Shown here: piece after piece, positions 1 through 64,000 of the stretch | Numbering within the stretch: position 1 is the first letter of the stretch | Layout of the letters: each line of letters starts with the position of its first letter | Assembly: GCA_036834125.1 (NCBI GenBank) | Contig: DAITOK010000001.1 | Coordinates: 57,314-121,313, forward strand | Direction of reading: 5' to 3' | Origin: Chloroflexota bacterium | GTDB taxonomy: Bacteria; Chloroflexota; Dehalococcoidia; GIF9; AB-539-J10 | DNA: 64,000 bases | Made by a program: the position numbers and the translations under genes | The notes under the pieces: model-generated | What the model was told of the DNA's origin: nothing | Database searches by the model: none | What the model saw: only the letters and a program-made list of their open reading frames with translations

Positions 1-336
1 ATTGTAGTCCTATGATTGGGTCGGTTCAATAAGTCTAACATTGATTGCCGAATAGCAGTCACGGTAAGTGCCCACCAGATTTGAGAAAGCGTGACAAACA
101 GGGAAAGAATGAATCGCCAGATTCAGTTCCTTCTACTAAACAGGAACTTTGGAAACTAGCCACCGACGCCTGTTGCGGGCGACACCACGACTGCTATCGG
201 GCTGCGGGAGGAGGTTTGATTGACTGCGCCAGAATCGCAACTTTCTGGAAGGCGGTTGAACTAGCATCGTCTAATTCCGTTGGCTGTCTAGGCTGTCACG
301 TCTTATCGGTTGTTCATCAAAGGCGTAGAATAGCCT

Positions 337-1415
337 GTGATGCCAGCGCGGACTAAACGGGTGCAGCATTGGCTGGATGTTGGAACGTGCCGATCGTGCA
401 TTCGCACTGCTTTGCTGGCAGTAGCAGTAACCGCTCTGGTATTAACAGGTTGCGCATCTGGACCTGTTGTCCCTGCCGATTCGCCCACGCTGCCCGCGCG
501 TGGCTTCTTCATGGGACTTCTGCCACGCCTAAGGATGGCGAGTCCTTTGCCGAAGCCTATGAAAAGGCATCTGGCTTCGCCGAGTTTGTTCCAGTGTGGG
601 GACGTCCGACGCCTTTCTATATCTGGCACGGGAGCTGTCGGGCAGTTGGGCAAAACATTTGTGGAACAATATACACGCGGCAACGGCATGTTTCCGCTGG
701 TACACATGAGCTTCATTGGCACCAACGTGACTCTAGTTGTACCACCAGGAATGTCGGCGCTACCTTAGCAAATCCCGCTTGGCGGAACGCTTATAAAGAG
801 GCAGCCATAGATGTTGTCCGTGCAGCCAGACCCTTCTATCTCTCTCTGGGCAACGAGGTGAACCGCTGGTACGAGAAATACGGCGCAAATGCCAGTGATC
901 CGAACGGCTTCCAGAATTATGTCAGCCTTTACAGCGAGATATACGATGCGGTGAAAGAATTGTCGCCGCAGACTAATGTTTTTTGTACCTTTGTTCGTGA
1001 AGTGGTAGCAGAAAACCGGGAAGCTGACCTGAGCGCGTTGAACCTGTTTGAGCCGAGTAAGATGGACGTTCTCATATTCATCAGTTATTCATATGCTTTA
1101 CCAGGGATTGATAGACCAGATGATATCCCGGACGACTACTATGCAAGAATTTTAGACTACATGCCAGGCAAGCCGTTTGGGTTAAGCGAGTTCGCCTGGG
1201 CAGCATTGGAGGAATTTGGTGGCGAGCAAGCTCAAGTTGATTTCGTTTTCGAGGTAGCCGGGCGTCTTACCGCGGGGCAGGGAATCAACCTTGAATTCTT
1301 GGGCTGGCCCTGGCTAGCTGCTCTTGATGAGGAGGACCCCGTCGCTCTAATTAAGAGGAATGGTATGGAGAGGCTGGCTTTCGCCGCCTGGCAGACATTA
1401 TTCTCAAGTGCATGA
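337..1415 (+). pseudogene. Putative clan GH-A (GH5/GH26-like) glycoside hydrolase lipoprotein, frameshifted. A lipoprotein signal in frame 1 (ATG 337; h-region ALLAVAVTALVL, lipobox LTGC) switches around 480-505 into the frame-3 body listed as ORF 369..1415.
   Basis: The frame-1 N-terminus has a charged n-region, a hydrophobic core and an L-T-G-C lipobox, but soon degenerates. The frame-3 ORF starts at TTG with a non-protein-like N-terminus, then becomes protein-like (WLLHGTSATPKDGESFAEAY...). The body has a GNEVN motif (acid/base Glu of clan GH-A) and GLSEFAW (nucleophile Glu in an E-F/L-G context). Confidence 0.4.
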
Positions 1416-1647
1416 GGATAACCAAAAGCTGGGGTATTAGCTACCGGATTCCAACGTCGGACAGGCGCTTCATCGTCAGAATAGGTTGCTCTCCTTGAAG
1501 TGAAGCTTTGCAGCCTGACCCAGACGCCAGCCTTTCATTCAGCTCAAAAGCGTTTACAATAAGGCTAATTGGCTGGGGCATCCTTTGAGGACATTGCTGC
1601 TATCTGCGGCGTGGATAGCACGAAAAGCACTGATAGTGAAATGACGC

Positions 1648-1836
1648 TCACGCCTTCTTGTCGGGAACCTGCTTCTTAAACACTGCCAGCCATTTCATCT
1701 GAAGTCCCGAGCGGGTTCCCGTTAGCCTATCCAGCAAAATCAGTTCCCAGCCCTCTTTTCCAAGCGCATTTAAATAATCTGTGTGCGCCAGCTCTTTCAG
1801 AGTGTATTCTTCTATATGATACTGCCACTGGCTCAT
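1648..1836 (-). CDS. DUF4177-like small protein
   Basis: The 62-aa ORF has the ...LNALGKEGWELI... core typical of the DUF4177 family. Confidence 0.45.
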   Translation of the reverse strand: MSQWQYHIEEYTLKELAHTDYLNALGKEGWELILLDRLTGTRSGLQMKWLAVFKKQVPDKKA

Positions 1837-1981
1837 TTAATTGCACCTCCTGCTTTCATGACTTACGCATATTGTATCACCCAAGTGTAGTCAATGGCTT
1901 GGAGAGCTTTATTCTGCTGTGATTAAAACCGTCCGCTGCCAATGAGAAAATCAACCTCTCGTCGGAGTCCGCCGCATCAGC

Positions 1982-2680
1982 TTAGCCCTCTAGGAACTGT
2001 CTTATGACCTCTCGGTGAGCAATAAATGCTGCGTGCAGGTCGTCAACCATCTCGCCGGTAAGTACAGTCGTATCCTTACTGATTCCGTGAAATGTCCCTT
2101 CCAAAAACGGTTTTAACAACATGTCCACCTTCCTCTTATCCCTCTCGCCCGTAATCACCAAAAACAGTTTTGGTCTCCACATGTCACGAGCGTGCTGTAG
2201 CTTTGCGAGGGCTTTATCCACCTCTCCTTTATCCTGCACCTCAAAGACATGACTTGGCCTTGGCAAGCCTTCGATTTCCTTCCAAATAGCGTCATAAATG
2301 TACGGCGGAGCATGATATTCCTTCGCTGCATATCGTCCAAGTATCTCGCCAATTTCCTTTATTTTGCTCTGGAGCTCTTCGTGGCGAGATTCTCTTAAAG
2401 GAAATTGAGGCGGTTTGGGTTCGACTATTTCCTTTGTGGTTAATTCCCAGAAACCCCTCGTAGGAGACCGAGCTAGCTTTTTCGTTTTAAGATATTGAAG
2501 CGCCCAGTCACTCTGGTGTCGCCACAGGGGGTGCTTCTGTTTGCAATAGGGACAAGGAAAAATCGTGTCATCACAGAGGTGCGGTGCCTTTGTCTTGACA
2601 GCAGCGTAGATGTCCTTGACGTGCATGGGAACGGGAGATTGCTGTAACACCTTATAGACCACTTTCTGAAGTTCAGTCAT
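1982..2680 (-). CDS. Hypothetical protein with an N-terminal Mrr_N-like winged-helix domain and an uncharacterised C-terminal domain (possible PD-(D/E)xK-like motif)
   Basis: The N-terminus WRHQSDWALQYLKTKKLARSPTRGFWELT resembles the Mrr N-terminal wH recognition helix/wing. The C-terminus has YIYDAIW...VFEVQDK, reminiscent of a D...(E/Q)xK nuclease core. The start codon overlaps the upstream Zn-ribbon ORF's stop (ATGA). Confidence 0.5.
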   Translation of the reverse strand: MTELQKVVYKVLQQSPVPMHVKDIYAAVKTKAPHLCDDTIFPCPYCKQKHPLWRHQSDWALQYLKTKKLARSPTRGFWELTTKEIVEPKPPQFPLRESRHEELQSKIKEIGEILGRYAAKEYHAPPYIYDAIWKEIEGLPRPSHVFEVQDKGEVDKALAKLQHARDMWRPKLFLVITGERDKRKVDMLLKPFLEGTFHGISKDTTVLTGEMVDDLHAAFIAHREVIRQFLEG

Positions 2681-2973
2681 CTCGCCCTTTCCGAGTTTGC
2701 TGACTGGCTCTCCTTTTTAGTTTGCAGGCCTTTCCCACATTTTTCACACAACTCAGCGAAGTGGAGACCGGGTGGAGGTCTCACAAAATCGATTTTTTCC
2801 TTGTAATAAAACTCACCCTTGTTAATTATGGCCCCGCAACCTTGACACTGATGAGGAATTCTTGCTTTTACCCTTGCCCAGTATTTTAAGGTATTGTATT
2901 TGTCACCATCTTCTCGAACCCGCTTGTTAAGACCATCGGCAGCAAGCTGTGCATCTCGATTGTATTATAACAT
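2677..2973 (-). pseudogene. Zn-ribbon protein gene with an in-frame TAA at codon 3 (ATG-TTA-TAA, then 95 sense codons with CQGC...CEKC), translationally coupled by ATGA to the downstream gene
   Basis: The minus-strand frame reads M-L-stop, then YNRDAQLAADGLNKRVREDGDKYNTLKYWARVKARIPHQCQGCGAIINKGEFYYKEKIDFVRPPPGLHFAELCEKCGKGLQTKK... with no internal ATG. A GGAG lies about 11 nt upstream of the ATG at 2973-2971. Confidence 0.4.
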
Positions 2974-3053
2974 TCGTGGTTGCTCCAGGATAGGTGGGGA
3001 GGTGGGGCACTGCCCGCCTGAATTGGTGGTTCGGCCTGCTGGATAAGGGAAGA

Positions 3054-3803
3054 TTAAGATAAGCGATACTTGGAATTGAACCGCTTAACAATACTCAACA
3101 ATTCAGGTTCAAGTCGTCTTTTGACTTCTGCGATGATGTGGTCAGGAATACTTTTGTAGTAGGCTTGGGTGATGCCGCCTGCCATGCAGGCAAGCGTGTC
3201 GCCGTCCCCACCCAGGGAGACGGCTTTTCTCACTGTGTCCTCATAATCGTCTGATTCCAGAAAGGCTGTGATGGCTTCTGGCACTGAGCCCGGGCAGGTC
3301 TCATCAAAATGATAATGCGGGCGGATTTCCGCTAAAGTTCGGCCAGGTCGTAGCCGAAGTTCTTCTCAATGAAGTCCTTTATCCTGCGCTTGCTTTCGCC
3401 GTGCCGTGCCAGCAGGACGGCAGCAGCAACTGTCTGAGCCTCTTTGATACCTTCGGCGCTCCTTTTGGCTTCAGCTAATACTTCCTCCATGGTATCAAAG
3501 GCAAAACCAACGGGGCTCACACGCATAGCTGACCCGTTGCCGAAGCCGTAGTAAGGCTCAAGGCTATCGCTTCTCGTCCATCTGCGAAACATGCCCCATA
3601 GCCAGCATAAGGGTATTTGCGGGCATAATGCTTGAATGTAGTGGCGTAATCTTTGCTGTTCAAGGTACAATCCGCCACGGCTACTGTCAGTACAGTATCG
3701 TCGGTAAAAGTAGATCTGGTGGTGAACAGCGGAAATTCGGTTGTCTTTATGGGACGACCCTCATAAGCGGAGCCGATTATGTCACCAGCAATCGCTCAAT
3801 CAC
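3054..3803 (-). pseudogene. ADP-ribosylglycohydrolase (DraG-like) family gene disrupted by two frameshifts
   Basis: A GTG at 3803-3801 with a perfect AGGAGG 6 nt upstream reads VIER and then hits a stop. A -1 frame carries IAGDIIGSAYEGRP...TDDTVLT...GFGNGSAMRVSPVGFAFD, which is ORF 3332..3670. The C-terminal part (EIRPHYHFDETCPGSVPEAITAFLESDDYEDTVRKAVSLGGDGDTLACMAGG) is in another frame (ORF 3054..3284). The junction at about 3335-3345 looks like an 11-nt insertion. Confidence 0.6.
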
Positions 3804-3843
3804 GTAGCACCTCCTGTCCAGGTCCGCTGACCTAGATAAGGCT

Positions 3844-5328
3844 TCACGGTCTTGGGGTCTTGGAATTGGATAACTTAGTGAGGGCAGCTAAGGCAGCGAT
3901 AGCGGCTACCTTCTTCTTTTCGTCAAATATCTGAGATAATTTCTCATCCAGAGGCTTTTCCGTTTCCACGATCCTCTTCATATCTTCCAGTAAGGTGGGC
4001 TCGCTATCAATAAAGTGAGTGCTTAATTCACCTTTGACGAAACGCGGGTTCTGCATGACGGCTTTATGGAATGGGATATTCGTCTTTACTCCTACGATAA
4101 TATATTCATAAAGCGCCCGGCGCATTCTGGCAATAGCCTCATCGCGGTCTCTGCCCCAGACAATTAGCTTGGAGATCATAGGGTCGTAAGTTGGAGGTAT
4201 GGTATATCGGGTATGGACTCCGCTGTCCACGCGGATTCCGATGCCTCCCGGTGAGCGGTAGCCTCTGAGCTTGCCGGGCGAAGGAGCAAAGTTGTTCAGG
4301 GGGTCTTCGGCATTGATACGACATTCAATTGCCCAGCCACGTGGTTGTACATCCTCTTGTTTGATGCTTAATGGCAAGCCCGAAGCTATCCGTATCTGCT
4401 CCTTGACAATATCTATCCCGGTCACCATCTCTGTCACAGGATGCTCTACCTGAATGCGGGTGTTAGCTTCGAGGAAGTAATATTTGCCCTTAGAGAATAG
4501 GAACTCCATCGTTCCTGCACCCTCGTAGTTGATCCACTTGCCGGCTTTTACTGCGGTTGCACCCATCTCGGCACGGAGCTGCGGTGTGAGTGCTGGAGAG
4601 GGTGATTCCTCGATCAGTTTCTGGTGTCGTCGCTGAATAGAGCATTCGCGCTCCCCCAGATGGACCACATTGCCGTGGGAGTCGCCCAATATCTGAAATT
4701 CGATATGACGAGCGTGAGGCAAGTATTTCTCGATATAGACATCGGGTAAGCCGAATGTTGAGGCGGCGATAGCCTGGGAGGATTCCAGCGCTGCCTTCAG
4801 TTCGTCTTCATTGGCGACTATACGCATGCCGATGCCCCCGCCTCCGCCCGACGGCTTGCAGATCACAGGATAGCCGATTTCCCGGGCAGCTTTTCTGACC
4901 TCGTCGAAGTCCGCGACCGGCTCGTCAGTGCCGGGCGCCACCGGCACTCCGGCTTTCTGCATTTCCTTTCGGGCGGCAATTTTGTTGCCCATCAGTTCCA
5001 GTACCTTGCTGGATGGACCAATGAATTTAATCCCTTGCTTTTCGCAGGCATAAGCAAAGCTAGGATTTTCGGCCAGGAAGCCATAGCCAGGATGTATAGC
5101 TTGGGCACCGCACTCTTTGGCGACGGCGATGATTTTCTTGATATTGAGGTAGCTCTCTATAGCTGGGGCAGCGCCGATAAAGTAGGCTTCATCAGCATAT
5201 TTGGCAAATAAGGCATCTTTGTCCACTTCGGAATATATAGCAACAGAAGTTATGCCGAGCTCTCGGCAAGCCCGCATCACCCGTATAGCAATTTCACCGC
5301 GGTTGGCTACCAGAACCTTGTTTATCAT
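3844..5328 (-). CDS. pycA: Pyruvate carboxylase subunit A / biotin carboxylase (ATP-grasp)
   Basis: N-terminus MINKVLVANRGEIAIRVMRAC, with GGGGIGMR and EMNTR-like motifs. It sits directly downstream of the carboxyltransferase-biotinyl subunit. The ORF extends to 5361, but an ATG at 5328 gives the canonical N-terminus. Confidence 0.8.
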   Translation of the reverse strand: MINKVLVANRGEIAIRVMRACRELGITSVAIYSEVDKDALFAKYADEAYFIGAAPAIESYLNIKKIIAVAKECGAQAIHPGYGFLAENPSFAYACEKQGIKFIGPSSKVLELMGNKIAARKEMQKAGVPVAPGTDEPVADFDEVRKAAREIGYPVICKPSGGGGGIGMRIVANEDELKAALESSQAIAASTFGLPDVYIEKYLPHARHIEFQILGDSHGNVVHLGERECSIQRRHQKLIEESPSPALTPQLRAEMGATAVKAGKWINYEGAGTMEFLFSKGKYYFLEANTRIQVEHPVTEMVTGIDIVKEQIRIASGLPLSIKQEDVQPRGWAIECRINAEDPLNNFAPSPGKLRGYRSPGGIGIRVDSGVHTRYTIPPTYDPMISKLIVWGRDRDEAIARMRRALYEYIIVGVKTNIPFHKAVMQNPRFVKGELSTHFIDSEPTLLEDMKRIVETEKPLDEKLSQIFDEKKKVAAIAALAALTKLSNSKTPRP

Positions 5329-5517
5329 CTTGCCCCATCTTTCTGGCTCTGCCTTCTGCAATGATTAATTGTAGAACACTTATTGTGCTGTGAAAAACCA
5401 AAAGTCCTGGGCAAATCAGCGTGATGCCGCAATTGTCAACCTCCCCTGCCTTCTAGTAGGGCTGCGTTTCCAGGGATTACTTTCGTAGCTATAAAGCTCC
5501 TCATAGTGGTATGCGGC

Positions 5518-7251
5518 TTAGTTTTCCGGTGCTACGACTATCAAGACATCACCGGTGTTCACTACCTCGCCCTGGTAGGTAAGTATTTCCTTAACGGTGC
5601 CGCTGTGGGAGGAGACGACCTGGTTCTGCATTTTCATAGCTTCGATTATCAGCAGCGTGTCACCCTGCTTGACTCTGTCACCGACCTTCACCTTGATAGC
5701 GAGTATCATGCCTTGCATCGGTGAAGTGATGGCTCCGGCAGGAAGCTCTTTAGGCTTTTTGGCTTTTTCTTTTTCTACCTCGACAGTCTTGCCCAATACT
5801 GAAGTTACCCTGACGTTGAATACTTCGCCATCTACGTCAACGCTGAATTCCATGGGTAAGTCTAAAGTAGGAATAGCCTTGGCTGCTGCCTCGGTGGGGG
5901 AGGGCATAGCCTCCTCTTTGATTTCGCCACGCAGGAATTTCACCGCTACCTGAGGATAGAGGGCATAAGTGAGGAGGTCTTCTTCGCGATGAATAATGCC
6001 CAGCTTTTGTCCCTCTTTTTTCAGTTTGGGTAATTCCGGTTTGAGAAGGTCGGCGGGTCGAACATCTATAGGCTTCTCTTCACCTATTACTAGTTTTCTT
6101 ACCTCTTCGTTGATTTCGCCTGGTGGTTGTCCGTACTGGCCTAGAAGGTAGTTCCGTACTTCCTGTGTTACTTGTTTGTAGCGGGCTCCTGACAGCACAT
6201 TCAGGACAGCCTGGATGCCCACGATCTGGCTGGTAGGGGTAACCAGCGGCGGATATCCCAGGTCAGCCCTGACGCGGGGCACTTCTTCCAGAACCTGGCT
6301 ATATTTATCAAGAGCATTCTGCTCTCTCAGTTGGCTGACTAGATTAGAGAGCATACCACCGGGTATCTGGTGCAGCAGTACATTGATGCTGGGCCGAGTG
6401 GTCTCGGTGGTAAACAGCGCTTGATATTTCGCACTCAAGCTGGCGAAGTATTCGCCGATCTCATAGAGCAACTCTAAGTCAAGCCCGGTATCGTAAGGGG
6501 TGCCTTTGAAAGCTGCCACAATACTTTCGGTAGGCGGTTGGGAAGTGCCCCAGCTAAGAGCGGAAAAGGCGGTGTCCACGATATCCACTCCAGCCAGAGC
6601 AGCAGCATAGTAGCTTATAGGTGCCATGCCGCTAGAGCAGTGTGAGTGTAAATCCACCGGGACCTTGACTCTACTCTTGATTGCTTTTACGAGCTCTGCT
6701 GCTGCGGGTGGGGAAATCAAACCAGCCATATCCTTGATGCAAATAGAATCGCAACCTAGGCTTTCCAGTTCCCTAGCCATCTCGGCGAACTTTTCTGTGG
6801 TATGCACCGGGCTAGTGGTATAACAGATTGCCCCTTGGACATGAGCTTCATAGTCTTTGGCTACCTGTATAGCTAGCTTCATATTGCGTATGTCGTTAAG
6901 GGCATCGAAGATGCGGAAGACATTTATGCCGTTTTTCACAGAAAGGCGGATAAATTCTCTCAGGACGTCATCCGCATAGTGGCGATAGCCCACGAGGTTC
7001 TGGCCACGGAGCAGCATCTGCAGGCGAGTGTTTTTGACTTTCTCACGCAGACTCCTGAGCCGTTCCCAGGGGTCCTCGTTCAAGAACCTAATGCAGGCGT
7101 CAAAGGTAGCGCCTCCCCATACTTCTAGAGAAAAGAAGCCCACCCTATCAAGCTGTTCGGCGATAGGAAGCATGTCTTTCGTGCGCATCCTGGTGGCGAT
7201 CAGGGATTGGTGAGCATCACGTAAAGTGGTGTCTGTTATTAAAATGCCCAT
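5518..7251 (-). CDS. pycB: Pyruvate carboxylase subunit B (carboxyltransferase TIM barrel plus C-terminal biotinyl domain)
   Basis: The protein has ILITDTTLRDAHQS and a C-terminal EAMKMQN biotin attachment motif; 577 aa. Confidence 0.8.
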   Translation of the reverse strand: MGILITDTTLRDAHQSLIATRMRTKDMLPIAEQLDRVGFFSLEVWGGATFDACIRFLNEDPWERLRSLREKVKNTRLQMLLRGQNLVGYRHYADDVLREFIRLSVKNGINVFRIFDALNDIRNMKLAIQVAKDYEAHVQGAICYTTSPVHTTEKFAEMARELESLGCDSICIKDMAGLISPPAAAELVKAIKSRVKVPVDLHSHCSSGMAPISYYAAALAGVDIVDTAFSALSWGTSQPPTESIVAAFKGTPYDTGLDLELLYEIGEYFASLSAKYQALFTTETTRPSINVLLHQIPGGMLSNLVSQLREQNALDKYSQVLEEVPRVRADLGYPPLVTPTSQIVGIQAVLNVLSGARYKQVTQEVRNYLLGQYGQPPGEINEEVRKLVIGEEKPIDVRPADLLKPELPKLKKEGQKLGIIHREEDLLTYALYPQVAVKFLRGEIKEEAMPSPTEAAAKAIPTLDLPMEFSVDVDGEVFNVRVTSVLGKTVEVEKEKAKKPKELPAGAITSPMQGMILAIKVKVGDRVKQGDTLLIIEAMKMQNQVVSSHSGTVKEILTYQGEVVNTGDVLIVVAPEN

Positions 7252-7372
7252 CTCAGCTCCGTTTCAGTCGCTTTCTCCAAAACATGTAACACTGCCCAGC
7301 TAGATTTGGCACTATCAAACGCGGCATTATGGCAAATTTGGACATCTCTTCTATGCTACCCTAAAAAAGTGG

Positions 7373-7401
7373 TTGACGTATTTGCCGAGGCGTGATAACA
7401 T
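7373..7401 (+). promoter_or_regulatory. Candidate sigma-70 promoter for the regulator gene
   Basis: TTGACG (7373-7378), a 17-nt spacer, then TAACAT (7396-7401), about 80 nt upstream of ATG 7482. Confidence 0.3.
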
Positions 7402-7481
7402 GCGAACAGCAATACGTGCATCGTAGTTCACAATCATACTCGATTTGTTCTATGGTGTCAAAGTGTCCTTTTAGGAGCTGA

Positions 7482-7763
7482 ATGGAGAAAGGACGCCGGA
7501 CCCTTCTGTCTAATCACGGACGGGTGTTCGTGTATGTTGCCAAGCATCCCAGGTGCACAATGGAGGTGATAGCTCGGGAGGTTGGTCTATCTCAGAGAGG
7601 TGTTCAGAAGATTATCGCGGAACTTGAGACAAGCGGCTATGTCGTTCGACATAAAGATGGTAGACGTAACATATATTCAGTTCGCCCTGAGTTACTATGC
7701 GCACCCGCTGGGCAGGATCATGCTGTGGGTGACCTGCTGGCAGCGCTGGGTGTGACGTCATGA
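7482..7763 (+). CDS. Winged-helix (MarR/ArsR-type HTH) transcriptional regulator
   Basis: VIAREVGLSQRGVQKIIAELETSGYVVRHKDGRRNIY is an HTH plus wing; an AGGAG RBS precedes it. Confidence 0.6.
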   Translation: MEKGRRTLLSNHGRVFVYVAKHPRCTMEVIAREVGLSQRGVQKIIAELETSGYVVRHKDGRRNIYSVRPELLCAPAGQDHAVGDLLAALGVTS

Positions 7764-7875
7764 GCCCGGGATGTAGGCTTTGACCTAAGCTTTGGGAACG
7801 GCTATAATGCGGACATAATGTAAGGTTGTGTGTACCGTAGCTAGGCAAGCAACAGAAGCACTGGAGGTCTCTAAA

Positions 7876-8334
7876 ATGAGCAACGCAAAAAAAATTAAGG
7901 TGAAAATTCGGCGCATGACACGTAATGACATTCATGAGGTTTTGGTCCTTGATAGGATAGTTAGAGGCTCAAGGCGTATTGTTACGAAGTTTGAAGATAT
8001 AGTTTCTATTAACCCTGGGACACCACCTGACATGAGTTTTGTCGCTGAGATTGATGGTGAGATAGTGGGCTTTTCCATCAACCGGACAACATATCTGATG
8101 GTGCCACTTACTGAGGTCTGTATTATTCACGCTATACTCGTTCACCCGGACTATCGAAGGCATGGCATTGGCAGCAAGTTGATTGAGGCACTTCTGGAGC
8201 ATTGTCAAAACGAAGGGATCAACACAGTTCGTATTCTAATTCCAAGAGGCAACAAAGAATTACAAATCCTCTTCAACCGGCATGGTTTCAAGCGAAGTAA
8301 TGTTGTCAATTTTGATAGAATTCTTGAGAGTTAG
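7876..8334 (+). CDS. GNAT family N-acetyltransferase
   Basis: An acetyl-CoA-binding RRHGIGSKLIEAL motif. The ORF is open from 7828, but GGAGG is followed 8 nt later by ATG 7876. Confidence 0.6.
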   Translation: MSNAKKIKVKIRRMTRNDIHEVLVLDRIVRGSRRIVTKFEDIVSINPGTPPDMSFVAEIDGEIVGFSINRTTYLMVPLTEVCIIHAILVHPDYRRHGIGSKLIEALLEHCQNEGINTVRILIPRGNKELQILFNRHGFKRSNVVNFDRILES

Positions 8335-8411
8335 TTGAAGGGTTTCTACAGTAAACCCACTGGGAAGAGGGTTAAGACTGGTCGGTGTGGAGCATTGAAT
8401 ACATGCCGGAG

Positions 8412-8669
8412 CTATCTGCCATACCTTAGCTTCGCATAGAGCATGGCACATCCTAAGGCGAGCGTAATAGCATTCCAGATAATTATTGATAGTCGCCCCA
8501 ATAAAACCCCATACAATAGCCAAAACCCCACACCGGTAATGAAGAAGATGGTAAATGGCAGGCTTATCTCATGTGCACTCCTGAGCTTGAATAACCGCCG
8601 TACTTGAGGGATAAAACCTGTGGTGGTCAAAGCTCCAGCGATAAGTCCTAATAGTTCTCTCCAGTCCAA
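8412..8669 (-). CDS. SemiSWEET / PQ-loop family small membrane transporter
   Basis: An 85-aa ORF with three predicted TM helices and a GFIPQ PQ-loop motif. Confidence 0.55.
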   Translation of the reverse strand: MDWRELLGLIAGALTTTGFIPQVRRLFKLRSAHEISLPFTIFFITGVGFWLLYGVLLGRLSIIIWNAITLALGCAMLYAKLRYGR

Positions 8670-9031
8670 AAAGCGTCTCCTTTTCCGTATGCGTCTAGAG
8701 TTTTTCTATTGCTTTCTTGAGCCTGTATCACAGTCGCACCATTATATCATTCGAGGATAAAACAGTAATGCTGCGCATAGACTTGTAGAAGTTTTCCCCG
8801 AAGTAAAGTTCAGGTATCCACTGTCGGCGTCAGACACGTAGCTAAGCTACGCCGAACGCACCAAAATTTCAAAAAAGCGCATTCACGGACAGTGTGAGGA
8901 AAAAGGATGAGCCTGAGAAAGCAACGCCATGGCTTGCTTCTAAGGTGGATGCAAGCCTACATATCCTTTCTCAATTAAGGAATCTCAGATCGCTCTTACA
9001 CAAGCCCAATTGTGAGAGGTTGGCTAATTAT

Positions 9032-9340
9032 TTAGAATCTGCGTCGTCTGCCACCACCAAACCCGCCCCCTCCGCCGAAGGGCTTTCTGCCACCTTCAGT
9101 ACGGGGACGTGCTTCACTGACACTGAGTGTCCGGTCTCCCATCGTCTTACCATTAAGCCCAGTAATGGCAGCTTGAGCCTCAGATTTGTTCGCCATTTCG
9201 ACAAATGCAAATCCTCGAGATTGCCCGCTATATCTATCTTTTATGATATTCACTGAACCAACTTGTCCAAAGGCTTCAAATGCTTTGCGCAATTGGTCCT
9301 CAGTGACCTCGCGGGATAAATTGCCCACATAGATATTCAT
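9032..9340 (-). CDS. RRM-type RNA-binding protein with a glycine/arginine-rich tail
   Basis: RNP-2 IYVGNL and RNP-1 RGFAFVEM motifs, with a C-terminal GGGGGFGGGRRRRF. Confidence 0.8.
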   Translation of the reverse strand: MNIYVGNLSREVTEDQLRKAFEAFGQVGSVNIIKDRYSGQSRGFAFVEMANKSEAQAAITGLNGKTMGDRTLSVSEARPRTEGGRKPFGGGGGFGGGRRRRF

Positions 9341-9476
9341 GATATTTAACCCCCTACTATTTTTCTAATGTCGCACCTTCTGCGCCAGAACGCTTTACAA
9401 CACTCTGATTGTCTCTCCAAGTAAAGATTCAAGGGCTGGAAGCAAATCCAGCCCTTTGAAATCTAGCTACTACAGA

Positions 9477-9782
9477 TTATTTTCGACTGCTTACTTTAAT
9501 CTTGTTGTAACATTCACTACAATATACTGGTCGTCCCTCTCGAGGCTCGAAGGGCACTTCACAGTCTTTACCACATTCGTTGCATACCGCATGGTGCATT
9601 TGGCGATTGGCTCTGTAGTTGCCGGTATTGTTGTGCTGAGCCTTCTTTGCTTCACGGCAAGCCCGGCATCGCTTGGGTTCATTGGTGTATCCCTTGCTGG
9701 CATAGAACTCTTGTTCCTGAGCAGTGAAGACGAATGTGGCACCGCAGTCAGCACATTGTAGGGTTTTGTCTGCAAATCCCAT
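9477..9782 (-). CDS. Small Zn-ribbon domain protein (two CxxC pairs)
   Basis: MGFADKTLQCADCGATFVFTAQEQEFYASKGYTNEPKRCRAC ... CNECGK...CSEC. An AAGGAGG RBS lies 7 nt before ATG 9782; the ORF is open to 9893. Confidence 0.6.
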   Translation of the reverse strand: MGFADKTLQCADCGATFVFTAQEQEFYASKGYTNEPKRCRACREAKKAQHNNTGNYRANRQMHHAVCNECGKDCEVPFEPREGRPVYCSECYNKIKVSSRK

Positions 9783-9971
9783 TGGATGACCTCCTTTCTT
9801 TACAATACTTTGGCTTGGGCCTCGGTCATCCAACGTTTGCAGGGGAGCCTGAGGAGCTTCAATAGAAACGTGGTAACCTACGCTTACAACCAACTAAAGT
9901 ATAATAACAGGCTACAGAAATTGCAAGCCTCTGTGGCGTAAATCAGCCAGGTAAAGCTTTGGGTTGGAGGT

Positions 9972-10988
9972 TCAAATGTGAAACTCAACTATATCGCCGT
10001 CCTGCAGGACATGTCCTTTGCTGACCCTCTGTCCATCGTACTTGCCCGAGCCCCAAACCACTGCGTACCTCAAATTCTGATGGAAATCTTTGTGTAGGCT
10101 CTCAGCAGCCTCTGCCACTGTGCTGCCCTTTTGCAGTATCATGGGGTCGGTCAGGTCAGCCTTGCTCCCCGGCGTCTTAGTATAAACACGGATGATGTTC
10201 AAGCCGTGATAGACAGCTTTCTTGAAATCGTCCAGTCCGTGACTTTCTCTGGCAGAAATGGCAACCAAAGGAAACCGATTCGCATATTGTGAACGCAATT
10301 GCTCCCAGTTCTGCTGAGAGCCTGCCAAGTCGTTTTTGTTCCCGACAATTAGCATCCTTCTGGGATAAGTCCCTGGGATTGGCTGTGCTCCGTCGTCTGA
10401 TAACGGTTCTATGCGGGCTTCTCTAAGCCCTTGCAACGTCGTTTCCACCTGACTTATAGGCTCTTGGGATAGATCTACTACAATGGCAATCAGGTCAGCG
10501 TTTCTCAAGGCATTTGTCAGTAACACCCTGACCTCCCTATATCCGATAGGCGGAGTGTCCACCAATTGTATTTGAATATCTTCGAACTTCATCATCCCAG
10601 GGATGGGGGTTTTGGTAGTGAAGGGATAGTCAGCTATCTCAGGCAGGGCTTCAGTTACAGCTGCCAGCAATTGTGACTTGCCACTGTTGGGTAGCCCCAC
10701 CAGCATTACTTGTCCAGCGCCCTCGGGCTTAATATAGAAGCCTGCTCTTCTAGCTGTAGCCTGTCTTCTTTCCGCCTCCTGCGTAAACTTGGCGATCTTC
10801 CTTCTTAGCTCAGCATGAAGCTTGTCGGTGCCTTTGTGATGTGGCATAATAGCCAGCATCTCTTCTAGAGCCGCAATTTTTTCCTCCGGCTCCTTAGCCG
10901 CTCTGTATCTCTTCTCGGCTTCAAAATACTGTGGCGGTAGATTCGCTGGCATACAAGTTAATTTTAGCATTCTATTCTCTTCGCTCAA
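9972..10988 (-). CDS. DRG-family (Obg/HflX superfamily) GTPase with a C-terminal TGS domain
   Basis: G1 LVGLPNSGKSQLL, YPFTTKTPIPG and NKND motifs, with a C-terminal TGS-like VVWGSGKYDGQRVSKGHVLQDGDIVEF. The annotated start is TTG (10988); in-frame ATGs lie at 10970 and 10952. Confidence 0.65.
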   Translation of the reverse strand: MSEENRMLKLTCMPANLPPQYFEAEKRYRAAKEPEEKIAALEEMLAIMPHHKGTDKLHAELRRKIAKFTQEAERRQATARRAGFYIKPEGAGQVMLVGLPNSGKSQLLAAVTEALPEIADYPFTTKTPIPGMMKFEDIQIQLVDTPPIGYREVRVLLTNALRNADLIAIVVDLSQEPISQVETTLQGLREARIEPLSDDGAQPIPGTYPRRMLIVGNKNDLAGSQQNWEQLRSQYANRFPLVAISARESHGLDDFKKAVYHGLNIIRVYTKTPGSKADLTDPMILQKGSTVAEAAESLHKDFHQNLRYAVVWGSGKYDGQRVSKGHVLQDGDIVEFHI

Positions 10989-11082
10989 AAATGTGGCGCT
11001 GTGCTCAGTTTCAAGATAGAAAGCATGCTATAATTGTCGGCCAATGTTTTAATAACCGGAGCATTGCTCCAAAGGAGAGAAA

Positions 11083-12123
11083 ATGTGGGACGCTTCTAAG
11101 TGTAATCTATGCGGAGATTGTCTGGTCAACTGTCGGTATGTCCACTACGATAGGGACAAGGCAGTAGCTGAGATCAAGTTACTGATGGAGGGCAAGGAGG
11201 CTGAAATATTAAGCAAATGCACTACATGTATTGCCTGTAATGATTATTGCCCGACAGGGGCTGACCCTTCTAACCTGATATTCAAGATGCAAGAGAAAAT
11301 AGGTACCTCTCCCATAGTGACAATGGGCAAACCTGCCAAGGAAGCGATACAGCGAGCATTCGAAATAGGAGAGGACGCAGAACAGATTGTGCCGGGCGAC
11401 CCCGACAAGCCGGCGCTGTCACTGGACGAATTTCGCTTTGAGCAATTTCCAGAGGGGACATTCGATAGCCAGCTCTTCAGGGGTATGACCATAGTGAGAG
11501 GTAGCCAGTATGCTTCTCTTGTGGGCTATGTCCATATGGGTGGAGAGAGCCTGGCGCAGAGATATGGTCAGCGTGTCCTGGATAAACTGGCTAAACTGAA
11601 CAAAGATATAGTCTATATTCACAATGAGGGCTTCATCCTGGCGCATGTGAAGTCCAGGGGATATGGTTTCAAAGTCCGCTTTAAGTATATGCATCTGTTT
11701 GAATATCTGCGCAATTATCTGAACGCACACAAAAAAACCGTCACAAAGCTAGGTAAGAAAGTAGCCTATCAGGCTAATTGTGCGACCAGGTGGATCCCTG
11801 AGTATGATGCCTTTCTGGACGAGGTATTCAAGGTTGTGGGCGTGGAAAGACCCGCCAGGAAATACGAGCGGCTGAATGCTGTTTGCTGTACTGCTCCGCT
11901 TATTTATGTTAACCGTGAGCTCGCCGTTGATATTCAGAGGAAAAATTTTGAGGACGCCAGCGCTTGTGGGGCTGAGGCTATTATAACCTCGTGTCCTGTA
12001 TGCTACAGAGTGTTCAGGCGACCAAGCGTGGACTTTGGTCTGCCCAGCATATTTATCACTGACCTCTGCCGAATTGCGCTTGGCGAAAAACCATGGCCAA
12101 GAAGTACCCGGTCAGCGAAATAA
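11083..12123 (+). CDS. Fe-S oxidoreductase with an N-terminal 2x[4Fe-4S] ferredoxin and a C-terminal CCG cysteine-rich domain (HdrD/GlcF-like)
   Basis: CNLCGDCLVNC and CTTCIACNDYCP ferredoxin motifs, plus CCTAPL and TSCPVC CCG-domain motifs. A strong AAAGGAGAG RBS precedes it. Confidence 0.65.
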   Translation: MWDASKCNLCGDCLVNCRYVHYDRDKAVAEIKLLMEGKEAEILSKCTTCIACNDYCPTGADPSNLIFKMQEKIGTSPIVTMGKPAKEAIQRAFEIGEDAEQIVPGDPDKPALSLDEFRFEQFPEGTFDSQLFRGMTIVRGSQYASLVGYVHMGGESLAQRYGQRVLDKLAKLNKDIVYIHNEGFILAHVKSRGYGFKVRFKYMHLFEYLRNYLNAHKKTVTKLGKKVAYQANCATRWIPEYDAFLDEVFKVVGVERPARKYERLNAVCCTAPLIYVNRELAVDIQRKNFEDASACGAEAIITSCPVCYRVFRRPSVDFGLPSIFITDLCRIALGEKPWPRSTRSAK

Positions 12124-12325
12124 ACCAGCGTCGGACTTTTCTGTATGGGGAAGACACAGTGGGAATGAGGTTGAAGTTTCCTGGACACGTATGTTCAGCT
12201 GGGTGAAAGAAAAGAGTTGATGAAATGAATAAAGGTCTCCCGGAGTTTTCGGAGCGTCGCCCCACCTGGAATTTCATCTGAAATGCCACGGAGAGGCTCA
12301 AAAAATGGCATTAAGTAGCTTTTGG

Positions 12326-12425
12326 GCATTCCCACCCTTCTTCTCTCCTTCCTCTCCCCTTTCTCCTTTTTTCTCTTCTCTCTTTTTCGTTGTTTTGTTG
12401 TGGGGTTGGTTTCGGGTTATCCTCC
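12326..12425. repeat. About 100-nt homopyrimidine (plus strand) / homopurine tract, low complexity (CT-rich then GT-rich)
   Basis: cccacccttcttctctccttcctctcccctttctccttttttctcttctctctttttcgttgttttgttgtggggttggtttcgggtt, immediately 3' of the HTH gene. Confidence 0.7.
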
Positions 12426-12451
12426 GGTGGTTAACCCTTAATCGGCTGTTG

Positions 12452-12784
12452 CTAAGGCTTGAATAGCCTGTGCCACCATCTTTGCTTAGGGGTCTGCTTA
12501 GGGGCTTCCAGCAGCAATAAGCGTTGTTCCAGAAATTCAGCCTTAGCTTTCCAGTAGCCAACTTCCTGAGACAGTTGCTCTATTCTGTTGATAAGGGGCT
12601 GGATACCCAAGGTGTTATCTGAAGACGGCTTTTCGAGCGGGGGTAAATCCTCAATGATGTACGAAGGACCGAACTTGGTTGGCACTAGGCGGGCTTTGAC
12701 CTTGCCGGACTTGATGTAGCGACGGAGAGTGATCACTGAGATGCCCAGGGCTTGAGCGGCTTCCTTCAAGGTGTAGCCAGCCAT
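12452..12784 (-). CDS. Excisionase/MerR-type helix-turn-helix DNA-binding protein with a C-terminal coiled coil
   Basis: YTLKEAAQALGISVITLRRYIKSGKV is an excisionase-family HTH; it lies downstream of the tRNA-Lys 3' end. Confidence 0.55.
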   Translation of the reverse strand: MAGYTLKEAAQALGISVITLRRYIKSGKVKARLVPTKFGPSYIIEDLPPLEKPSSDNTLGIQPLINRIEQLSQEVGYWKAKAEFLEQRLLLLEAPKQTPKQRWWHRLFKP

Positions 12785-12880
12785 TTATTATATTGTAGCA
12801 CTTGGTGGGGGTGTTGAAAATGGGTTTGGTAAAGGCTGACGAGGGGTTGGTGTGCGGAGCGTGGGTATGTGGATCAGAAG

Positions 12881-12953
12881 TAGGCCGTGCAGGACTCGAA
12901 CCTGCGACACCCTGATTAAAAGTCAGGTGCTCTGCCAACTGAGCTAACGGCCC
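12881..12953 (-). tRNA. tRNA-Lys (anticodon TTT)
   Basis: A 73-nt cloverleaf: acceptor GGGCCGT/ACGGCCT, D arm GCTC-AGTTGGCA-GAGC, anticodon loop CTTTTAA, T loop GGTTCGAGTCC. No CCA is encoded. Confidence 0.85.
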
Positions 12954-12977
12954 ATGTTTTGGGGGATGGCGTGCAGG

Positions 12978-13253
12978 CTATTTTTCCTCTGACAGAAGGT
13001 TTGAAATATAGAGAGCAAAGGCAGGGTGAATATCGCAGATAAAACCTCCGTCAACCGCTTCTACAGAGAATGTTACCCGGCTGGGCTTCTTGACAGGGTC
13101 GCCGAATTTGTTGAGTCCTATCTCATCCCAGGGCATGTGGTGACCTAATATTTCCAATAATCCCTTAACATCTCGCGGGTTTTCCACAATCACTTCGAAA
13201 GGAAGGTGACGGGCTAACCCCGATAGTTGGTCGTTATTCAGCTTTACTCTCAT
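12978..13253 (-). CDS. Hypothetical 91-aa protein between two tRNA genes
   Basis: An intact ORF starting 38 nt downstream of tRNA-Gly; I recognise no family. Confidence 0.35.
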   Translation of the reverse strand: MRVKLNNDQLSGLARHLPFEVIVENPRDVKGLLEILGHHMPWDEIGLNKFGDPVKKPSRVTFSVEAVDGGFICDIHPAFALYISNLLSEEK

Positions 13254-13291
13254 GTTTCCGCTTTCGCCTTATTAATCACAGCTGTTTGCAC

Positions 13292-13363
13292 AGCGGGTGA
13301 TGGGATTCGAACCCACGACGTCTTGCTTGGGAAGCAAGCACTCTACCGCTGAGTTACACCCGC
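13292..13363 (-). tRNA. tRNA-Gly (anticodon CCC)
   Basis: A 72-nt cloverleaf: acceptor GCGGGTG/CACCCGC, anticodon loop TTCCCAA, T loop GGTTCGAATCC. Confidence 0.85.
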
Positions 13364-13414
13364 AGCCACTATATTATCAATTACAATGGGCACCGATGTC
13401 AAGAATGGATTCTA

Positions 13415-14650
13415 CTATGGTGGTATGAGTGTCAACAGCCTTCTGGCAATTTTGGGATATTTGGCAATAAATAGCAATTCATCCTCGACCAGTGGTTTTT
13501 GCGCTTCGACATTAGCGTATCTTACTAATTCTAGGATTTCTTCAGCTTCCTTAGCGTCTTTAAACTTTATCTCCATCCGTCCCATTATATGGCTGAAGCC
13601 AGATACTCCACCGTATTCTCCGGAACATATCTCGCGGCCAGTCTCGACAAGCTCGGGTTCGCCTCTGCCCAATTCGTCGTAACTGTATAGTTCGTAGTTA
13701 TGGGGATCTTTCAGTACACCATCGGCATGGATACCGGAGCTATGAGCAAAAGCATTAGCGCCGACGCCAGGCTGGTTTATGGGAATAGGCACCTTGAAAG
13801 CATAGCTAGCAAATTTGCAGATCTTCCAAGCCTTTGTCAGGTTTATGGGCATGCCGAGCTGGTATTTCCCTGCGAAGCCTTTGGATTTGGTGACAGCGAG
13901 GACCGTAGCTACAAGGTCGGCATTGCCAGCTCGTTCGCCGATTCCGTTGACTGTAGTATTGATGTAAGCATCTTGTCCACCGTCTATAGCTCCTTTGGCT
14001 CCAGCTATAGAATTAGCCACTGCCATACCTAGGTCACCATGACAATGGAGCTCAATAGGCATTGCTACATGTTTGGCTATTGTTTTTACAGTCTCGTAAA
14101 TAGTAAAGGGGTTGTCATATCCTAGAGTATCGCAATACCTGAACCGGTCAGCACCATGTTCTTTAGCGGCTGAGGCAAATTGAATTAGAAAATCTATATC
14201 AGTTCGGGAGGCATCTTCAGCGTTTACGCCTATACTTTCAGCTCCATGAGCGCGGGCAGCATCCACTGCCTCGGTCATCATCTTTATAATATCCTCTCGC
14301 GTTTTCTTGCCCAGAAATTTTCCCCGGATCATTTGGTCCGATGTAGAAATAGAGAGATTAAGATGCTTGAGGTTGGGAACATACTCGAAAGCCTTTTCCA
14401 CGTCTTCGGTAACTGCTCTTAGCCACCCTCCTAAGCGGATGGGTTTGAGAACTCCCATCTCAGCTAATTCCAGATTTGCCTGTAGATAAAAAGATTCGTG
14501 TCTGGTTGTGGGGAAGCCAAATTCTGACTGGAAGACACCCATTTCGTTTAGGTAGAGATTAATCATGGTCTTTTCCAGCTTGGATAGACCAAGACGTGCA
14601 GTTTGGACGCCATCACGATTAGTAACATCTATGAAATAAAGCTTGCTCAT
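13415..14650 (-). CDS. HMGL-like 2-isopropylmalate/homocitrate/citramalate synthase family enzyme (Re-citrate synthase candidate)
   Basis: FIDVTNRDGVQ (the DRE-TIM metallolyase N-terminal motif) and LHCHGDLGMAVANSIAGAKGAIDGGQ (the HxH metal site). The ORF is open to GTG 14665; ATG 14650 gives MSKLYF. Confidence 0.75.
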   Translation of the reverse strand: MSKLYFIDVTNRDGVQTARLGLSKLEKTMINLYLNEMGVFQSEFGFPTTRHESFYLQANLELAEMGVLKPIRLGGWLRAVTEDVEKAFEYVPNLKHLNLSISTSDQMIRGKFLGKKTREDIIKMMTEAVDAARAHGAESIGVNAEDASRTDIDFLIQFASAAKEHGADRFRYCDTLGYDNPFTIYETVKTIAKHVAMPIELHCHGDLGMAVANSIAGAKGAIDGGQDAYINTTVNGIGERAGNADLVATVLAVTKSKGFAGKYQLGMPINLTKAWKICKFASYAFKVPIPINQPGVGANAFAHSSGIHADGVLKDPHNYELYSYDELGRGEPELVETGREICSGEYGGVSGFSHIMGRMEIKFKDAKEAEEILELVRYANVEAQKPLVEDELLFIAKYPKIARRLLTLIPP

Positions 14651-14862
14651 TTTTGCTTCCCGCACAAGGGTGAAATTGAATTAAGAAGGATAGCATTATT
14701 CGTTCAAATTATCAAGTTTTGGCTCCATCAGATTGTCTATTCTGATGTTAAACTCTAAAAGTAAGGCAAAAGATTTTTAAGTCGAGCAGGATGATACAGA
14801 CGGCACTGTAGATACTCTCCAACTCTTCCTTTGCTTTCGTAATTTAGATTATACTAATCTCA

Positions 14863-15948
14863 ATGCAATCGGGTATGGCTAAAGTGGTGGAATGGCTTGG
14901 TGACAAGCTGAGGATACTAGACCAAAGCAAGCTCCCCTGGGAGGAGTGCTTTATTGACCTGGACGATTACCAGGATGTTGTTTTGGCGATTAAGGAAATG
15001 AAAGTTCGTGGGGCACCAGCTATTGGAGTAGCGGCTGCCTATGGCATAGCCCTAGGGACATCGAGCATTAGAACAAGGAACAAAGATGAATTTCTGGCAG
15101 AACTGGATGAGATTATACAAGCCTTTGGTGCAGCCAGACCTACTGCTGCAAACCTCTTTCAAGCTATTAGCAAGATGAAGAAGGTGGCTAGAGGGGACAG
15201 CGTTGTGGAAATGAAGAAGTCGCTGGTCAGTGAAGCTAAGCAGATTCATGAAGATGAAATAAAGGCGACTGAAAAGCTTAGCCAGCTAGGAGCCCGGCTT
15301 ATCAAAGACGGTTGTACCGTGCTTACTCATTGCAACACAGGTCCTCTAGCCACCGCTGGCTATGGCACTGCTTTAGGAGTCATCAAAGCTGCTAAAGAAC
15401 AAGGGAAAAAAGTGCAAGTCTTTGTCACGGAGACACGTCCGCTTCTGCAAGGAGCGCGGCTCACTACCTGGGAACTAATGCAAGAGGGCATCCAGGTGAC
15501 TTTGATTACCGATTCCATGCCTGGCTATTTTATGACGGAAAAGAAAATAGACTGTGTCATTGTCGGTGCAGACAGGATTGCAGCCAATGGCGATGTTGCC
15601 AATAAAATTGGCACCTATGCTCTGGCAGTGCTGGCTAAAGAGAATAACATCCCTTTCTACGTGGCTGCTCCCACCAGCACTGTTGACCTGTCTTTAGCTT
15701 CGGGGGAAGAAATCCCCATTGAGGAGCGAGCCGCGGATGAGGTAACACATATCCAGGGAATGCCGATTGCTCCTGCGGGTGTGAAGGTAGCAAATCCTGC
15801 TTTCGATATTACTCCCCAAGGGTACATATCTGCCATTATCACTGAGAAAGGCATAATAAAGAAACCCTACTCGGAGAGACTAAAGAGGCTGGCTTCAGAT
15901 CTCTGTAGCGATTCGATCCATCGAACATTTGTGCCGCGACCGGGTTGA
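14863..15948 (+). CDS. mtnA: S-methyl-5-thioribose-1-phosphate isomerase (eIF-2B alpha/beta/delta family)
   Basis: CNTGPLATAGYGTALGV, VGADRIAANGDVANKIGTY and RLTTWELMQEGI are MtnA-type motifs. Confidence 0.75.
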   Translation: MQSGMAKVVEWLGDKLRILDQSKLPWEECFIDLDDYQDVVLAIKEMKVRGAPAIGVAAAYGIALGTSSIRTRNKDEFLAELDEIIQAFGAARPTAANLFQAISKMKKVARGDSVVEMKKSLVSEAKQIHEDEIKATEKLSQLGARLIKDGCTVLTHCNTGPLATAGYGTALGVIKAAKEQGKKVQVFVTETRPLLQGARLTTWELMQEGIQVTLITDSMPGYFMTEKKIDCVIVGADRIAANGDVANKIGTYALAVLAKENNIPFYVAAPTSTVDLSLASGEEIPIEERAADEVTHIQGMPIAPAGVKVANPAFDITPQGYISAIITEKGIIKKPYSERLKRLASDLCSDSIHRTFVPRPG

Positions 15949-15962
15949 TTGGGCGAACTAAG

Positions 15963-16397
15963 TCAAAGCTGTTTGTACATTTTTACGTGCTTGATGCCAG
16001 CTTCGTAGAAAGGTGTTCCTGCTTCCTGGAAGCCACATGGCTTGTAAAAGGGGACAACTTCCAGTTGGGCGTGGATGATTATTTCGTGTACCTGTCTATC
16101 TTTAAGCACGGAATCCAAGAACAGGAGCATTTTTCTGCCTATGCCCTTATGGCGATATGCCTTCAGCACAGCCATTCTTTCTAGTTTAGCTTGATTATCG
16201 GCTAGGAATTGAACTCGCGCACTGGCGACAACTTCTTTTCCATGTTCGACCACCACATGTAGCGAATCTCTGTCACGCCTATCAAACACTAGGTCCTCGG
16301 AGATACCTTGCTCGTAAACAAACACCTGCCTCCTGACCTTGAAGGCTTCTTGTAACTCTTCACTATCTGTCACGAGTCTGTATCTAAGTTTGCTCAT
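15963..16397 (-). CDS. GNAT family N-acetyltransferase
   Basis: RHKGIGRKMLLFL; 144 aa. Confidence 0.6.
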   Translation of the reverse strand: MSKLRYRLVTDSEELQEAFKVRRQVFVYEQGISEDLVFDRRDRDSLHVVVEHGKEVVASARVQFLADNQAKLERMAVLKAYRHKGIGRKMLLFLDSVLKDRQVHEIIIHAQLEVVPFYKPCGFQEAGTPFYEAGIKHVKMYKQL

Positions 16398-16562
16398 GAA
16401 AATAGAATACCTTACTCAAACGCTATTATATCTAATCGGCTAGGTGTATTTTTTGTTACAAAAGTTGGAATGCGTGGTGTAACACTCTTAGTATATTTGG
16501 CAATAAAGGGAAAGAATATATGCTACAATTAGCCAGCTTTGGTGAAATTGGATTAGCACAGT

Positions 16563-17450
16563 ATGGAAGGCAACTGGGCGCAGGTTTTGTTTAATTCAGC
16601 GGTCACAAGCAGTCTCTATCTCATTGCGGCGATAGGACTCACTTTGACTTATGGCCTTTCCGGTTTTCCTAACTTTGCCTATGCTGAATTTATGACCTTT
16701 GGTGCTTACATAGGTTATTTTGTGTCCCGCCAATTGGGCTTAGACATTATTTTTGCTTTCATTGGCGCTTTCTTGGCATCTGGAGCATTGGGAGCTTTAA
16801 CATACCAGGGGGTCTTCAGGTTCTTAGCGAACCGAGGAGCAACTAAAATCCACCTTATGGTAGCTTCCATAGGTCTAGGCTTTGCTATCAGACATATTAT
16901 TGGTGACAGATGGGGTTGGCCCCCTTTCACCTTTGGGATCAGTTGGTCTGCTTTCGACATTGGTGCTATCAGGGTTACGGACCTTTGGTTGGGGCTTATC
17001 TTTACAGCTTTGGCCACGGCAGCGATTATGCATCTTGTGCTGACGAGAACGAAGACAGGCAAAGCTATTCGGGGAATTTCCACTAACCCAGAATTAGCTT
17101 TAGCCTCAGGTATTAACATTGAGCGGGTCAATTTAGTGACTTGGGGGTTTGGTGCAGGGTTGGCAGGCATCGCTGGACTATTCTGGGGAGCGATGGCAGC
17201 ACTCTCTCCACTCTTAGGCTGGACTACGATCTTGCCTGTTTTCGCAGTAACCATACTGGGGGGGATAGGTAGCTTCTATGGAATTTTAGCGGCCGCTTTC
17301 ATTCTTGGTTTAGCGGAAAACCTTGGTACAGTGGCACTGACACAGTTTGGCTTTTCCACTGAATATCGCATGGCAATAGCCTTTATCATTTTAATCGCAA
17401 CGCTGGTTGCAAGACCACAAGGGCTAGCGAGGGCATTCAGGAGACTCTAA
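16563..17450 (+). CDS. livH: Branched-chain amino acid ABC transporter permease
   Basis: A multi-TM protein with a LivH-type fold, first gene of the cassette. Confidence 0.75.
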   Translation: MEGNWAQVLFNSAVTSSLYLIAAIGLTLTYGLSGFPNFAYAEFMTFGAYIGYFVSRQLGLDIIFAFIGAFLASGALGALTYQGVFRFLANRGATKIHLMVASIGLGFAIRHIIGDRWGWPPFTFGISWSAFDIGAIRVTDLWLGLIFTALATAAIMHLVLTRTKTGKAIRGISTNPELALASGINIERVNLVTWGFGAGLAGIAGLFWGAMAALSPLLGWTTILPVFAVTILGGIGSFYGILAAAFILGLAENLGTVALTQFGFSTEYRMAIAFIILIATLVARPQGLARAFRRL

Positions 17451-17452
17451 AT

Positions 17453-18391
17453 ATGGGTTTGCTAATTAATTTTCTGGACATCATCGTTTTTATCGGCATC
17501 TTTGCCATAGTCGCTTTAAGCCTTAACTTGGAGTACGGCTTTACTGGTCTGGGAAATTTTGGCAAAGTAGCCTTCTTCTTAGTCGGAGCTTATACCTATG
17601 CTGTCCTGATGGAGCGAACCGAGATTCCTTTCTATGTTGCTCTTGTTATGGCTATGTTAACATCGGCTGGTATTGGTCTCCTCGTTTCTCTGCCAGCGTT
17701 AAGATTACGGGAAGATTATCTGGCAATAGTAACGCTGGCTATCGGAGAGATACTGAGACTCATTGTCAAAACTGAGGATTGGCTTGCCCATGGTGTATGG
17801 GGGATTACTGTGCCCTCAGCCATTCACTGGTCAGGAATATCTGTGCTAGAGACAAGATTGGTCAATGTAGGATTAGTATATTTCTGCTTGATTGTTTGTT
17901 TTACTTTTATGGAATTGCTGACCAAATCGCCTTATGGTCGCATTCTGCGGGCTATCCGGGAGGACGAAGTCGCAGCAGAGGCTCTAGGAAAGGACCGGGT
18001 CAAGTATAAAGCTCAGGTGCTCATGCTGGGCTCGGCATTAGCTGGGCTAGGTGGTGGTCTTTATGCACAATATATGCGGTTTATTGAACCTTATATGTTT
18101 ATGCCTATGGTTACCTTTACGGTGTGGATAATAGTTATTGTAGGTGGTTCAGCTAATAACTGGGGCATGTTACTAGGAGCAACTCTAGTTAAGCTTTTTG
18201 AGCGTGGAGCACTGGTAATCAAAGACTATTTCCATCTGCCCATCGATCCGATTAATCTGCAATATATTTTGTTCGGTGTTTTCGTTATATTTCTCTTAGC
18301 CTACCGCCCACAGGGTTTGTTAAAAGAGCGCCAGATCAAAACTAAGGCGGTAGAGGTGGTCCAGCGATGGAGGAATCGCTGCTCAGAATAA
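17453..18391 (+). CDS. livM: Branched-chain amino acid ABC transporter permease
   Basis: A multi-TM protein starting 3 nt after livH. Confidence 0.75.
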   Translation: MGLLINFLDIIVFIGIFAIVALSLNLEYGFTGLGNFGKVAFFLVGAYTYAVLMERTEIPFYVALVMAMLTSAGIGLLVSLPALRLREDYLAIVTLAIGEILRLIVKTEDWLAHGVWGITVPSAIHWSGISVLETRLVNVGLVYFCLIVCFTFMELLTKSPYGRILRAIREDEVAAEALGKDRVKYKAQVLMLGSALAGLGGGLYAQYMRFIEPYMFMPMVTFTVWIIVIVGGSANNWGMLLGATLVKLFERGALVIKDYFHLPIDPINLQYILFGVFVIFLLAYRPQGLLKERQIKTKAVEVVQRWRNRCSE

Positions 18392-19128
18392 AAGAGGTCG
18401 CAAAGCATTTCGGCGGTCTATGGGCTGTAAATCGCATCAGCTTGGATGTTGCCCGTGGCAGTATTACCGCTCTGGTAGGACCCAACGGTAGCGGCAAGAC
18501 CACTTTGTTTAATATCGTCTGTGGTTTGCACAAACCAGACGAGGGCTGTGTTTATTTTAATGGTGAACGTATTGACCATCTCTCTCCCCATCGGGTTTAT
18601 GCCAAGGGTATAGTACACGCCTTTCAAATACCGAGGTTATTTTCTCGCCTGACTGTTTTGGACAACATGCTCTTGGCAGCGAGGGGACATAAAGGTGACA
18701 GTTTGCTAAACAGCCTGGTATTCAAGCAAGGATGGCAGGAGCAGGAGTGGAAGCTAGCCACAAAGGCTTTAGAGCTGCTTAATCTTTTGGAACTTGACCA
18801 TTTGGGTCTTTCCCCGGCTGGTGAATTGTCTGGCGGGCAGAGAAAGCTTCTGGAGATAGGTAGAGCTCTCATGGCTGCCCCGGTGCTATTACTTCTGGAT
18901 GAGCCGGCAGCTGGTGTTAACCCGAATCTAGGACGGAAAATCTTCGAAAAAATTGAATTGTTCCGAAGGAGCGGACTTAGCTTTTTCGTTATTGAGCACA
19001 GGTTGGAACTATTATTTGACTTTGCTGACCGGGTTTATGTTATGGATAAGGGGAAGATAGTGGTTCAAGGCAAACCGGAGGAGGTGGCGAAAGACTCTAC
19101 TTTTTATAAGGTGTACCTAGGAGATTAA
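18367..19128 (+). CDS. livG: Branched-chain amino acid ABC transporter ATP-binding protein
   Basis: Walker A GPNGSGKTT, signature LSGGQRKLLEIGRAL and Walker B LLLDEP. Confidence 0.8.
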   Translation: MEESLLRIKEVAKHFGGLWAVNRISLDVARGSITALVGPNGSGKTTLFNIVCGLHKPDEGCVYFNGERIDHLSPHRVYAKGIVHAFQIPRLFSRLTVLDNMLLAARGHKGDSLLNSLVFKQGWQEQEWKLATKALELLNLLELDHLGLSPAGELSGGQRKLLEIGRALMAAPVLLLLDEPAAGVNPNLGRKIFEKIELFRRSGLSFFVIEHRLELLFDFADRVYVMDKGKIVVQGKPEEVAKDSTFYKVYLGD

Positions 19129-19845
19129 GTGGAAGACATATTCGTGGCTAGAAATATTACTGCTGGCTATGGGGATGTGGAGATTGTGCACAATGTTTCA
19201 GTACGAGTGGCGTCAGGAGAGGTTGTTGCTGTTATCGGCCCCAATGGTAGTGGTAAATCTACATTAATAAAAAGCCTTCTCGGCTTTGCTCGCCTTTTTA
19301 ACGGGCAAGTCTTCTACAAAGGAAGGGATGTCACTGGGATCACTCCAGACCAAGCTGTGATTATAGGTATTAGTTACGTCCCACAAATCAATAATGTTTT
19401 TGTCAACTTGACGGTGGCGGAAAATCTGGAATTGGGAGCTTATACGAGGGAGGATAGAGATGTTAAAGCAGATATAGCGGAAGTCTATGAATGGTTCCCG
19501 GAGCTAGCAGCAAGAAGAAAAACTTGGGCGGGTAATTTAAGTGGTGGGGAGAGACAGATGCTAGCCATCGCCCGAGCAATGATGACCAAACCAAAGGTGC
19601 TACTTCTCGATGAGCCGCTAGCTTCGCTAGCACCCAGAGCTATTTCACCGGTTTTAACGAAAGTTGAAAAGATTAGAGATAGTGGTACAGCGGTAGTGAT
19701 TGTTGAACAAAATGTCAAAAAAGCTCTGGAAGTAGCGAGCAGATGCTATGCTCTGGTAGATGGTCGCTGTATTTTGGAAGGAGACTCTATGTCCATTTTG
19801 TGTGACGATGAAGCTAAGCAACGCTTCTTAGGGCTTAGAGATTGA
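19129..19845 (+). CDS. livF: Branched-chain amino acid ABC transporter ATP-binding protein
   Basis: GPNGSGKSTL, LSGGERQMLAIARAM and LLLDEP. Confidence 0.8.
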   Translation: MEDIFVARNITAGYGDVEIVHNVSVRVASGEVVAVIGPNGSGKSTLIKSLLGFARLFNGQVFYKGRDVTGITPDQAVIIGISYVPQINNVFVNLTVAENLELGAYTREDRDVKADIAEVYEWFPELAARRKTWAGNLSGGERQMLAIARAMMTKPKVLLLDEPLASLAPRAISPVLTKVEKIRDSGTAVVIVEQNVKKALEVASRCYALVDGRCILEGDSMSILCDDEAKQRFLGLRD

Positions 19846-19997
19846 GAGGTGTATAGCCAGCCATTTAAGACTATGAATTCTTTTGTTACAATACTAGATA
19901 GATCTGGTGTTTTGAAGGGAGGTGCCGTATGGAGTAAGGAAATGTTCACGGCAAAGCATTTGTTCAATAACTGTGAGTGGTTTAAAAGGAGGAATGT

Positions 19998-21173
19998 ATG
20001 TCGAAGAAATGGATAGTTGTAATAATTGCAGTGGTTGTGGTTGTAGCTGTGGTACTTGCTTTGACTCTGCGTCCTACCAAAGAGGAACAGATAAAAATAG
20101 GTGGTATCTTTGATATGACCGGGGGCCTAGCGGAGATGGGTGACTTAATATCTAAAGGTGCTCGGTTGGCTGTGGAGGAGATTAACGCTGCTGGTGGAGT
20201 GCTGGGAAAAGAATTAGTGCTCTTGATTGAGGATGGCGCCACTTCGGCAGATACTGGCTTTACAGCTTTCAAGAAGCTAGTAGAGGTAGATGAAGTCGAA
20301 GTCATCGTCGGTCCTATGATCAGTGGGGCAGTTATGGCTTGTGGAGCCTACGCTAAAGATATGGAGGTGCCCTTTATTTCGCCTTCAGCTACCTCGCCGT
20401 TAATCACAAACCAAACTTGGACTGAATGGGCTTTACGTACTTGCACCAGTGACGCTTTCCAAGGGCGGCTTCTAGCGGAAATTATTATTAAGGAAGGCTA
20501 CCAAAAAGCAGCTATTCTAGTTCAGGATACTCCTTATGGCATTGGCATTGAGCAAGTAGTCGAAGAGAGCCTCAAGGCGGCAAATGTCACAGTCGTGGAG
20601 AGCATAAGATATGATGCCAAAAGACTGGACTATCTTACTGAGCTAGGAAGGATCAAAGACGCCAATCCTGATGTTATTGTTCAGGTTGGTTACCACACTG
20701 ACAGCGCTAAAGTCTATGAACAAGCAGGTTTGCTAGGGCTCAATGTAACACCGTGGCTAGTTGCCGAGGGTGTTTATGGCTTACCAGCAAGTACATACCC
20801 TGCTGCTGCTGCCTTTATGGCTAATGCTAATCTACGAGGCGCTACTCTAGCTCCCGATCCGACTTTACCTGCGTATGTAGCGTTCAAGGCAGCTTATGAA
20901 GGACGATGGGGTAAGTCTCCGGGAGTTTACTGTGATACTGCTTATGATGCTGTTAAGTTGATAGCCCTAGCGATAAACAAAGCTGGCGAGTACGATGGTG
21001 CAAAGATAAAAGATGCCCTTTATGAACTAGGGGTTGGGTATTCGGGTGCCAGTGGAACGATAACCTGGGATGTCAAAGGCGACCGTGTCAGTGCTACCTA
21101 TGGAGTCTGGGAATTACAAGAGACATCACCAGGAGTATACAACTACACCATTTTGGAATACCACACGTTTTAG
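19998..21173 (+). CDS. livK: Branched-chain amino acid ABC transporter substrate-binding protein (PBP type 1)
   Basis: An N-terminal TM/signal followed by a LivK/LivJ-like periplasmic binding fold; it is the last gene of the cassette. Confidence 0.75.
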   Translation: MSKKWIVVIIAVVVVVAVVLALTLRPTKEEQIKIGGIFDMTGGLAEMGDLISKGARLAVEEINAAGGVLGKELVLLIEDGATSADTGFTAFKKLVEVDEVEVIVGPMISGAVMACGAYAKDMEVPFISPSATSPLITNQTWTEWALRTCTSDAFQGRLLAEIIIKEGYQKAAILVQDTPYGIGIEQVVEESLKAANVTVVESIRYDAKRLDYLTELGRIKDANPDVIVQVGYHTDSAKVYEQAGLLGLNVTPWLVAEGVYGLPASTYPAAAAFMANANLRGATLAPDPTLPAYVAFKAAYEGRWGKSPGVYCDTAYDAVKLIALAINKAGEYDGAKIKDALYELGVGYSGASGTITWDVKGDRVSATYGVWELQETSPGVYNYTILEYHTF

Positions 21174-21189
21174 TTTGCATGAAAATACA

Positions 21190-21231
21190 GCGGGACAGAG
21201 ATCAGTATGCAGGATGGGGTCTCTGTCCCGC
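21190..21231 (+). terminator. Candidate intrinsic terminator hairpin after the liv cassette (12-bp perfect stem GCGGGACAGAGA / TCTCTGTCCCGC, 18-nt loop)
   Basis: A perfect inverted repeat 17 nt after the livK stop, followed by only a weak T run (ttcc). Confidence 0.35.
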
Positions 21232-21505
21232 TTCCACTCTAGCCAGGAATCTAGAGGATGAAAGCCTACGCTAGTAGTACAACAAGGAATCCTTATAGCT
21301 TTCCTTTGTATTGTTATTCTGTTTACGGTGTAGGCAATACAGACTAAATTGCAATTTTGAATTCGATGCCTTAATTGGTTTTGTTACCCAGAATTTAACC
21401 AAAAACCTGCCATGGTGTTATTCACTTTAAATATTCTATCGTACTTAGTAATTCCAAATACACTTGCTTTACATACTTTACCCTTAAAGATTGACAATGC
21501 TAAAA

Positions 21506-21514
21506 TGGTATAAA
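21506..21514 (+). promoter_or_regulatory. Candidate extended -10 element (TGgTATAAA) immediately upstream of yebC
   Basis: TG at 21506-07 and TATAAA at 21509-14. TTGACA at 21491-96 leaves only a 12-nt spacer. The ATG at 21523 is about 8 nt downstream, giving a possible very short leader. Confidence 0.25.
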
Positions 21515-21522
21515 GGATAGCG

Positions 21523-22275
21523 ATGTCAGGACATTCTAAGTGGGCACAGATTAAACGTCAGAAAGGGGTAGCCGATGCTAGGCGTGGACAGCTATTTACC
21601 AAGCTGGCTCGGGAAATCACAGTTGCTGTGCGGCAAGGTGGACCTAATCTGGATAGTAATTTTCGTTTGCGGTTAGCGGTGCAGAAAGCACGGGACAATA
21701 ATATGCCTCTGGAAAATATAGAGAGGGCTATAAAGCGAGGCACGGGTGGAAGTGATTCAGCAGCTTTGACCGAAGTCAAATTTGAGGGTTATGGACCGAG
21801 CGGGATAGCTGTTATAGTGGAAGTCTTGACGGACAATCGTAATCGCGCGGTACAAGATGTACGCCGTCTCTTCACCCGTTATGGTGGCAGTCTAGGTGAA
21901 ACTGGTTGTGTGTCGTGGCTTTTTGACAGCAAAGGTGTAATCACTGTGGAAGGCGGTGCCTCAGATACCGAAGAAATAGCGCTGCGAGCCATTGATGCCG
22001 GGGCAGAAGATGTCAAGACTGAGAAAGGATATGTGGAAATTTACACCCGGTCACAGGATTTAGAAAAAGTTAGGAAAGTTCTGGAGGAGAAAAACCATGT
22101 GATTTCAGCGGAGCTATCGCTAACGCCTAAAACAACAGTGTTGCTGGATGAAAACAAAGCAATTCAAGCTTTGAATTTCCTGGATGAGTTGGAGGCGTTA
22201 GACGATGTGCAACGTATTTACTCTAATATTGATTTTTCTGATGCCACTTTAGATAAGCTGCGCAGTCGGAATTAG
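21523..22275 (+). CDS. yebC: YebC/PmpR family DNA-binding transcriptional regulatory protein
   Basis: MSGHSKWAQIKRQKG at the N-terminus, and a conserved position upstream of ruvC. Confidence 0.8.
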   Translation: MSGHSKWAQIKRQKGVADARRGQLFTKLAREITVAVRQGGPNLDSNFRLRLAVQKARDNNMPLENIERAIKRGTGGSDSAALTEVKFEGYGPSGIAVIVEVLTDNRNRAVQDVRRLFTRYGGSLGETGCVSWLFDSKGVITVEGGASDTEEIALRAIDAGAEDVKTEKGYVEIYTRSQDLEKVRKVLEEKNHVISAELSLTPKTTVLLDENKAIQALNFLDELEALDDVQRIYSNIDFSDATLDKLRSRN

Positions 22276-22350
22276 ATGCATCCACAAAAAGCTGGCGATT
22301 TTCGTGAGAACCGAAGTAGATCTAAAACCTATATGTGCCCCAAGGAGAAT

Positions 22351-22854
22351 GTGCGTATTCTTGGTGTTGACCCTGGGACGATACATTTAGGCTACGGTGT
22401 AGTAGATGGTGAAGAAGAGGTGCGTATGGTGGACTGCGGAGTAATCAATCTGTCGGCTCGTCTTCCTATGGAGGAGAGGCTACGTTCTCTTTACGATAAA
22501 CTAAGCAAAATTATTTCTAAGCATAAACCAGATGAAGTAGCTATCGAAGAGCCTTTTATCGGACACAATGTAAGGTCAGCGTTTGCTATTGGCAAAGCAC
22601 AAGCTATTGCTATCCTAGCAGCGGTTAACCAGGGCTTGCCTATATATTATTACTCGCCAGCCAAGGTAAAACAGCAAGTAACCAGTTACGGGCAGAGCGG
22701 TAAACAGCAAGTTCAGGAGATGGTAAAGCTGCAGCTCGGGCTATCTGAGCTACCTGAACCCAGCGATGCTGCTGATGCTCTGGCTGTAGCTATGTGCCAT
22801 ATTCAGCAGAGACGCCTTAATAAGAGTGTAACTCAACTCCCAACAATGCCGTGA
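22351..22854 (+). CDS. ruvC: Holliday junction resolvase RuvC
   Basis: VRILGVDPGTIHLGYGV. AAGGAG 4 nt upstream of GTG 22351 supports a GTG start; the ORF is open from ATG 22276. Confidence 0.75.
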   Translation: MRILGVDPGTIHLGYGVVDGEEEVRMVDCGVINLSARLPMEERLRSLYDKLSKIISKHKPDEVAIEEPFIGHNVRSAFAIGKAQAIAILAAVNQGLPIYYYSPAKVKQQVTSYGQSGKQQVQEMVKLQLGLSELPEPSDAADALAVAMCHIQQRRLNKSVTQLPTMP

Positions 22855-22937
22855 CTTTTGAAGCACTAAGCTGTTAATATTAGCCTAGTCTACAGGAAAA
22901 CGGTGTGATGTTCTGGGGCTGGCGGAGCTAATGTTGA

Positions 22938-23519
22938 ATGATAGCGACGTTAGAAGGAATATTACAATATCGTGGTAACGATTTTGTTATCATCAATGTC
23001 GGCGGAATAGGTTTCCGGGTACATGTCTCCGGCTCGACTTTAAACCAATTAGGGACTATCAAAGACAAGGTTTTCCTCCACACTCATCTCCACATAAGGG
23101 AGGATAATGTTTCTCTTTACGGTTTTGCTTCTAATGAGGAATTGGCGTTATTTAAAAACCTTATTTCCGTCTCAGGAGTAGGTCCGAAGTTGGCGTTGGG
23201 TTTACTGTCAGCTTTCAGTCCCGAGCAGATTGTTATGGCCATAACCAGCGACAATATTGACCTCTTGAGCCAGGCACCGGGCGTTGGCAAGAAGATGGCC
23301 AGCCGCCTTGTTGTTGAGCTTAGAAGTAAGTTAGAAAGGGAATGGAAAGAGGTAGCATTGCCGTTAGCTCCAAAGAGTGCTGATGTTATAGCGGCTTTAA
23401 CTGGCTTGGGCTACTCTTTAGCGGAAGCCAGCGAAGCTGTCTCGCAGATTCCAAATTCCCAAGAGCTAAGTTTAGAGGAGAAGATCAGGATTGCACTGCA
23501 ACAGGTGGCAAGAAGGTAG
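22938..23519 (+). CDS. ruvA: Holliday junction DNA helicase subunit RuvA
   Basis: An N-terminal OB fold, then HhH motifs (LISVSGVGPKLALGLLS) and a C-terminal domain III. Confidence 0.8.
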   Translation: MIATLEGILQYRGNDFVIINVGGIGFRVHVSGSTLNQLGTIKDKVFLHTHLHIREDNVSLYGFASNEELALFKNLISVSGVGPKLALGLLSAFSPEQIVMAITSDNIDLLSQAPGVGKKMASRLVVELRSKLEREWKEVALPLAPKSADVIAALTGLGYSLAEASEAVSQIPNSQELSLEEKIRIALQQVARR

Positions 23520-23562
23520 GTTTAACGACAATAAGCGTGAGCTAAGAAGCAAAATGCTGTTC

Positions 23563-23589
23563 TTTAGCTTTATAGAGGCGTGGTATAAT
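23563..23589 (+). promoter_or_regulatory. Candidate promoter with an extended -10 (TGgTATAAT) upstream of ppsA
   Basis: cgTGgTATAATgg at 23581-23589, with a weak -35-like TTTAGC, about 100 nt before ATG 23693. Confidence 0.3.
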
Positions 23590-23692
23590 GGCTTTATTTA
23601 TCAGTATACAGTATAGCCGCCTACAAACGAAGCCAGAATTGGTTGGGATAGTGTGTGTAACATAGCCTCATTTTGTAAACCGGAGGGAACAT

Positions 23693-26116
23693 ATGAGATT
23701 TGTGAAATGGTTCGAAGAGATTGGAGCAAAAGATGTAGCTCTGGTTGGTGGTAAGAATGCGTCTCTGGGTGAAATGATAAGGAGTCTGAGTAGGAAAGGA
23801 GTAAACATTCCCCCGGGGTTTGCTATTACTGCTGAGGCGTATAAGTATGTGTTAGAAAAAGCAGGAATAAGTCAAAAAATCAAGGAAATTCTGACTGACC
23901 TAGATACACATGATATAGAGAATTTAGCAGAGAGGGGTGAGAAGGTAAGGAATTTGATAGCGCATAGTCCTTGCCCCAAGGATTTAGAAGACGAGATAAG
24001 GATTAGTTATCGGAAGATGGAGGAGAGATTCGGTAAGAATGTTGATGTGGCTGTGAGAAGCAGCGCTACTGCAGAAGATTTGCCTACAGCGTCGTTTGCG
24101 GGACAGCAAACGACGTATTTAAATGTGCGTGGAGAAGATGACTTATTGGAAAAGGTTATGTACTGCTTTGCATCTTTGTTCACGAACCGCGCAATTTCCT
24201 ATCGGGTAGATAAAGGATTTTCTCATTATGGCGTTTATATCTCGGTAGGGGTACAGAAGATGGTCCGCTCTGACCTAGCTTGTTCTGGTGTTATGTTTTC
24301 TATAGACACAGATTCAGGCTTTAAGGATGTAGTTTACATAACTGCAGCATATGGGCTTGGGGAGAATGTGGTACAGGGGATTGTTGACCCAGACCAGTTC
24401 TATGTTTTTAAACCTACTCTAAAACAAGGGTTCAGACCAATTGTGGAAAAGAAACTAGGGACGAAGGAAAAGAAATTGGTCTACAGCGGAGACGGAGCAG
24501 GAACGGAGCAAAAGGAAGTAGAGCTTGAAGAGCGAAAAAAATTCGCCTTGAATGAGGATGAGATTCTGACTCTAGCTAGATGGGCATGCATTATAGAGGA
24601 ACATTATGGGTTGCCCATGGATATTGAATGGGCTAAGGATGGCATAAGTGGCGAACTTTTCGTGGTCCAAGCCCGACCAGAGACGGTACATTCTCAAAGA
24701 GATGTAGCAGTTCTCAGGACTTATGTGCTGGAAGAGGAAGGAAAATTGCTGCTCAAAGGCGAAGCAGTAGGGACAAAGATAGGGCAGGGTGCAGTGAACG
24801 TAATAGAAAGCAGTAGTGATATCCATAAATTCAAGAAGGGGCAAGTTTTGGTTACGGATATGACTGATCCTGACTGGGAGCCGATAATGAAGATTGCTAG
24901 TGCGATAGTGACAAACAAAGGGGGCAGGACGTGTCATGCTGCTATCGTTAGTCGGGAGCTAGGGGTGCCTTGCGTAATTAGCACCGGTAGGGGGACAGAG
25001 GTATTGAGGGGGGTGAAAGATGTCACAGTAGATTGCTCACGAGGCGAGGGCAGGATATACGAAGGGAAATTGAAATACAAAATAGAAGAGATAGAAGTAA
25101 GCAAACTGCCCAGACCTCGTACCAAGATAATGATGAATTTGGGTATTCCCGATGGGGCGTTTGTGCAGAGCCAGATTCCCAACGACGGAGTGGGGCTAGC
25201 TCGTGAAGAGTTCATCATCAATTCCTATATCGGCATACACCCTATGGCGCTGATAGAGTATCCTAAATTAAAGGAAGCAGCGAAAGGAGATAACAAGCTA
25301 GCCAAAGTAGTTAAAGAAATAGACGAGAGAAGCGCCATGTATCAGAATAAGAGGGAGTTCTTCATTGATAACTTAGCTATGGGTATAGCCAAAATAGCTG
25401 CCGGTTTTTATCCCAACGAAGTCATTGTGCGTTTTTCTGATTTCAAGACAAATGAATATGCTAATTTAATTGGCGGGTATCTGTACGAACCGAAGGAAAA
25501 CAATCCTATGATTGGCTGGAGGGGAGCATCCCGCTATTATGATGGGAAGTTCAAACCTGCTTTTGGTTTAGAGTGCCTAGCGATAAAGAAAGTGCGTGAT
25601 GAGATGGGGCTGACCAACGTTAAAGTGATGGTGCCTTTCTGCCGGACTCCCGAAGAAGGGAGGAGGGTGATAAGAGCCATGGAAGAGTTTGACTTAAAGC
25701 AGGGAGAAAATGGGTTAGAAGTTTATGTGATGTGTGAGATACCTTCCAATGTGATTTTGGCTGAAGAGTTCGCTGACATATTTGATGGATTCAGTATAGG
25801 GTCGAATGATTTGACGCAATTAACTTTAGGTCTGGATAGAGATTCAGCACTTGTGGCGCATATATTCGATGAAAGAAATGAGGCAGTGAAGAGGTTAGTG
25901 AAGCAGGTGATAAAGGCGGCACATAATCACAAACCGCGGAGAAAGATAGGAATATGTGGTCAGGCGCCGAGTGATTTTCCTGAATTTGCCGACTATTTAG
26001 TTGAATGTGGTATAGACTCGATGTCTTTGAACCCTGACGTGGTATTGTCAACAAGGTTAAATATTGCAAAGGCGGAGGAAAAAATAAAGTCGAGAGCCAA
26101 GCAGAAGCGGTCATGA
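23693..26116 (+). CDS. ppsA: Phosphoenolpyruvate synthase (pyruvate, water dikinase)
   Basis: An 807-aa protein with an N-terminal ATP-grasp, central phospho-His (GGRTCHAAIVSRELGVPCV) and C-terminal PEP-utilising TIM barrel. Confidence 0.85.
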   Translation: MRFVKWFEEIGAKDVALVGGKNASLGEMIRSLSRKGVNIPPGFAITAEAYKYVLEKAGISQKIKEILTDLDTHDIENLAERGEKVRNLIAHSPCPKDLEDEIRISYRKMEERFGKNVDVAVRSSATAEDLPTASFAGQQTTYLNVRGEDDLLEKVMYCFASLFTNRAISYRVDKGFSHYGVYISVGVQKMVRSDLACSGVMFSIDTDSGFKDVVYITAAYGLGENVVQGIVDPDQFYVFKPTLKQGFRPIVEKKLGTKEKKLVYSGDGAGTEQKEVELEERKKFALNEDEILTLARWACIIEEHYGLPMDIEWAKDGISGELFVVQARPETVHSQRDVAVLRTYVLEEEGKLLLKGEAVGTKIGQGAVNVIESSSDIHKFKKGQVLVTDMTDPDWEPIMKIASAIVTNKGGRTCHAAIVSRELGVPCVISTGRGTEVLRGVKDVTVDCSRGEGRIYEGKLKYKIEEIEVSKLPRPRTKIMMNLGIPDGAFVQSQIPNDGVGLAREEFIINSYIGIHPMALIEYPKLKEAAKGDNKLAKVVKEIDERSAMYQNKREFFIDNLAMGIAKIAAGFYPNEVIVRFSDFKTNEYANLIGGYLYEPKENNPMIGWRGASRYYDGKFKPAFGLECLAIKKVRDEMGLTNVKVMVPFCRTPEEGRRVIRAMEEFDLKQGENGLEVYVMCEIPSNVILAEEFADIFDGFSIGSNDLTQLTLGLDRDSALVAHIFDERNEAVKRLVKQVIKAAHNHKPRRKIGICGQAPSDFPEFADYLVECGIDSMSLNPDVVLSTRLNIAKAEEKIKSRAKQKRS

Positions 26117-26188
26117 AGATGATAGGGAGTAGCCGCAAATTTTGCAAGAGAATAAGGGCTTTTCTGTGACTTCCTATACAGCTATTTC

Positions 26189-27223
26189 ATGGTTAAGGTT
26201 AATATACGTGAACAAACGGAGAAGAGGGAAGAAGCTCTTTCCCCATATGCTGCTAAAAGCAAATTCAGTCGTGGGCGGCTGAAATGGGAAGAGCCGTGCT
26301 TAGTAAGAACCAATTTTCAGCGTGACCGTGACCGTGTCATCTATTCTAAAGCTTTTCGTCGGCTAAAGCATAAGACACAGGTTTTTATTGCCCCGCTGGG
26401 GGATCATTATGTTACGAGGCTTACTCATACTCTCCAGGTGGCTCAAATAGCCAGAACTATAGCGCGGGCTCTAAATCTTAACGAAGACCTGACTGAGGCT
26501 ATCGCTCTGGGGCATGATTTAGGACACACACCTTTTGGGCATATCGGCGAAGAGGTTCTGAACGAACTATATCATGGCGGTTTCAGACATAATGAGCAAA
26601 GCTTACGAGTGGTTGATTTATTGGAAAAAGGGGGACAAGGGCTAAACCTTACTTGGGAAGTAAGAGATGGCATCCTCAACCATTCTAAGGGACAGTCTGG
26701 GATTCTGGGAAATGGGTGGGGAGATGTCGGCACCTTGGAGGGGCAAGTATGTAAGATAGCTGATGTCGTAGCATATGTTAATCACGATGTTGAGGATGCC
26801 ATAAGGGCAGGCATTATCTCGCAGGACGATTTACCAGAATCGGTAGTGAAGACTCTAGGGCAAACACATTCGCAGCGAATTAACACCCTTGTTTGCGATA
26901 TTATAAATTGCTCTTGGTCAGTCACTGGCGATAGTAATATAGGTAAACCAATGATAAGCATGAGTCCTGAAGTTATTAAAGCAACCAATATGCTGAGGCA
27001 GTTTTTGTTTGACAAAGTATATTATCCTAGCTTAGCCAAAGCGGATGCAGTAAAGGCAAGGAAGGTATTACGTCTATTATATTCATATTTCTTGAGGCAC
27101 GAAGATAAACTACCCCGGGAATTTGCTACCTTGCCGGTGGATAAGGAACGGAAAGTCATTGATTATATTGCCGGGATGACTGACCAGTATGCGTTAAGAT
27201 TAGCGGAAGAGATATCGCGATGA
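26189..27223 (+). CDS. dgt: dGTP triphosphohydrolase-like HD-domain protein
   Basis: An HD motif (HDLGHTPFGH) in a Dgt-like context upstream of dnaG. Confidence 0.7.
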   Translation: MVKVNIREQTEKREEALSPYAAKSKFSRGRLKWEEPCLVRTNFQRDRDRVIYSKAFRRLKHKTQVFIAPLGDHYVTRLTHTLQVAQIARTIARALNLNEDLTEAIALGHDLGHTPFGHIGEEVLNELYHGGFRHNEQSLRVVDLLEKGGQGLNLTWEVRDGILNHSKGQSGILGNGWGDVGTLEGQVCKIADVVAYVNHDVEDAIRAGIISQDDLPESVVKTLGQTHSQRINTLVCDIINCSWSVTGDSNIGKPMISMSPEVIKATNMLRQFLFDKVYYPSLAKADAVKARKVLRLLYSYFLRHEDKLPREFATLPVDKERKVIDYIAGMTDQYALRLAEEISR

Positions 27224-29034
27224 GCATAATTACAGAAGTAAAGCAACGGCTAGATATAGTAGAACTTGTTTCAGAATATGTTAAACTGCAGAAGGCGGGG
27301 CGTAACTTCAAAGGTTTATGCCCTTTCCATACTGAGAAGCATCCTTCCTTTTTTGTCTTTCCTGAACAACAAAGCTGGCATTGTTTTGGTGCCTGTGGCA
27401 CTGGTGGTGATGTCTTCTCGTTCATCATGAAAAAGGAAGGGATCGGTTTTGGGCAAGCGCTGCGTGTTTTGGCACAAAGAGGAGGCATAACTTTAAGCGT
27501 TCGTGAGGCGCTAGACAAGGTGGAGGATGAGAAGAAGCAGAGACTATTTCAGATTAATGAGGCAGCCGCTGAGTACTATCACCATTTACTTACTAGCACC
27601 AAGGCTGGGGAGGTGGCTAGAAGCTATCTGGTAAAGAGGAATGTCACGTCTGAGACTATTAAAGAATTCCGTCTCGGGTTCAGTCCTGATGCCTGGGAAA
27701 TCATTAAAAGCTATTTGACCAGTAAAGGTTATACAGAAAAGGAGCTAATAGAAGCTGGTTTGTTAATTGAGAAAGAAGAGGGTGGTAGTTATGATCGATT
27801 TCGCAATCGGTTGATGTTTCCCATATGTGACATTCAAGGTCGGGTCACTGGTTTCGGTGCCAGAGTTTTGGACGATTCCTTGCCTAAATATATCAATTCA
27901 CCGCAAACGCTGATTTTCGATAAGAGTGCTAGTCTGTACGGCATTGATAAGGCTAAATCTGCAATCAGGAACACGAATTTAGCAATAATTGTGGAGGGCT
28001 ATATGGATGTTCTCATTGCTCACCAGTATGGCTGGCAAAATGTGGTCGGCTCAATGGGGATATCCTTGACTGAAAAACAAGTGGGTAATATTAAGAGGTT
28101 GACCAATAACATAACTCTGGCACTCGATGCTGATGTTGCTGGTGAAGAAGCTACCTTGCGGGGCAAAGCAATATTAACTTACTATAATGTTGAAGGTAAT
28201 GTTATCCTATTACCTCCGGGCAAGGATCCCGACGAAGTAATAAGGGAAGACATAGTTCTGTGGCAGAAACTAGCAGAGAAAGCTATGCCTGTAATGGATT
28301 TTGCTTTTCAGTCGGTAATAAGCAAGGTTGATATCAACAAAGCCAAGGACAAATCCGTAGCTCTAGAAAAGCTCTTGCCCTCAATTTATGAGATAAAAGA
28401 CCCTGCGCAGAAGTTCCATTATGTGGAGAAGTTGGCTCGTGCACTGAAAATTAAAACATCAGATATAGAAGCGGCATTGCAAAGGCTAAAGACTGCTAGG
28501 GAAAAACCTCGGTTTGGCAAACCTGTAGAGCAATCTCGTCTTGCTCGCCAGCTTGTATCTAGTCCTATTGAAGAGCACTGCTTGGCACTTCTTCTTCAAT
28601 ATCCAGAACTACGTCCTCTGGCTGGAGAATTATTCCCTGAACATTTTGAGTTTACGGAGAATCGAGAGATTTTTATCCAGTGGCAACGTAGTTGTGACAT
28701 ATCAGAACTGGAAAGCAAACTTGACACTAGTTTATTAGAACATTTATACTATTTGGTCAACAAAAATCTACCGCCAGCTATACGCCGAAGCGAGCCAACA
28801 AGGCAGCGCGATTTAATCAACTGTGTTCTTCGTCTGCAAGAAAAGTTGTACCGGAAATTGGAGGCTCAGAAAGCAGCGATACTCGAGATTGAAAGGGAAA
28901 AAGGCGGCATAAACTCAGAGTTATCTAAGCTGGAAGAGCAAGGGATAAGTTCCGGGCAACGACTCCGTGAAGTCTTTGTCAAAAGAGGGAAAAACCATGG
29001 ATGTAATGAAGGAAGAAAATATCAGCTTGGATAG
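27220..29034 (+). CDS. dnaG: DNA primase
   Basis: A zinc-binding [11 protein letters not shown]...CFGCGTGGD motif, a TOPRIM domain (IVEGYMDV) and a 4-nt overlap with dgt. Confidence 0.85.
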
Positions 29035-30478
29035 TGCTGAAGTAGTTCCTGAAGATTTGCTCACTGAAGAAGTCGAAGCTGAGGACGTCAGCGCTTTAGT
29101 GGCTGAGGAGGTTGAAGAAAAAGAGGAGGCTGAGGAACTAACCGCTGAGGGAATTGAAGAGATCAAACCTCCACAGCTGCTGGCAGAGTATGAGGTAATT
29201 GATGACTCAGCTCGGATGTATCTTCAGGAAATCGGCAGGGTGCCACTGCTTACTGTCCAGGAAGAGAAATTATTATGCCAGAAGATAGAGCTGGGTAGGA
29301 GTCTGGAAAAAATTGAAGATAGCCACTTCAGGAAATGCAAAAGATATCCGTCCCCAGTTGACTTAGCTATTTATTTGCTTTCTCAATTATGTAAAGTCTA
29401 TCCAGTAGTCCAGATTATCGAAGAGCATATTGGCATTAAGCGCTCTAACAGTGTAGTAGAGACGATCAAAAACCCTAAACTTCGTTCTGCTATTGATGCT
29501 GTTATAGATTCGTCATTAATAGCAGAAGTTGCTAAAGGCTTAAGCAAGAGTCCCACGGCAGCTGAGGAAGCAATAATAACTCTTTCTGTGAGCAGTCAGC
29601 TTCTGCCCCCGAAGTTGCTAGAGCTTTTAGCTAAAAATAAGACGTCTTGGCAAAAACTGAAGACTCTATTGACTAGCGATAAATTCCTATCTGGGCTTAA
29701 CTCTTATAGCAGCGAGTTTAAGGCTTTCTTTGAGCGAGTGAAGGGCGAGGCAAAGGCATCAGAGAAACATCTTACCGAAGCTAACCTGCGTCTGGTAGTG
29801 AGCATAGCTAAGAAATATATTGGGCACGGTATGCCTCTTCTGGAACTTATCCAAGAAGGAAATATTGGACTTATTAGGGCTGTGGATAAATTCCAATATA
29901 GGAAGGGCTACAAGTTCAGTACGTACGCTACGTGGTGGATCAGACAGGGTATCACTCGGTCTATAGCTGACCAATCTCGTGCTATTCGTATTCCGGTACA
30001 CATGGTGGAAACGATTAACAAGTTGCTGCGCATGATGAGACAGTTAATACAAGAGTTGGGACGTGAACCCACTTATGAAGAAATTGGCGAGCGGCTAAAC
30101 ATGTCTCCAGAAAGAGTGGAGGAGGTTATGTCCTTATTTTTCCGTGAGCCAATATCATTAGATATGCCTATTGGTGAGGATGAAGATAGCCGGTTAGGCG
30201 ACCTGGTTGAGGATCATACCAGTTTAGCACCAACCGAGGCTACTTCACAGCAATTGCTCAAAGAGCAGATAGATAAGGTACTTGGTGAACTTACTGAGCG
30301 CGAGAAAAGGGTGCTAGAGCTTAGATTCGGACTTAAAGATGGACATGCCAGAACCTTAGAGGAAGTGGGTAAGGAATTCAACGTGACTCGGGAGAGGATT
30401 CGCCAGATCGAAGGGAAGGCTCTGCGTAAATTGCGTCATCCCACGCGCAGCAGGAAACTCAAGGGCTACCTAGACTAA
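28997..30478 (+). CDS. rpoD: RNA polymerase primary sigma factor (sigma-70)
   Basis: An acidic N-terminal region, region 2 ([17 protein letters not shown]) and region 4. The ATG at 28997 follows AAGAGGGA; the ORF is open from 28967. Confidence 0.85.
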
Positions 30479-30577
30479 AATATCCACAAAAATCACAGAT
30501 TTTTCGCGAACTAGTAAATCAAACGTGTGAAATCCTTCACCAATTACAGGCATTTTCGAAATTGCTCTAGACGCACT

Positions 30578-31918
30578 TCATTTCAGAGGTATGTCAAACA
30601 TACCCCCTATCTTCTTGGGTAGTTTGCCCTGCGCCAGCGATTTGGTTAGCTTTTGTATCTCACGGAACTGGTTAAGGAGTTGATTAACATCCTTGGGCGT
30701 TGTGCCACTTCCCTGAGCGATCCGGCTTCTTCGTCTGCCGTCAATAATAGCTGGATTACGCCTTTCTGCGTAAGTCATAGATAAAATAATAGCCTCTATT
30801 TTTTTTAACTGTTTCTCGCCTTCTTTATCTGGTAAATAAGCAGCAAGTTTAGATAAACCGGGCATCATTTCTACTATTCCTCCTAAAGACCCCATCTTGC
30901 GTATTTGGCGCAGCTGGTTGAGAAAGTCCTCGAGGTCGAAATCTCCAGTGCGCATTTTTCTTTCCAAATTCTTGACCTGTTGCTGGTCGAAAGCTGCCTC
31001 GGCTTTCTCGATAAGTGTGAGCATGTCTCCCATACCCAAAATACGAGATGCTAAGCGGTCGGGATAAAATACTTCCAACGCATCTATTTTTTCCCCTGTC
31101 CCCAGGTATTTTATGGGTATGCCGGTAACAAACCTGATAGAAAGAGCTGCTCCACCCCGGGCATCTCCATCCATCTTGGTCAAGATCAGCCCAGTCAGTC
31201 CAATTCGGCTGTGAAACTCTTGAGCAACGCGTACAGCATCTTGCCCGATCATGGCATCTACCGTGAGCAATATCTCGGATGGTCTCAGCAAAGACTTGAT
31301 GTCAGCTAGCTCTTTCATCAGGGCGTCATCAATGTGCAGTCGCCCTTGGGTATCCACGATAACCCAGGAAGCGCCTGTTTCCTTGGCTTGCTTCAGAGCA
31401 TGTTGGCAAATTACCGTCGCTGGCACACTGGCATCTTCGCTGTACACAGGGATGTTGTGTTGTGTGCCTAGTAACTTAAGTTGTTCGATGGCTGCAGGTC
31501 GGCGGATATCAGCAGCTACTAGCAAAGGGCGTTGTCCTTGATGTTTAAGATGGGCAGCTAGCTTTGCTGCTGTAGTGGTCTTACCAGAGCCCTGTAGCCC
31601 CACAAGTAAGGCAACTCTTGGTAACTCAGTACCCGAGGCTAAGCGGCTAGGCTCTCCACCCAGGATACTGATTAATTCTTCGTTGACGATTTTGATAATT
31701 TGCTGGGCTGGCGTCAGGCTGTGCAGTGCTTCCGAGCCAATAGCCCGCTCTCGCACCTTGGACAGGAACTCCTTGACTACTTTGAAGTTTACATCTGCTT
31801 CTAGAAGCGCCAGCCGTACCTGACGTAATGCCTCATCAACATCACCTTCGCTAAGCTTGCCTTTCTTACCGAGCTTATCAAATATAGCGGTCAGCTTTTG
31901 GGTTAAGATTTCCAGCAT
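30578..31918 (-). CDS. ffh: Signal recognition particle protein Ffh
   Basis: An N domain, G domain (GLQGSGKTTTAAKLA, DTQGR) and M domain. Confidence 0.9.
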   Translation of the reverse strand: MLEILTQKLTAIFDKLGKKGKLSEGDVDEALRQVRLALLEADVNFKVVKEFLSKVRERAIGSEALHSLTPAQQIIKIVNEELISILGGEPSRLASGTELPRVALLVGLQGSGKTTTAAKLAAHLKHQGQRPLLVAADIRRPAAIEQLKLLGTQHNIPVYSEDASVPATVICQHALKQAKETGASWVIVDTQGRLHIDDALMKELADIKSLLRPSEILLTVDAMIGQDAVRVAQEFHSRIGLTGLILTKMDGDARGGAALSIRFVTGIPIKYLGTGEKIDALEVFYPDRLASRILGMGDMLTLIEKAEAAFDQQQVKNLERKMRTGDFDLEDFLNQLRQIRKMGSLGGIVEMMPGLSKLAAYLPDKEGEKQLKKIEAIILSMTYAERRNPAIIDGRRRSRIAQGSGTTPKDVNQLLNQFREIQKLTKSLAQGKLPKKIGGMFDIPLK

Positions 31919-32029
31919 ACTCGTCTACTAGTATTTTATTCCTATTGTTTCGCCAAGTCTATAAATTTTTAACTTTAACCTGAGGACCCCATTGCGCTTA
32001 ACCGAGAATCGGTATACTATATAAGCCCG

Positions 32030-32503
32030 ATGGAACAGCTTTGGGCACCCTGGCGAATAGAGTATGTACGAAGAGATACGGAAAGCAGTTGTATTTTATG
32101 TCAGAAACCTAGAGAAGATAATGATGAGGCGAATTTTATCCTGTATCGTGGTCAACACAACTTTGTAATTCTGAACGCTTTTCCCTATAACGCAGGACAT
32201 TTGATGGTCGCTCCTTATCGGCATATAGCAGATTTATCAGATTTGACGGATAAAGAAGCACAAGAGCACTTTGATGTTATCAAGAAGTGTTTGCAACTCT
32301 TGAAAGAAGTGATGACTCCTACCGGGTTCAATATTGGCTTAAATTTAGGCAAAGCTGCCGGAGCAGGGATAGCGGAGCATATCCACACTCATTTAGTGCC
32401 TAGATGGCAAGGCGACACTAATTTTATGCCGGTGCTGTCTGATACCAAGGTCGTATCAGAGGCTCTGGCTGTTACCTATAAGAGGCTAAAAGCCAAATTG
32501 TAG
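32030..32503 (+). CDS. HIT family protein (Ap4A phosphorylase/GalT-like branch)
   Basis: An APWR N-terminus and the histidine triad HIHTHLVPR. Confidence 0.65.
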   Translation: MEQLWAPWRIEYVRRDTESSCILCQKPREDNDEANFILYRGQHNFVILNAFPYNAGHLMVAPYRHIADLSDLTDKEAQEHFDVIKKCLQLLKEVMTPTGFNIGLNLGKAAGAGIAEHIHTHLVPRWQGDTNFMPVLSDTKVVSEALAVTYKRLKAKL

Positions 32504-32569
32504 TGTAGTTGCCAGCCTGCCAAAACTCTTGAAGTTATCTGGTAATTCAACAATATAAAGGAGTTTGCC

Positions 32570-33709
32570 ATGCATTTCATTATCCTTTTGGGATTGGTGA
32601 GTCTATTCGGGGATGTAACTTACGAGGGGGCTAGGAGCGTTGTGGGGCCTTATTTACATATGCTAGGGGCAAATGCTGCTGTTGTCAGTTTAGTAGCTGG
32701 CGCAGGAGAATTTGTGGGCTATGCTGTGCGTCTGGCTTCTGGTTATGTTGCTGATCACACCAAGGCATATTGGCTTTTGATTTTTATTGGTTATGGATTG
32801 CTTTTGTGTGTTCCCTTGCTGGCATTTGCTGGTCACTGGCAACTTGCTGTGGTGTTTGTCATCCTAGAGCGGGTTGGAAAAGCTATAAGAAGTCCGGCCA
32901 GGGATACTATGCTTTCTTATGCCACTAAGGCGGTAGGGAGAGGTTGGGGATTCGCTGTTCATGAAGCTCTAGACCAAGTTGGAGCAATCATTGGTCCGAT
33001 ATTCTTTTCCTTTGTTCTTATTCTCAACGGTGATTACCGGGAGGGCTTTGTTTTGCTATGGATACCAGCTCTGTTAGTCTTAGCTCTCCTGGCTTTAGCA
33101 AGGAAGAAGTTTCCCTCACCACAAAATCTAGAGGCTCCTGAGGAAACAAACACGCGAAGTAGCACAAACAAACTTCGCAAGGTGTTTTGGTTGTATATTG
33201 CATTTACCTTGTTTTCTGTGGCGGGGTTCGCCAATTTTCAATTAATTTCTTACCATCTTAAAGTCCATAATATTGTTCCAGATGCCCAAATTCCCACAAT
33301 GTATGTCATTGCCATGGGAGTGGATGCCCTAACAGCGCTCATTGTAGGAAAAACTTATGACAGAATCGGGCTTATATCGCTATTGACAGTCCCTTTACTG
33401 ATCGTGCCCATCCCCTTTTTAGCTTTTTCACACAGCTATAGCCTAGTGGTAGTGGGTATGGTGCTGTGGGGTGCGGTGATGGGAATTCAAGAGACGATTA
33501 TGCGGGCTGCCATCGCCGATTTAACACCTATAGAGCGAAGAGGATTTGCCTACGGGATATTCAATACAGTGTACGGAGCTGGTTGGCTTCTGGGAGGCAC
33601 TGTGATGGGATTGTTCTACGAACTTTCTCTGAGCTATCTAGTTCTGTTTGTCATCATTGTGGAGCTGCTCTCGGTTCCTTTATTCTTCTTGGTCAAGAGA
33701 ACAGCTTAG
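32570..33709 (+). CDS. MFS transporter
   Basis: About 12 predicted TM helices; an AAGGAG RBS precedes it. Confidence 0.65.
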   Translation: MHFIILLGLVSLFGDVTYEGARSVVGPYLHMLGANAAVVSLVAGAGEFVGYAVRLASGYVADHTKAYWLLIFIGYGLLLCVPLLAFAGHWQLAVVFVILERVGKAIRSPARDTMLSYATKAVGRGWGFAVHEALDQVGAIIGPIFFSFVLILNGDYREGFVLLWIPALLVLALLALARKKFPSPQNLEAPEETNTRSSTNKLRKVFWLYIAFTLFSVAGFANFQLISYHLKVHNIVPDAQIPTMYVIAMGVDALTALIVGKTYDRIGLISLLTVPLLIVPIPFLAFSHSYSLVVVGMVLWGAVMGIQETIMRAAIADLTPIERRGFAYGIFNTVYGAGWLLGGTVMGLFYELSLSYLVLFVIIVELLSVPLFFLVKRTA

Positions 33710-33711
33710 CT

Positions 33712-34527
33712 TCAAGTAGCTTGAGGGTAAGAGCCAAGTATCTTGATGAAAGTAGCTTCCTTTTGCAACTCTCTTATGGCTTCCTGGTAGATTTTGTCAT
33801 CCAAGTGACCTTCGAAATCAACATAGAAAACATATTCCCAGGGCTTAGTTCGGCTCGGTCTGGATTCCAATTTTGTTAGGTTTATATTGCGGGTGGCAAA
33901 GATGCCCAGGATTCTGTATAAGGAGCCCGGCTTATGTTGGGCAGCAAAAACGAGAGATGTCTTGTTTTTCTGGGCGGGCTTTGCTTTTTGTTTTGAGATA
34001 GCCACGAATTTGGTATAGTTATTGGCACTTGTTTCAATTTCCGGTGCCAGTATCTCTAGACCATAAAGGTCAGCAGCTTTTTTGCTAGCTATGGCAGCGC
34101 AGTTTTTCAAACTTTTCTCTTTTATCATTTTGGCACTGCCTGCCGTATCATAGGTAGGCACAATTTCGACCTTCAACTTATTTAGGAATTCGTCACATTG
34201 AGCTAAGGCTTGAGGGTGGGAGTAAATTGTGGTTATATCGGCTAACTTTTGCCCTGGCAACGCCATCAGACAATGACTTACTCTGAGGATAACTTCAGCA
34301 AATATATTGAGTGGATACGCCAGTAGCAAGTCGTAGGTGTCGTTGATGCTACCAGCTTGGGAATTTTCCAGAGGAACTACTCCAAATTCAACCTTATCCC
34401 GAGACACAAGTTCAAAAACGTCTCTCAATCGCACACATGGCGAAAAAGCTATGTCGCTGCCAAAGAGCTTTGTGGCAGCATCCTCGCTGAAAGCGCCTCT
34501 CTCTCCTTGAAAAGCGACCTTAACCAT
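33712..34527 (-). CDS. pheA: Prephenate dehydratase with a C-terminal ACT domain
   Basis: VAFQGERGAFSE and TRF-like PDT motifs, with an ACT domain (SLVFAAQHKPGSLYRIL). Confidence 0.75.
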   Translation of the reverse strand: MVKVAFQGERGAFSEDAATKLFGSDIAFSPCVRLRDVFELVSRDKVEFGVVPLENSQAGSINDTYDLLLAYPLNIFAEVILRVSHCLMALPGQKLADITTIYSHPQALAQCDEFLNKLKVEIVPTYDTAGSAKMIKEKSLKNCAAIASKKAADLYGLEILAPEIETSANNYTKFVAISKQKAKPAQKNKTSLVFAAQHKPGSLYRILGIFATRNINLTKLESRPSRTKPWEYVFYVDFEGHLDDKIYQEAIRELQKEATFIKILGSYPQAT

Positions 34528-34583
34528 GTGAGCTGACGGAAAAGTATAGCCTAAATTTCCTTCGACTTTCTAGTGCAGCTTGA

Positions 34584-36008
34584 TTAGCCTTTCCAGAAAT
34601 GGGGAGAAAATATCATAAACACGGTAAACAGTTCTAGCCGCCCGAGCCACATGCACGTAATTAAAATGACCTTGGCTGCTGGAGGTAGCCAGGCATAATT
34701 TGAACTAGGACCTACCTCGCCTAAACCCGGTCCGACATTCCCCAAAGTAGCAGCTGTTGCTGAGACGGCTGTCTCCATATTAAGCCCTAGGAAACACAGT
34801 GTTATTGAAGCTATAATAGCCACAAGAATATACAAAAAGAAGAAAGAAATTATATCTCGGACTATTCCTTCAGAAAGAGGCTTTCGGTTGTATTTAAGGG
34901 GAATCACAGCTTTGGGGAAAATGGCTTTCCTCATCATGACTCTTGTATGTTTCATCAAGGTTAAAGCTCGCATCAGCTTTATGCCACCGCCAGTTGAGCC
35001 CCCACAGGCTCCCACGAACATCAAAACCAAAAGCACCATTCTGGCGCCAGATTCCCACGAATTGAAATCTGCTGTGACAAAACCGGTGGTAGTCATGATC
35101 GAGACTGCTTGGAAGATTCCTTGTCTATACAGGTCAGGTCCTTGGGAAAATATTAGCAACGAGATAGTTATTGCTAGGACAATCAAATAAAGCCTGAATT
35201 CGTCATCTTTAATTGCTTTCCAATTTCTCCGTAGAAGATGATAATGGATTATGAAATTTGTGCCTGCCATTAACATAAAGAACATAATAATATATTCAGC
35301 TAAGGGATTGTTATAGGCTCCAATACTTGCCGTAGTAGGAGTAAATCCACCGGTGGAAAGGGTTGAGAGAGAGATGCAAATTGAGTCGAAGAGAGAAAGC
35401 TTGGCTACGAAGTAAAGAAGACCTATTTGAACAGCAGTGAAAACTGCATAGATGCTCCAAAGAAGCCTGGCTGTGGTGCTGAACCTAGGGCGTAATCTTT
35501 CGGGTAATGGTGCTGGAAACTCACGGTCAAAGAGCTGAGAACCTCCTACAGCTAGTCTAGGCAAGATAGCAACAAACAGAACAATTACCCCCATGCCACC
35601 CAGCCATTGCGTAAGGCTACGCCATAATAGAGCACTCTTGGGCAGCTCTTCCACTCTGGTTAGTATGGTTGCTCCAGTGGTCGTGAAGCCAGACATAGAC
35701 TCAAAGAAGGCGTCGAGGAAACTCAGTTTCAAAAATACATAGGGGAGTGTGCCGAGGAAGGAAATGATAAGCCAGGTGAAAGCTACTATGGTGAAACCGT
35801 CAGCACGCTCTATTTCCTTGGTAGTTTTAAATCTGAATTGGAGAATTAAGCTGAGAGCCAAGGTAATCAGTAAAGCGTACAGGTAAGTGTACCACTGCAC
35901 CTCGCCGTAGTGAATAGCCACGCATAAAGGGAGAATATAGGCTAAGGCGAAATATTTTAGGAGCGAGCCAACGATGTGTAGGGTTAACCTTACCCTTTGG
36001 AGAACCAT
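34584..36008 (-). CDS. trkH: TrkH/KtrB family potassium uptake membrane protein
   Basis: A multi-TM protein with repeated selectivity-filter-like GTTGF, STGGF and MTTTGF motifs. Confidence 0.75.
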   Translation of the reverse strand: MVLQRVRLTLHIVGSLLKYFALAYILPLCVAIHYGEVQWYTYLYALLITLALSLILQFRFKTTKEIERADGFTIVAFTWLIISFLGTLPYVFLKLSFLDAFFESMSGFTTTGATILTRVEELPKSALLWRSLTQWLGGMGVIVLFVAILPRLAVGGSQLFDREFPAPLPERLRPRFSTTARLLWSIYAVFTAVQIGLLYFVAKLSLFDSICISLSTLSTGGFTPTTASIGAYNNPLAEYIIMFFMLMAGTNFIIHYHLLRRNWKAIKDDEFRLYLIVLAITISLLIFSQGPDLYRQGIFQAVSIMTTTGFVTADFNSWESGARMVLLVLMFVGACGGSTGGGIKLMRALTLMKHTRVMMRKAIFPKAVIPLKYNRKPLSEGIVRDIISFFFLYILVAIIASITLCFLGLNMETAVSATAATLGNVGPGLGEVGPSSNYAWLPPAAKVILITCMWLGRLELFTVFMIFSPHFWKG

Positions 36009-36646
36009 TTATTCATGAACTCGATCCCCCTTTTAGCCACTTCCCGATTGACAATGAGAGTCAGCCAATCCTTAGGCTTTATCTCCTTGTCGTCACTTAG
36101 AAACTTTTCCCCTCTTTGTACCACGAGGACCTTTACACCGATGGGGGTTGCTAATTCGGACACACTCCGCCCAACGCATCGCATACCCTCTTCAATTTCT
36201 ATTTCAAAAATTTCTGCTCTTTCGAACGAAAGAAAATCCTTTACATAGGGATGCAAGATCATGCGATAGATATGTTTGGCTGCTACCATGTCTGGGTTAA
36301 CCTGTAGATTAATCCCAGCTTGCTTAAATGTTTCGGTGTGCTCTGCCTCATCGACAAGAGAGATCACAGCTTTTACTCCCATTTCCTTAGCCATCATACA
36401 AATCATCAAGTTCTCTGAGTCGTCCCCTGCAGCGGCTACAAAAGCCTGAGCACTTCTGACCCTGGCTTCCTCCAAAGTGGACCTCTGGCTAGCATCTCCC
36501 GTGATAACCATAATATCAGAATCCTCGGCTATCTGAGCGCACTTTGCCGCATCCCGTTCTATGACCGCGACTTCATTTCCTTCCTTGACAAGCAGCTCTG
36601 CTAGATTCTTGCCTATATCACTTAAGCCTGCTATTACAATATACAT
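35990..36646 (-). CDS. trkA: Trk system NAD-binding regulatory protein TrkA/KtrA
   Basis: A Rossmann GLSDIGKNLA motif plus an RCK_C domain; it overlaps trkH by 19 nt. Confidence 0.75.
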   Translation of the reverse strand: MYIVIAGLSDIGKNLAELLVKEGNEVAVIERDAAKCAQIAEDSDIMVITGDASQRSTLEEARVRSAQAFVAAAGDDSENLMICMMAKEMGVKAVISLVDEAEHTETFKQAGINLQVNPDMVAAKHIYRMILHPYVKDFLSFERAEIFEIEIEEGMRCVGRSVSELATPIGVKVLVVQRGEKFLSDDKEIKPKDWLTLIVNREVAKRGIEFMNKWFSKG

Positions 36647-36774
36647 TGCTTTTCTTTAATGTCGAGTTGAGTTTGTCATCCTTTTGTAGGTCAGTGAATG
36701 TTCTGAAGAATAGAGGCCTTCGTTAAGGGGCGCATAAACTTGAAGGTTGACTTAGTATACTAGGCACCCTCCGT

Positions 36775-37656
36775 TCATATTGCTTCAATATTCCACCGCT
36801 GTTTAACACCAAGCGATTTTAATCTGCCCGTAATTGGATTGTCAAGTGCTGAATTATCTGACGGCAGATTCTTGACCTCTTTTAGCCAAGCCAGCGATCT
36901 GAGCTCCCGTTGCAGGATGTGTCTTATATACCCCTGCAGTAACTGCTCTAACTCCCGCGATAGTTCTGGATTTATTCTGACTCGCTTCGCAGTAGCATAG
37001 CCACAGTTTTGCCATAGGCGAAGGACTTTCAGAGCTTGGACTGAAAGTGGTACAGAACCTTTTAATGGAACTGGAGTTCCTTGTTCGTGATGGCTGTTTT
37101 CTTCCGCTTTACAATGGGGACACAAAACACCTCCTTTGCTAGGACTGAAGAAGTTCGTTACCGGCTTGAGATGGGAATCGCAGCCGACACATCGGCGCAA
37201 CTGTGGACGGTACCCGACGTGATTTAGAAGATGCAGCTCAAAATAGCGTAGTACAATTTCGTTGCTGTCAGGCTCACTCAACTGTTTTAGGATATCCAGC
37301 AATAAATCGAATAAGGGACGATTCTCGTTTCCCTCAACGGTAAAAGAATCAACAAGCTCTAAGATATAAAGGCCGCAAGCCATGCGCCACAAGTCACTCT
37401 TAACAGTTAGGAAACTGTTTATGGTTTGACTTTGAGTAATAATATCGAGATTGCGTCCCTTAGCCAGTAACAGCAGGCTGTAAGTCAGCGGTTCTATGTT
37501 GCCCGCCAGTTTACTCTTGGGACGGCAAGCTCCTTTAGCTACTGCTTTTAGCTTGCCAAATTCGGGAGTATAAATAGTAACGATCTTGTCAAATTCACCC
37601 AGCTTAGTTTGTCTTAAGACGATGGCTTGTGTTTGATAATTTCGAGATATACCCAC
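36775..37656 (-). CDS. recO: DNA repair protein RecO
   Basis: An N-terminal OB fold (AIVLRQTKLGEFDKIV) and a Zn finger (CVGCDS...CPHC). Confidence 0.75.
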   Translation of the reverse strand: MGISRNYQTQAIVLRQTKLGEFDKIVTIYTPEFGKLKAVAKGACRPKSKLAGNIEPLTYSLLLLAKGRNLDIITQSQTINSFLTVKSDLWRMACGLYILELVDSFTVEGNENRPLFDLLLDILKQLSEPDSNEIVLRYFELHLLNHVGYRPQLRRCVGCDSHLKPVTNFFSPSKGGVLCPHCKAEENSHHEQGTPVPLKGSVPLSVQALKVLRLWQNCGYATAKRVRINPELSRELEQLLQGYIRHILQRELRSLAWLKEVKNLPSDNSALDNPITGRLKSLGVKQRWNIEAI

Positions 37657-37809
37657 CTTGAGTCCTGAACTTCAAAACACGGAATCCCAGCAAATCCGAG
37701 TATCTAATCGGAGTTCAAAGCTTTCATTTTGTGTGTTTGTGTTTCCAGTGAAATGGGAAAGATTTTGCTCCTTTTCTAAAATTATACCCCTCTGGCTCTC
37801 CAGCCATGC

Positions 37810-39294
37810 TCAGGAGCATTTTGCTAAGTCTTTGCTTGGAACTCTTTTGAGGTGTCTCTCGGTATTGGTCAGCACTAAATTGATGGCGTTAGCAGCAGCA
37901 GCAAACGAAAAATACACAGGCAAGCCGGAAGAAACACAATTACAAATAGCATGAAAAATAGCTTCAGCCTCTTGCGGTACGATGCTGGGTTCCAGCACCA
38001 TTGCTACTGGTTTTGATAACAGTCCTTGCTTTACAGCAAACCTGCTCATCAACACCTCTAAATGGTTTTCGGCAATACGAGAGGTTGTGAATTGTCCTGT
38101 CCGTATGAACATGATAAAGAGATCGTTTCCTTCCCACTTTGAAAGAATGTCAAGTGTTTTGATTACACCTTCGAGGTTAAACATAGCCTGCGAATAATCT
38201 ATGGGATTGCGCAGAATGTTGCCTGCGATGGGAGTGAACTCTCGTATCTGGGCAATAATTTCTGGAGGAAGTGGCGGAATTCTCAGTCCTCTCCTTTCAA
38301 ACTCGTCAGCGATTAAGACGCTAGCTCCACCCCCAGCACCGAATAGTACCGCATTCCTACCTTTGGGGAGAGGCAAAAACAGAAGTGTAACCAATACATC
38401 GGTCATTTCTTCAATGCTGCTGACATTGATAATTCCTAATTGTTTACAAAGGGCATCCCAGGTGGTTCGGCTTCCCGCAAGTGCTGCAGTATGACCGGCA
38501 GCTGCCCGAGCACCTCCCTCGGTAAGTCCACCCTTGAGCAGTATCACTGTCTTTTCCTCTGTTGCCTGCTCCAGAGCTCGTCGGAATCGCTTCCCATCTT
38601 TAACCCCTTCAATGTAAAGAGCTATTATTTTGGTGTCGGGATCGTGGGCAAGATACTCGAGCAAATCACTTTCATTAATGTCACATGCGTTTCCGTAACT
38701 TATGACTTTGCTGAAACGGACACCTCGCAATGCTGCCTGTCTGACTAGATAAATGGAATTGCCGCCACTTTGGCTGATGACTCCTACTGTCCCTCTTTCC
38801 TTAGGAAAGGCGGGAGTAAATGATAATCGTGAGTCGGGACAATAAATGCCCATACAATTAGGTCCAATAATTCTGACCCCGGTCCTTCGGGCAATCTCTA
38901 CCAGTTCAGATTCCAACTTTATTCTTGACTCTTCACCGGTTTCACTGAAGCCGGCTGTGCAAAAGTGAATTGCTCGGACTCCTTTTTCGGCGCATTCTTC
39001 TACAAGCTTAGGGGCGACTTGGGCATTAACCAAGCCGATCACATAATCCACGTTACCCGGGACATCTTTGAGACTCGTATAAATCTTGTGCCCTTGAATC
39101 TCCCCACCCTTGGGATTAACAAGATAAAGAGGGCGGTCGAATTCAAATTCCATAAGCCCTTCGAAGAAGGTGCGTGTCCAGTGCCAGGTCTCTGCAGTTG
39201 TAATACCTACGAGAGCGATAGAATTAGGGTGAAACAAAAAATCTAAGTCGTGTTGATACGTATTATTCATCTTATTCATATTACCTACCAGCAA
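37810..39294 (-). CDS. ADP-forming acyl-CoA synthetase alpha subunit (CoA-binding plus CoA-ligase domains, phospho-His)
   Basis: IALVGIT CoA-binding and GKDGKRF motifs, with GGLTEGGARAAAGHTAALAGS as the catalytic His loop. There is no ATP-grasp beta domain. Confidence 0.65.
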   Translation of the reverse strand: MLVGNMNKMNNTYQHDLDFLFHPNSIALVGITTAETWHWTRTFFEGLMEFEFDRPLYLVNPKGGEIQGHKIYTSLKDVPGNVDYVIGLVNAQVAPKLVEECAEKGVRAIHFCTAGFSETGEESRIKLESELVEIARRTGVRIIGPNCMGIYCPDSRLSFTPAFPKERGTVGVISQSGGNSIYLVRQAALRGVRFSKVISYGNACDINESDLLEYLAHDPDTKIIALYIEGVKDGKRFRRALEQATEEKTVILLKGGLTEGGARAAAGHTAALAGSRTTWDALCKQLGIINVSSIEEMTDVLVTLLFLPLPKGRNAVLFGAGGGASVLIADEFERRGLRIPPLPPEIIAQIREFTPIAGNILRNPIDYSQAMFNLEGVIKTLDILSKWEGNDLFIMFIRTGQFTTSRIAENHLEVLMSRFAVKQGLLSKPVAMVLEPSIVPQEAEAIFHAICNCVSSGLPVYFSFAAAANAINLVLTNTERHLKRVPSKDLAKCS

Positions 39295-39528
39295 CGCTTT
39301 ATTGTTTCAGTAAACCCCGAAGTATAGCAAATAAGTTATGGATTGTAAATTTCACCGCAACTCGAGAATTCGTTCTCGCAGCAACTGTCGCTTCGATAAC
39401 AATGTTGATAGCGAGGCGGGGTTGTGGTAGATTTTTTAAGTTTTTCGGAAAGTTGGATAATTGTATGGAATAGTCTTGCTGCGACCTGGTCATAACTTGA
39501 GCCATGGTTCTAAATTCATTACTTCGCA

Positions 39529-41004
39529 GTGGTAAATAAGGACCGGCATTTGGAAAAGCAAAGGCTTAATAGATTTGAATATATTTTCCATCCCAGAACA
39601 GCAGCTGTAATAGGAGCTTCTGAAAGCGACGGTTTTTCGCAGGCTTTAATGGGCACGAAGCTGCGAGACAATGTGTTCTTTGTTAATCCTAAGTACAAGG
39701 AACTCCACGGTAAGAAATGCTACGCCAGTATTCTAGACATAGAAACTGAAATTGATTATGTCATTATAGCTGTGCCGGCACAGCATGTGCCCAGTGTGTT
39801 AAGTGAATGCATTAAGAAGGGAGTGAAGACAGTTCACATCTTCACGGCTGGTTTTAGTGAAACGGGAATAGAAGAAAGGAAGGCTTTGGAAGACCAAATA
39901 CGAGAGATGGCTAGAGGTAAGGTCAACCTGATTGGTCCTAATTGCATGGGAATATGTTGTCCAAAATCAGGTTTAGCTTTTATTCCAGATGTGTTAGTTG
40001 AGGAAGGTCCTGTGGGGGTGATTTCACAAAGCGGCACCTTCGCTGAGCAGTTCCTGTCTATCGGGAAGCTCAGAAATGTGAGGTTCAGCAAGGTTATAAG
40101 CTACGGGAATGGTATAGACCTCGACTGTCCGGATTTTCTGGAATATTTGGCGTACGATGTCGGGACGAAGGTTATTGCCTTGTATATAGAAGGGACGAGA
40201 GATGGGAAGCGACTCAAAGCTGCTATGACCGAAGCTGCTAGGTTAAAACCGGTAGTGGCACTTAAAGGGGGAGTAACTGAACATGGTCGTCGCGCAGCGT
40301 CTTGTCATACAGGTTCATTGGCTGGCTCACCAGAAATCTGGAGTTCGTTTTTTAGACAGGCGGGCGTACTGCAGGTTGAGGACTTTGACGAATTACTGGA
40401 CACAAGTTTGGCGTTGTCCTGTGTTTTGCCTCCTGAAGGAAAAGGGACTGCTATTATTACCAACTCTGGTGGTTTTAGTGTGCTGGAAACAGACCTATGT
40501 GTAAAAGTGGGATTGGAAGTCCCTCAGTTTACGAAAGAAACAATGACCGAATTGCGTAAGATGGTACCGGTAGCGGGGACAAGTATAAACAACCCACTGG
40601 ATGCTTGGCCGATATACTACAATACCCCTGGGACATCAGGGACACTTGCCGATGCTATCAAGGCGTTGTCCAATGACAGGAATATTCACTGCATAGTATT
40701 GCACTTTGACGAGGTGCGTTACTTGCGACATGTGTTTGGGGAGGCGACCGAAGGCTTTTTGAAGGAACTTGTGAAGATTATGATCCAAGGGTGCAAGTAC
40801 GCTCGAGATGAAGCAGGGAAGGCTGTGGTAATTTGTGTCTCACTCGATGCTTATTCAGAGGATGAAGAAGACAGAAAGTATCACCTACTTGTCAAGAAGG
40901 CTTTTGAAAGGGAGGAGTTCCCAGTATATCCCTCGTTAGCTGCGTGTATCAAGGTTTTATTCAACCTATACCGGTATCATCGGCAGCGCCTTATGCTAAT
41001 CTAG
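39529..41004 (+). CDS. ADP-forming acyl-CoA synthetase alpha subunit paralog
   Basis: The same architecture, with GGVTEHGRRAASCHTGSLAGS. It is divergent from its paralog. Confidence 0.65.
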   Translation: MVNKDRHLEKQRLNRFEYIFHPRTAAVIGASESDGFSQALMGTKLRDNVFFVNPKYKELHGKKCYASILDIETEIDYVIIAVPAQHVPSVLSECIKKGVKTVHIFTAGFSETGIEERKALEDQIREMARGKVNLIGPNCMGICCPKSGLAFIPDVLVEEGPVGVISQSGTFAEQFLSIGKLRNVRFSKVISYGNGIDLDCPDFLEYLAYDVGTKVIALYIEGTRDGKRLKAAMTEAARLKPVVALKGGVTEHGRRAASCHTGSLAGSPEIWSSFFRQAGVLQVEDFDELLDTSLALSCVLPPEGKGTAIITNSGGFSVLETDLCVKVGLEVPQFTKETMTELRKMVPVAGTSINNPLDAWPIYYNTPGTSGTLADAIKALSNDRNIHCIVLHFDEVRYLRHVFGEATEGFLKELVKIMIQGCKYARDEAGKAVVICVSLDAYSEDEEDRKYHLLVKKAFEREEFPVYPSLAACIKVLFNLYRYHRQRLMLI

Positions 41005-41137
41005 TGTCGCTGACGCTGCTGGCTCCTGCTGGGCTTATACCATGCTTGGGCGGCTACAGTTGCGGCTCAATGGCAAGCTTAGCTTCTCCGTTACCGCGGC
41101 CAGGACGGGAATGGCTGCCTAGCTATGCGGTGCAGCT

Positions 41138-42271
41138 TCAAAGCAATCCAATCTTGCGGGCCACTATCTCTTTATGGAAGTCGGTGTTACCGAAGGCGAG
41201 ATCTGCGGATTTGCTCCTGCGGTAATAAAACGATATGTCATGGTCGGCACTCGTACCAATTCCCCCGTGTAGTCTGACTGCCCATTTACTGACATCCTTG
41301 TACACTTCGTTGACGTATGCCTTTGCCATGGAGGCTTCCTTAGCGCAGGGAAGTCCTTGGGACTCCATCCAGGCTACCTTATACGTTAGATAACGGCTCG
41401 TTTCCATTGCTGTCCACATGTCAGCCATCTTGTGTTGAAGCGCTTGGAAAGCACCTATAGGTCGCTCATATTGGACCCTTTCTTTCGAATAAGCCACGGT
41501 CATTTCTACACAGACCTCTATGGCACCAACGGACTCAGCGGACTTGATGATGGCGCCTTTACGTAGTATTGTTTCCACAAGAGGCCAGCCCTCGTCGAGC
41601 TTGCCGATGATGCTTCCCTTGGGGACAGTAACGTTGTTAAAACTTACCTCGCATAGCTTGTCGTGGGCGATGGTGGGCATGACCTCGCACCTTACGCCGG
41701 GGGCTTTCGCATCCACCATAAAGATGGTGACTCCCTTCTCAGGAGAAGAGCCTTCTTTTGTTCTTGCGACACACAGGATATAGTTGGCAACATGTGCCAT
41801 TTCCACGAATAGCTTTGTGCCATTTATGATGAAATCATTTCCTTTGGGAGTGGCTTTGACAGTGATTCCCGAGGCGTCGAAAACACCTTCGCTTTCCAGT
41901 AAAGCTGTAGTTAGAATTAGTTTGCCCTGAGCTATCTTGGGAAGAAAGTCCTTCTTCTGCTCCTCTGTTCCTGCCTCGAGTATAGGGAAAGTGCTGGTTA
42001 TGGTCGCTATCAGCGGCCCAGGGAGAATATTTCTACCTATCTCTTCCATGAGGATAACAAGATCGAGGAAGCTATAACCCATGCCCCCGTATTGCTCAGG
42101 TATTATGAGTCCCATCCAGCCCAGTTCAGCCATCTTCTTCCAGACCTCTGGAGAGTATCCCTGGTCGCTCTGTTCCAGTTTTCTTACCAGCGTCTTGGGG
42201 CATTCCGTGGTAAGAAAATCTCGCGCCATTTTCTTCAGTATTTCTTGCGTTTCACTAAGTCTAAGATCCAT
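41138..42271 (-). CDS. Acyl-CoA dehydrogenase
   Basis: The three-domain ACAD fold, with a C-terminal catalytic Glu region (HGGIGTSADHDI). Confidence 0.8.
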   Translation of the reverse strand: MDLRLSETQEILKKMARDFLTTECPKTLVRKLEQSDQGYSPEVWKKMAELGWMGLIIPEQYGGMGYSFLDLVILMEEIGRNILPGPLIATITSTFPILEAGTEEQKKDFLPKIAQGKLILTTALLESEGVFDASGITVKATPKGNDFIINGTKLFVEMAHVANYILCVARTKEGSSPEKGVTIFMVDAKAPGVRCEVMPTIAHDKLCEVSFNNVTVPKGSIIGKLDEGWPLVETILRKGAIIKSAESVGAIEVCVEMTVAYSKERVQYERPIGAFQALQHKMADMWTAMETSRYLTYKVAWMESQGLPCAKEASMAKAYVNEVYKDVSKWAVRLHGGIGTSADHDISFYYRRSKSADLAFGNTDFHKEIVARKIGLL

Positions 42272-42302
42272 TGATTGATTCCTCCTTATCGCAAGCTTCG
42301 GT

Positions 42303-43487
42303 TTATCTTATTCTAGGTAAGCCAAGTCCATACCAGGCGATGATGTTTCTTTGAATTTCATTTGTTCCCATGGAGACGGTAGTTATGAAGTGCTCATGGT
42401 ACATCCTTTCCCATATCCCGTCCAAAGGAGCCCACCGGGAAGTCTTAACCTGCCCGTAGGGTCCCAGGATGTCCGTAGCCAGAAAAGCGAAACGCTCGCC
42501 CAGCTCGCTGAAGAAGATTTTGCCTGCCGAGGCATCCATCAAGGACATCTCATTTCTGTTCTGCAGGTCGGCAACACGATATGCTAAGGCGCGAGCTGCC
42601 TCCAGCTGGCAAGCTAGCTCAGCCAGTCGGTTACGAACGAGCGGATTCTTAGCCAGCGGTTGTCCGTGTCGTTTGGTCTCATTGCAGTATTTGACTAGTT
42701 CTTCGAGTGCACGGAACATAGTCATGATTTCGTTTATCCCAGATCTCTCGAAACCAGCCAGAAGATTTACCACTGCCCAGCCCTCATGTTCTTGACCGAC
42801 AATGTTTTTGGCTGGCACATGAACATCATCGAAGTAAACCTCACAGTAGGGAGTATGGCCATCCAGATAGGGGATGGGTCGTACCGTAATCCCAGGTGTC
42901 TTCATGTCGAGCAAAATAAAGGTCATATTGTGGTGTTTTCGACCAGCGGGATCGGTCTTAAACACGCCGAAGCCCCAGTCAGCCCGATGAGCACCGGTAT
43001 TCCAGGTCTTCTGACCGTTTATGACATATTCGTCGCCTTTCCTGATCGCGGTGGTGGTCAAGGAAGCGAGGTCCGAACCAGCATTGGGTTCGCTCCAAAG
43101 TTCACACCACATGACTTCTCCTCTGGCGATGGGGGGTAAGAATTCTCTCTTTATTTCTTCACTAGCAGCCTGGAGCAATGTCGGTGCCAGCATTTGCACC
43201 CCAAAGATATCTACCCCCGGAATGCCGTAATATCCTCTGGCTTCAGCAAAAAGAACGCGGTCCATCATGTCGCCCTTGCCACCATATTGCGCTGGCCAAC
43301 CTAGCGCGAGCCAGCCTTCCTTGGCGAATTCCTTGGCGCAGTAGAGGTGATATTTCCAGCATTCGTCGTCTTCAAAGATGGTTTCCAATCCTACAAAGCT
43401 GGCTGGCTTCTTCTTTTCGAGTTCTTTGCATTTGTCATAGAATTGCTGTCTACGAACCTTCTGTTCTTCTGTAAGAGAAAAATCCAT
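42303..43487 (-). CDS. Acyl-CoA dehydrogenase family protein
   Basis: N-terminal, middle and C-terminal ACAD domains; 394 aa. Confidence 0.75.
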   Translation of the reverse strand: MDFSLTEEQKVRRQQFYDKCKELEKKKPASFVGLETIFEDDECWKYHLYCAKEFAKEGWLALGWPAQYGGKGDMMDRVLFAEARGYYGIPGVDIFGVQMLAPTLLQAASEEIKREFLPPIARGEVMWCELWSEPNAGSDLASLTTTAIRKGDEYVINGQKTWNTGAHRADWGFGVFKTDPAGRKHHNMTFILLDMKTPGITVRPIPYLDGHTPYCEVYFDDVHVPAKNIVGQEHEGWAVVNLLAGFERSGINEIMTMFRALEELVKYCNETKRHGQPLAKNPLVRNRLAELACQLEAARALAYRVADLQNRNEMSLMDASAGKIFFSELGERFAFLATDILGPYGQVKTSRWAPLDGIWERMYHEHFITTVSMGTNEIQRNIIAWYGLGLPRIR

Positions 43488-43672
43488 AAATACCTCCTTT
43501 GAGCTTGGAAGAGTTGGAATGTCGCTCGATTTCCGCCGAATCTTAGCTTAGATTGTAGGAATTGTCAAGGATTTGTAGGCTCTACTGTCTCACATGTTTC
43601 TGAACGAGAGCACTATTTCTTGTGACGATCACAGGCAGGGCAACAACACACCTGCGTTATATATATGGAAGC

Positions 43673-43710
43673 AAGATTGATAACGTTGGAAAAGCACAGT
43701 TATCAATCTT
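43673..43710. repeat. Perfect 12-bp inverted repeat AAGATTGATAAC-N14-GTTATCAATCTT: either the terminator hairpin of the rpsP-KH operon or an operator for the upstream ACAD promoter
   Basis: It ends 2 nt before the KH-gene stop codon and lies about 190 nt upstream of the ACAD start. No strong U tract follows on the minus strand. Confidence 0.5.
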
Positions 43711-43712
43711 GG

Positions 43713-43940
43713 CTATACTATTTCCAGCCTAACCCGCTTGTCCTCTTTGGCTGCTTTTACTCGAAGCAATGTCCGTAGCGCCTGAGCTACGCGACCTTGT
43801 CTGCCAATTACTCTCCCTTTGTCATCGGGAGCAACTTCCAATTTAATGACCAACCCTTTATCGTTGTTTTCTTCGGTGATTTTTACTGCGTCGGGTTGTG
43901 ACACAATGGACTTGATGATGTATTCGAGCAGGTCTTTCAT
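43713..43940 (-). CDS. KH-domain RNA-binding protein (YlqC-like)
   Basis: GRVIGRQGRVAQALRTL is a KH GXXG loop; the gene lies directly downstream of rpsP. Confidence 0.7.
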   Translation of the reverse strand: MKDLLEYIIKSIVSQPDAVKITEENNDKGLVIKLEVAPDDKGRVIGRQGRVAQALRTLLRVKAAKEDKRVRLEIV

Positions 43941-43956
43941 TTCGCCTCCTTAACAG

Positions 43957-44226
43957 TTAGTTTTGGCCCGAGGCCGGCTCAACTTTATCCATAATGCCTA
44001 GTTTAGTGAGCAAGCTGCGCACTGTGTCTGTAGGGTGAGCCCCGTATCCTAGCCACTTCAAAGCCTTCTGTTCGTCAATAGTGATGGTTGCAGGATTGGT
44101 CAGAGGATTGTACTGGCCGATGATATCAATATATTTGCCGTCGCGGGGAGAGCGGCTATCTGATACTACCACCCGGTAGAAGGGTCTGTTTCTCCTTCCC
44201 ATACGGCGCAATCTAATCTTCAACAT
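43957..44226 (-). CDS. rpsP: 30S ribosomal protein S16
   Basis: [21 protein letters not shown]. Confidence 0.9.
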
Positions 44227-44236
44227 TGGCAGAGTG

Positions 44237-44265
44237 ATTATCTCTTAAATGCTGCCGTTTGTCAA
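44237..44265 (-). promoter_or_regulatory. Candidate sigma-70 promoter for rpsP (TTGACA-17-GATAAT), implying a near-leaderless transcript
   Basis: On the minus strand, TTGACA (44265-44260), a 17-nt spacer, then GATAAT (44242-44237), with the ATG at 44226 only 10 nt past the -10. Confidence 0.4.
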
Positions 44266-44328
44266 TGGTTTGTGCTCTTTGCTGGACGCAGGCTAGCTTG
44301 TAAGCTAAGCAGTACAGTAATTGGGCAT

Positions 44329-44802
44329 TTAAGCATTGGTTCTGGGAGAGAATATGTACACGGTTGCTGTTTTGAGCTTCCGTCTTAGCAAGGCTAATTG
44401 TGGCTTATATAACCTAATTCTTCTTTCTTGGCATACGACAGGCATGTTAAGCATTATTGATATTATTTTCTCCTCTGCGTTTCCTCCGCATATTACGGTT
44501 GCTTCGTTTTGATTTGCTCCCAGCTCTATAAGAATTGGCAACGGCAACGCCTCTTGTTCTTCCGGCTCTAATAGGCTTGCTAAATATTGAAGCTCACTTC
44601 TCTTGAAGAAATGGGTGCTGCCATCATTACATAACACATAGGGATATTGTTCGTTCAATAGAGTTGATAACCGTTTTTGGCTCTGAGGCACCCCAGCATT
44701 TACAACCCTGAGCTCACCTCTTAGGCATTCTTGGAGCATCTTTTCGCAGAGAGATTGTCCCGATTGTGTCTGTGAAGGCTCGTTTTCTAATGGCTTGGGC
44801 AT
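44329..44802 (-). CDS. Hypothetical 157-aa protein co-transcribed at the 3' end of the A-ATPase operon (possibly DUF61/UPF0216-like)
   Basis: It starts 4 nt after the subunit D stop. The suggested resemblance to the archaeal UPF0216 family rests only on the pattern ...LL.EQYPYVL.NDGS.HFFKRSEL.YLASLL, recalled from memory and not verified. Confidence 0.45.
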   Translation of the reverse strand: MPKPLENEPSQTQSGQSLCEKMLQECLRGELRVVNAGVPQSQKRLSTLLNEQYPYVLCNDGSTHFFKRSELQYLASLLEPEEQEALPLPILIELGANQNEATVICGGNAEEKIISIMLNMPVVCQERRIRLYKPQLALLRRKLKTATVYIFSPRTNA

Positions 44803-44806
44803 TGTT

Positions 44807-45442
44807 TTATCCGCGGACGACCAGCACTTTAACGCGTTTCAGCCGTGCTTTCTCTTCTCTATCTCTTTCCTCAAATTTCATATTCAAGTAATTTATCGTC
44901 GCTTGTAACCCTGGGATTATTATATACTCCAGAGCGTTGGTTATCCTTTTCGTCCTATTTATTTCCATAGCTAGTAATTCAAAGTTCCTCTGAAGCTCAG
45001 CCAATTCTACAATGGCTCTCAGACATTCCCCAGATAGCTGCGCAGCATGGTCTAGCCAAGAGGATGTATCAACCGGGTTATACCTTTTCATCCCGCCTTT
45101 GTTGGGACTATCTTGGAGTTCCAAGGATGGTACTCGTACACCGGCTATGCTTCTTGAGCCAGCGGTAATTTTTAGCTCACTCTCAGTAGCTATCAGTTCC
45201 TTGTCCAGTGCTATGTAGCCGTGATATCCAGAGGCAACTGAAAGTGCTTTATAAAGGTTGGAAAATTCGTCCAGCAATTTTCTTTTAGCTTCCACTGTTT
45301 CTCTAGCTGTTTGCAGGAATTCCATAGTCAATATGGAAAGCCTGTCTTTTACGATTTTTTGTATTCTTCGTGCTAGCGAAAGTCGGCGTTTTAGTTTTAT
45401 CAGCTCGATCTTTGTTGGCCTGACTTTGATCAATTCTGGCAT
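44807..45442 (-). CDS. atpD: A/V-type ATP synthase subunit D
   Basis: A coiled-coil protein; MPELIKVRPTKIELIKLKRRL. Confidence 0.8.
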   Translation of the reverse strand: MPELIKVRPTKIELIKLKRRLSLARRIQKIVKDRLSILTMEFLQTARETVEAKRKLLDEFSNLYKALSVASGYHGYIALDKELIATESELKITAGSRSIAGVRVPSLELQDSPNKGGMKRYNPVDTSSWLDHAAQLSGECLRAIVELAELQRNFELLAMEINRTKRITNALEYIIIPGLQATINYLNMKFEERDREEKARLKRVKVLVVRG

Positions 45443-45453
45443 TTTCTTTGCAT

Positions 45454-46857
45454 CTACTGCGCCTTGCGATACTTGGGATGATACTTTTTGATGAACTCTT
45501 CTCTAATTAGCTTCAAATCTTCTTCTGGTAATCTGGAGAATAGCTCCCAGGCTATAGCTAAGGTCTGTTCTACCGTTCTTTTCTCCCATTCGCCTTGAGA
45601 TATGAATCTCCTCTCAAATTCCTCAGCGTTGGTCAAATATATTCTGTCCCTGTCACTCAGTGCCTCAGTACCTATAATGGTAGATATTTCCCGGAGATAA
45701 CACCCTTCAGCGTAAGCAGCATAAGATTGCATAAAAACGTTGTTGTGGTCTTCTCTGGTTTTGCCAGGACCAATCCCTTCTCGCATCATTCGGGAGAGGG
45801 ATAGAAATACGTCTATAGGGGGGTATATACCTTTCCTTTCCAAGTTTCGGGAAAGAACAATCTGCCCCTCGGTTATATAGCCAGTTAGGTCAGGTATGGG
45901 ATGTGTTATATCATCGTCTGGCATGGTCAAAATAGGCATTACAGTTACAGACCCCTCTTTACCAAAAATTCTGCCAGCTCTTTCGTACATTGTAGCGAGG
46001 TCAGTGTACATATAACCGGGATATCCTCTTCGGGATGGTATCTCTTCACGCATGGAAGAAAGTTCGCGGAGAGCTTCACAATAGTTGGTCATATCGGTAA
46101 GAATGACGAGGACGTGCATGTTCTGTTTCCAGGCTAGATATTCGGCTGCGGTTAAAGCTAATCTGGGCGTTGATATTCGCTCAATAACCGGGTCCGATGC
46201 AGTGTTGATGAAAGCCACAGTTCTCTCTAATGCACCTGTCCTCTCCAGGCTCTTCATAAAAAAGGAGGCATCATCATAGCTGATACCAATAGCAGCAAAT
46301 ACCAGAGCAAATCTTTCCTGTTTTCCCTTTACAGTTGCCTGTCTGATGATTTGAGCGGCAATTCGGTTATGAGGCAACCCTGAGCCACTGAATATGGGCA
46401 ACTTTTGTCCCCTGACCAGCGCATTCAAGCCGTCTATTGCCGAGATTCCTGTTTCAATAAATTCGGCAGGTGGCTGACGAAGTGCAGGGTTTATAGGTTC
46501 ACCGTTAATATCCAGGTAATCTTCGGGAATTACTGGCGGACCTCCATCTATTGGCTCTCCCAGACCATTGAATATCCTTCCTAGGACATCAATAGACACT
46601 GGCAACTTCAAGGTTTCGCCTTTGCATCTTATCTTGCTTCCGATAAGATCCACTTCACTGACGCCACCGAATACTTCGATTATGGTGGCTTCCGCACTGA
46701 TGTCTATGGCTTGGCCGCTTTTTATCTCGCCGTTGGCAAGTTGAACCTCAACCATCTCATTAAATTTTATGCCGGGTATGCTCTCAGCTACCAGCAGAGC
46801 CCCTTTAGCCTTGCTAATTGCTTTTCCTTCTTTAACATAAAGTGAGGATAAGTCCAT
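45454..46857 (-). CDS. atpB: A/V-type ATP synthase subunit B (non-catalytic)
   Basis: A 467-aa protein with a degenerate P-loop region and an [13 protein letters not shown] motif. Confidence 0.85.
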
Positions 46858-46967
46858 AATAGCCTCCTTTTATGAAAACCTGATTACCACCCCGATTAAA
46901 TTGGTAAAAGCTATCTTTTATCTTGGTCTTTAAGAATTTTAGCTTTGACATTGTTCGGGGTTTGTAT

Positions 46968-48713
46968 TTAGCGCTTAGGACTCACCATAATGCGTTCCAT
47001 CTCAGCCCACAATTCCTTAACTTTTTGTTCAAATACATCGTTGGGTATCTCTTTTATCCTGGATATTCTATAGACTATTGGTGATGAACGGATGCTCTCA
47101 ATGCTTGCCCCAGAATTTAGCATTTCTTGAGCTAGCTCGTAGAATTTCAGGATAGTTTTGAGCATGAGTCCGGCTTTCGCTGGCACGCAATAAGTATCAA
47201 CTTCGTGATAGGCACTTTGCTGGAGAAAGTCTTCGCGAATCATCCGGGCAATAAGAAGCAGTAATTTGTCTCTGTCAGGTAGAGCTTCGGGTCCTACGAG
47301 TCTGACAATTTCTTGTAGCTCTGCCTCCTGCTGCAAGATTTTCAAGGCGTTAGCTCTGGTATTCTCCCATCCCGGGTCATGTTTATTCCACCAATTTTTA
47401 ACAGCATCCACATAAAGGCTATAGCTGGTAAGCCAGTTTATGGCTGGGAAATGTCTCTTGTTCGCTAGCGAGACATCCAGAGCATAGAAAGCATCTATTA
47501 TCCTGAGCGTGTTTTGTGTTACCGGTTCACTGAAGTCAGCTCCCGGTGGGCTTACGGCGCCGGCTACCGTTACTGAGCCCTTTCTTTGTGGATTACCTAA
47601 ACATTCCACCATCCCGGCTCTTTCGTAGAAAGACGAAAGCCGAGAACCCATGTAGGAAGGAAAACCTTCCTCTCCAGGCATCTCTTCCAATCTCCCGCTC
47701 ATCTCCCTCATGGCTTCTGCCCATCGTGAAGTAGAATCAGCAACTACCAAAACGTTGTAACCCATGTCCCGGAAATACTCAGCCATGGTGATGCCGACAA
47801 ATATGCTTGCTTCCCTGGCCACCACAGGCATATTAGAAGTGTTAGCTATAAAGATTTCTTTCTCTTGTAGCAATCTTCCAGTGTTGGGATCCTTGAGTTC
47901 TCTAAAGCTATAAAGCACATCAGCCATCTCATTGCCCCGTTCGCCGCAACCAACGTAGATGTTCAGGTGTGTTTGAGCCCACCTAGCTAGCTGTTGCAAA
48001 GCTACGGTCTTCCCGGTGCCAAAGCCTCCGGGTATTGAGGCCTTGCCTCCAAGAGCCAAGGGGAACATATAATCCAAAATTCGCATGCCAGTAGTAAGCA
48101 GACCGGCCGGGTCAAACCTTTGCTTGTAAGGTCGGGGTTTCCTTACTGGCCACTTCTGCATCATCGTGAGTTCTTTTACTTCGCCATTATGCTCTACTAA
48201 AGCTATAGGCTCCTCGACAGTGTAATTGCCTTGTCGTATCTCTTTTATCCTGCCCTTGACTCCCGCTGGCACCATTATCCGATGCTCTATAAGGTGGGTT
48301 TCGGGTACTACGCCTATTATGTCCCCATGGCTAACAACGTCCCCGACTTTCACTTTGGGTACAAACTGCCATTTCTTGTTGCGAGGGAGAGCCAAGGCTT
48401 TGGCGCCTCGCTTTATAAATGGGCCAATATTCTCGCCTAGGGTGAGTAAAGATTTTTGTAGCCCATCGTAAATAGAACCTACAAGCCCAGGTCCGAGCTC
48501 GACACTCAGTACTTGTTCTGTTCTTCTCACAATCTCCCCAACTTTCAGCCCTTGAGTATCTTCGTGTGCCTGAATTATCGCCTTGTTGCCTTCCAGTCCT
48601 ACTATCTCCCCTACAAGTCCCTCTTCACCTATCTCGACAACTTCATAAACCTGGGACCCCAGCATGTCGTCAGCGATAACCAGAGGGCCGGAAACTCTCC
48701 ATATTTTGCCCAT
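46968..48713 (-). CDS. atpA: A/V-type ATP synthase catalytic subunit A
   Basis: A 581-aa protein with Walker A GGFGTGKTV and no intein. Confidence 0.85.
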   Translation of the reverse strand: MGKIWRVSGPLVIADDMLGSQVYEVVEIGEEGLVGEIVGLEGNKAIIQAHEDTQGLKVGEIVRRTEQVLSVELGPGLVGSIYDGLQKSLLTLGENIGPFIKRGAKALALPRNKKWQFVPKVKVGDVVSHGDIIGVVPETHLIEHRIMVPAGVKGRIKEIRQGNYTVEEPIALVEHNGEVKELTMMQKWPVRKPRPYKQRFDPAGLLTTGMRILDYMFPLALGGKASIPGGFGTGKTVALQQLARWAQTHLNIYVGCGERGNEMADVLYSFRELKDPNTGRLLQEKEIFIANTSNMPVVAREASIFVGITMAEYFRDMGYNVLVVADSTSRWAEAMREMSGRLEEMPGEEGFPSYMGSRLSSFYERAGMVECLGNPQRKGSVTVAGAVSPPGADFSEPVTQNTLRIIDAFYALDVSLANKRHFPAINWLTSYSLYVDAVKNWWNKHDPGWENTRANALKILQQEAELQEIVRLVGPEALPDRDKLLLLIARMIREDFLQQSAYHEVDTYCVPAKAGLMLKTILKFYELAQEMLNSGASIESIRSSPIVYRISRIKEIPNDVFEQKVKELWAEMERIMVSPKR

Positions 48714-48762
48714 GTCTTTATCCTCCTATCTTAAAAAACATTACGTGCTTTCATCATGATTT

Positions 48763-49116
48763 TCAAATTTCCACTTCAAATCCAATGGATTCTCGGATAA
48801 GCCTTCTGTAGTATTTTCTGACATCTGGATATTTTGTGCCAGACTTGGACGGAACCTCTACAATTATCGGAGTTATCCCTTTTCTTTTCCTGACCGCGTT
48901 CATGAGGTCTTCAACATACTGGGCATAATCTTCTGACATGATCACTATGCCCACATCGGGTTCGCCTAACAGCTCGGTCATGACTCTCCTGACATCGTCA
49001 CGGATGTCATGACCGCTTTTTATGGTGTAATATTTACTGATGCCGGCTAGCCTTAGTGCGTTGACTAGTTCTTCATCTCCTATTACAGCTATATCTAGGC
49101 GTTTAATGGGTATCAT
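48763..49116 (-). CDS. atpF: A/V-type ATP synthase subunit F
   Basis: A 117-aa protein starting IAVIGDEELVNALRLAGI. Confidence 0.75.
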   Translation of the reverse strand: MIPIKRLDIAVIGDEELVNALRLAGISKYYTIKSGHDIRDDVRRVMTELLGEPDVGIVIMSEDYAQYVEDLMNAVRKRKGITPIIVEVPSKSGTKYPDVRKYYRRLIRESIGFEVEI

Positions 49117-49117
49117 G

Positions 49118-50152
49118 TCACAATACCAAAAAGTTCTTTACTTCTTGGACGGGAACTCCATCCATGATGGCTTTTAGAATCAGCCTCAAGTTGCGTATTT
49201 CGACCTCTTTGAGAACTAAATACCAAGCCATCACCAGTGGGGACAACACTTTTGGTGACAGCAATTCCTTGAGCATCCTGAACTTATGCTTATCAATGAC
49301 TTCATCTACTACTGTGATGCTTCTAGTCTTATCATAGTTTGCTGATACTTCATTTGCTATGTCCCGATATTGGCTATCTTCCAACTTCGCAGGTACGTCA
49401 GCGATTTTGAGGTTGATCAAATCTTTAATACTTTTGTCTGTAAGCCTATAGCCGCCGGCGATAGTCATTTCAGCAACATCGGGTCCTATGCCCTCAATTA
49501 TCGCCCTTAGGACAATTTGCAGGTTTGTTAGGTCTATCACTAAGCCGAAGGCTTTGGCCAACACAAAGCCGTCTTTTATTTTTCTAGCCATGTTTAGCAT
49601 GCTTTTATAATACTCGCTAGCCAGCTTGACTTCGGTAAGAAATTTCACCTTTGCACTTTTGCCTGCTTTGTATTCCTCAATAGCAGGTGTATAATCTCCT
49701 AGTTTGCACCTGACGAGTATTTGGGCGATATCGTATATATTTTCGGCTTTGGAGAGTTCGTCTAGCAGTCCGTGGTTGTAAATAACACCGACCGGTATCA
49801 TACGGGCTTTCTTGCCAGTTGCCATGTTTTGTAGGGCAGCTTTAATATTTGTGACGTCGTACTTCACCATGTATGCTCTAGATAGTTTTAGTATGTCTTT
49901 GGGCAAGAATTTAAATGATTCTACATAGTTAATACGTTGCCTGAGATAACGCCACAACGATTCATCCAGTTCATCAAAAGTTTTGACAGGTAATTCCTCT
50001 AGGAAGCTTCCAATATAGGTTTCTCTGATAACTGCCAGCGCATCCTGAAAGGTGGATGCTGATGCCATCCTATCTATGTGTTCGAGGGTGACAGTTCTGG
50101 GTTCTTCCCCTTTCAAGCAAGCAGATATAAAAGCGTATCTTGGGTTGAGCAC
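49118..50152 (-). CDS. atpC: A/V-type ATP synthase subunit C (d)
   Basis: 344 aa, at the expected operon position between E and F. Confidence 0.7.
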   Translation of the reverse strand: MLNPRYAFISACLKGEEPRTVTLEHIDRMASASTFQDALAVIRETYIGSFLEELPVKTFDELDESLWRYLRQRINYVESFKFLPKDILKLSRAYMVKYDVTNIKAALQNMATGKKARMIPVGVIYNHGLLDELSKAENIYDIAQILVRCKLGDYTPAIEEYKAGKSAKVKFLTEVKLASEYYKSMLNMARKIKDGFVLAKAFGLVIDLTNLQIVLRAIIEGIGPDVAEMTIAGGYRLTDKSIKDLINLKIADVPAKLEDSQYRDIANEVSANYDKTRSITVVDEVIDKHKFRMLKELLSPKVLSPLVMAWYLVLKEVEIRNLRLILKAIMDGVPVQEVKNFLVL

Positions 50153-50161
50153 AACATTACC

Positions 50162-50743
50162 TTACTGAGCCTCAAAAAGTTTCTTACTAATGTCTGGCAG
50201 CAATTTGGGTAACAAGGTTTCCAGTCTGGTCTCGTAGGTGTTATCTATTCTGAGCTTTCCCTCGACGTCTTCGACCACCGCCCCTCCCAGGCAATTGGAT
50301 TCCCTGACCTCCACCACCTTTGCGGACAATTCTCTATCCTCTGCAATGAGCTTTTTTGCCGTGTTTAGATCTTTCGGGGAAACATAGACTCTGGCTTTAC
50401 TCACGCCCAGAGCATTCAAACCCTCTTTGATCAAATTTGCAAGCTGATTTTCGTCAGTGGTAACTTGTGACAAATCCTTGCGCGCTCCGTCAATTATCTT
50501 GGCAATTGCCGCTGCCTTGGCACTTGATAGCTGTTGTCGCGCTTGGATAGAAGCTTGAGCCAAAATTCGAGATGCTTCCTCTTCTGCTTCTTTGACCATT
50601 CTACTGCGCTCTTCCGCGAACCTTGCCTCTCTCTGTCTCTTGGCTTTCTCTTTTTCCTCTCGTGTCTTCTCTTCTGCTTCTTCTATGATGCTCTGGGCTT
50701 CTGCTCTTACTTTATTCAAAACAGCTTGGCTTATTCTTTCCAT
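50162..50743 (-). CDS. atpE: A/V-type ATP synthase subunit E
   Basis: 193 aa, with a charged coiled-coil N-terminus. Confidence 0.75.
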   Translation of the reverse strand: MERISQAVLNKVRAEAQSIIEEAEEKTREEKEKAKRQREARFAEERSRMVKEAEEEASRILAQASIQARQQLSSAKAAAIAKIIDGARKDLSQVTTDENQLANLIKEGLNALGVSKARVYVSPKDLNTAKKLIAEDRELSAKVVEVRESNCLGGAVVEDVEGKLRIDNTYETRLETLLPKLLPDISKKLFEAQ

Positions 50744-50756
50744 TTTCAGTATGCTC

Positions 50757-51218
50757 CTAGAAAAGTCCCAGCAAAACCAACACCAGCACGGTGAACACTA
50801 TACCAAGTATACCCCATAGTTCCACAAGCACAGCTAATATCATGGTCGTCGTTAGTAATTTCCCTTTCGTTTTGGGCAAAAGAGAGATGCCTGAAGCACA
50901 AATGATGCCCTGATAGGCTGCCGAGAAACCCTCAGCCGCTGCCACGAAGATACCGCAACCCAGCACAGCTAGCCCGTCACCCATGCTAGCAACCTTGGGC
51001 AATACCTGGATGATGATAAGTATGAGAATTATGAGCCCGTAGAAGGTCTGTGTCATAGGCAAAGACGATAGGAGAATAACGTTTCTAAACTGTCCTGGCT
51101 CCTCTGCCAGTGTGCCAGCCCCTGCTGATGCTGCCATGCCGACGCCTATGGCAGAGCCAGCCATACCACCAGCCAATCCTATGGCTCCACCAAGAATTGC
51201 TAACGCTGTTGGCTCCAT
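50757..51218 (-). CDS. atpK: A/V-type ATP synthase proteolipid subunit K: 16-kDa, four-helix (duplicated hairpin) c subunit with an NtpK-like Na+-binding signature
   Basis: Hairpin 1, helix 2 reads SLPMTQTFYG (Q, not E/D, at the carboxylate position). Helix 3 has AAYQGII, and hairpin 2, helix 4 has AVLVELWGILG (E present). Confidence 0.8.
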   Translation of the reverse strand: MEPTALAILGGAIGLAGGMAGSAIGVGMAASAGAGTLAEEPGQFRNVILLSSLPMTQTFYGLIILILIIIQVLPKVASMGDGLAVLGCGIFVAAAEGFSAAYQGIICASGISLLPKTKGKLLTTTMILAVLVELWGILGIVFTVLVLVLLGLF

Positions 51219-51236
51219 ACTATTTCACACTCCTTT

Positions 51237-53270
51237 CTAAGATTTTACTTTGACAAACACAGGTCGAGTCTTCAACCGGAACGGACTGTATTCCCTGCCG
51301 CCACCTTCGTAAAATTTCAGGAGGAATTCCACAAAGCACAGCCTGAGAGAGTGAACAAAGCAAGAGATGCCGCTGAGAGCGGCATTGATTATGTGCCCAA
51401 TTAGCACAATCAGTGCCGCCAGCATTGGACCTGTTACTTCGCGAATTGCCTCCGGCATCAAATCGGGCAATATTTTAGACATCAGGTTGAAGGAGAAGGC
51501 AAGGTAATAGGTAGCTAAACCCACCCCTGCCAACCGACAGTATGACATAACATCTCCTAAGATGCCTGTTACTTCGGACAACGAGAAAATTCCTCCTAGG
51601 AGAAAACCGTTCATCTTCAGATAGGAGGCAATAATTAAGATTAAGCCGGCACCGGCAGTACATAACAGCGGGATGGGATATGCTTGCTCTGGTAATATGG
51701 AAATATCTACATGAAGGAGATAGTGTATGACCAAGGGTATTGCACCAATTTCAAGCAGGAACAGACCGAGTTTACTTACCACTGTTCCTTTACTGCCTGC
51801 TTTCGCTCCCTTAATGAGCGTCAATATGTGTGCTATGTTCACGTGAATCAAGCCTATCAATATTGAGATGACTATAAATTGAATAGGATTTCCCAGTAGT
51901 GATTCAATCCGACTAGCAAGGGCTAAGCTTTCGATCCCAAAACGCTGGAAGAACTTCCCGAAATAACTGCCTTGGACGAAATTGCCGAAATAGCTGCCTG
52001 TGAGCAAGCCAAAAATAAGCCCAACCACGCCACTGATGTAGAGCATTCTTTGGAATAGTTTAAATCCTTCGGTTTCGGGGTCATCAACGAATTTCTTCAA
52101 ACCGCGATTAGCAAATAGCAGCAGTATGGCCGAATAGGCTACATCGTTCATCATAAGTCCGAAAAAGAACGGGAAAGAATAAGATATGAGAGGCGTAGGG
52201 TCCCACTCCCAATACCTCGGGATGCCGAACAGCTTTACCACGACCTGGAATGGTCGGAAGGCACGGAAATTCCTAAATTTGGTGGGAGGCTCTTCAACCG
52301 CTTGCGGTTTCTGAGTATCAGTGAACACGTAATTCACCTTTTCTTTAACTTCGGAAATCGTATCCTCAACATTAGCCTCGGGAATCCAACCTTCGATTAG
52401 CGTAACATATTTCGCTTCACTAGCTTTGGCTAAAACTGCTAGCCGTTCTGTTTCGGCAGATAACGCCTCACGGAAAAGAACTAGTGTCTTCAGGTTCTCT
52501 CTAGTCCTGTTTTCAATCTCGCTCTGAAGTTTTGCCAGTTCTTCTTCAAAACTGCGAATATTACTGCTAGCTGTTTCGAGGAATTCTCTCAGAGTTACAT
52601 CCTTTTCTGGTATCTGCAAGGCTCTGCCTCCACCATCCCTGACTATGGACTCTATTTTTTCTCGGTCGTGAACTTTGGCAATAACATACAAAACGCTCTC
52701 GTTTTCTACTGTTACCACAATGTGCTCAAGTAGATGCTCTCTAAATTTAGGGTAAATGGTTTCAAATGACTCACGGGGAAATACAAAAACGTGAGAAAAT
52801 AGGTAATCTCCGGAAAAACTCAAATCTCTTAGTCTAATATCAGCAATGTCAGCTTGTTGCCTAAGAGGGTGAAGATATGTGCTTAGTTCTGTAAGTTTCT
52901 TGCTATTCTCTCTCAGTTTGACAGCTATTTGATGCATTTTGCTGAGCTTGGTGCACAGTACTCTCACTTCGCTATCAATTTCATCGAGAGGTTTAGCATA
53001 TACCACTTCAACATCCTGTCCCAAGGAAATTATTTTTTCCCCTTTAGGGACGTAAGCTAATACATCGTTAATGCTGGCTAGTAATTCAGCAACCCTTTTT
53101 CTTTCCTGTTCAAGGGCTTCTTTCTCAACAGGTTTTAATTCCTGGCTTTCCTCAACGTGAAGCACACCCGCAGTGTGCAGAGTTTTTAGAGTTTCAGCGG
53201 AGCGATCCTTGGCGACCATTATCCTGACTTTGACCATAGGGTCGGGTGTGTTGATGATCAAGGGTACCAT
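51237..53270 (-). CDS. atpI: A/V-type ATP synthase subunit I (a)
   Basis: A 677-aa protein with a cytoplasmic N-terminal half and a multi-TM C-terminal half. Confidence 0.8.
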   Translation of the reverse strand: MVPLIINTPDPMVKVRIMVAKDRSAETLKTLHTAGVLHVEESQELKPVEKEALEQERKRVAELLASINDVLAYVPKGEKIISLGQDVEVVYAKPLDEIDSEVRVLCTKLSKMHQIAVKLRENSKKLTELSTYLHPLRQQADIADIRLRDLSFSGDYLFSHVFVFPRESFETIYPKFREHLLEHIVVTVENESVLYVIAKVHDREKIESIVRDGGGRALQIPEKDVTLREFLETASSNIRSFEEELAKLQSEIENRTRENLKTLVLFREALSAETERLAVLAKASEAKYVTLIEGWIPEANVEDTISEVKEKVNYVFTDTQKPQAVEEPPTKFRNFRAFRPFQVVVKLFGIPRYWEWDPTPLISYSFPFFFGLMMNDVAYSAILLLFANRGLKKFVDDPETEGFKLFQRMLYISGVVGLIFGLLTGSYFGNFVQGSYFGKFFQRFGIESLALASRIESLLGNPIQFIVISILIGLIHVNIAHILTLIKGAKAGSKGTVVSKLGLFLLEIGAIPLVIHYLLHVDISILPEQAYPIPLLCTAGAGLILIIASYLKMNGFLLGGIFSLSEVTGILGDVMSYCRLAGVGLATYYLAFSFNLMSKILPDLMPEAIREVTGPMLAALIVLIGHIINAALSGISCFVHSLRLCFVEFLLKFYEGGGREYSPFRLKTRPVFVKVKS

Positions 53271-53275
53271 GTCAG

Positions 53276-53587
53276 TCAGCTTCGCCCTGTGACAATGTTC
53301 ACTACGAGCTCGGTGAGTTCTCTTACTTTTTTATCAGCGTTGATGCTGATTTCGGCAGCTTTTCTTTCGGAGTCTTTAATTTTTCTCTCCGCTTCTGCCC
53401 TGGCTTGGTTTATAATCCTGTCACACTCAGCTTTTACTTCGTCGAGAGAGAGCTGAGAAGAAAGTATTTTCTTAGCTTCTTCCTTAGCTTCGAGAAGAAT
53501 TTCGCTGGCTCTCGCCTTTGCTTCTGAGAGGATCTTTTCAGCTTCAGCTTCGAGAGCTTCTATATTACTGGTGATGTCTTTGGCCAT
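53276..53587 (-). CDS. atpH: A/V-type ATP synthase subunit H (archaeal AhaH-like; bacterial subunit G)
   Basis: A 103-aa charged coiled coil, first gene of the operon. Confidence 0.6.
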   Translation of the reverse strand: MAKDITSNIEALEAEAEKILSEAKARASEILLEAKEEAKKILSSQLSLDEVKAECDRIINQARAEAERKIKDSERKAAEISINADKKVRELTELVVNIVTGRS

Positions 53588-53680
53588 AACGCGTTTTCTT
53601 TGTAATCTTTTTGGGTGGCTACGACAAGATAAATAATCACTTCAGCAAACAGCAAATTAGCCCCATAAATGGCGTTCGTG

Positions 53681-53710
53681 ATTATAGCAAGGTGGACTCA
53701 TTTTTGGCAA
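53681..53710 (-). promoter_or_regulatory. Candidate sigma-70 promoter for the ATPase operon (TTGCCA-18-TATAAT)
   Basis: On the minus strand, TTGCCA (53710-53705), an 18-nt spacer, then TATAAT (53686-53681), about 95 nt upstream of the atpH start. Confidence 0.35.
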
Positions 53711-53781
53711 ATGAGCGCTCTGAAAGAAGTCACTCCTGACGTATCAAGATCAACAACTACTCAGTTTGTTATTATAGTGGA

Positions 53782-54501
53782 ATGCTTTATAATTCAAGTG
53801 TGAGAGTGCAAAAATTACATGGCTGGAATGTGAGTGCCGCCCAAGCCAAGGAAATACAATTGAGGCTGGCAAAACAGGTGATAGTTGAGAACAAAGTTAT
53901 TGACCCGCGCCTTATTGCTGGCATTGATATATCTGCTCCTGATGCTCAGGGCGTAGCCAGGGGAGCAGTGGTAATACTTCGCTATCCTCAGTTCAGTATA
54001 GTAGAGATTCAGGTAACTGAGGGTAGGATTACATTCCCCTACATTCCGGGGTTGTTGTCTTTTCGGGAAAGTCCCTTGATACTAGAGGCTTGCCAAAAAC
54101 TGAATAATACTCCCGACCTTGTTCTGGTTGATGGTCAGGGAGTTGCCCATCCTCGGAGACTCGGGCTGGCTTCGCACGTGGGACTTTTTCTGGATTTGCC
54201 CACAATTGGTTGCGCCAAATCTATTCTTTGTGGTCAGCATCAGTCTGTGGGTGAAGGAACTGGTTCTCACGCTGAGCTGCTTGATAGTGGGGAGGTTATT
54301 GGAACAGCGTTAAGGACTAAATCAGGAATGACCCCGATATACGTTTCCGTGGGACACAAGATTGATCTAGCGACGGCTTTGCAGTGGGTTATGAAGTGCT
54401 GTCGTGGTTACAGGTTACCTGAGCCTACACGGCTGGCTCACCTTGCTGCTGAAGGCGCGTTGAGATTTGAGCCAAGCCGCCAGGGAACGTTATTCGATTA
54501 G
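53782..54501 (+). CDS. nfi: Endonuclease V
   Basis: IAGIDISAPD, ...YIPGLLSFRE, and VLVDGQGVAHPRRLGLASHVG. Confidence 0.75.
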   Translation: MLYNSSVRVQKLHGWNVSAAQAKEIQLRLAKQVIVENKVIDPRLIAGIDISAPDAQGVARGAVVILRYPQFSIVEIQVTEGRITFPYIPGLLSFRESPLILEACQKLNNTPDLVLVDGQGVAHPRRLGLASHVGLFLDLPTIGCAKSILCGQHQSVGEGTGSHAELLDSGEVIGTALRTKSGMTPIYVSVGHKIDLATALQWVMKCCRGYRLPEPTRLAHLAAEGALRFEPSRQGTLFD

Positions 54502-54513
54502 GGGGTTATTCAA

Positions 54514-55612
54514 ATGCAAGAAGAAAAGGGAAGTCTAGAAGCTTTGCTCCGGCAAATCTCAGAAGTGATGGTGCGTCTTTGACATCGCCGGCAAAGAACA
54601 AGAGATAGTCAAGGCAGAGGCGGAGTCAGCGGAACCTGATTTCTGGCGCGACACGATCAGAGCTCAGGCTATCATGCGGGAGCTCCGGGGTAAGAAAGAC
54701 CTGGTCAGTGCCTGGCGAGACCTCGAAAAGAAAGCCAGAGAGCTTCAAGAAATGATTGCTCTGGCTATCAAGGAGGAGGACTCTTCTCTTGAGGAAGAGA
54801 TACAACAGGAACTGAGGAAGCTGCAATCTCGGTTTCAAGAACTGGAGAGTCAGCAGCTTTTCACCGGAGATTACGATAATCGGAAAGCCATGCTGGCTCT
54901 TCATGCTGGTGCTGGGGGCACAGAGTCTCAAGACTGGGCGAACATGTTGCTGAGGATGTACCTGAGGTGGGCAGAAAGGCACGGTTACGAAGCAGAGGTA
55001 TTGGATGTCTCTCTCGGTGAAGAGGCTGGTATCAAAAGTGCCATCGTAGAGATAAAAGGGGATTACGCTTACGGCTATCTCAAGGGCGAGCACGGAGTGC
55101 ACAGGCTGGTGAGGCTTTCGCCATTCGATGCTGATCACGCGCGGCATACCTCTTTTGCTCTGGTGGAGGTTCTTCCTGAAGCGGAAGGGACGATGGATAT
55201 CAAAATAAACCCGGAAGACCTAAAAATAGAGACTTTCCGGTCCAGTGGTCCTGGCGGACAGCATATGCAGAAGACAAGTAGCGCTGTGAGAATAACGCAT
55301 TTGCCTACCGGGCTGGTAGCGGCTTGCCAAAGTCAGCGTTCCCAGCACCAAAACAAGGAAGCTGCGTTGAAAGTTCTTTATTCTCGCCTGCTGGAGCTGG
55401 AGCGTAAGAAGAGGGAGGAAGAAAAGGCTAGGTTAAAAGGTGAGCGTATCGAAGCAGCCTGGGGAAACCAAATCCGGAGTTACGTTCTTCATCCGTATAA
55501 GATGGTCAAAGACCACCGCACTGATTACGAAGTTCACGATGCAGAAGCCGTGTTGGATGGGGAACTGGATGGTTTCATCAGTGCCTATCTTCGGTCCCAG
55601 GTGGGGAAATGA
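54514..55612 (+). CDS. prfB: Peptide chain release factor 2, expressed via a programmed +1 ribosomal frameshift at CTT TGA C (54577-54583)
   Basis: ORF1 is ATG 54514 ... CTT (54577-79) TGA (54580-82). Shifting +1 to GAC gives DIAGKEQEIVKAEAESAEPDFWRD, joining ORF 54674..55612, which carries SPF and GGQ motifs. A GGTG lies just upstream of CTT. Confidence 0.85.
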
Positions 55613-56841
55613 TCAGACATATTGGATTGGTAAGTTTGGTGATCCTGTGGCTGTTGAGCCCTTGCTTGGTGAGGGCTGAGTCAGGCATTGCAGTTATTGA
55701 GAGTGATGTGGCTGTAAATTTCCCTAACACAGTCGTGTTCACAGTCGAGGCTTATAGCAATACCAGCATTGTGGATGTGCGTCTCCGCTACAGGGTGAAC
55801 AAGGTGAACTATGCCGCAGTTGTCAGCGAAGGCTGGGCTGATTTTACTCCGGCAAGCAGAGTGGAAGCTAGTTGGGTATGGGATATGACGAATGCTGGCT
55901 TGCCGCCTGGTGCTGAGGTCACGTATTGGTGGGTGATCAGGGATGCGGATGGGAATGAACTTGAGAGCTTGCCTGGGACGATGCATTTCAATGATGACCG
56001 ATATAGTTGGCAAAATTTGACTGGTATTATTCCGAATGGAGGGCAATTGACCGTTTTCTGGTACAGAGGTAGTGAATCTTTTGCCCAGGCATTGATGGAA
56101 GCTTGCCTAAACGGGCTTGCCGGGTTGGCGGAGGATATAGGCACTTATCCGGAAAGGCCCATCAGGGTATATGTGTATGCCTCAACGGATGATCTGAGGG
56201 GAGCTATGGTTTATTCTCAGGAATGGACCGGGGGCGTGGCTTTTGCTGATTTCAGCATAATAGCAATTGGTATTGCTCCGAGTGAGGTTGACTGGGGCAA
56301 GAGGGCGTTGGTTCACGAACTAGCACATCTCGTTGTTCATGAGGCGACCTTCAGCCCGTACACGCAGCTTCCGAGGTGGCTGGACGAGGGGTTAGCGACA
56401 TTTGCCGAAGGCGAGCTTGACCCCACTTTTCAGTCTTATCTAGATGAGGCTATTTCAGAGAATAAGCTCATATCAGTGCAGAGCTTATGCAGTCCGTTCT
56501 CTGTTTATCGAGAGAAAGCTTGTCTAGCCTACGCCGAGAGCTACAGCATCGTTAAATATCTGCTGGAAAACTATGGACAGGGAAAGATGCTGGATTTGCT
56601 GGCGGCGTTGAGACAAGGCAGTACCTACGACGAGGCATTGACTGAGGTCTATGGCTTTGATATGGATGGTCTGGACGCTCGTTGGCGTGCTACGTTGGGC
56701 CTTGGCACTGCTGTTGGGAGCGCAGCGCGGCAACCTCAGCATGTTCTAATTCCTTTGTTAGCGGCACTGGCGACTGGATTGGTTTTGTGGGGGGCGTTAG
56801 CTCTGGAACGGCGGGGTAGGCGGGGGTCGTCTGGTGAATGA
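55609..56841 (+). CDS. Membrane-anchored putative zinc metallopeptidase (gluzincin-like HExxH...EG), translationally coupled to prfB by an ATGA overlap
   Basis: A signal peptide (MIRHIGLVSLVILWLLSPCLVRA), HELAHLVVHE plus WLDEGLATFAEGE about 18 aa downstream, and a C-terminal TM anchor. Confidence 0.5.
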   Translation: MIRHIGLVSLVILWLLSPCLVRAESGIAVIESDVAVNFPNTVVFTVEAYSNTSIVDVRLRYRVNKVNYAAVVSEGWADFTPASRVEASWVWDMTNAGLPPGAEVTYWWVIRDADGNELESLPGTMHFNDDRYSWQNLTGIIPNGGQLTVFWYRGSESFAQALMEACLNGLAGLAEDIGTYPERPIRVYVYASTDDLRGAMVYSQEWTGGVAFADFSIIAIGIAPSEVDWGKRALVHELAHLVVHEATFSPYTQLPRWLDEGLATFAEGELDPTFQSYLDEAISENKLISVQSLCSPFSVYREKACLAYAESYSIVKYLLENYGQGKMLDLLAALRQGSTYDEALTEVYGFDMDGLDARWRATLGLGTAVGSAARQPQHVLIPLLAALATGLVLWGALALERRGRRGSSGE

Positions 56842-56859
56842 ACTTTGGAAGATAGTGTT

Positions 56860-57549
56860 ATGAAGAGATCGTTTACTGTGCATGACCTGCCTATCGGTGA
56901 GCGTCCCCGAGAGAGGTTGCTCAGGCTGGGCAGTGAGGCACTTTCCGCCCAGGAGCTTCTAGCTCTAATCCTGGGCCGGGGAGTTAAAGGTGAATCAATT
57001 ATGGTGACCAGCCAGAAGTTATTGAGCCGGTTTGGCAGTCTCAAAGGCATTGCTAATGCCTCCGTGGAGGAGTTGATGGAGGTAAGTGGCATTGGAGTAG
57101 CCAAGGCAGCGCAGATTAGGGCTGCCGCTGAGTTAGCTAGGAGACTGGAAAGCGATACTGGTGAAGAACCGAAACCGTCACTGAAGTCCCCGGGAGAAGT
57201 GGTTGCCTTTGTAAAGGGACAACTCAAAGGCAAGAAGAAAGAGCACTTTCTGGTGCTTTGCCTCGATACCAGAAACAGGCTGATAAACAGCAAACAGGTT
57301 TCTATGGGTAGCTTAGATACAAGCATCGTACATCCTCGTGAAGTGTTTAAGGAAGCAGTTTCCTGCTCCGCTGCCTCAGTAATCTTTGTGCACAACCATC
57401 CGTCAGGTGACCCTGAGCCATCCAAGGAGGATATTGAACTAACCAAGCGGCTGGCGAAGGCTGGTGAAATAATGGGCATTGAGGTGCTTGACCACATCGT
57501 TTTCTGCGACAAAAGCCACGTAAGCTTGAAAGCCAGGAATCTGTTTTAG
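56860..57549 (+). CDS. radC: RadC-like JAB domain protein (UPF0758)
   Basis: An N-terminal HhH region and the JAMM motif HNHPSGDPEPS. The ORF is open from TTG 56845; the ATG is at 56860. Confidence 0.75.
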   Translation: MKRSFTVHDLPIGERPRERLLRLGSEALSAQELLALILGRGVKGESIMVTSQKLLSRFGSLKGIANASVEELMEVSGIGVAKAAQIRAAAELARRLESDTGEEPKPSLKSPGEVVAFVKGQLKGKKKEHFLVLCLDTRNRLINSKQVSMGSLDTSIVHPREVFKEAVSCSAASVIFVHNHPSGDPEPSKEDIELTKRLAKAGEIMGIEVLDHIVFCDKSHVSLKARNLF

Positions 57550-57615
57550 TTCAAAATAACAGACGATAAACATGCGTCTGGAAGAGGTTAATGTGATATT
57601 GGCAAAGGAGGATTC

Positions 57616-58719
57616 ATGAACGCGGGTCAAAAAAGCCAGGTTTTCTTTTTCCCTTACGACAGGGGTAGAGCTTTCGTCAAGGGGTTGAGGTCTCTTTTTT
57701 CCAGAGTGAGCGATGTTATCTCCGAGGGAGATTCAGTGGCGGTGAAGGTTCATATGGGAGAATATGGGGGCAGTGCCTACTTGCGTCCGCCCATAGTCCG
57801 TCGGGTCTGTGACCTGATTAAGGAAGCTGGCGGCAAGCCGTTTGTCACTGATACGACTACTCTGTATCCGGTAGGAAGGTTCACAGCCAGGCAATATCTG
57901 AAGACAGCAGCCTCCAATGGCTTCACCAGACAATCAGTGGGGGCACCGATAGTTATCGCCGATGGGCAAGATGGCTATGATGGCGAATGGGTGGATATTC
58001 CCCGCCGAGTTTCCGGGTGCTCTTTGGATAGGGTGAAGATAGCTGACGGGATTTACAATACCGATTGTATGATAGTCCTGTCTCATATTAAGGGTCATCC
58101 GCTATCTGGCTTTGGTGGCTCTATCAAGAATGTAGCTATGGGCTGTGTGACCAAAGAGTCGAAAGCCGCTCAACACCGGGCGAATCGGGTTCTCATCGCT
58201 ACCGCAAAATGTACGGGCTGCGGACAGTGTGTTGAAGCCTGTCCTTTTAAAGCCTTGTCTCTAGTTGATGAGAAAGTTGTGCGTGATGATAGCAAATGCA
58301 TGGATTGCAGTAATTGTCTTTACTTGTGTAAGGAACGTGTCTATTCCCTGCCTTCCGATGCACAGGAGAAGTTCCAAGTGTACCTGGCTCACGCTGGCGC
58401 TGGCGTGCTCAGGCAATTTGGGTCTAAAGTGGCTTTTATCAATTTTATCCAGGATGTCACGCCACTATGTGACTGCGCCATACCGTCCGGTTTACCAGTG
58501 ATTCCAGATATTGGGATACTGGCGTCCACAGACATGGTAGCTGTTGACAAGGCATCGTGGGATTTGATTTCCCAAAGTCAGCCCATTGGAAAATTTGCCA
58601 ACATACGCTCTCCTGACATCTTGGGCGCGATAAATGGCACGGACAGCCTCATCCATATTAGAACTGCAGAGCAGCTTGGATTGGGCAGCATGGAGTATGA
58701 GCTGAAAGAGCAGAAATGA
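57616..58719 (+). CDS. DUF362 domain protein with an inserted 2x[4Fe-4S] ferredoxin domain
   Basis: CTGCGQCVEACP and CMDCSNCLYLC, with the DUF362-like flanks VAVKVHMGE and IKGH. A strong AAAGGAGG RBS precedes it. Confidence 0.6.
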   Translation: MNAGQKSQVFFFPYDRGRAFVKGLRSLFSRVSDVISEGDSVAVKVHMGEYGGSAYLRPPIVRRVCDLIKEAGGKPFVTDTTTLYPVGRFTARQYLKTAASNGFTRQSVGAPIVIADGQDGYDGEWVDIPRRVSGCSLDRVKIADGIYNTDCMIVLSHIKGHPLSGFGGSIKNVAMGCVTKESKAAQHRANRVLIATAKCTGCGQCVEACPFKALSLVDEKVVRDDSKCMDCSNCLYLCKERVYSLPSDAQEKFQVYLAHAGAGVLRQFGSKVAFINFIQDVTPLCDCAIPSGLPVIPDIGILASTDMVAVDKASWDLISQSQPIGKFANIRSPDILGAINGTDSLIHIRTAEQLGLGSMEYELKEQK

Positions 58720-58818
58720 AAATGCGAAACGCCAAGGTGAAATTCAAAGGCGAATCAAGGGTCGCCAGGGAGAAGCTATCTATTATTTCCCCACGCCGTA
58801 GGACATTATAGGAGTAAG

Positions 58819-59262
58819 ATGGAAGACATTGATCTGGCTCGCTCTCTTCTGGAAGAAGAGAAATGCAACTTGGTTATAGTGAAGAAAGGGGATATCCTTT
58901 TCAGCTCTAAAGAACGAGGGATAGCGTCCTTTATTCAGGCTATTCAGCGTTTGGGCAAAGGTTTACATAATGCTGCGATGGCTGACAGGATTGTGGGCTT
59001 AGCTGTAGCCATGCTTTGTATCCATGCTCGGATAGCCTCGGTATATGCCAACATAGGTAGTCAGGAAGCACTGGACTTGCTGAAAGGGCGAGGAGTAGCG
59101 GTTAGTAGCCAGCATGTGGTTCCTCATATTTTCAACTACGATGGCACTGACTTATGCCCTTTTGAAAAGATAGCGAAAAGTTCGGAAAACTCAGCTCAAT
59201 TATTTTCCACCTTGAAATCCATGTTCGGAGGTCTAGATGGTAATAGAGAGGCATTCACATAG
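58819..59262 (+). CDS. DUF1893 (TM1506-like) domain protein
   Basis: The 147-aa ORF shows the pattern LVIVKKGDILFSSKERGIASF...VGLAVAMLCIH; the assignment is from recalled family features. Confidence 0.45.
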   Translation: MEDIDLARSLLEEEKCNLVIVKKGDILFSSKERGIASFIQAIQRLGKGLHNAAMADRIVGLAVAMLCIHARIASVYANIGSQEALDLLKGRGVAVSSQHVVPHIFNYDGTDLCPFEKIAKSSENSAQLFSTLKSMFGGLDGNREAFT

Positions 59263-59905
59263 GAAATTCTGGGCTGCTATTGTTGTTTTGGCGATTCTTG
59301 CTATTACGTTTTCGGTTAGCGCAGCATATGCCGTGGCTGAACTCAAGGGAACACAAAATTCTCTATTGTCGGTACAAAGCGAACTAGAAGCGGCGCAAAC
59401 ACAACTGGCAAGCACAGGAGGAGAGCTGGAAACAACACGGAGCTATCTAGAGGATACACTTGCGGAGCTGAATGAGACGAAAGCTCAGCTTCTTAATTTG
59501 CAAGTTAATTACCAGAGGCTGACCAGAGGATACGGGTATGTATTAAGGGACCCCAGCTATGAAGAGATGAAGGATTTCTTGGCTCGGGACAGGACAAGTG
59601 AGCGGGAGTACCAAGAAGGCGTGTATGTATGTGTTGATTTTGCCCAGGATGTCAAAGCAAATGCTGCAAGAGAAAGGCTTCGCTGTGCTTATGTCGTTAT
59701 TGAGTATCGTGGGGGAACCGGGCATTCTATTATCGCCTTTGACACTACCGATAGGGGGCTTGTGTTTATCGAGCCGCAATTTGATTGGGAGGTTGAGCCG
59801 GAAGTTGGCAGGCGTTATTACCAGTGTGTGAATCCCCCGCCGGGCTATCATATGGTCCAACCTAGCTATGACGATACCATAAGACGAGTTATCGTTATTT
59901 GGTAG
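59237..59905 (+). CDS. Membrane-anchored coiled-coil protein with a C-terminal putative Cys-His-Asp (transglutaminase/papain-like) domain
   Basis: An N-terminal TM (FWAAIVVLAILAITF), a heptad coiled coil, and a C-terminus with YVCVDFA ... GHSIIAF ... DTTDRG. A GGAGG RBS is present; it overlaps the upstream gene by 26 nt. Confidence 0.45.
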   Translation: MVIERHSHRKFWAAIVVLAILAITFSVSAAYAVAELKGTQNSLLSVQSELEAAQTQLASTGGELETTRSYLEDTLAELNETKAQLLNLQVNYQRLTRGYGYVLRDPSYEEMKDFLARDRTSEREYQEGVYVCVDFAQDVKANAARERLRCAYVVIEYRGGTGHSIIAFDTTDRGLVFIEPQFDWEVEPEVGRRYYQCVNPPPGYHMVQPSYDDTIRRVIVIW

Positions 59906-60012
59906 AAAGGAATAAAAATTGTTTCGGGTGGAGTGAAGAATATATGGGGAAGATTAACGAAGTAAGCGGGCAAACTTTGCAGATATTTCCTAAGGAAGGG
60001 CGCGGAGAGTTT

Positions 60013-61608
60013 ATGAGGAAATCAAGGAGCATAATAAATCGGCGCATTGTATTCCTGTCCATTGTCCTTATCTCGTTTTTCTTCCCTTTTACTGTTTGTG
60101 TTCCTGAGCAAAGTGGCGAGAGTGTCCTGCGAGTGTGGGGTGCTAATCCTATAACGCTCGACCCAGCGGTTTCCGCCGATATGTCTTCGCATATTTACGT
60201 TATGCAGGTCTTCTCTGGCTTGGTTCGTCTTGACCCGGATCTGAACGTAGTTCCCGATGTTGCTGAAAGCTGGGAGAAAAGCCCTGATGGCAAAACGTAT
60301 ACCTTCCATTTGCGACAGGGTGTGAAGTTTTATAACGGGCGCGAGGTCAAAGCCAGCGATTTCAAATACTCGTGGGAACGGGCTTGTCACCCTGATACAG
60401 GCTCAGGCACAGCCGCCACCTACCTGGGCGACATTGTCGGTGTCAAGGATATGCTAGAAGGAAGAGCGCAGGAAATCAGCGGCGTGGAAGTTGTTGATGA
60501 CTACACTCTTCGAGTGACCATTGATGCCCCCAAGGCATATTTCTTGAGCAAGTTAGCCTATCCCACAGCCTTTGTGGTAGATAGGGCTAATATTGAATCA
60601 GGCAAAAACTGGTGGCGAAAGCCAAACGGGACAGGACCGTTCAAGTTGAAAGAATGGAAGCCTGGCGAAAGATTGGTGCTGGTGCGTAACGAAGCATACC
60701 ATGGTGGAGCCGCTAAATTGCGGGAAGTTGATTTTGTGCTCCTTCCTTATTCAACCATGGCTCTCTATGAACTGGGCTGGATTGATGTTGCTCCTGTTTC
60801 TATAGGTTACATTGACCAGGTTATGGATGAAACTAACCCACTTCATGAACAGCTAGTGGTGATGCCTGAGCTCAGCCTGTACTATATTGGCTTCAATGTT
60901 GCCGAACCTCCTTTCGATGATGCTAACATCCGCCGTGCCTTTTGCCTAGCTGTGAATAAGCGGCGTATCACCAGGGCGATATTGAGGGACATGTTGAGTG
61001 ATGCTTGTGGTATCTTGCCGCCAGGTATGCCGGGCCATAATGAGGCGCTCGAAGGACTGGAATACGATGTGAAGAAGGCAAGGGAGCTCATCGCCGCCTC
61101 GAAATACCGAGACGTCTCTAATCTGCCGCCCATTACCATAACCGTGGAAGGCTATGGCAACTACATTCCTGGTTATCTGGGCGCCATTATCCAGGAGTGG
61201 CAGCAAAACCTTGGTGTAAATGTCTCGGTGAGACAACTGGAAACCGAGGATTTTCTCTATAACCTGAAACGAGAGAAGGACCAAATGTTTCTGATGGGTT
61301 GGGTGGCTGATTACCCTGACCCTCATAATTTCTTGGATATTCTGCTCCACACGGGGAGCGAGGTCAACATCGGCGAGTATAGTAATCCGATTTTGGATGC
61401 TTTACTTGATCGGGCAGCGATAGAGCAAGATGCAACTACTCGGCTAGCCATGTACCAGCAGGCTGAACGACTGGCAGTTGACGATACGCCTTGCTTTCCT
61501 CTCTGGCATGGCATTAACTATGTGGTAGTGAAGCCGTATGTCAAAGATTACCGGCTAGGTCCTCTGGGTATCCCAGATCTGACCAAGGTATATATTTCAA
61601 AATCCTAA
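60013..61608 (+). CDS. ABC transporter substrate-binding protein, family 5 (peptide/nickel, OppA/DppA-like), orphan
   Basis: A signal peptide (MRKSRSIINRRIVFLSIVLISFFFPFTVC) and an SBP_bac_5-like body. No permease or ATPase genes are adjacent. Confidence 0.7.
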   Translation: MRKSRSIINRRIVFLSIVLISFFFPFTVCVPEQSGESVLRVWGANPITLDPAVSADMSSHIYVMQVFSGLVRLDPDLNVVPDVAESWEKSPDGKTYTFHLRQGVKFYNGREVKASDFKYSWERACHPDTGSGTAATYLGDIVGVKDMLEGRAQEISGVEVVDDYTLRVTIDAPKAYFLSKLAYPTAFVVDRANIESGKNWWRKPNGTGPFKLKEWKPGERLVLVRNEAYHGGAAKLREVDFVLLPYSTMALYELGWIDVAPVSIGYIDQVMDETNPLHEQLVVMPELSLYYIGFNVAEPPFDDANIRRAFCLAVNKRRITRAILRDMLSDACGILPPGMPGHNEALEGLEYDVKKARELIAASKYRDVSNLPPITITVEGYGNYIPGYLGAIIQEWQQNLGVNVSVRQLETEDFLYNLKREKDQMFLMGWVADYPDPHNFLDILLHTGSEVNIGEYSNPILDALLDRAAIEQDATTRLAMYQQAERLAVDDTPCFPLWHGINYVVVKPYVKDYRLGPLGIPDLTKVYISKS

Positions 61609-61799
61609 ATTTCAGCTATTGTGAATCCGAGAGGCAGCACTTAGCTGCCCACATCCGCCCAACCAGAAGCGCTCGAAACTGTGTATTGATAGCGGAATAT
61701 TCCTATTTTCGACTTGTCGCCAACACATGAGGGAAAGAGCTGCGAACATATGGCGCGTGGTCTAGAGTGATATAATGGTGAATGATGGAACGGGAGGCG

Positions 61800-62798
61800 A
61801 TGCTCTATGAGACACTTCCCGGTGGCAGGGTGAGGTGTCATGTTTGCCAGTGGCGGTGTCTGATCAACTCCGGCAAGGTTGGCGTTTGTCGTATGCGAAT
61901 CAATCGGGAGGGAAAGCTGTTCAGTTTGAATTATGGCGAAGTGTCCTCCATGGCGCCTGACCATATTGAGAAAAAGCCGCTGTTTCATTTCTTTCCAGCT
62001 ACTTATGCCTTCTCCTTAGGCACTTGGGGTTGCAATTTTCATTGCCGAGGGTGTCAGAATTGGGAGATTTCCTGCGTGGATATACCGCGCCGCGGTTCAC
62101 GCCAATTGCTCCCAGAGGAACAAGTAAAACTAACTGTAGAATACGATTGCCAGGGCATTGCCTGGACTTACAACGAGCCCACCATCTGGTTTGAGTACAC
62201 TCTGGATTCAGCGAAGCTGGCGAAGAAGAACAATCTATATACGGTGTACGTGACCAATGGCTATGCCACTCCCGAGGCTCTGGATGCCATAGGACCGTGG
62301 CTGGATGCCTGGAGGGTAGACATCAAAGGTTTCAGCGATGCTTTCTATAAGGAGATAGCCAAAATTTCTCACTGGCGAGGTATTCTGGATGTTGCCAGGC
62401 GAGCGAAAGAGAAATGGAACATGCACGTTGAAGTGGTCACCAACATCATTCCCACTCTGAATGATGACGACGAGCAACTTACAGGTATAGCTGCGTGGAT
62501 TCGCGATAACCTGGGAGAACTTACTCCCTGGCACGTCACGCGTTTTCATCCTCTGCACGAGTTTACGCATCTGTCAGTTACGCCGCTGTCTACCCTGGAG
62601 AAAGCTTACAGAATTGGGAAAAGAGCCGGGCTGAAATTTGTCTATCTGGGCAACGTGCCCGGGCATGAATATGAAAATACGGTCTGCTATTCGTGCGGCA
62701 AAAAGGTTGTCCGTCGCATTGGCTATGATACTCAAATAGTGGGTCTAGACGGTGCAAAGTGCAAATTCTGTGGAGCTGAGCTTAATTTTCGGGTCTGA
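61800..62798 (+). CDS. AmmeMemoRadiSam system radical SAM enzyme (PFL-activase-like)
   Basis: An N-terminal Cys-rich CHVCQWRC...GVCRMR region, a radical [14 protein letters not shown] motif, and a C-terminal CYSCGKKV...CKFCG. GGGAGG lies 4 nt before ATG 61800. Confidence 0.7.
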
Positions 62799-62809
62799 GG
62801 AGGCGATTT

Positions 62810-63328
62810 ATGGCAGAAAAGAGGCTACATCCGGTAGTACAACTGGCTAAACAGACTGTGGAGAGCTACGTCCGCGAGGGCAAGATACCGAAGCCCAAAG
62901 AATTGACTCCGGAGATGAAGGAACGGGCAGGCGTGTTTGTCTCCATTCATAAGCACGGACAACTAAGGGGATGTATCGGCACCTTCGAGCCAGCCAGGGA
63001 GAATGTAGCTGAAGAAATCATCGCCAATGCTATCTGCTCGGCTACTCAGGATCCTCGTTTTCCCCCGGTGACTGCTTCTGAGCTCGATGATTTGGAATAT
63101 AATGTAGACATACTTACTAAACCTGAACCTGTTACAGATATCAGCCAGCTTGACCCTAAAAAGTATGGCGTCATCGTGGAGAGCGGCTGGAGAAGAGGAC
63201 TTTTATTACCTGACCTGGAGGGCGTGGACAGCGTGGAAGAGCAGATTGCAATTTGTCGGCTCAAAGCTGGCATATCCCCCAGCGAGCCCATCAAGCTCTA
63301 TCGCTTTCAGGTGCGGAGGTTTAAGTAA
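62810..63328 (+). CDS. AMMECR1 domain protein (AmmeMemoRadiSam system protein A)
   Basis: [19 protein letters not shown] is the AMMECR1 signature; it lies 11 nt after the radical SAM gene. Confidence 0.7.
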
Positions 63329-64000
63329 TGGTTAGGCAGAAGACGATGCCGCTTTTCGACCTACCTGAGGAACAAGCTGTGCCTCAGGCTGCACCTCTAG
63401 CGGCGAGGATGCGACCGCGCATATTTGACGAGTTCGTGGGGCAAGAGCACTTAGTTGCTAGAGGACGGGTCTTTCGCAAATGTATTGAGGCTGACCAGTT
63501 GCCCTCCATGATTTTTTGGGGACCACCAGGCAGTGGCAAGACCACTCTGGCTTATCTTATCGCCAATGTTACCCAAGCCGAGTTCAGTCCTCTGAGCGCC
63601 GTGAGTGCTGGCGTGGCAGATTTGCGCCGCGTTGTCAGGGAGGCTAAGAAGAGGCTTAAATCCACAGGGCAAAGAACCATTCTCTTTGTTGACGAAGTGC
63701 ACCGCTTTAACAAAGCACAGCAGGATGCTGTCCTTCCCTTCGTCGAAGATGGCACAATCACCTTTATCGGAGCTACCACAGAAAATCCTTCCTTCGAAGT
63801 TATCTCGCCACTGCTTTCCCGCTGCCGTGTATTCCGCTTGAATTTACTCAGTGACGAAGAGGTCAGGCTTATTGTGGAAAGGGCTATTAGGGATCGGGAG
63901 AGAGGACTGGGGAAATTGCAGCTCAAGATAAGCGAGGAAGCTCTGCGTCACCTTGTGACCATGTCCAACGGGGATGCCCGGGTGACGTTGAACGCCCTGG
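63328..64000 (+). CDS. rarA: Replication-associated recombination protein A (AAA+ ATPase RarA/MgsA), 3' partial at the window end
   Basis: Walker A GPPGSGKTT, Walker B ILFVDEVHRF and sensor 1 GATTENP. The ORF runs off the window end and has no stop, so it is absent from the ORF track. Confidence 0.75.
   Translation, partial: MVRQKTMPLFDLPEEQAVPQAAPLAARMRPRIFDEFVGQEHLVARGRVFRKCIEADQLPSMIFWGPPGSGKTTLAYLIANVTQAEFSPLSAVSAGVADLRRVVREAKKRLKSTGQRTILFVDEVHRFNKAQQDAVLPFVEDGTITFIGATTENPSFEVISPLLSRCRVFRLNLLSDEEVRLIVERAIRDRERGLGKLQLKISEEALRHLVTMSNGDARVTLNAL

Follow-up and report, generated by a model that had tools for sequence, protein, structure and literature searches.

A probable Dehalococcoides-type Re-citrate synthase gene in the genome of an uncultured Dehalococcoidia lineage

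The closest described relative of the gene analysed here encodes the Re-face-specific citrate synthase (Re-CS) of Dehalococcoides mccartyi CBDB1. Its characterisation is credited to Marco-Urrea et al. (2011, J Bacteriol 193:5171). The recombinant CBDB1 enzyme reportedly converted oxaloacetate and acetyl-CoA to citrate and needed Mn2+, and it is said to have been Re-specific and to lack homocitrate synthase activity. The CBDB1 Re-citrate synthase is among the few D. mccartyi metabolic genes that have been validated experimentally (PMC4720418). In models of D. mccartyi pyruvate carboxylase is the sole route to oxaloacetate, and a gltA-type gene is absent there (PMC2930330). Feeding an oxidative branch that leads to 2-oxoglutarate is the role described for the enzyme in D. 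mccartyi; it has also been predicted for other Dehalococcoidia-related genomes (Hug 2013, PMC3971608), and a KEGG orthology entry for Re-citrate synthase activity exists (K05942; PMC11964587). That enzymes of this type exist, that Dehalococcoidia possess them and that they are systematically misannotated has all been published (Marco-Urrea 2011; Hug 2013, PMC3971608; Layton 2025, PMC12016533), and the value of our results therefore lies in annotation rather than in discovery.

We analysed a window of 64,000 nucleotides, by which we mean the whole stretch of DNA under study, and in it the predicted Re-citrate synthase gene occupies positions 13415..14650 of the minus strand, stop codon included. 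It encodes 411 aa, is contained in the ORF list and gives an exact match to a public protein (P0001). The open reading frame as listed is slightly larger, running over 13415-14665 on the minus strand and giving 416 aa from a GTG codon. Translation most likely begins at the ATG at 14650, the GTG at 14665 being a mechanical ORF start, because the product of the ATG matches the public protein exactly, because an N-terminus of the form M-x-K-I/L-Y/F lies at the ATG position in all homologues, and because a Shine-Dalgarno-like GGGAAG, read from the sequence, is found at 14656..14661 (minus strand), 5 nt upstream of this ATG. An Rfam search upstream of the gene found no T-box or other leader RNA, and scans for promoters and terminators at the gene returned sites that were no commoner than in shuffled sequence.

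The domain composition of the protein is simple. An HMGL-like (DRE-TIM) catalytic TIM-barrel domain (Pfam PF00682, E 1.1e-48) is encoded at 13832..14641 and is followed by an HCS_D2 post-barrel helical subdomain (PF22617, E 1.2e-09) at 13550..13765, both on the minus strand. The Pfam search found no LeuA_dimer regulatory domain after HCS_D2. The first-pass annotation of this DNA had described an HMGL-like synthase of about 411 aa with a DRE-TIM motif and an HxH metal site but without the C-terminal regulatory domain of LeuA, and this description is borne out: Pfam reports the HMGL-like and HCS_D2 domains only, and both DVTNRDG and H202-C-H204 are present.

The N-terminal R-D motif and the HxH metal ligands expected of a DRE-TIM metallolyase are both found in the window protein. 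The N-terminal substrate and metal motif DVTNRDGVQT (residues 8-17) is encoded at 14600..14629 of the minus strand and is invariant in the clade that contains the CBDB1 enzyme. The metal-binding motif HCHGD, with His202 and His204, is encoded at 14033..14047 on the same strand. In a family alignment of 60 sequences, conservation reaches at least 90% in the columns of R12-D13 and of His202/His204. LeuA, NifV and the Thermoanaerobacter-type enzymes carry DTTLRDGEQ together with HxH(N/D)D, and the C. kluyveri type carries DTTFRD, whereas the clade of the window protein has Asn11 and Val15 where DTTLRDGEQ has Leu and Glu, and Gly205 in the position of the Asn that follows HxH. This glycine is common only to the closest clade members, CBDB1 among them, and other members have Asn or Asp. 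Together with CBDB1 the window protein shares a set of signatures (DVTNRDGVQT, SEFGFPTTxHE, GW(I/L)RA, HCHGD, NTTVNG and NQPGVG) that we derived in the present analysis and that have no published definition behind them. They are identical or conservatively replaced relative to CAI83711, the CBDB1 sequence, and differ in LeuA, NifV, CimA and the other Re-CS references.

An AlphaFold2 model of the synthase (pLDDT 94.6, pTM 0.91) shows eight beta/alpha repeats, and in a fold search of the PDB its entire length could be overlaid on the homocitrate synthase structure 6ktq, which consists of the catalytic domain only (TM 0.85). The top fold matches of the model are homocitrate synthase, methylthioalkylmalate (MAM) synthase and isopropylmalate synthase (IPMS), at TM 0.85, and no entry named Re-citrate synthase is among the matches of either of two PDB searches. 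The predicted model and the PDB search confirm the fold, and substrate specificity is beyond what they can discriminate.

Residues 1-410 of the window protein align with residues 1-404 of CAI83711 at 71% identity (581 bits; 72% in a MAFFT alignment), a level that within the DRE-TIM superfamily is no guarantee of the same substrate specificity; the CAI83711 sequence came from a PDF, where a few single-residue gaps look like extraction losses. The characterised reference sequences were taken from Table S1 of Layton 2025 (PMC12016533) and compared by BLASTP. Identity to the window protein is 36-39% for Re-CS of the Thermoanaerobacter, Heliomicrobium and C. difficile type, 33% for NifV, 31.5% for LeuA, 27-29% for Re-CS of the C. 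kluyveri and Syntrophus type (28.7% for C. kluyveri itself) and 24% for the citramalate synthase (CimA) of H. modesticaldum. The initial suggestion that the citrate synthases of Dehalococcoides and some clostridia belong to exactly this family is therefore right for D. mccartyi, at 71% identity, but not for C. kluyveri, whose enzyme is of another lineage.

Scores on curated NCBIfam models point away from the better known members of the superfamily, as the window protein lies below the cutoff of every curated NifV, LeuA and CimA model. The best NCBIfam match is the NifV model TIGR02660 (E 8.7e-80), with 268.7 bits against a cutoff of 462.9; the best LeuA equivalog model reaches 207 bits against 532 and the CimA model TIGR00977 115 bits against 450. 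Close homologues, at 74-88% identity, all come from metagenome-assembled genomes (MAGs) of Dehalococcoidia or Chloroflexota, and in NCBI and IMG they are mostly named 'homocitrate synthase', while some homologues at 85-86% identity carry the IMG label 'citrate (Re)-synthase'. The prevailing name and the best model match raise the question whether the protein could be a genuine homocitrate synthase, condensing 2-oxoglutarate with acetyl-CoA for the FeMo-cofactor or for a 2-oxoacid elongation or alpha-aminoadipate pathway. The shortfall on the NifV model (269 against 463 bits) and the low identity to bona fide NifV speak against it, as does the fact that CAI83711, the orthologue, is a characterised Re-citrate synthase. 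Alternatively, the protein might be a 2-isopropylmalate or citramalate synthase of a short form that lacks the regulatory domain and serves leucine or isoleucine biosynthesis. Its membership of the superfamily fits this candidate, as do matches to LeuA-type subfamily models at E values between 1e-57 and 1e-71, and the nearest solved structures by sequence are those of IPMS (3rmj). Against it stand the LeuA and CimA equivalog scores far below cutoff, the identities of 31.5% and 24%, and the lack of both a LeuA_dimer domain and an upstream T-box or leader RNA.

For the phylogeny, a search of 1.84 billion representative proteins supplied full-length representatives, which we aligned together with the references and used for a neighbour-joining (NJ) tree with 200 bootstraps. 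The window protein, its Dehalococcoidia homologues and CBDB1 form one group with 99% bootstrap support. The wider clade around the window protein has 100% support and takes in neither the references for LeuA, NifV and CimA nor the two other Re-CS lineages, which argues against the homocitrate and the isopropylmalate or citramalate readings alike. A tree with Re-CS, LeuA, CimA and NifV had been proposed in the first-pass annotation as a check; in it the window protein falls with the CBDB1 Re-CS of D. mccartyi, and clustering with LeuA or CimA, which that annotation counted towards refutation, is not seen.

For a view of the gene in related genomes we used the 80 related loci kept from a genome scan, which represent MAG relatives at 74-84% identity and do not include D. 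mccartyi. These 80 genome-derived orthologues make up a shallow group with CBDB1 nested inside it and with no deep paralogue split. This nesting, the 71% full-length identity and the 99% bootstrap together show, as far as sequence comparison goes, that the window gene is orthologous to the characterised D. mccartyi CBDB1 enzyme. Three species-representative MAGs carry two clade loci each (L025/L036, L053/L072 and L065/L067). We considered hidden paralogy and rejected it, since the duplicate copies are 81-99% identical and form no separate subclade. The duplicates do bear on another explanation, namely that a protein of the Re-CS clade has drifted to other 2-oxo-dicarboxylates or to a broader range of substrates while a conventional Si-citrate synthase is encoded elsewhere in the genome. 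Besides the three MAGs with two copies, this idea can draw on the fact that the window gene has no aconitase-family or IDH-like gene beside it. However, the similarity of the duplicates and their failure to form a subclade count against drift, and every active-site motif is the same as in the characterised CBDB1 enzyme, so that we consider it very unlikely.

The neighbourhood of the gene in the window offers less guidance than first appeared. Pyruvate carboxylase subunit B (PycB) is encoded at 5518..7251 on the minus strand (888 bits on NCBIfam NF006761, which has a cutoff of 402) and adjoins subunit A (PycA, the biotin carboxylase) at 3844..5328 on the same strand (NF006406, 840 bits against 739). 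A PEP synthase that passes an NCBIfam equivalog model is encoded at 23693-26116 on the plus strand. The divergent upstream neighbour of the synthase gene is mtnA (14863-15948), and the window also contains an A/V-type ATPase operon, acyl-CoA dehydrogenases and CoA-ligase-like genes. The first-pass annotation had noted the pyruvate carboxylase and PEP synthase in the same window, which the NCBIfam scores above cutoff substantiate, and had taken this anaplerotic context as evidence for a citrate synthase. That argument does not hold. The two lie 6-9 kb from the synthase gene with unrelated genes between, and among the neighbours of the orthologue in the 80 related loci pyruvate carboxylase occurs in none, PEP synthase in two and mtnA in eight. 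As the proximity of pyruvate carboxylase is not conserved, the anaplerotic context is metabolically sensible, yet it is no evidence. Pyruvate carboxylase is probably the supplier of the oxaloacetate substrate, and thus a metabolic partner and not an operon partner.

The window corresponds, in reverse complement, to part of the ENA metagenome contig ERZ27245459:k141_156562 (158 kb), with record coordinate = 91172 minus window coordinate. It is free of leuBCD, ilv and nif genes, as are the inspected 81 kb of this parent contig, in accordance with the initial observation that leuBCD and nif genes are missing nearby. The missing nif context weakens the case for a homocitrate synthase, and the missing leu and ilv context that for an isopropylmalate or citramalate synthase. 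In the same 81 kb of contig we found no gene of the citrate synthase, aconitase or IDH families, a result that is uninformative either way.

A different picture emerges from a subset of the relatives. In 13 of the 80 related loci the orthologue directly adjoins LeuC-like and/or LeuD-like genes and an IDH-like dehydrogenase, and ten of these loci are co-directional with short gaps. LeuC- and LeuD-like neighbours might be taken as a sign of leucine biosynthesis, and hence of an isopropylmalate synthase; equally, they and the dehydrogenase might be a homoaconitase and a homoisocitrate dehydrogenase working with a homocitrate synthase. For the latter it can be said that the LeuC-like neighbour passes the subfamily model 'homoaconitate hydratase family' (544 bits against 386) and that a model of homoisocitrate dehydrogenase gives the dehydrogenase 335 bits. 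The dehydrogenase nevertheless matches IDH models first, with 351-390 bits, against 214-234 bits on LeuB models, so it is IDH-like and not LeuB-like. In 12 of the 13 cases it carries GFRS[AV]NV[AT]LR, a match to the Ser113/Asn115 site for the isocitrate gamma-carboxylate in E. coli IDH. Because the dehydrogenase is IDH-first and has the S-x-N motif, we rejected the idea that these neighbours form a leu operon or belong to a pathway of homocitrate elongation.

Work on D. mccartyi points the same way. Its IDH, which has been validated on isocitrate, shares an operon with putative TCA-cycle genes, and the leucine operon contains a separate IPMDH (PMC4720418). The validation of the D. mccartyi enzyme speaks against the homocitrate reading without implying a link to the dehydrogenases of the relatives, and a leucine operon with an IPMDH of its own speaks against the isopropylmalate reading. 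This division between two operons, taken with the IDH-like scores and the motif, supports the view that the cluster of LeuCD-like, IDH-like and synthase genes in relatives leads from citrate to 2-oxoglutarate, and the gene content suggests that it is a putative module for this conversion. With all these points considered, a genuine homocitrate synthase appears very unlikely, and so does a short-form isopropylmalate or citramalate synthase.

We conclude that the gene very probably encodes a Dehalococcoides-type Re-face-specific citrate synthase (EC 2.3.3.3). The first-pass annotation had raised the possibility that this protein is the citrate synthase of the organism, and the 71% identity to the CBDB1 Re-CS and the 99% bootstrap favour this reading. 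The substrate, the stereochemistry, the metal and the physiological role in the source organism are what we infer here. The synthase belongs to the DRE-TIM (IPMS/homocitrate synthase) superfamily and would catalyse a metal-dependent Claisen condensation. By analogy with that superfamily a divalent metal would be held by Asp13, His202 and His204, and oxaloacetate, presumably positioned by Arg12, would bind to this metal via the C1 carboxylate and the C2 carbonyl. Acetyl-CoA would then be enolised, its acetyl group would attack the Re face of the C2 carbonyl of oxaloacetate, and hydrolysis of the resulting citryl-CoA thioester would release citrate and CoA. With oxaloacetate provided by pyruvate carboxylase, the synthase may start the branch from citrate through isocitrate to 2-oxoglutarate that feeds glutamate-family biosynthesis.

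If this assignment is right, it replaces the name 'homocitrate synthase NifV', a misannotation that has persisted, in the genome of an uncultured Dehalococcoidia bacterium. It would also fill the missing citrate-forming step in the metabolic reconstruction of the organism, in which a pyruvate carboxylase-fed oxidative branch would lead to 2-oxoglutarate. Minor new points are the adjacency of aconitase-family and IDH-like genes to the orthologue in some of the relatives, and the clade signatures, which might be used as an annotation rule.

The closest known system is the CBDB1 Re-CS (cbdbA1708, CAI83711). Like the window protein it has about 410 aa; the two are collinear, have the same domain set and come from the same bacterial class. 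They differ in that the window protein belongs to an uncultured Dehalococcoidia lineage, not to D. mccartyi. The Re-CS of the Thermoanaerobacter, C. difficile and H. modesticaldum type (Teth514_0415, AksA and HM1_2993; PMC12016533) shares with it the superfamily, a similar length and the same proposed reaction. Enzymes of this type also have the same role, at the entry to the oxidative TCA branch, and are likewise misannotated as homocitrate synthase. But at 36-39% identity they form a separate clade near NifV-like sequences and have kept the canonical motifs, DTTLRDGEQ and HxH(N/D)D. The type found in C. kluyveri and Syntrophus aciditrophicus (CKL_0973 and SYN_02536; Li et al. 2007) has the same predicted reaction and stereochemistry and is part of the DRE-TIM superfamily, but differs by an N-terminal extension of about 40 residues, by DTTFRD, by insertions after CDTxG and by a clade of its own with 100% bootstrap.

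Two further comparisons concern enzymes for which the protein may be mistaken. NifV (TIGR02660) has in common with the window protein the fold (6ktq) and the HCS_D2 domain, and both are devoid of a regulatory domain of the LeuA kind, whereas the window protein has no nif context and its substrate would be oxaloacetate and not 2-oxoglutarate. With LeuA it shares the catalytic TIM barrel, the metal ligands and the Claisen-condensation chemistry, but it has neither a C-terminal regulatory domain nor a leu operon and lies in a separate clade. It is a fair possibility, put forward tentatively, that the Dehalococcoides-type clade is a third Re-CS lineage of the IPMS/HCS superfamily that became specialised independently with an active-site solution of its own (Asn11, Val15 and Gly205), and that in some uncultured Dehalococcoidia it has become part of a compact 2-oxoglutarate cluster of LeuCD-type, IDH and Re-CS genes.

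In 13 of the 80 related Dehalococcoidia loci that carry an orthologue of the predicted Re-citrate synthase (Re-CS), the orthologue is adjoined by LeuC-like and/or LeuD-like genes together with an IDH-like gene, a dehydrogenase which scores higher on IDH than on LeuB models and in 12 of the 13 cases has the IDH-type S-x-N motif. The genes are co-directional in ten of these loci (L035, L037, L043, L045, L048, L056, L063, L073, L074 and L076) and convergent in the other three (L053, L065 and L071). We regard this cluster as a compact candidate module for 2-oxoglutarate synthesis. In the window itself, the Re-CS gene has no adjoining LeuC/LeuD-like and IDH-like genes. Three species-representative MAGs each contribute two Re-CS orthologue loci, with identities within the pairs of 81% (L025/L036), 87% (L053/L072) and 99% (L065/L067). 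These paired loci could be recent duplications or could come from mixed-strain bins.

Downstream of the synthase gene in the window, and on the same minus strand, are two tRNA genes, with tRNA-Gly(CCC) (13292-13363) following it directly and tRNA-Lys(UUU) at 12880-12953. A near-consensus sigma-70-type promoter (TTGACA-18-GATAAT, 11/12 matches, minus strand, 13402 to 13373) is predicted to start 12 nt past the synthase stop codon and to end just upstream of tRNA-Gly. Between the tRNAs there is a 91-aa ORF (12978-13253, minus strand), which has no match in Pfam or NCBIfam and is present in only 4 of the 80 related loci, and after tRNA-Lys follows a 110-aa HTH_17/MerR-like ORF of the excisionase type (12452-12784, minus strand). 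The two ORFs might be the remnant of a tRNA-integrated element.

The window also contains a 346-aa protein of the heterodisulfide-reductase/LldE type with Fer4_8 and cysteine-rich CCG domains (11083-12123, plus strand), which among the NCBIfam models matches only LdhH, and that weakly, and a complete A/V-type ATPase operon (44329-53270, minus strand; subunits I, c, E, C/AC39, F, A, B and D). At 37810-43487, two divergent CoA_binding/Succ_CoA_lig proteins of about 485-495 aa lie beside two acyl-CoA dehydrogenases. The first two proteins appear to resemble ADP-forming acyl-CoA synthetases, and if they are such enzymes this would suggest a fermentative acyl-CoA metabolism. About 4 kb past the window's right end, this Dehalococcoidia contig encodes a protein of 392 aa in which Pfam identifies Tubulin and CetZ_C domains (14487-15665 of L087, on the parent contig); CetZ-type tubulins are for the most part archaeal.

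Follow-up and report, generated by a model that had tools for sequence, protein, structure and literature searches.

A predicted Na+-coupled A-type ATPase operon of archaeal affinity, followed by a DUF61 gene, in an uncultured Dehalococcoidia bacterium

The region described here is, with a probability that we put at roughly 0.85, the native operon of a Na+-coupled A-type (A1AO, V/A) rotary ATPase of an uncultured member of the Dehalococcoidia, an old operon that is common to a broad clade of this class and is of archaeal descent. This reading draws on which genes are present and in which order, on the conservation of functional residues, on distribution and on tree position. The host is represented by a metagenome-assembled genome (MAG) of the Dehalococcoidia, of which a stretch of 64 kb, the window in the following, was analysed. 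A complete A/V-type operon in Dehalococcoidia is of an already known type and common in bacteria. V/A-type ATPases in Dehalococcoidia and other anaerobic MAGs without an F-type ATPase, which the present one resembles in organism class and enzyme type, were reported by West-Roberts et al. (2021, bioRxiv 10.1101/2021.08.23.457424) and Brazelton et al. (2022, PMC9469722), and the ProAD database of 2025 (PMC11738941) lists 682 bacterial genera with a single Na+ A-ATPase. The only new point is the DUF61 gene located after atpD in bacteria and archaea. The literature found on these ATPases mentions neither this gene nor Syntrophales as the sister group nor an F1Fo operon adjacent to it in near relatives, and the text of Mahendrarajah et al. 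(2023) contains no specific statement on Chloroflexota A-types.

Operon layout, subunits and the putative Na+ site

Nine tightly packed, co-directional open reading frames encoding the subunits H, I, K, E, C, F, A, B and D are located on the minus strand from 53587 to 44807 (Table 1), separated in this order by 5, 18, 13, 9, 1, 49, 110 and 11 nt. All nine had been proposed, with spacings of 1 to 110 nt, in an earlier reading of this DNA made from the sequence only (the sequence-only reading), and all were recovered. The range from 44329 to 53710 comprises ten genes, the tenth of which (DUF61/UPF0216, 44802-44329) was absent from that reading.

Table 1. Genes and promoter-like sites of the ATPase region, with supporting profile matches or sequence features
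Feature	Description	Position	Strand	Evidence
Promoter-like site	TTGCCA-18 nt-TATAAT, TG extended -10	53681..53710	-	93 nt 5' of the H start codon
atpH	H/G-type peripheral-stalk subunit, 103 aa	53276..53587	-	sub-threshold: V-ATPase_G_2 E 1.2e-5, AhaH TIGR02926 E 4.6e-5
atpI	membrane a-type stator, 677 aa	51237..53270	-	V_ATPase_I (PF01496) E 2.6e-28; NF004430 303.7 bits
atpK	proteolipid, 153 aa, two hairpins, four TM helices	50757..51218	-	ATP-synt_C (PF00137), two stretches; NF006219 153 bits vs cut-off 108
atpE	peripheral stalk, 193 aa	50162..50743	-	vATP-synt_E (PF01991) E 2.1e-26
atpC	d-type rotor-coupling subunit, 344 aa, GTG start	49118..50152	-	vATP-synt_AC39 (PF01992) E 2.1e-46; AhaC TIGR02923 E 4.2e-39
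atpF	central stalk, 117 aa	48763..49116	-	ATP-synt_F (PF01990) E 1.4e-18
atpA	catalytic, 581 aa	46968..48713	-	ATP-synt_ab (PF00006) E 7.5e-72; ATP-synt_ab_Xtn (PF16886) E 6.1e-34
atpB	non-catalytic paralogue of A, 467 aa	45454..46857	-	NF003235 735.4 bits; TIGR01041 732.4 bits
atpD	central-stalk subunit, 211 aa	44807..45442	-	ATP-synt_D (PF01813) E 2.2e-49
DUF61/UPF0216	PF01886 family protein, 157 aa	44329..44802	-	Pfam E 1.9e-30; 4 nt after atpD
Promoter-like site	TTGACA-17-GATAAT	44237..44265	-	11/12 matches; directly 5' of rpsP (start 44226)

Subunits were assigned with Pfam and NCBIfam profiles. The assignments of I, K, E, C, F, A, B and D hold, with scores far above the curated Pfam cut-offs, whereas H remained below the curated values (26.3 bits compared to 28 for V-ATPase_G_2 and 23.6 compared to 48.5 for AhaH). 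The assignment of H is based on size, coiled-coil character and position; its alignment to PRK08404 covers the full length and its position is kept in 25 Dehalococcoidia loci. The A protein contains a Walker A motif (GGFGTGKT, residues 229-236), GERGNE at 257 and the A/V-specific "non-homologous" barrel-sandwich insertion. In B, no match to the P-loop pattern G..G.GK[TS] was found, and SGSG is located at 157. Since the scores of A for TIGR01043 (866.6 bits, cut-off 972) and of B for TIGR01041 (cut-off 845) are just under the archaeal equivalog cut-offs of NCBIfam, both are members of the A/V family rather than typical archaeal proteins; for NF003220, A is above the cut-off (838 bits compared to 470).

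The proteolipid K has a single carboxylate, E133 in helix 4, aligned with E139 of NtpK from Enterococcus hirae. In the alignment to the NtpK structure (2BL2), L53, T56, Q57, Q103 and E133 of K correspond to L61, T64, Q65, Q110 and E139. The Na+ ligands of NtpK are reportedly a leucine carbonyl, a threonine and a glutamine of helix 2, a glutamine of helix 3 and the glutamate of helix 4. Of 64 K genes at related loci, 59 contain the motif LTQQE. By homology to NtpK, the ATPase is predicted to be Na+-coupled. The best solved relative of I is likewise a protein of E. hirae, NtpI (8WCI), in which the sequence SYTRL aligns with SYCRL of I, harboring the essential Arg579 (codon 51534-51536). In the assembled enzyme, A3B3 would form the catalytic head, with the Walker A motif on A, and D and F the central stalk, which C would link to the K ring. 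Each K subunit of this ring would be a double hairpin of four helices and have one Na+ site. The stator would be formed by I, with Arg579 oriented towards the ring, and the peripheral stalks by E and H.

The promoter that had been claimed upstream of the operon could be read at 53710-53681 on the minus strand. It was the top scorer of 19 sites in a scan of 10 kb (11 of 12 matches, TG present), a promoter-like site by sequence in a scan whose total of such sites was no higher than in shuffled sequence. Transcription would start from this sigma-70-type promoter and probably continue through the DUF61 gene. Judged from its sequence, the promoter-like site in front of rpsP likely marks where the ATPase transcription unit ends; in the interval between the DUF61 gene and rpsP, no terminator-like site was found. 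Shine-Dalgarno-like sequences are visible 5' of K, E, A and B, and the 110-nt spacer between A and B did not fold better than shuffled sequence (z -1.56). The operon is flanked by bacterial genes, encoding ribosomal protein S16 and a KH protein downstream and endonuclease V and release factor RF2 upstream, and genes for RuvA/C, DnaG, sigma-70 and Ffh are located farther away; the bacterial surroundings named in the sequence-only reading (rpsP, nfi, prfB and sigma-70) were all identified.

Gene order, distribution and archaeal affinity

The order of the nine genes had been taken as archaeal. The set of nine subunits and their order are indeed identical to those of the A1AO ATP synthase of Methanosarcina (ahaHIKECFABD(G)). 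The order is not diagnostic of archaea, since ntpFIKECGABD of the bacterium E. hirae is homologous and arranged in the same way. The complete Na+-ATPase operon of E. hirae is NtpFIKECGABDHJ (PMC3608713); ntpH and ntpJ (KtrB-like) at its end are both missing from the operon in the window, where the DUF61 gene is found instead.

Gene order is one of the arguments for assigning the operon to one of the classical bacterial V-type lineages (Thermus/Deinococcus or Enterococcus/Clostridia), with no special link to archaea. The similarity to the E. hirae enzyme (structures 2BL2, 8WCI and 3VR2) extends to a bacterial host, a four-helix K that has a single carboxylate and conserves each of the five Na+-ligand positions, and an I subunit for which NtpI gives the best alignment, the SYxRL arginine included. 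For K and I, the best-match result is skewed by the scarcity of archaeal chains of these subunits in the PDB. The catalytic subunit A, in contrast, is more distant from that of E. hirae (637 bits) and of Thermus (655 bits) than from all nine sampled archaeal A proteins (717 to 924 bits). The highest values were obtained with two archaeal-labelled contigs (924 and 816 bits), followed by Pyrococcus horikoshii (762 bits), the closest among solved structures, and the other sampled archaea (717 to 752 bits). For K, the score with the Thermococcales-type model PRK08344 exceeds the cut-off of the model. Different from the archaeal A1AO ATP synthases are the bacterial host, the sigma-70-type promoter and the sub-cut-off equivalog scores of A and B. 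The V/A-ATPase of Thermus thermophilus (3A5C, 6QUM; operon atpGIKECFABD) is a bacterial A-type enzyme regarded as derived from archaea, which works as a H+-coupled ATP synthase and has a single-hairpin L subunit. Its genes, too, are arranged in this order, a further bacterial case showing that the order is not specific to archaea. With 655 bits for A and 94 bits for I, it clearly belongs to a different lineage than the operon described here.

The phylogeny of A and B that had been proposed as a check was calculated by neighbour-joining (200 bootstrap replicates) from the 80 best loci retrieved with patterns specific to the A protein of the window; Thermus, Enterococcus and Thermococcales were outside this tree and were compared by bit scores on a common scale only. 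The Dehalococcoidia clade (163 of 200 replicates) is sister to a Syntrophales clade (200), and both together (198) are nested inside the sampled archaeal A-types. They are joined by the Bathyarchaeota contig L058 (200) and the archaeon L087 (170), and the remaining archaea are located outside of this grouping. The archaeal label of L058 is based on its MAG bin, a LysW-type cluster and FrhB-like neighbours, and misbinning is possible. An archaeal origin is supported by this placement of the Dehalococcoidia and Syntrophales operons and by the greater distance to Thermus and Enterococcus, which also makes membership in a classical bacterial V-type lineage an improbable alternative. The support is for an old origin common to many species. 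The operons of both bacterial groups would go back to an A-type operon of archaea in which the DUF61 gene was already present.

The same genes are widely distributed. At least 25 GTDB species of Dehalococcoidia carry H-I-K-E-C-F-A-B-D-DUF61 in identical order, as found in a scan with the A protein, and the GTDB scan also yielded at least 12 Syntrophales-type loci with the order I-K-E-C-F-A-B-D-DUF61-H. More than 8000 homologues of A were found in metagenomes; the top 120 are 88-91% identical, and the named ones among them are assigned to Dehalococcoidia or Chloroflexi. Close homologues are already named "V-type ATP synthase subunit A [Dehalococcoidia bacterium]" by NCBI. About 17 related MAGs retain the arrangement of prfB-nfi, the operon and S16-KH, either completely or partly, and both flanks are visible in eight of them. 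The species nearest to the window share the flanks, too, but only a subset of the operon carriers does. The ancient inter-domain acquisition put forward in the sequence-only reading is consistent with the archaeal affinity seen in the A bit scores, the nesting of A and B and the DUF61 gene. The acquisition is not particular to the window genome; the operon is common to at least 25 Dehalococcoidia species and sister to the Syntrophales clade.

These data also bear on a recent island or an assembly chimera, i.e. archaeal DNA newly inserted or mis-joined into a bacterial contig. Such an event would fit the finding that the solved structures nearest to the subunits are those of archaeal A-type proteins and that DUF61 is an archaeal family according to Pfam. 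It is effectively refuted by several observations. Independent ENA and JGI assemblies encode an identical A protein in the same gene order, and prfB-nfi upstream and S16-KH downstream recur in many MAGs from different studies. The GC content of the operon (0.44-0.47) is not deviant but within the range of the window (0.43-0.52), and the operon tree follows the deep radiation of the Dehalococcoidia, with A identities from 90% down to 72%.

The DUF61 gene downstream of atpD

The product of the tenth gene matches PF01886 above the gathering score and conforms to the fold of the family, for which a solved structure is available (5VFK). A literature search for DUF61/UPF0216 returned no relevant publication and no published function. 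Judged from its position, the gene is probably co-transcribed with the ATPase genes. Of 57 bacterial-labelled loci, 55 have it adjacent to atpD. In Dehalococcoidia it is the last gene of the operon, and in Syntrophales, as also in the archaeon L087, it is located between D and H. In Hadarchaeales, in which A and B are split off, it follows F-D, in Acidilobaceae it follows A-B-D, and in a further archaeon (L005) it is located next to a stand-alone atpD. Altogether, the atpD-DUF61 pair occurs in at least five operon architectures from Thermoproteota (Acidilobaceae), Hadarchaeales, Bathyarchaeota, two further archaea and two bacterial phyla. In Methanothermobacter, DUF61 is encoded within 1 kb of atpD, and the DUF61 gene of P. 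horikoshii (PH0358) is not near ATPase genes. Identity with AhaG of Methanosarcina was considered and rejected; AhaG of M. mazei is a protein of 6.3 kDa.

Based on gene neighbourhood, DUF61 may serve many A-type ATPases as a hitherto unrecognised auxiliary protein, whether by assisting assembly, by regulating the enzyme or as a tenth subunit attached loosely at D. It would have been present in the ancestral archaeal operon and inherited together with atpD. To this tentative assignment we give just under an even chance. That it is an unrelated passenger, placed next to atpD by chance, is an appreciable possibility, held at short of even odds; the adjacency of both genes in almost all bacterial-labelled loci and its persistence through operon rearrangements argue against it.

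Direction of work and ATPase turnover in Dehalococcoidia

Judged by its genes, the enzyme could either synthesize ATP from a Na+ gradient or expel Na+ at the expense of ATP. In near relatives, a full F1Fo operon is located just after rpsP-KH, a few hundred bases from the A-type operon. At this site, the window harbors acyl-CoA dehydrogenase genes, and the syntenic F1Fo operon is absent. As the sequence-only reading had stated, no F-type gene is present in the window, here for open reading frames of at least 150 aa, and an N-type operon is likewise absent from it. Within the scope of these 64 kb, and together with the published V-only Dehalococcoidia, this is suggestive of the A-type operon encoding the sole rotary ATPase of the genome.

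Both the lack of F-type genes in the window and the missing syntenic F1Fo operon speak for an ATP synthase driven by a Na+ gradient generated elsewhere (e.g. by Rnf or pumps of the Mrp-hydrogenase type), as in Pyrococcus furiosus, and A is most similar to the A subunit of an archaeal ATP synthase. The c subunit of P. furiosus reportedly has four helices and one Na+ site, and ATP synthesis is possible with such a ring of one site per four helices. On the other side, the 64 kb show no respiratory or decarboxylase complex that would pump Na+, the window contains two genes resembling those of ADP-forming acyl-CoA synthetases, and Dehalococcoidia having only a V-type ATPase were reported to be devoid of complex I, with substrate-level phosphorylation inferred for them (bioRxiv 10.1101/2021.08.23.457424). 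A role as synthase is a realistic prospect, which we nevertheless rate below one half.

The fermentative physiology without complex I described in the same report would fit the hydrolysis of fermentation-derived ATP for Na+ extrusion and membrane energisation, similar to the V-ATPase of E. hirae. This role, to which we assign a chance only slightly short of even, is also in line with the design of K and its NtpK-like Na+ site and with the acyl-CoA dehydrogenase and ADP-forming CoA ligase genes adjoining the operon. Furthermore, the A-type operon is also found in relatives that have kept F1Fo, suggesting that the two enzymes differ in their roles. The synthesis of ATP by the P. furiosus rings, which share the one-site design, stands against reading the K structure in favour of extrusion. 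We lean slightly towards a reversible enzyme whose main use to a fermentative cell would be membrane energisation.

As such, the operon contributes little that is new. Anaerobic bacteria commonly have A/V-type ATPases with an archaeal ancestry, and Dehalococcoidia with only a V-type enzyme have been published. The conserved pairing of atpD and DUF61 provides a testable functional lead. The near relatives present a snapshot of ATPase turnover, in which F1Fo and the Na+ A-type occur together, while the lineage of the window has only the A-type at this site, and this could help to explain the bioenergetic reorganisation in subsurface Dehalococcoidia.

Layout of the operon and its surroundings

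Ten ORFs lie head to tail on the minus strand from 53587 to 44329, with successive gaps of 5, 18, 13, 9, 1, 49, 110, 11 and 4 nt from H to DUF61. The sequence-only reading had described nine co-directional genes, H-I-K-E-C-F-A-B-D, which is correct; the range it gave for them (44329-53710) also contains the tenth ORF, DUF61 (UPF0216), which it had left undescribed. Eight of the nine subunits were confirmed with Pfam and NCBIfam profiles (I, K, E, C, F, A, B and D; E-values 1e-17 to 1e-261), while H reached only sub-threshold scores against G/H-type stalk models, but aligned with PRK08404 over its full length and occupies the same place in relatives. GGFGTGKT (Walker A) and GERGNE are both present in the A subunit, and a motif search found B to be without a P-loop. 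All features of an A-type (V/A) ATPase that can be tested at the sequence level were found, with the exception of a firm profile match for H. The promoter TTGCCA-18-TATAAT, quoted earlier, is present with a TG extended -10 and was the top match of a 10 kb scan, in which promoter-like sites as a class were not more frequent than in shuffled sequence. A second strong site directly before rpsP probably marks the end of the ATPase transcription unit.

Features of the window (strand in brackets)
Feature	Position	Length	Remark
H		103 aa	(-), first ORF of operon
I		677 aa	(-), Pfam/NCBIfam
K		153 aa	(-), Pfam/NCBIfam
E		193 aa	(-), Pfam/NCBIfam
C		344 aa	(-), Pfam/NCBIfam
F		117 aa	(-), Pfam/NCBIfam
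A		581 aa	(-), Pfam/NCBIfam
B		467 aa	(-), Pfam/NCBIfam
D		211 aa	(-), Pfam/NCBIfam
DUF61	44329-44802 (-)	157 aa	PF01886, E 1.9e-30; NF003153 at cut-off
Promoter	53710-53681 (-)		TTGCCA-18-TATAAT
Promoter-like site	44265-44237		before rpsP
prfB frameshift site	54515-54590 (+)		classical programmed +1 site; short ORF from ATG 54515 ends CTT TGA C, RF2 frame resumes in +1
Acyl-CoA dehydrogenases	41138-43487		two genes, adjoining the CoA-ligase-like pair
CoA_binding/Succ_CoA_lig paralogues	37810-39294 (-), 39529-41004 (+)		ADP-forming acyl-CoA synthetase-like, divergent
Carboxylase genes	3844-7251 (-)		biotin carboxylase; carboxyltransferase/biotin carrier (HMGL-like, PYC_OADA, biotin_lipoyl)
tRNA genes	12881-12953, 13292-13363 (-)		sole Rfam matches in the window
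ORF	369-1415 (+)	348 aa	no Pfam match at E <= 1e-5
ORF	59237-59905 (+)	222 aa	no Pfam match at E <= 1e-5

The bacterial surroundings were borne out: the remainder of the window encodes housekeeping proteins (S16, KH protein, endonuclease V, RF2, RuvA/C, DnaG, sigma-70, Ffh), besides TrkAH and ABC transporters. An assembly chimera or a recent island was dismissed on account of these surroundings, of the operon GC content (0.44-0.47, inside the window's own range) and of independent ENA and JGI assemblies, whose contigs (158 kb and 57 kb) carry the gene for an identical A protein with unchanged gene order. Metagenomic homologues of A number more than 8000. Identity is 88-91% in the top 120; those named belong to Dehalococcoidia/Chloroflexi MAGs, and named close homologues are already annotated as 'V-type ATP synthase subunit A'.

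Phylogenetic position and gene order

A neighbour-joining tree of concatenated A and B (66 taxa, 1046 columns, 200 bootstraps) was calculated from a sample restricted by patterns specific to the window A protein, with MAG labels as taxon identities. The Dehalococcoidia (163/200) and Syntrophales (200/200) clades were united in 198/200 bootstraps, joined by L058, a Bathyarchaeota-labelled contig, in 200/200 and by the archaeal contig L087 in 170/200. Hadarchaeales, Methanothermobacter, Methanocaldococcus, a second Bathyarchaeota contig, Caldarchaeum and Acidilobaceae were placed outside. The neighbours of L058, a LysW-type cluster and an FrhB-like gene, would fit an archaeal origin of that contig. 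Phmmer scores of window A, expressed on one scale, were 959-1181 bits against other Dehalococcoidia, 924 against L058, 892-909 against Syntrophales, 816 against L087, 762 against P. horikoshii, 717-752 against other archaea, 655 against Thermus and 637 against E. hirae. Within the limits of the neighbour-joining method, of this sampling and of the MAG labels, tree and bit scores support the archaeal source that had been proposed. Nothing pointed to a position among the classical bacterial V-type lineages, the outcome named beforehand as a refutation; Thermus and E. hirae were compared by bit score. Two loci binned to other phyla (L048, 'Opitutia'; L051, 'Gammaproteobacteria') nest within the Dehalococcoidia clade; they have A-B-D but no DUF61, with an A identity of 74%, and misbinning or secondary transfer could explain them.

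The ten window proteins were mapped on the best 80 loci of a GTDB scan with the A protein (one genome per species). Among these, H-I-K-E-C-F-A-B-D-DUF61 was found in at least 25 Dehalococcoidia/Chloroflexota loci having enough sequence, and I-K-E-C-F-A-B-D-DUF61-H in at least 12 Syntrophales/'Deltaproteobacteria' loci. About 17 Dehalococcoidia MAGs show at least one of the window's flanks, prfB-nfi upstream or S16-KH downstream, and eight of them show both. The operon is thus an ancient trait that a large clade has passed on vertically, and it is not peculiar to the window's genome. The Methanosarcina operon has the order ahaHIKECFABD, and that of Thermus (atpGIKECFABD) is equivalent. By homology, the order of the bacterial E. 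hirae enzyme (NtpFIKECGABDHJ, PMC3608713) is identical to that of Methanosarcina. Of the sequence-only reading, the archaeal source stands, but the interpretation goes too far: the gene order is not diagnostic, the acquisition is not specific to this genome, and the enzyme is at most a candidate for the sole rotary ATPase. The operon is already known, both in kind (A-ATPases are common in bacteria, 7% of bacterial genera having a single one and 682 of these the Na+-type according to ProAD; PMC11738941) and in Dehalococcoidia, where archaeal-type enzymes without an F-type ATPase were described before (PMC9469722; bioRxiv 10.1101/2021.08.23.457424).

Ion coupling, direction of work and F1Fo in relatives

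K is a duplicated hairpin with one carboxylate. Its L53, T56, Q57, Q103 and E133 align with L61, T64, Q65, Q110 and E139 of NtpK (structure 2BL2), the Na+ ligands of that ring, and match the Na+ subclass at the sequence level. Of 64 K genes in related loci, 59 show the LTQQE pattern. From the aligned residues and this conservation, the enzyme is predicted to be Na+-coupled and to bind one ion per four helices. I aligned best with E. hirae NtpI, the stator arginine R579 being kept in SYCRL. Three loci (L032, L033, L055) have two K genes in tandem, the second with LSRQE or ISQKE instead of LTQQE, which hints at mixed or altered c-rings.

The design with one site per four helices serves an ATP-driven pump in E. 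hirae and also the ATP synthase of P. furiosus; it does not, therefore, fix the direction of work. V-only Dehalococcoidia are reported to lack complex I as well and probably to use substrate-level phosphorylation (bioRxiv 10.1101/2021.08.23.457424). The acyl-CoA dehydrogenase and CoA-ligase-like genes adjoining the operon would be consistent with ATP formation of this kind. Together, reported physiology and neighbouring genes slightly favour ATP hydrolysis that energises the membrane as the main work. Elsewhere in the window, the two carboxylase genes look like those of a pyruvate carboxylase with two subunits; a Na+-pumping beta subunit of the membrane was not seen.

In line with the earlier note, none of the ORFs of at least 150 aa in the 64 kb is F-type. 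In four relatives (L031, L032, L054, L055; A 78-80% identical), which branch just outside the window's subclade, a full F1Fo operon (a, c, b, delta, alpha, gamma, beta, epsilon) lies convergently, directly after S16-KH and only some 700 bp past the A-type operon (L031, 15001-21525 (-)). In the window's subclade this site is occupied by the two acyl-CoA dehydrogenase genes, which makes loss or relocation of F1Fo in the window's lineage plausible, in agreement with reported Dehalococcoidia having only a V/A-type ATPase (PMC9469722; bioRxiv 10.1101/2021.08.23.457424).

The tenth gene, DUF61

The DUF61 family is small, 1.84 billion proteins yielding 133 clusters at 50% identity. A structure from it has been solved (5VFK), and named members come from Hadarchaeales, Thermococcales, Methanothermobacter, Odinarchaeia and Thermoproteota. 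Of 57 GTDB loci that carry a bacterial label and extend far enough downstream, 55 have the DUF61 gene directly behind atpD. The archaeal arrangements are D-DUF61-H-I-K-E-C-F-A-B (L087), H-I-K-E-C-F-D-DUF61 with A and B divergent (Hadarchaeales), A-B-D-DUF61 (Acidilobaceae) and a stand-alone D-DUF61 pair (L005), beside C-F-A-B-D-DUF61 in L058; in Methanothermobacter, DUF61 is located 0.9 kb downstream of atpD. The pairing, found in the window and in L003, L005, L058, L087, L090, L093 and L094, spans Dehalococcoidia, Syntrophales and several archaeal lineages with differing operon layouts. DUF61 is unlinked in P. horikoshii, one Odinarchaeia contig and one other archaeal contig. An identity with Methanosarcina AhaG was rejected, as AhaG is small. 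A literature search retrieved neither a published function for DUF61 nor a mention of DUF61/UPF0216 in an ATPase context. Gene neighbourhood provides a lead rather than a finding, namely that DUF61 may be functionally tied to the central stalk, at slightly worse than even odds. Only this linkage and the F1Fo operon neighbouring the A-type operon in relatives appear worth pursuing.

Follow-up and report, generated by a model that had tools for sequence, protein, structure and literature searches.

Positions 50757 to 51218 encode subunit K, the c/proteolipid subunit of a complete A1AO/V-type rotary ATPase of a dehalococcoidial (Chloroflexota) bacterium, and we are fairly confident that the evidence as a whole is best explained by a Na+ rotor of the Enterococcus hirae NtpK type, with one ion site in each K and a ring mechanism. 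K fits soundly into a known class and is ordinary within it: four helices with a single NtpK-type site are the usual state of the family, and the finding leaves the understanding of rotor mechanism unchanged. If the Na+ reading is correct, members of a large and mostly uncultured assemblage of Dehalococcoidia from the subsurface and sediments would run their membrane energetics on Na+ via an archaeal-type rotary ATPase. This would bear on energy conservation in low-energy fermenters or acetogens. The few known hosts of A1AO enzymes with V-type c subunits would also gain a bacterial lineage; this class was recently shown to synthesize ATP at an unusually low driving force (PMC9171764).

Subunit K and its operon

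The gene lies in a 64-kb window, the whole stretch of DNA that was analyzed, within the following set of genes.

53276..53587, minus strand: subunit H (G-like peripheral stalk), 103 aa; weak Pfam matches to V-ATPase_G_2 and ATP-synt_B, below the curated cut-off
51237..53270, minus strand: subunit I (a, stator), 677 aa; Pfam V_ATPase_I
51534-51536, minus strand: R579 in the SYCRL motif of subunit I, aligned with the Arg of SYTRL in E. hirae NtpI
51342-51344, minus strand: R643, second conserved Arg of subunit I
50757..51218, minus strand: subunit K (c/proteolipid), 153 aa; open reading frame with ATG start, and its translation
51102-51212, 50994-51098, 50868-50984, and 50772-50855, minus strand: helices 1, 2, 3, and 4 of K in the AlphaFold2 model
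50162..50743, minus strand: subunit E (peripheral stalk); Pfam vATP-synt_E, E 2e-26
49118..50152, minus strand: subunit C (d/AC39), rotor socket on the K ring; Pfam vATP-synt_AC39, E 2e-46
48763..49116, minus strand: subunit F (central stalk); Pfam ATP-synt_F, E 1e-18
46968..48713, minus strand: catalytic subunit A, 581 aa; Pfam domains
45454..46857, minus strand: subunit B (non-catalytic); Pfam ATP-synt_ab and ATP-synt_VA_C
44807..45442, minus strand: subunit D (central stalk); Pfam ATP-synt_D, E 2e-49
44329..44802, minus strand: DUF61/UPF0216 protein, 157 aa, conserved tenth gene of the operon; Pfam PF01886, E 2e-30

K is a duplicated-hairpin (V-type) four-helix proteolipid of an archaeal-type A1AO/V-type rotary ATPase. 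An AAGGAG Shine-Dalgarno sequence, located directly past the stop codon of subunit I, precedes its start codon by about 11 nt. Pfam ATP-synt_C (PF00137) matched K twice (E 2e-17), a hydropathy scan found four hydrophobic segments, and an AlphaFold2 model (pLDDT 93.7) placed helices at residues 3-39, 41-75, 79-117, and 122-149. The two halves of the protein align with each other (BLASTP E 1e-5; score reached in 5 of 1000 shuffles; shuffle z of 3.9). Thus, the open reading frame and the four-helix, duplicated-hairpin architecture proposed in the first-pass annotation are borne out. Its figure of 16 kDa is too high, the calculated mass being 15.3 kDa.

NtpK (PDB 2BL2), the subunit of the K10 ring of the V-type Na+-ATPase of E. 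hirae, is both the best sequence match and the best fold match of K. It is likewise a four-helix duplicated hairpin, with 156 residues to the 153 of K, and was recovered by phmmer against the PDB with an E value of 3e-14 and 36% identity. In a Foldseek search of the PDB with the K model, the top match was 2bl2_A (TM 0.83, rmsd 1.8 Å over 146 columns), and the first 45 matches were rotary-ATPase c/K subunits without exception.

The operon is complete, with K between I and E. Its order, H-I-K-E-C-F-A-B-D, is supported by Pfam and kept in 80 related loci, in which subunit H is a conserved first gene, and is the archaeal aha/atp order. The relationships of the other subunits are mixed. The best PDB sequence match of subunit I was 8wci_P, the E. 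hirae "V-type sodium ATPase subunit I" (E 4.9e-39, compared with 7.5e-26 for Thermus thermophilus), which makes E. hirae NtpI its closest solved match. The catalytic head is nearer to archaeal A-type enzymes than to that of E. hirae: the best solved relative of subunit A was the A subunit of an A-type ATP synthase (1vdz/3i4l, presumably from Pyrococcus horikoshii), with 763 bits, followed by T. thermophilus with 655 and E. hirae with 637.

The putative Na+ site

K was compared with NtpK, with the T. thermophilus subunit, and with database relatives. The positions that bear on ion binding are as follows.

51048..51062, minus strand: helix 2 motif L53-P54-M55-T56-Q57, from the alignments with NtpK and with LPET of T. 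thermophilus; L53 is the equivalent of the backbone oxygen ligand
51039..51041, minus strand: Y60, equivalent of NtpK Y68 by alignment; invariant among homologues
50931..50933, minus strand: E96, membrane-buried Glu on helix 3, from conservation in homologues
50910..50912, minus strand: Q103 on helix 3, equivalent of the Na+ ligand NtpK Q110 by alignment; invariant
50820..50822, minus strand: E133 on helix 4, equivalent of NtpK E139 (principal Na+ ligand) by the alignments; invariant

When K was aligned with NtpK, L53, T56, Q57, Q103, and E133 fell on L61, T64, Q65, Q110, and E139, and Y60 fell on Y68, which is hydrogen-bonded to the site Glu in NtpK. The five NtpK residues are its Na+ ligands, L61 through its carbonyl oxygen (list from PMC2359735). 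The sequence strings quoted in the first-pass annotation are all present, SLPMTQTFYG at residues 52-61, AAYQGII at 100-106, and LVELWG at 131-136, and the NtpK-like ligand set that it proposed stands, with all five residues aligning one to one and the overall fold matching. This similarity covers sequence register and overall fold, and Na+ binding itself is what we infer.

The register of helix 2 differs from the original reading, in which a Gln was said to occupy the position where c subunits have Glu or Asp. That position is M55, the x of L-P-x-T-Q. M55 lies opposite the Glu of T. thermophilus LPET, E133 falls on it when the two halves of K are aligned, and the multi-hairpin relatives repeat L-P-E-T-Q with the Glu at M55, confirming the register. 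Judged by these alignments, M55 marks the ancestral position of the helix 2 Glu, whose carboxylate has been lost. E133 is the sole carboxylate of K at the canonical coupling position. The half alignment also places Q103 on V26 and T56/Q57 on L134/W135; because M55, V26, and L134/W135 occupy its ligand positions, the second potential site in K is fully hydrophobic. In NtpK the position of the lost carboxylate is Gly rather than Met, and helix 4 reads E-T-Y where K has E-L-W; the ligand set and the Tyr are identical.

Two other types of subunit show what has changed. Subunit L/K of the T. thermophilus V/A-ATPase (PDB 6QUM and 8YY1) is also a PF00137 protein, and its L-P-E-T aligns with L-P-M-T of K, but it is a single hairpin of two helices with one Glu per hairpin, and where K has Q57 and Y60 it has Leu and Phe. 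The T. thermophilus enzyme is H+-coupled and has a 12-mer ring. Multi-hairpin K proteins, which were among the top-scoring relatives in an exhaustive search, include the Methanopyrus kandleri type with 13 hairpins and the triplicated forms of methanogens; they share the outer L-P-x-T-Q...Y and inner S-A-x-x-Q-G motifs with K (PMC2359735). However, nearly every hairpin in them has the Glu (L-P-E-T-Q), giving one site per two helices; half of the sites have been lost in the K described here.

The ligand positions are strictly conserved. L53, T56, Q57, Q103, E133, and Y60 were unchanged in the 120 closest homologues. A genome scan for K relatives with the Chloroflexota alignment recovered at least 231 species-level genomes, and the Na+-ligand equivalents and Y60 were unchanged in the best 80, which were the ones examined. 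More broadly, the NtpK ligand set was nearly universal among 91 diverse four-helix K clusters. An alignment of 22 sequences from Chloroflexota and archaeal relatives, with a mean column identity of 48%, had 11 invariant columns, and seven of these were L53, P54, T56, Q57, Y60, Q103, and E133, far beyond chance. Because the NtpK ligand set is strictly conserved, Na+ coupling, as the first-pass annotation had proposed, is the best reading of K and is well supported at the level of sequence. The similarity of subunit I to E. hirae NtpI, with the Arg aligned, lends this reading further support.

A rotor that is H+-coupled in vivo, or promiscuous for H+ and Na+, despite its NtpK-like residues seems to us quite improbable. 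Sequence cannot prove the choice between Na+ and H+, as all c-rings that have been studied are intrinsically H+-selective to some degree and need a large excess of Na+ in order to use it (PMC3692424). Most homologues are labeled "H+-transporting" in the source databases, but these names are automatic and carry no evidential weight. Against H+ coupling, the five ligands and the Tyr are all present and invariant, whereas the H+-coupled T. thermophilus subunit has Leu and Phe at the positions of Q57 and Y60. Furthermore, the E. hirae ring, which has an identical ligand set, hardly distinguishes H+ from Na+ and runs on Na+, which wins at its physiological excess (PMC2359735, PMC3692424).

On the preferred Na+ reading, K would be a fused double hairpin in which only the second hairpin keeps the coupling Glu, E133, and the first has M55 instead. 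The carbonyl of L53 together with T56 and Q57 on helix 2 and Q103 on helix 3 would complete one NtpK-type site per K and hence one Na+ per four helices. The K ring would carry the Na+ bound to E133 through the lipid phase, R579 at the interface with subunit I would displace it into a half-channel, and rotation of the ring would be coupled via subunits C, D, and F to the A3B3 head. Such an enzyme should be reversible, with a Na+/ATP ratio equal to one third of the K copy number of the ring.

Direction of the enzyme in the cell

The direction of the enzyme, ATP synthesis or hydrolysis, is not readable from K. The first-pass annotation had taken the halved ion:ATP ratio as the mark of an ATP-driven pump, unusual for a synthase. 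This step is unsupported because the ion:ATP ratio is set by how many copies of K make up the ring: the K10 ring of E. hirae gives 10/3, or 3.3, Na+ per ATP (3.2 was measured) in a fully reversible enzyme (PMC12018189). Nor does a V-type c subunit point away from synthesis. Archaeal A1AO enzymes of this kind are held to be the ATP synthases of their cells because the hosts make ATP by respiration, and the A1AO enzyme of the bacterium Eubacterium callanderi, which has such a c subunit and is Na+-coupled, was shown to make ATP at 90-150 mV (PMC9171764).

Other considerations incline us, by a small degree, to the view that the enzyme is mostly an ATP-driven Na+ pump that energizes the membrane; its place as the principal rotary ATPase of a cell in an apparently fermentative lineage is a guess. 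One reason for the lean is that some Dehalococcoidia are reported to have only a V-type enzyme, without F-type ATPase and Nuo, and are read as dependent on substrate-level phosphorylation (bioRxiv 2021.08.23.457424). Another comes from the gene content of the window, which includes genes for ADP-forming acyl-CoA synthetase-like and acyl-CoA dehydrogenase proteins and lacks any ion-pumping respiratory complex. A paired Na+-translocating system, which the first-pass annotation had suggested looking for, did not turn up: the window and the 10 kb on either side contained no genes for Na+-pumping respiratory or decarboxylase systems (no Rnf, Nqr, OadB, or Mtr) and none for an F-type ATPase.

A PYC_OADA-domain protein at 5518-7251, which adjoins a biotin carboxylase at 3844-5361, was considered as a Na+-pumping decarboxylase and rejected, as it is without an OadB partner; it is read as part of an ATP-dependent two-subunit carboxylase. 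The E. hirae ntp operon includes ntpJ, a KtrB-like K+ transporter gene. No such gene is present inside the operon described here; a TrkH/TrkA pair lies at 34584-36646, about 8 kb from the operon, with unrelated genes between.

A Na+-driven enzyme that is the primary ATP synthase of the cell, on the model of Pyrococcus, Thermococcus, and E. callanderi, is a possibility that we take seriously while holding it somewhat doubtful. In such an enzyme, the single-site K would lower the Na+/ATP ratio to suit a low phosphorylation potential rather than serve pumping. The enzymes of these three groups likewise combine an archaeal-type operon and A subunit with a four-helix, one-site c subunit, and they have been biochemically characterized, whereas the one described here is predicted from its genes. 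The closest characterized bacterial analogue, that of E. callanderi, is an ATP synthase in a bacterium, Na+-dependent and presumably acquired by lateral transfer (PMC9171764), and here too the host is bacterial. The similarity of subunit A to 1vdz/3i4l, the H-I-K-E-C-F-A-B-D gene order, and the fact that the nearest relatives of K outside the Chloroflexota are from Thermoproteota/Desulfurococcales archaea all favor a synthase, although those archaea are not Thermococcales. The lack of an F-type enzyme in some Dehalococcoidia also fits. Weighing on the other side are the lack of Na+-pumping partners in the sequence covered and the reading of V-type-only genomes without Nuo as users of substrate-level phosphorylation. 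The covered part of the genome amounts to about 84 kb of a 158-kb contig, so that the rest of the genome may hold Rnf, a Na+-pyrophosphatase, or an F-type operon, which tempers the lean toward a pump.

Clade-specific features: E96 and the DUF61 gene

The first-pass annotation had stated that only helix 4 carries a Glu. This holds for the canonical position, which E133 alone occupies, but helix 3 has a second buried Glu, E96. By helical periodicity E96, seven residues ahead of Q103, lies on the same face as S99 and Q103, about two helical turns (about 10 Å) from the level of the ligands. It was invariant in the 120 nearest homologues and was also present in archaeal relatives. In the best 80 of the at least 231 species-level genomes, residue 96 was Glu in 72, Gln in 5, and Phe in 3. 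NtpK has Gly (Gly103) at the equivalent position, as do the majority of the other four-helix K proteins of the 91 clusters. Judged from these homologues, E96 is specific to the clade and off the canonical ion-coupling position. As a second obligatory ion-coupling carboxylate it was rejected, being off-register in the half alignment and replaced by Gln or Phe in 8 of the 80 genomes.

E96 could nevertheless modify the Na+ site. The E96-S99-Q103 polar stripe might make K a variant rotor, with a two-carboxylate or second-shell site that might change how tightly or selectively it binds ions or how it responds to pH, but we consider this unlikely. Its invariance in the nearest homologues, its presence in archaea, and its i/i+7 relation to Q103 would suit such a role. 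The Gln found in five genomes would suit it as well, consistent with the argument made for Fusobacterium nucleatum that a constitutively protonated Glu behaves like Gln (PMC3692424). The F-type c11 ring of F. nucleatum, which is relevant here to E96 only, also has, in a c subunit of the Na+ type, an additional Glu buried on the inner helix. However, its subunit is a single hairpin rather than a four-helix double hairpin, and the extra Glu of its two-carboxylate E32/E65 site replaces the ligand Gln, whereas K keeps Q103 and has E96 seven residues away (PMC3692424). The distance of E96 from the Gln position, the Phe in three genomes, which implies that the carboxylate is dispensable, and the Gly at this position in most four-helix K proteins all speak against the variant rotor.

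The same features would figure in a broader proposal, to which we give little credence: that K belongs to a laterally spread clade with a distinct rotor variant, in which an E-x-x-S-x-x-x-Q ladder beneath the Na+ site tunes ion affinity or pH response, and in which the DUF61 protein is a previously unrecognized accessory subunit, assembly factor, or regulatory factor of A-type ATPases. This K type is found in at least 231 species-level genomes, the best 80 of which are mostly Dehalococcoidia metagenome-assembled genomes (MAGs). The clade occurs in Dehalococcoidia, Thermoproteota/Desulfurococcales, some Thermodesulfobacteriota, and one Opitutales MAG.

The DUF61 protein has four invariant Cys residues. 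Its AlphaFold model was poor (pLDDT 54.7), a PDB sequence search with it gave a match at chance level only, and a literature search found no paper tying DUF61 or UPF0216 to ATPases. The E. hirae ntp gene order ends with ntpH/ntpJ; in the dehalococcoidial host the operon ends with DUF61 instead, beginning 4 nt past the atpD stop codon. A DUF61 gene was also directly 3' of the gene for subunit D in 45 of the 50 related loci whose sequence extends as far as D; two archaeal ones, L035 and L049, are among the 45.

The K subunit and its operon

A single ORF with an ATG start (window 50757-51218, minus strand) encodes K, a protein of 153 amino acids with a calculated mass of 15.3 kDa. The start codon is preceded, at a distance of about 11 nt, by an AAGGAG ribosome-binding site that directly follows the stop codon of the upstream gene. 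K ranks third among ten genes clustered on the minus strand, nine of which Pfam identified as V/A-type ATPase subunits, H on the basis of weak matches below the curated cut-off.

Genes of the ATPase cluster
53276-53587, minus, subunit H (weak Pfam match, below the curated cut-off)
51237-53270, minus, subunit I (Pfam V/A-type ATPase subunit)
50757-51218, minus, subunit K (Pfam V/A-type ATPase subunit)
50162-50743, minus, subunit E (Pfam V/A-type ATPase subunit)
49118-50152, minus, subunit C (Pfam V/A-type ATPase subunit)
48763-49116, minus, subunit F (Pfam V/A-type ATPase subunit)
46968-48713, minus, subunit A (Pfam V/A-type ATPase subunit)
45454-46857, minus, subunit B (Pfam V/A-type ATPase subunit)
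44807-45442, minus, subunit D (Pfam V/A-type ATPase subunit)
44329-44802, minus, DUF61 (tenth cluster gene)

Bacterial genes (ribosomal protein S16, RF2, RuvABC, sigma-70, DnaG, and Ffh) flank the operon, and the closest species-level genomes in a scan for the K gene were MAGs of Dehalococcoidales, Dehalococcoidia, and Chloroflexota. A metagenomic contig of 158 kb encodes an identical K protein.

A hydropathy scan of K revealed four hydrophobic segments, with Lys and Arg concentrated in the 1-2 and 3-4 loops, a distribution that fits an N-out/C-out topology. The AlphaFold2 model (pLDDT 93.7, from 54 homologues) has helices at residues 3-39, 41-75 (with a kink at P54), 79-117, and 122-149. When the model was compared with the PDB in Foldseek, the top match was NtpK, the rotor subunit of Enterococcus hirae (2bl2_A; TM 0.83, rmsd 1.8 Å, 146 columns), and matches 2 to 45 were rotary-ATPase c subunits without exception. 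Pfam found ATP-synt_C twice in K, and the two halves align to each other (BLASTP E value of 1e-5, a score reached by 5 of 1,000 shuffles). Thus, K has the four transmembrane helices proposed in the first-pass annotation rather than two. At the level of sequence, K has all the marks of a V-type K subunit in the duplicated form that carries an NtpK-type site, and its operon those of the archaeal type.

A single putative ion site and a second glutamate

NtpK was also the best match to K among all PDB sequences (phmmer E value of 3e-14, 36% identity). In the phmmer alignment, L53, T56, Q57, Q103, and E133 of K fall exactly on L61, T64, Q65, Q110, and E139 of NtpK, the Na+ ligands of the NtpK structure listed by Mulkidjanian et al. 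2008 (PMC2359735); Y60 is paired with Y68. The proposed ligands therefore do superimpose, and the three strings on which the proposal was based are all present in K. Neither the five ligands nor the Tyr vary among the 120 closest database homologues or among the K genes of 80 species-level genomes. Only 11 columns are invariant in a 22-sequence alignment that extends to archaeal relatives (36-52% identity), and seven of these are L53, P54, T56, Q57, Y60, Q103, and E133. When 1.84 billion cluster representatives were searched exhaustively with HMMER and 91 full-length four-helix ones were compared, nearly all of the 91 had the pattern L-P-x-T-Q...Y...Q...E. This alignment and conservation of the full ligand set support the interpretation as a putative Na+ site. 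The set is real and selected, yet it is the family norm and not a rarity.

The first-pass annotation placed the Gln of helix 2 where c subunits normally have Glu. However, three independent alignments agree that the Glu-equivalent position is the x of L-P-x-T-Q, Met55. The single-hairpin subunit of Thermus thermophilus has L-P-E-T opposite L-P-M-T of K; between the halves of K, M55 pairs with E133, V26 with Q103, and T56/Q57 with L134/W135; and multi-hairpin relatives from the exhaustive search repeat L-P-E-T-Q-x-x-Y, hairpin after hairpin. By this register, the outer helix of the ancestral hairpin gives its Glu to its own site and its Thr-Gln to the neighboring site. Helix 2 of K has lost the Glu and retained Thr-Gln, and helix 4 has retained the Glu and lost Pro, Thr, and Gln (V-E-L-W). 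These losses would leave exactly one complete ion site per K subunit, the second potential site being wholly hydrophobic.

The highest scores in the exhaustive search went to giant multi-hairpin K proteins, all from outside the window: P0121 (1,042 aa), P0122 (784 aa), and P0129 (608 aa). P0121, with one LPQTQ, ten LPETQ, and a terminal IPETY in its roughly 13 hairpins, resembles the 13-hairpin rotor of Methanopyrus kandleri. Several forms of 300-470 aa have an N-terminal extension and three to four hairpins.

The statement that only helix 4 carries a Glu is not literally true because helix 3 has E96 (codon 50931-50933, minus strand). This membrane-buried residue lies seven residues ahead of Q103, on the same helical face as Q103 and the invariant S99. 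All of the 120 closest homologues have E96, as do the archaea whose K proteins are nearest (Zestosphaera, Thermoprotei, and Thermoproteota MAGs); NtpK and the majority of other four-helix K proteins have Gly instead. E96 is specific to, and conserved within, a Chloroflexota/Thermoproteota clade. Of the 80 species genomes, 72 have E at this position, 5 have Q, and 3 have F, and a carboxylate is therefore preferred but dispensable. A role for E96 as a second coupling site was rejected because of these eight replacements and because the residue lies off the canonical register. The Q replacements would fit a protonated Glu that acts like Gln, as does the extra Glu of the Fusobacterium nucleatum c-ring (PMC3692424). 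Overall, the first-pass annotation was largely borne out in its helices, strings, and ligands, and requires correction in its helix 2 register and sole Glu.

Coupling ion and direction

The analysis established the identity of the enzyme, the fold, the ligand set, and the operon. By analogy with the family, each K would hold one Na+ among helices 2, 3, and 4 at E133, the K ring would turn against subunit I, whose R579 would strip the ion into a half-channel, and torque would travel via C, D, and F to A3B3. The closest PDB match to subunit I was the E. hirae "V-type sodium ATPase subunit I" (8wci_P; E value of 4.9e-39, versus 7.5e-26 for the T. thermophilus counterpart), and R579 (S-Y-C-R-L) aligns with the Arg of E. 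hirae S-Y-T-R-L. Coupling of the rotor to Na+ is probable from its sequence. The E. hirae ring with the same ligand set is nearly nonselective for Na+ versus H+ (PMC3692424), and thus Na+ would be used when it is in large excess.

The first-pass annotation proposed a halved ion:ATP stoichiometry, indicative of a pump rather than a primary synthase. Halving is true only if the helix number of the ring is fixed. E. hirae K10, the sole counted ring of this kind, gives 10/3 = 3.3 Na+/ATP (measured, 3.2), and the enzyme makes ATP reversibly (PMC12018189). In work on the bacterium Eubacterium callanderi, Litty and Müller purified an A1AO enzyme that has a V-type c subunit and carried out Na+-coupled ATP synthesis at 90-150 mV, a threshold below that of F-type enzymes (PMC9171764). 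They reason that, since the archaea with c subunits of this type make ATP by respiration, the archaeal enzymes must be ATP synthases (PMC9171764). The pump inference is thus not supported, and the K subunit gives no indication of direction.

Genomic context provides weak hints. A preprint describes some Dehalococcoidia as having a V-type ATPase alone, with neither F-type nor Nuo genes, and as probably dependent on substrate-level phosphorylation (bioRxiv 2021.08.23.457424). The window contains two ADP-forming acyl-CoA synthetase-like genes, acyl-CoA dehydrogenases, PPDK, and genes for amino acid and peptide uptake; no Rnf, Nqr, OadB, or F-type genes were found in it or within 10 kb to either side. 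For the main role in vivo, we lean slightly toward Na+ extrusion at the expense of ATP over Na+-driven ATP synthesis, a preference that a whole-genome check could easily reverse.

A biotin carboxylase gene adjoins one for a 577-aa HMGL-like/PYC_OADA/biotinyl protein (3844-7251, minus strand) with a domain set resembling OadA. Because it has a biotin carboxylase partner and no OadB gene accompanies it, the protein was interpreted as part of a two-subunit ATP-dependent (pyruvate) carboxylase, and a Na+-pumping decarboxylase was rejected. Outside the window, the same contig carries a PhoU_div gene with a PHO4/PiT phosphate transporter (locus L083, 12639-14280) and an 887-aa P-type cation ATPase (Cation_ATPase_N/C; locus L084, 12702-15365). 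The transporter might use a Na+ gradient, a circumstantial suggestion because PiT transporters are often Na+ coupled. The E. hirae ntp operon carries the KtrB-like ntpJ; unlike it, the cluster here has no ntpJ-like gene. A Ktr/Trk-type pair for K+ uptake, made up of a TrkH-family and a TrkA_N gene (34584-36646, minus strand), is located outside the operon, on the same strand and about 8 kb away, and a Na+/K+ link with the ATPase is conceivable.

Archaeal relatives and the DUF61 gene

The best solved relative of the catalytic A subunit was an A-type ATP synthase A subunit (1vdz/3i4l, presumably from Pyrococcus horikoshii; 763 bits), ahead of those of Thermus (655 bits) and E. hirae (637 bits). 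Beyond Chloroflexota, the closest K relatives (58-64% identity, same operon order) were from Thermoproteota/Desulfurococcales archaea and a few MAGs of Thermodesulfobacteriota ("Deltaproteobacteria") and Opitutales. The K clade and operon are patchy, at loci L035, L038, L049, L054, L055, L057, L064, L065, L067, L078, and L082, whose hosts are Thermoproteota/Desulfurococcales, Thermodesulfobacteriota, one Pseudomonadota-labelled MAG, and one Opitutales MAG. This patchiness suggests that the whole operon moved laterally between archaea and bacteria. The enzyme is best described as a laterally spread archaeal-type A1AO ATPase with a V-type c subunit.

The DUF61/UPF0216 gene (44329-44802, minus strand) begins 4 nt past the atpD stop codon, and it follows atpD in 45 of the 50 related loci that reach D, including L035 and L049 of Thermoproteota/Desulfurococcales and the Deltaproteobacteria MAG loci L055 and L065. 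Its product has four invariant Cys (C26, C58, C105, and C124) and may be an accessory or assembly factor. A PDB sequence search found no solved relative, and the AF2 model was poor (pLDDT 54.7). V-type ATPases in Dehalococcoidia were already noted (bioRxiv 2021.08.23.457424), and good descriptions exist of four-helix c subunits that have a single site and Na+ motifs (PMC2359735, PMC9171764). The only elements for which we found no description in the literature were the clade-specific E96 and the place of DUF61/UPF0216 after atpD; nor did we find literature linking DUF61/UPF0216 to ATPases.

A CetZ-like tubulin gene (PF00091 and CetZ_C; L083, 14487-15665) lies on the same 158-kb bacterial contig, about 4 kb past position 64000, where the window ends. 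CetZ proteins form a cytoskeletal family of archaea, and this would be a further archaeal-type gene besides the ATPase operon and DUF61. In prfB (RF2; 54514-55612, plus strand), a short frame-0 ORF runs from the ATG at 54514 to CTT TGA C (shift site, 54577-54583), and the +1 frame continues into a 312-aa PCRF/RF-1 ORF; this programmed +1 frameshift is a classical, ordinary feature.

Follow-up and report, generated by a model that had tools for sequence, protein, structure and literature searches.

The 64,000-nucleotide stretch of Chloroflexota DNA that we analyzed (here, the window) carries, close to its end, the genes for two of the three components of the AmmeMemoRadiSam system, the radical SAM enzyme and protein A (AMMECR1). 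The gene for the third component, protein B (Memo or a LigB-like protein), was very probably deleted once from the locus of the clade to which the window belongs, and the remaining pair has been kept under purifying selection. The host is an uncultured, probably anaerobic Dehalococcoidia bacterium. Standard annotation already yields these gene calls; what is mildly new is an apparently derived, B-deleted locus that has been stably kept across a Dehalococcoidia clade, with sister proteins in which the radical SAM enzyme and AMMECR1 are fused. The features of the locus are as follows.

61782..62798, + strand: radical SAM ORF, 338 aa, an AmmeMemoRadiSam-system radical SAM enzyme by TIGR04337

61836..61889, + strand: N-terminal four-cysteine motif C19-x2-C22-x3-C26-x9-C36, each cysteine at least 99% conserved (n=83)

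62031..62054, + strand: radical SAM core C84-x3-C88-x2-C91 (CNFHCRGC), 100% conserved (n=83), inside the PF04055 match

62685..62771, + strand: C-terminal C302-x2-C305...C327-x2-C330, zinc-ribbon-like, 98-100% conserved (n=83)

62797-62803, + strand: Shine-Dalgarno-like GAGGAGG, overlapping the radical SAM TGA stop

62799-62809, + strand: 11-nt spacer between the radical SAM TGA stop (62796-62798) and the AMMECR1 start

62810..63328, + strand: protein A (AMMECR1 domain) ORF, 172 aa, TIGR04335

62966..62980, + strand: RGCIG motif, R53-G57, with the invariant cleft cysteine C55, found in 14/14 aligned AMMECR1 domains

63050..63061, + strand: DPRF motif, D81-F84 (the second AMMECR1 motif, DxRa), kept in 14/14 aligned domains

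63328..64000 and beyond the window end, + strand: rarA/mgsA, an AAA+ recombination-associated ATPase, whose start overlaps the AMMECR1 stop (TAATG)

By sequence, the radical SAM protein is a canonical member of the TIGR04337 family. It matched this model with 284.8 bits against a cut-off of 220 (NCBIfam; E = 7.5e-85, profile positions 4-329 of 349) and PF04055 with E = 2.4e-18 (Pfam), and it has all 11 family cysteines of the three motifs, each of which is 98-100% conserved across 83 aligned bacterial and archaeal members of the family. Its nearest database proteins, at 73-87% identity, are labeled [quoted passage not shown] by NCBI. Translation could start at any of three in-frame ATGs, at 61782, 61785, and 61800; the original prediction placed the start at the third, and some homologues also begin there. 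The core, which reads C84NFHC88RGC91QNW, is the predicted [4Fe-4S]/SAM site, whereas a metal or auxiliary-cluster site may be formed by the N-terminal four-cysteine motif, and the C-terminal one may have a zinc-ribbon-like role. An N-terminal Cys-rich extension and a radical SAM core had been claimed in the original prediction, made from the sequence before this analysis, and both are found in this ORF. The C-terminal CX2C-x21-CX2C is absent from that prediction.

The protein encoded directly downstream matched TIGR04335 with 151.7 bits (NCBIfam; cut-off 99, E = 1.3e-44) and PF01871 with 178.8 bits (Pfam; E = 8.4e-53), and its solved homologues are the structural-genomics entries 1ZQ7, 1VAJ, and 1WSC. 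The original prediction had an AMMECR1 gene with an RGCIGT motif immediately after the radical SAM gene and proposed TIGRFAM HMMs as a check. The HMMs placed both proteins above their family cut-offs, and the expected motif is there as R53GCIG57 followed directly by T58 (in context, LRGCIGT). The cleft cysteine of RGChG, together with DxRa, has been proposed as the AMMECR1 active site (Balaji & Aravind 2007, PMC2034487).

Several observations couple the two genes: the 11-nt spacer, natural fusions in both directions with partners, long-term co-inheritance, and the lack of an intervening terminator in a terminator scan. Between 61.0 and 64.0 kb, neither an Rfam scan nor a promoter/terminator scan had a hit that rose above background. 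Given the spacer and the TAATG overlap, the radical SAM and AMMECR1 genes are likely to be co-transcribed with rarA. The partial rarA protein matched NF009881 with 308.8 bits, as well as PF00004 and PF05496 (AAA, RuvB_N); the full-length protein on L001 has 451 aa and carries MgsA_C. This neighbor is kept in L002, L009, L010, L092, L093, and L097, and we regard rarA as a putative operon neighbor of the system.

We found neither a B gene nor a B remnant in the ~82 kb around the pair, a region that represents part of a genome of probably 1.5 to 2.5 Mb. Flanking sequence came from JGI Ga0116210_1000256, JGI Ga0116210_1000825, and a 158-kb ENA contig, on which the window proteins occur exactly. 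Neither PF01875 (Memo) nor PF02900 (LigB) appeared in Pfam tables covering the window from ~10 to 64 kb, 8.8 kb downstream, and 8 kb upstream, and a direct Pfam scan of the remaining window ORFs and unannotated hypotheticals yielded no Memo/LigB. An iterated profile of Chloroflexota Memo and LigB-like sequences had no match among six-frame pieces of at least 25 aa (best E = 2). A phmmer search with human MEMO1, a distant seed whose sequence is identical to PDB 7KQ8, likewise had no match in six-frame pieces of the window and loci. The orthologous loci of relatives in the clade also lack B. The absence of an adjacent Memo gene, with rarA next instead, was thus correctly anticipated, and the description of the system as partial stands for the locus, over these ~82 kb.

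A non-adjacent Memo gene is by itself ordinary. We scanned GTDB species-representative genomes with an alignment of the radical SAM family and obtained 80 loci (40-85% identity, flanks up to 10 kb), at which partners were called with iterated HMMs for the AMMECR1 and Memo/LigB-like domains. Neither partner was near the radical SAM gene in the fetched flanks at 69/80 loci, or at 29/34 of those flanked on each side by 5 kb or more. Both A and B were nearby at 7/80 loci (4/34 with the longer flanks), A only at 3/80 (1/34), and B only at 1/80 (0/34). In this family the three genes are therefore normally dispersed. The loci with adjacent partners are all from Chloroflexota, with the exceptions of L054 and L069. 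When the neighborhoods of 83 loci were clustered, no family recurred across phyla beside the radical SAM gene, the largest being present in at most 7 loci, and these loci hold no new conserved partner beside it.

These counts bear on the idea, part of the original prediction, that such arrangements inform us about which components are obligatory. With dispersal as the norm, non-adjacency alone tells little about this, and in the co-occurrence survey that had been proposed, missing adjacency proved not to be unusual. The same survey revealed a B-less locus shared by a clade, and it is this clade-wide, apparently derived deletion of B that adds information.

The architectures found in Chloroflexota relatives were the following.

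Radical SAM gene, then a fused Memo-AMMECR1 gene: L011, L015

Radical SAM gene, then a fused LigB-like-AMMECR1 gene: L013, L014, L016

Triple fusion radical SAM-LigB-like-AMMECR1, 833 aa: L018

Three separate genes with a Memo-type B: L089

Three separate genes with a LigB-like B: L094-L098

Radical SAM gene and stand-alone AMMECR1 gene, without B: window, L002/L003, L009, L010, L012, L092, L093

Direct radical SAM-AMMECR1 fusion, without B: P0075, P0077, P0078, P0107/L004, P0111

The direct fusions belong to the window's own clade, and the P0107 protein passes both TIGR04337 and TIGR04335. The type of B varies among close relatives: TIGR04336 scored 329-334 bits on Memo-type B and only 33 bits on LigB-like B, which is still above its 26-bit cut-off (NCBIfam). 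Since Memo and LigB-like proteins are interchangeable among close relatives, B would seem to be the least constrained part of the system.

B-bearing and B-less loci share a common frame. CoaE lies divergently upstream and rarA downstream in both, and further landmarks nearby are PhoU_div/PHO4, a gene for a CetZ-like tubulin, and a TIG-domain gene. The order in L097 is CoaE / radical SAM - B - AMMECR1 - CetZ-like - rarA, and the window has the same frame minus B; the B-less block is in conserved synteny among relatives at 73-87% identity. Compared with the canonical three-gene system (TIGR04337, TIGR04336, and TIGR04335, as in the Dehalococcoidia loci L089 and L097), the window has an orthologous radical SAM enzyme and an orthologous protein A, the same Cys motifs, RGCIG/DPRF, and the same CoaE and rarA neighbors, but it lacks the intervening B (~268 aa plus spacers, ~850 bp), and only 11 nt separate stop from start. 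The comparison extends to the Memo-AMMECR1 and LigB-like-AMMECR1 fusions of Dehalococcoidia (435-445 aa; named "protein B/protein A" by NCBI/JGI). The window protein and their AMMECR1 domain align over their full lengths, share RGCIG and DPRF, and are both encoded 3' of the radical SAM gene. Unlike these fusions, the window protein begins exactly at the start of the AMMECR1 domain and has no B domain or remnant.

One possibility is that the three-component system is complete, with its B gene elsewhere in the genome, and that the locus is merely split, without functional meaning. We consider this a serious alternative with somewhat less than an even chance of being correct. It agrees with gene dispersal being the norm in other phyla and with the finding of neither A nor B at most radical SAM loci, and the window genome was inspected over ~82 kb; in addition, the definitions of TIGR04335-04337 rest on the co-occurrence of all three proteins. 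However, the Chloroflexota B genes that we examined (those of L089, L094-L098, and 7 GTDB loci) all lie at the locus of the radical SAM and AMMECR1 genes, with none detected elsewhere; direct fusion of the radical SAM enzyme to AMMECR1 has occurred repeatedly in the B-less clade; and the swap between Memo and LigB-like proteins among close relatives suggests that B is the component under least constraint. When the B domains of L011 and L014 served as queries in protein searches, the listed matches included no stand-alone B from the window's clade. The matches listed in the first search were saturated with fused proteins (at least 82% identity), and every stand-alone B listed in the second sits between radical SAM and AMMECR1 genes in other lineages. 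Because the Chloroflexota B genes examined are all at the locus and direct radical SAM-AMMECR1 fusions occur in the clade, a true loss of B is favored, and the chance that the source genome lacks any B gene seems to us slightly better than even.

The B-less clade was monophyletic in neighbor-joining (NJ) trees of both proteins. In the radical SAM tree it had bootstrap values of 85-91 and was nested among B-bearing lineages; in the AMMECR1 tree its bootstrap value was 99 and it was nested among B-bearing Chloroflexota. Since close Chloroflexota relatives have B at the same locus, the arrangement in the window is, on these comparisons, a derived deletion of B that has been kept across a clade. 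L012, which groups outside this clade, probably represents a second, independent loss.

The direction of this change rests on parsimony and synteny, because the NJ backbone is weak, with bootstrap values of 3-44 for sister relationships. The opposite polarity, in which Chloroflexota began with a two-gene radical SAM and AMMECR1 state and other lineages acquired B by later insertion, strikes us as improbable. Although the low backbone values make rooting within Dehalococcoidia insecure, the deeper Chloroflexota branches L018 and L016 both have B at the locus, as does the outgroup L069 (Omnitrophota), and in several lineages the place of B is the same, between the radical SAM and AMMECR1 genes. 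Multiple gains would be needed for an ancestral two-gene state, versus one or two losses for deletion.

Both genes of the B-less clade are under strong purifying selection. Where dS was measurable (0.9-2.7), dN/dS within the clade was 0.035-0.109 for both genes, and catalytic motifs and reading frames were intact in every clade member examined. The removal of B from the locus could also be read as the start of decay, with the pair a remnant that has not worked since; we give this very little credence, as it is contradicted by the low dN/dS (0.04-0.10, with saturated dS across the clade), the intact catalytic motifs, and the intact frames.

The least probable alternative, that the radical SAM protein is an ordinary glycyl-radical activase (PFL-AE type) with a coincidental AMMECR1 neighbor, draws on the JGI name "pyruvate formate lyase activating enzyme" for many homologues, on weak matches to glycyl-radical activase models, and on the PFL-AE structures 3C8F and 8FO0 (E ~4e-5) being its only solved relatives by sequence, but the scores are far below all cut-offs (TIGR02493, 39.1 bits vs 231.75; TIGR02494, 36.2 vs 174.35; other activase models, 24-43 bits vs cut-offs of 131-500) and the adjacency and fusions with AMMECR1 are conserved, so this identity, which the original prediction had named as the outcome that would speak against it, is effectively refuted. 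Pfam tables over the ~82 kb listed no glycyl radical enzyme (PFL-like or Gly_radical domain). PflA (PDB 3C8F) and other glycyl-radical activases share with the window protein the radical SAM core, with CX3CX2C near the N-terminus of the barrel, and by sequence they are the nearest solved structures. Unlike PflA, the window protein has extra N- and C-terminal four-cysteine motifs and a linkage to AMMECR1.

We thus favor a history in which B was lost from a complete locus. The ancestral Chloroflexota locus would have had the order CoaE / radical SAM - B - AMMECR1 - (CetZ-like) - rarA, where B was presumably a true Memo or a LigB-like protein of the class III dioxygenase fold, often fused to AMMECR1. 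A single deletion would have removed B from the locus in the window's clade, after which the radical SAM-AMMECR1 pair stayed intact under purifying selection; some clade members joined the two into one polypeptide. The metal-dependent step of B would then be either dispensable here or supplied in trans.

Conservation of AMMECR1 and Memo extends from archaea to humans, and the AMME contiguous-gene-deletion region includes AMMECR1; to our knowledge, neither protein has a known biochemical function, nor does the radical SAM partner that they have in prokaryotes. Eukaryotes retain A and B but are not known to have the radical SAM enzyme. Eukaryotic AMMECR1 and MEMO1 are therefore also a "partial" set centered on AMMECR1; the set in the window's clade differs from it in that the radical SAM enzyme accompanies A and B is missing from the locus. 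Burroughs et al. 2019 (JBC) reportedly describe "Memo-Ammecr1 systems." Our literature search found no paper characterizing the AmmeMemoRadiSam system, and in 2019 AMMECR1 was still a top-priority uncharacterized archaeal family (PMC6393860). Balaji & Aravind (PMC2034487) described a cleft with a catalytic Cys in AMMECR1, noted that a dioxygenase-like protein and a radical SAM enzyme persistently accompany it, and predicted a nucleic-acid (RNA) base modification. Among Pfam families, PF01871 marks anaerobes most strongly (PMC13386939), which fits a radical, oxygen-sensitive chemistry.

The PFL-activase-like enzyme would use its CX3CX2C [4Fe-4S] cluster to cleave SAM reductively to a 5'-deoxyadenosyl radical, and it may work in a direct physical complex with AMMECR1. 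Two options can be envisaged. The radical could take a hydrogen from a substrate that sits in the cleft of AMMECR1, beside the invariant Cys of RGCIG, or the enzyme could act on AMMECR1 itself.

That B (~850 bp) was removed while the other two genes were kept under selection and fused suggests that the minimal interacting unit consists of AMMECR1 and the radical SAM enzyme, and we take it as a modest clue that these two are the working core of the system. A stronger proposal, which we advance tentatively and rate at rather less than an even chance, is that in this Dehalococcoidia clade the radical SAM enzyme and AMMECR1 work as a two-component system independent of Memo, in which AMMECR1 is the direct partner or substrate and B is accessory and replaceable. 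If this is true, the clade is a natural knockout marking the minimal core of a system that has been conserved all the way from archaea to humans. The deletion alone does not reveal the chemistry, and its practical value is as a guide to experimental material: the natural radical SAM-AMMECR1 fusions are small proteins of 516-536 aa that could serve anaerobic biochemistry and structure work.

Among close Chloroflexota relatives, the position of protein B in the AmmeMemoRadiSam system (radical SAM enzyme, protein B, and AMMECR1 as protein A) is occupied by two different modules. The loci compared here are those of database relatives, and coordinates after a colon are positions within the locus.

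L011, L015, L089: protein B is a true Memo (TIGR04336, ~330 bits)
L013, L014, L016, L018, L094-L098: protein B is a LigB-like domain of the class III dioxygenase fold (TIGR04336, only 33 bits; better match to HpaD_Fe)
L018:9974-12472 (uncultured Chloroflexia, CAWIGJ010000002.1): triple fusion of radical SAM, LigB-like B and AMMECR1 in one 833-aa ORF

Because Memo and LigB-like modules share one position in such close relatives, protein B has been swapped or has strongly diverged, with the radical SAM enzyme and AMMECR1 remaining conserved. The fused ORF of L018 places the whole three-component system on a single polypeptide.

In L014, from a member of the Dehalococcoidia (CAYVQT010000034.1), an insert of ~3 kb (L014:12392-15469) separates the LigB-like-AMMECR1 gene from rarA.

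L014:13333..13626 and 13613..13882: small gene pair, judged by eye to be a putative antitoxin and a RelE/ParE-type toxin
L014:13833..14063: duplicated AMMECR1 3' end, after the putative toxin pair, nearly identical to the C-terminus of the intact gene

The arrangement resembles the trace that a mobile element leaves when it inserts and duplicates its target.

In several Dehalococcoidia, the AmmeMemoRadiSam locus has beside it or close by a tubulin-family gene whose product contains a CetZ_C domain; CetZ is an archaeal family of cell-shape proteins. One such gene lies on L001, the matching contig that continues past the window end.

L094:11337-12455: CetZ_C-domain tubulin-family gene between AMMECR1 and rarA, directly after AMMECR1
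L097:9664-10770: CetZ_C-domain tubulin-family gene between AMMECR1 and rarA, directly after AMMECR1
L001:15515-16693: CetZ_C-domain tubulin-family gene, past the window end

Both L094 and L097 have a second CetZ_C-domain tubulin copy a few kb off.

Within the window itself, two further groups of genes were identified.

44329-53270, minus strand: complete archaeal/V-type ATPase operon (I, c, E, C(AC39), F, A, B, D) plus DUF61
57616-59262, plus strand: DUF362 protein with two 4Fe-4S motifs, then a TM1506/DUF1893 protein

These two genes, for uncharacterised DUF362 and TM1506/DUF1893 proteins, end ~2.5 kb before the radical SAM gene begins. In the relatives L002 and L004 they do not accompany the radical SAM-AMMECR1 pair.

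Outside Chloroflexota, the radical SAM gene of three Methanomicrobiales archaea (L032, L033, L050) has PhoU_div, PHO4 and/or rarA homologues within 5 kb. The Dehalococcoidia loci have this neighbourhood too, although they belong to a different domain of life; a block of genes may have been transferred horizontally. A separate radical SAM-rarA-like adjacency, independent of the first and in an unrelated phylum, is found in L067 (Desulfohalobiaceae), where an AAA+ ORF resembling the RarA N-terminus (L067:10990-12234; E = 5e-36) lies directly 3' of the radical SAM gene; this adjacency could be due to chance.

Six loci from Desulfobacterota or Phycisphaerae (L036, L038, L048, L058, L064, L078) share an ORF of ~286 aa (cluster c5), apparently a SAM-dependent methyltransferase, with ~200 bp between it and the radical SAM gene. 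L040, L045, L066, L071, L078 and L081 each have, close to this radical SAM gene, another radical SAM paralogue (cluster c6) that looks PflX-like by eye.
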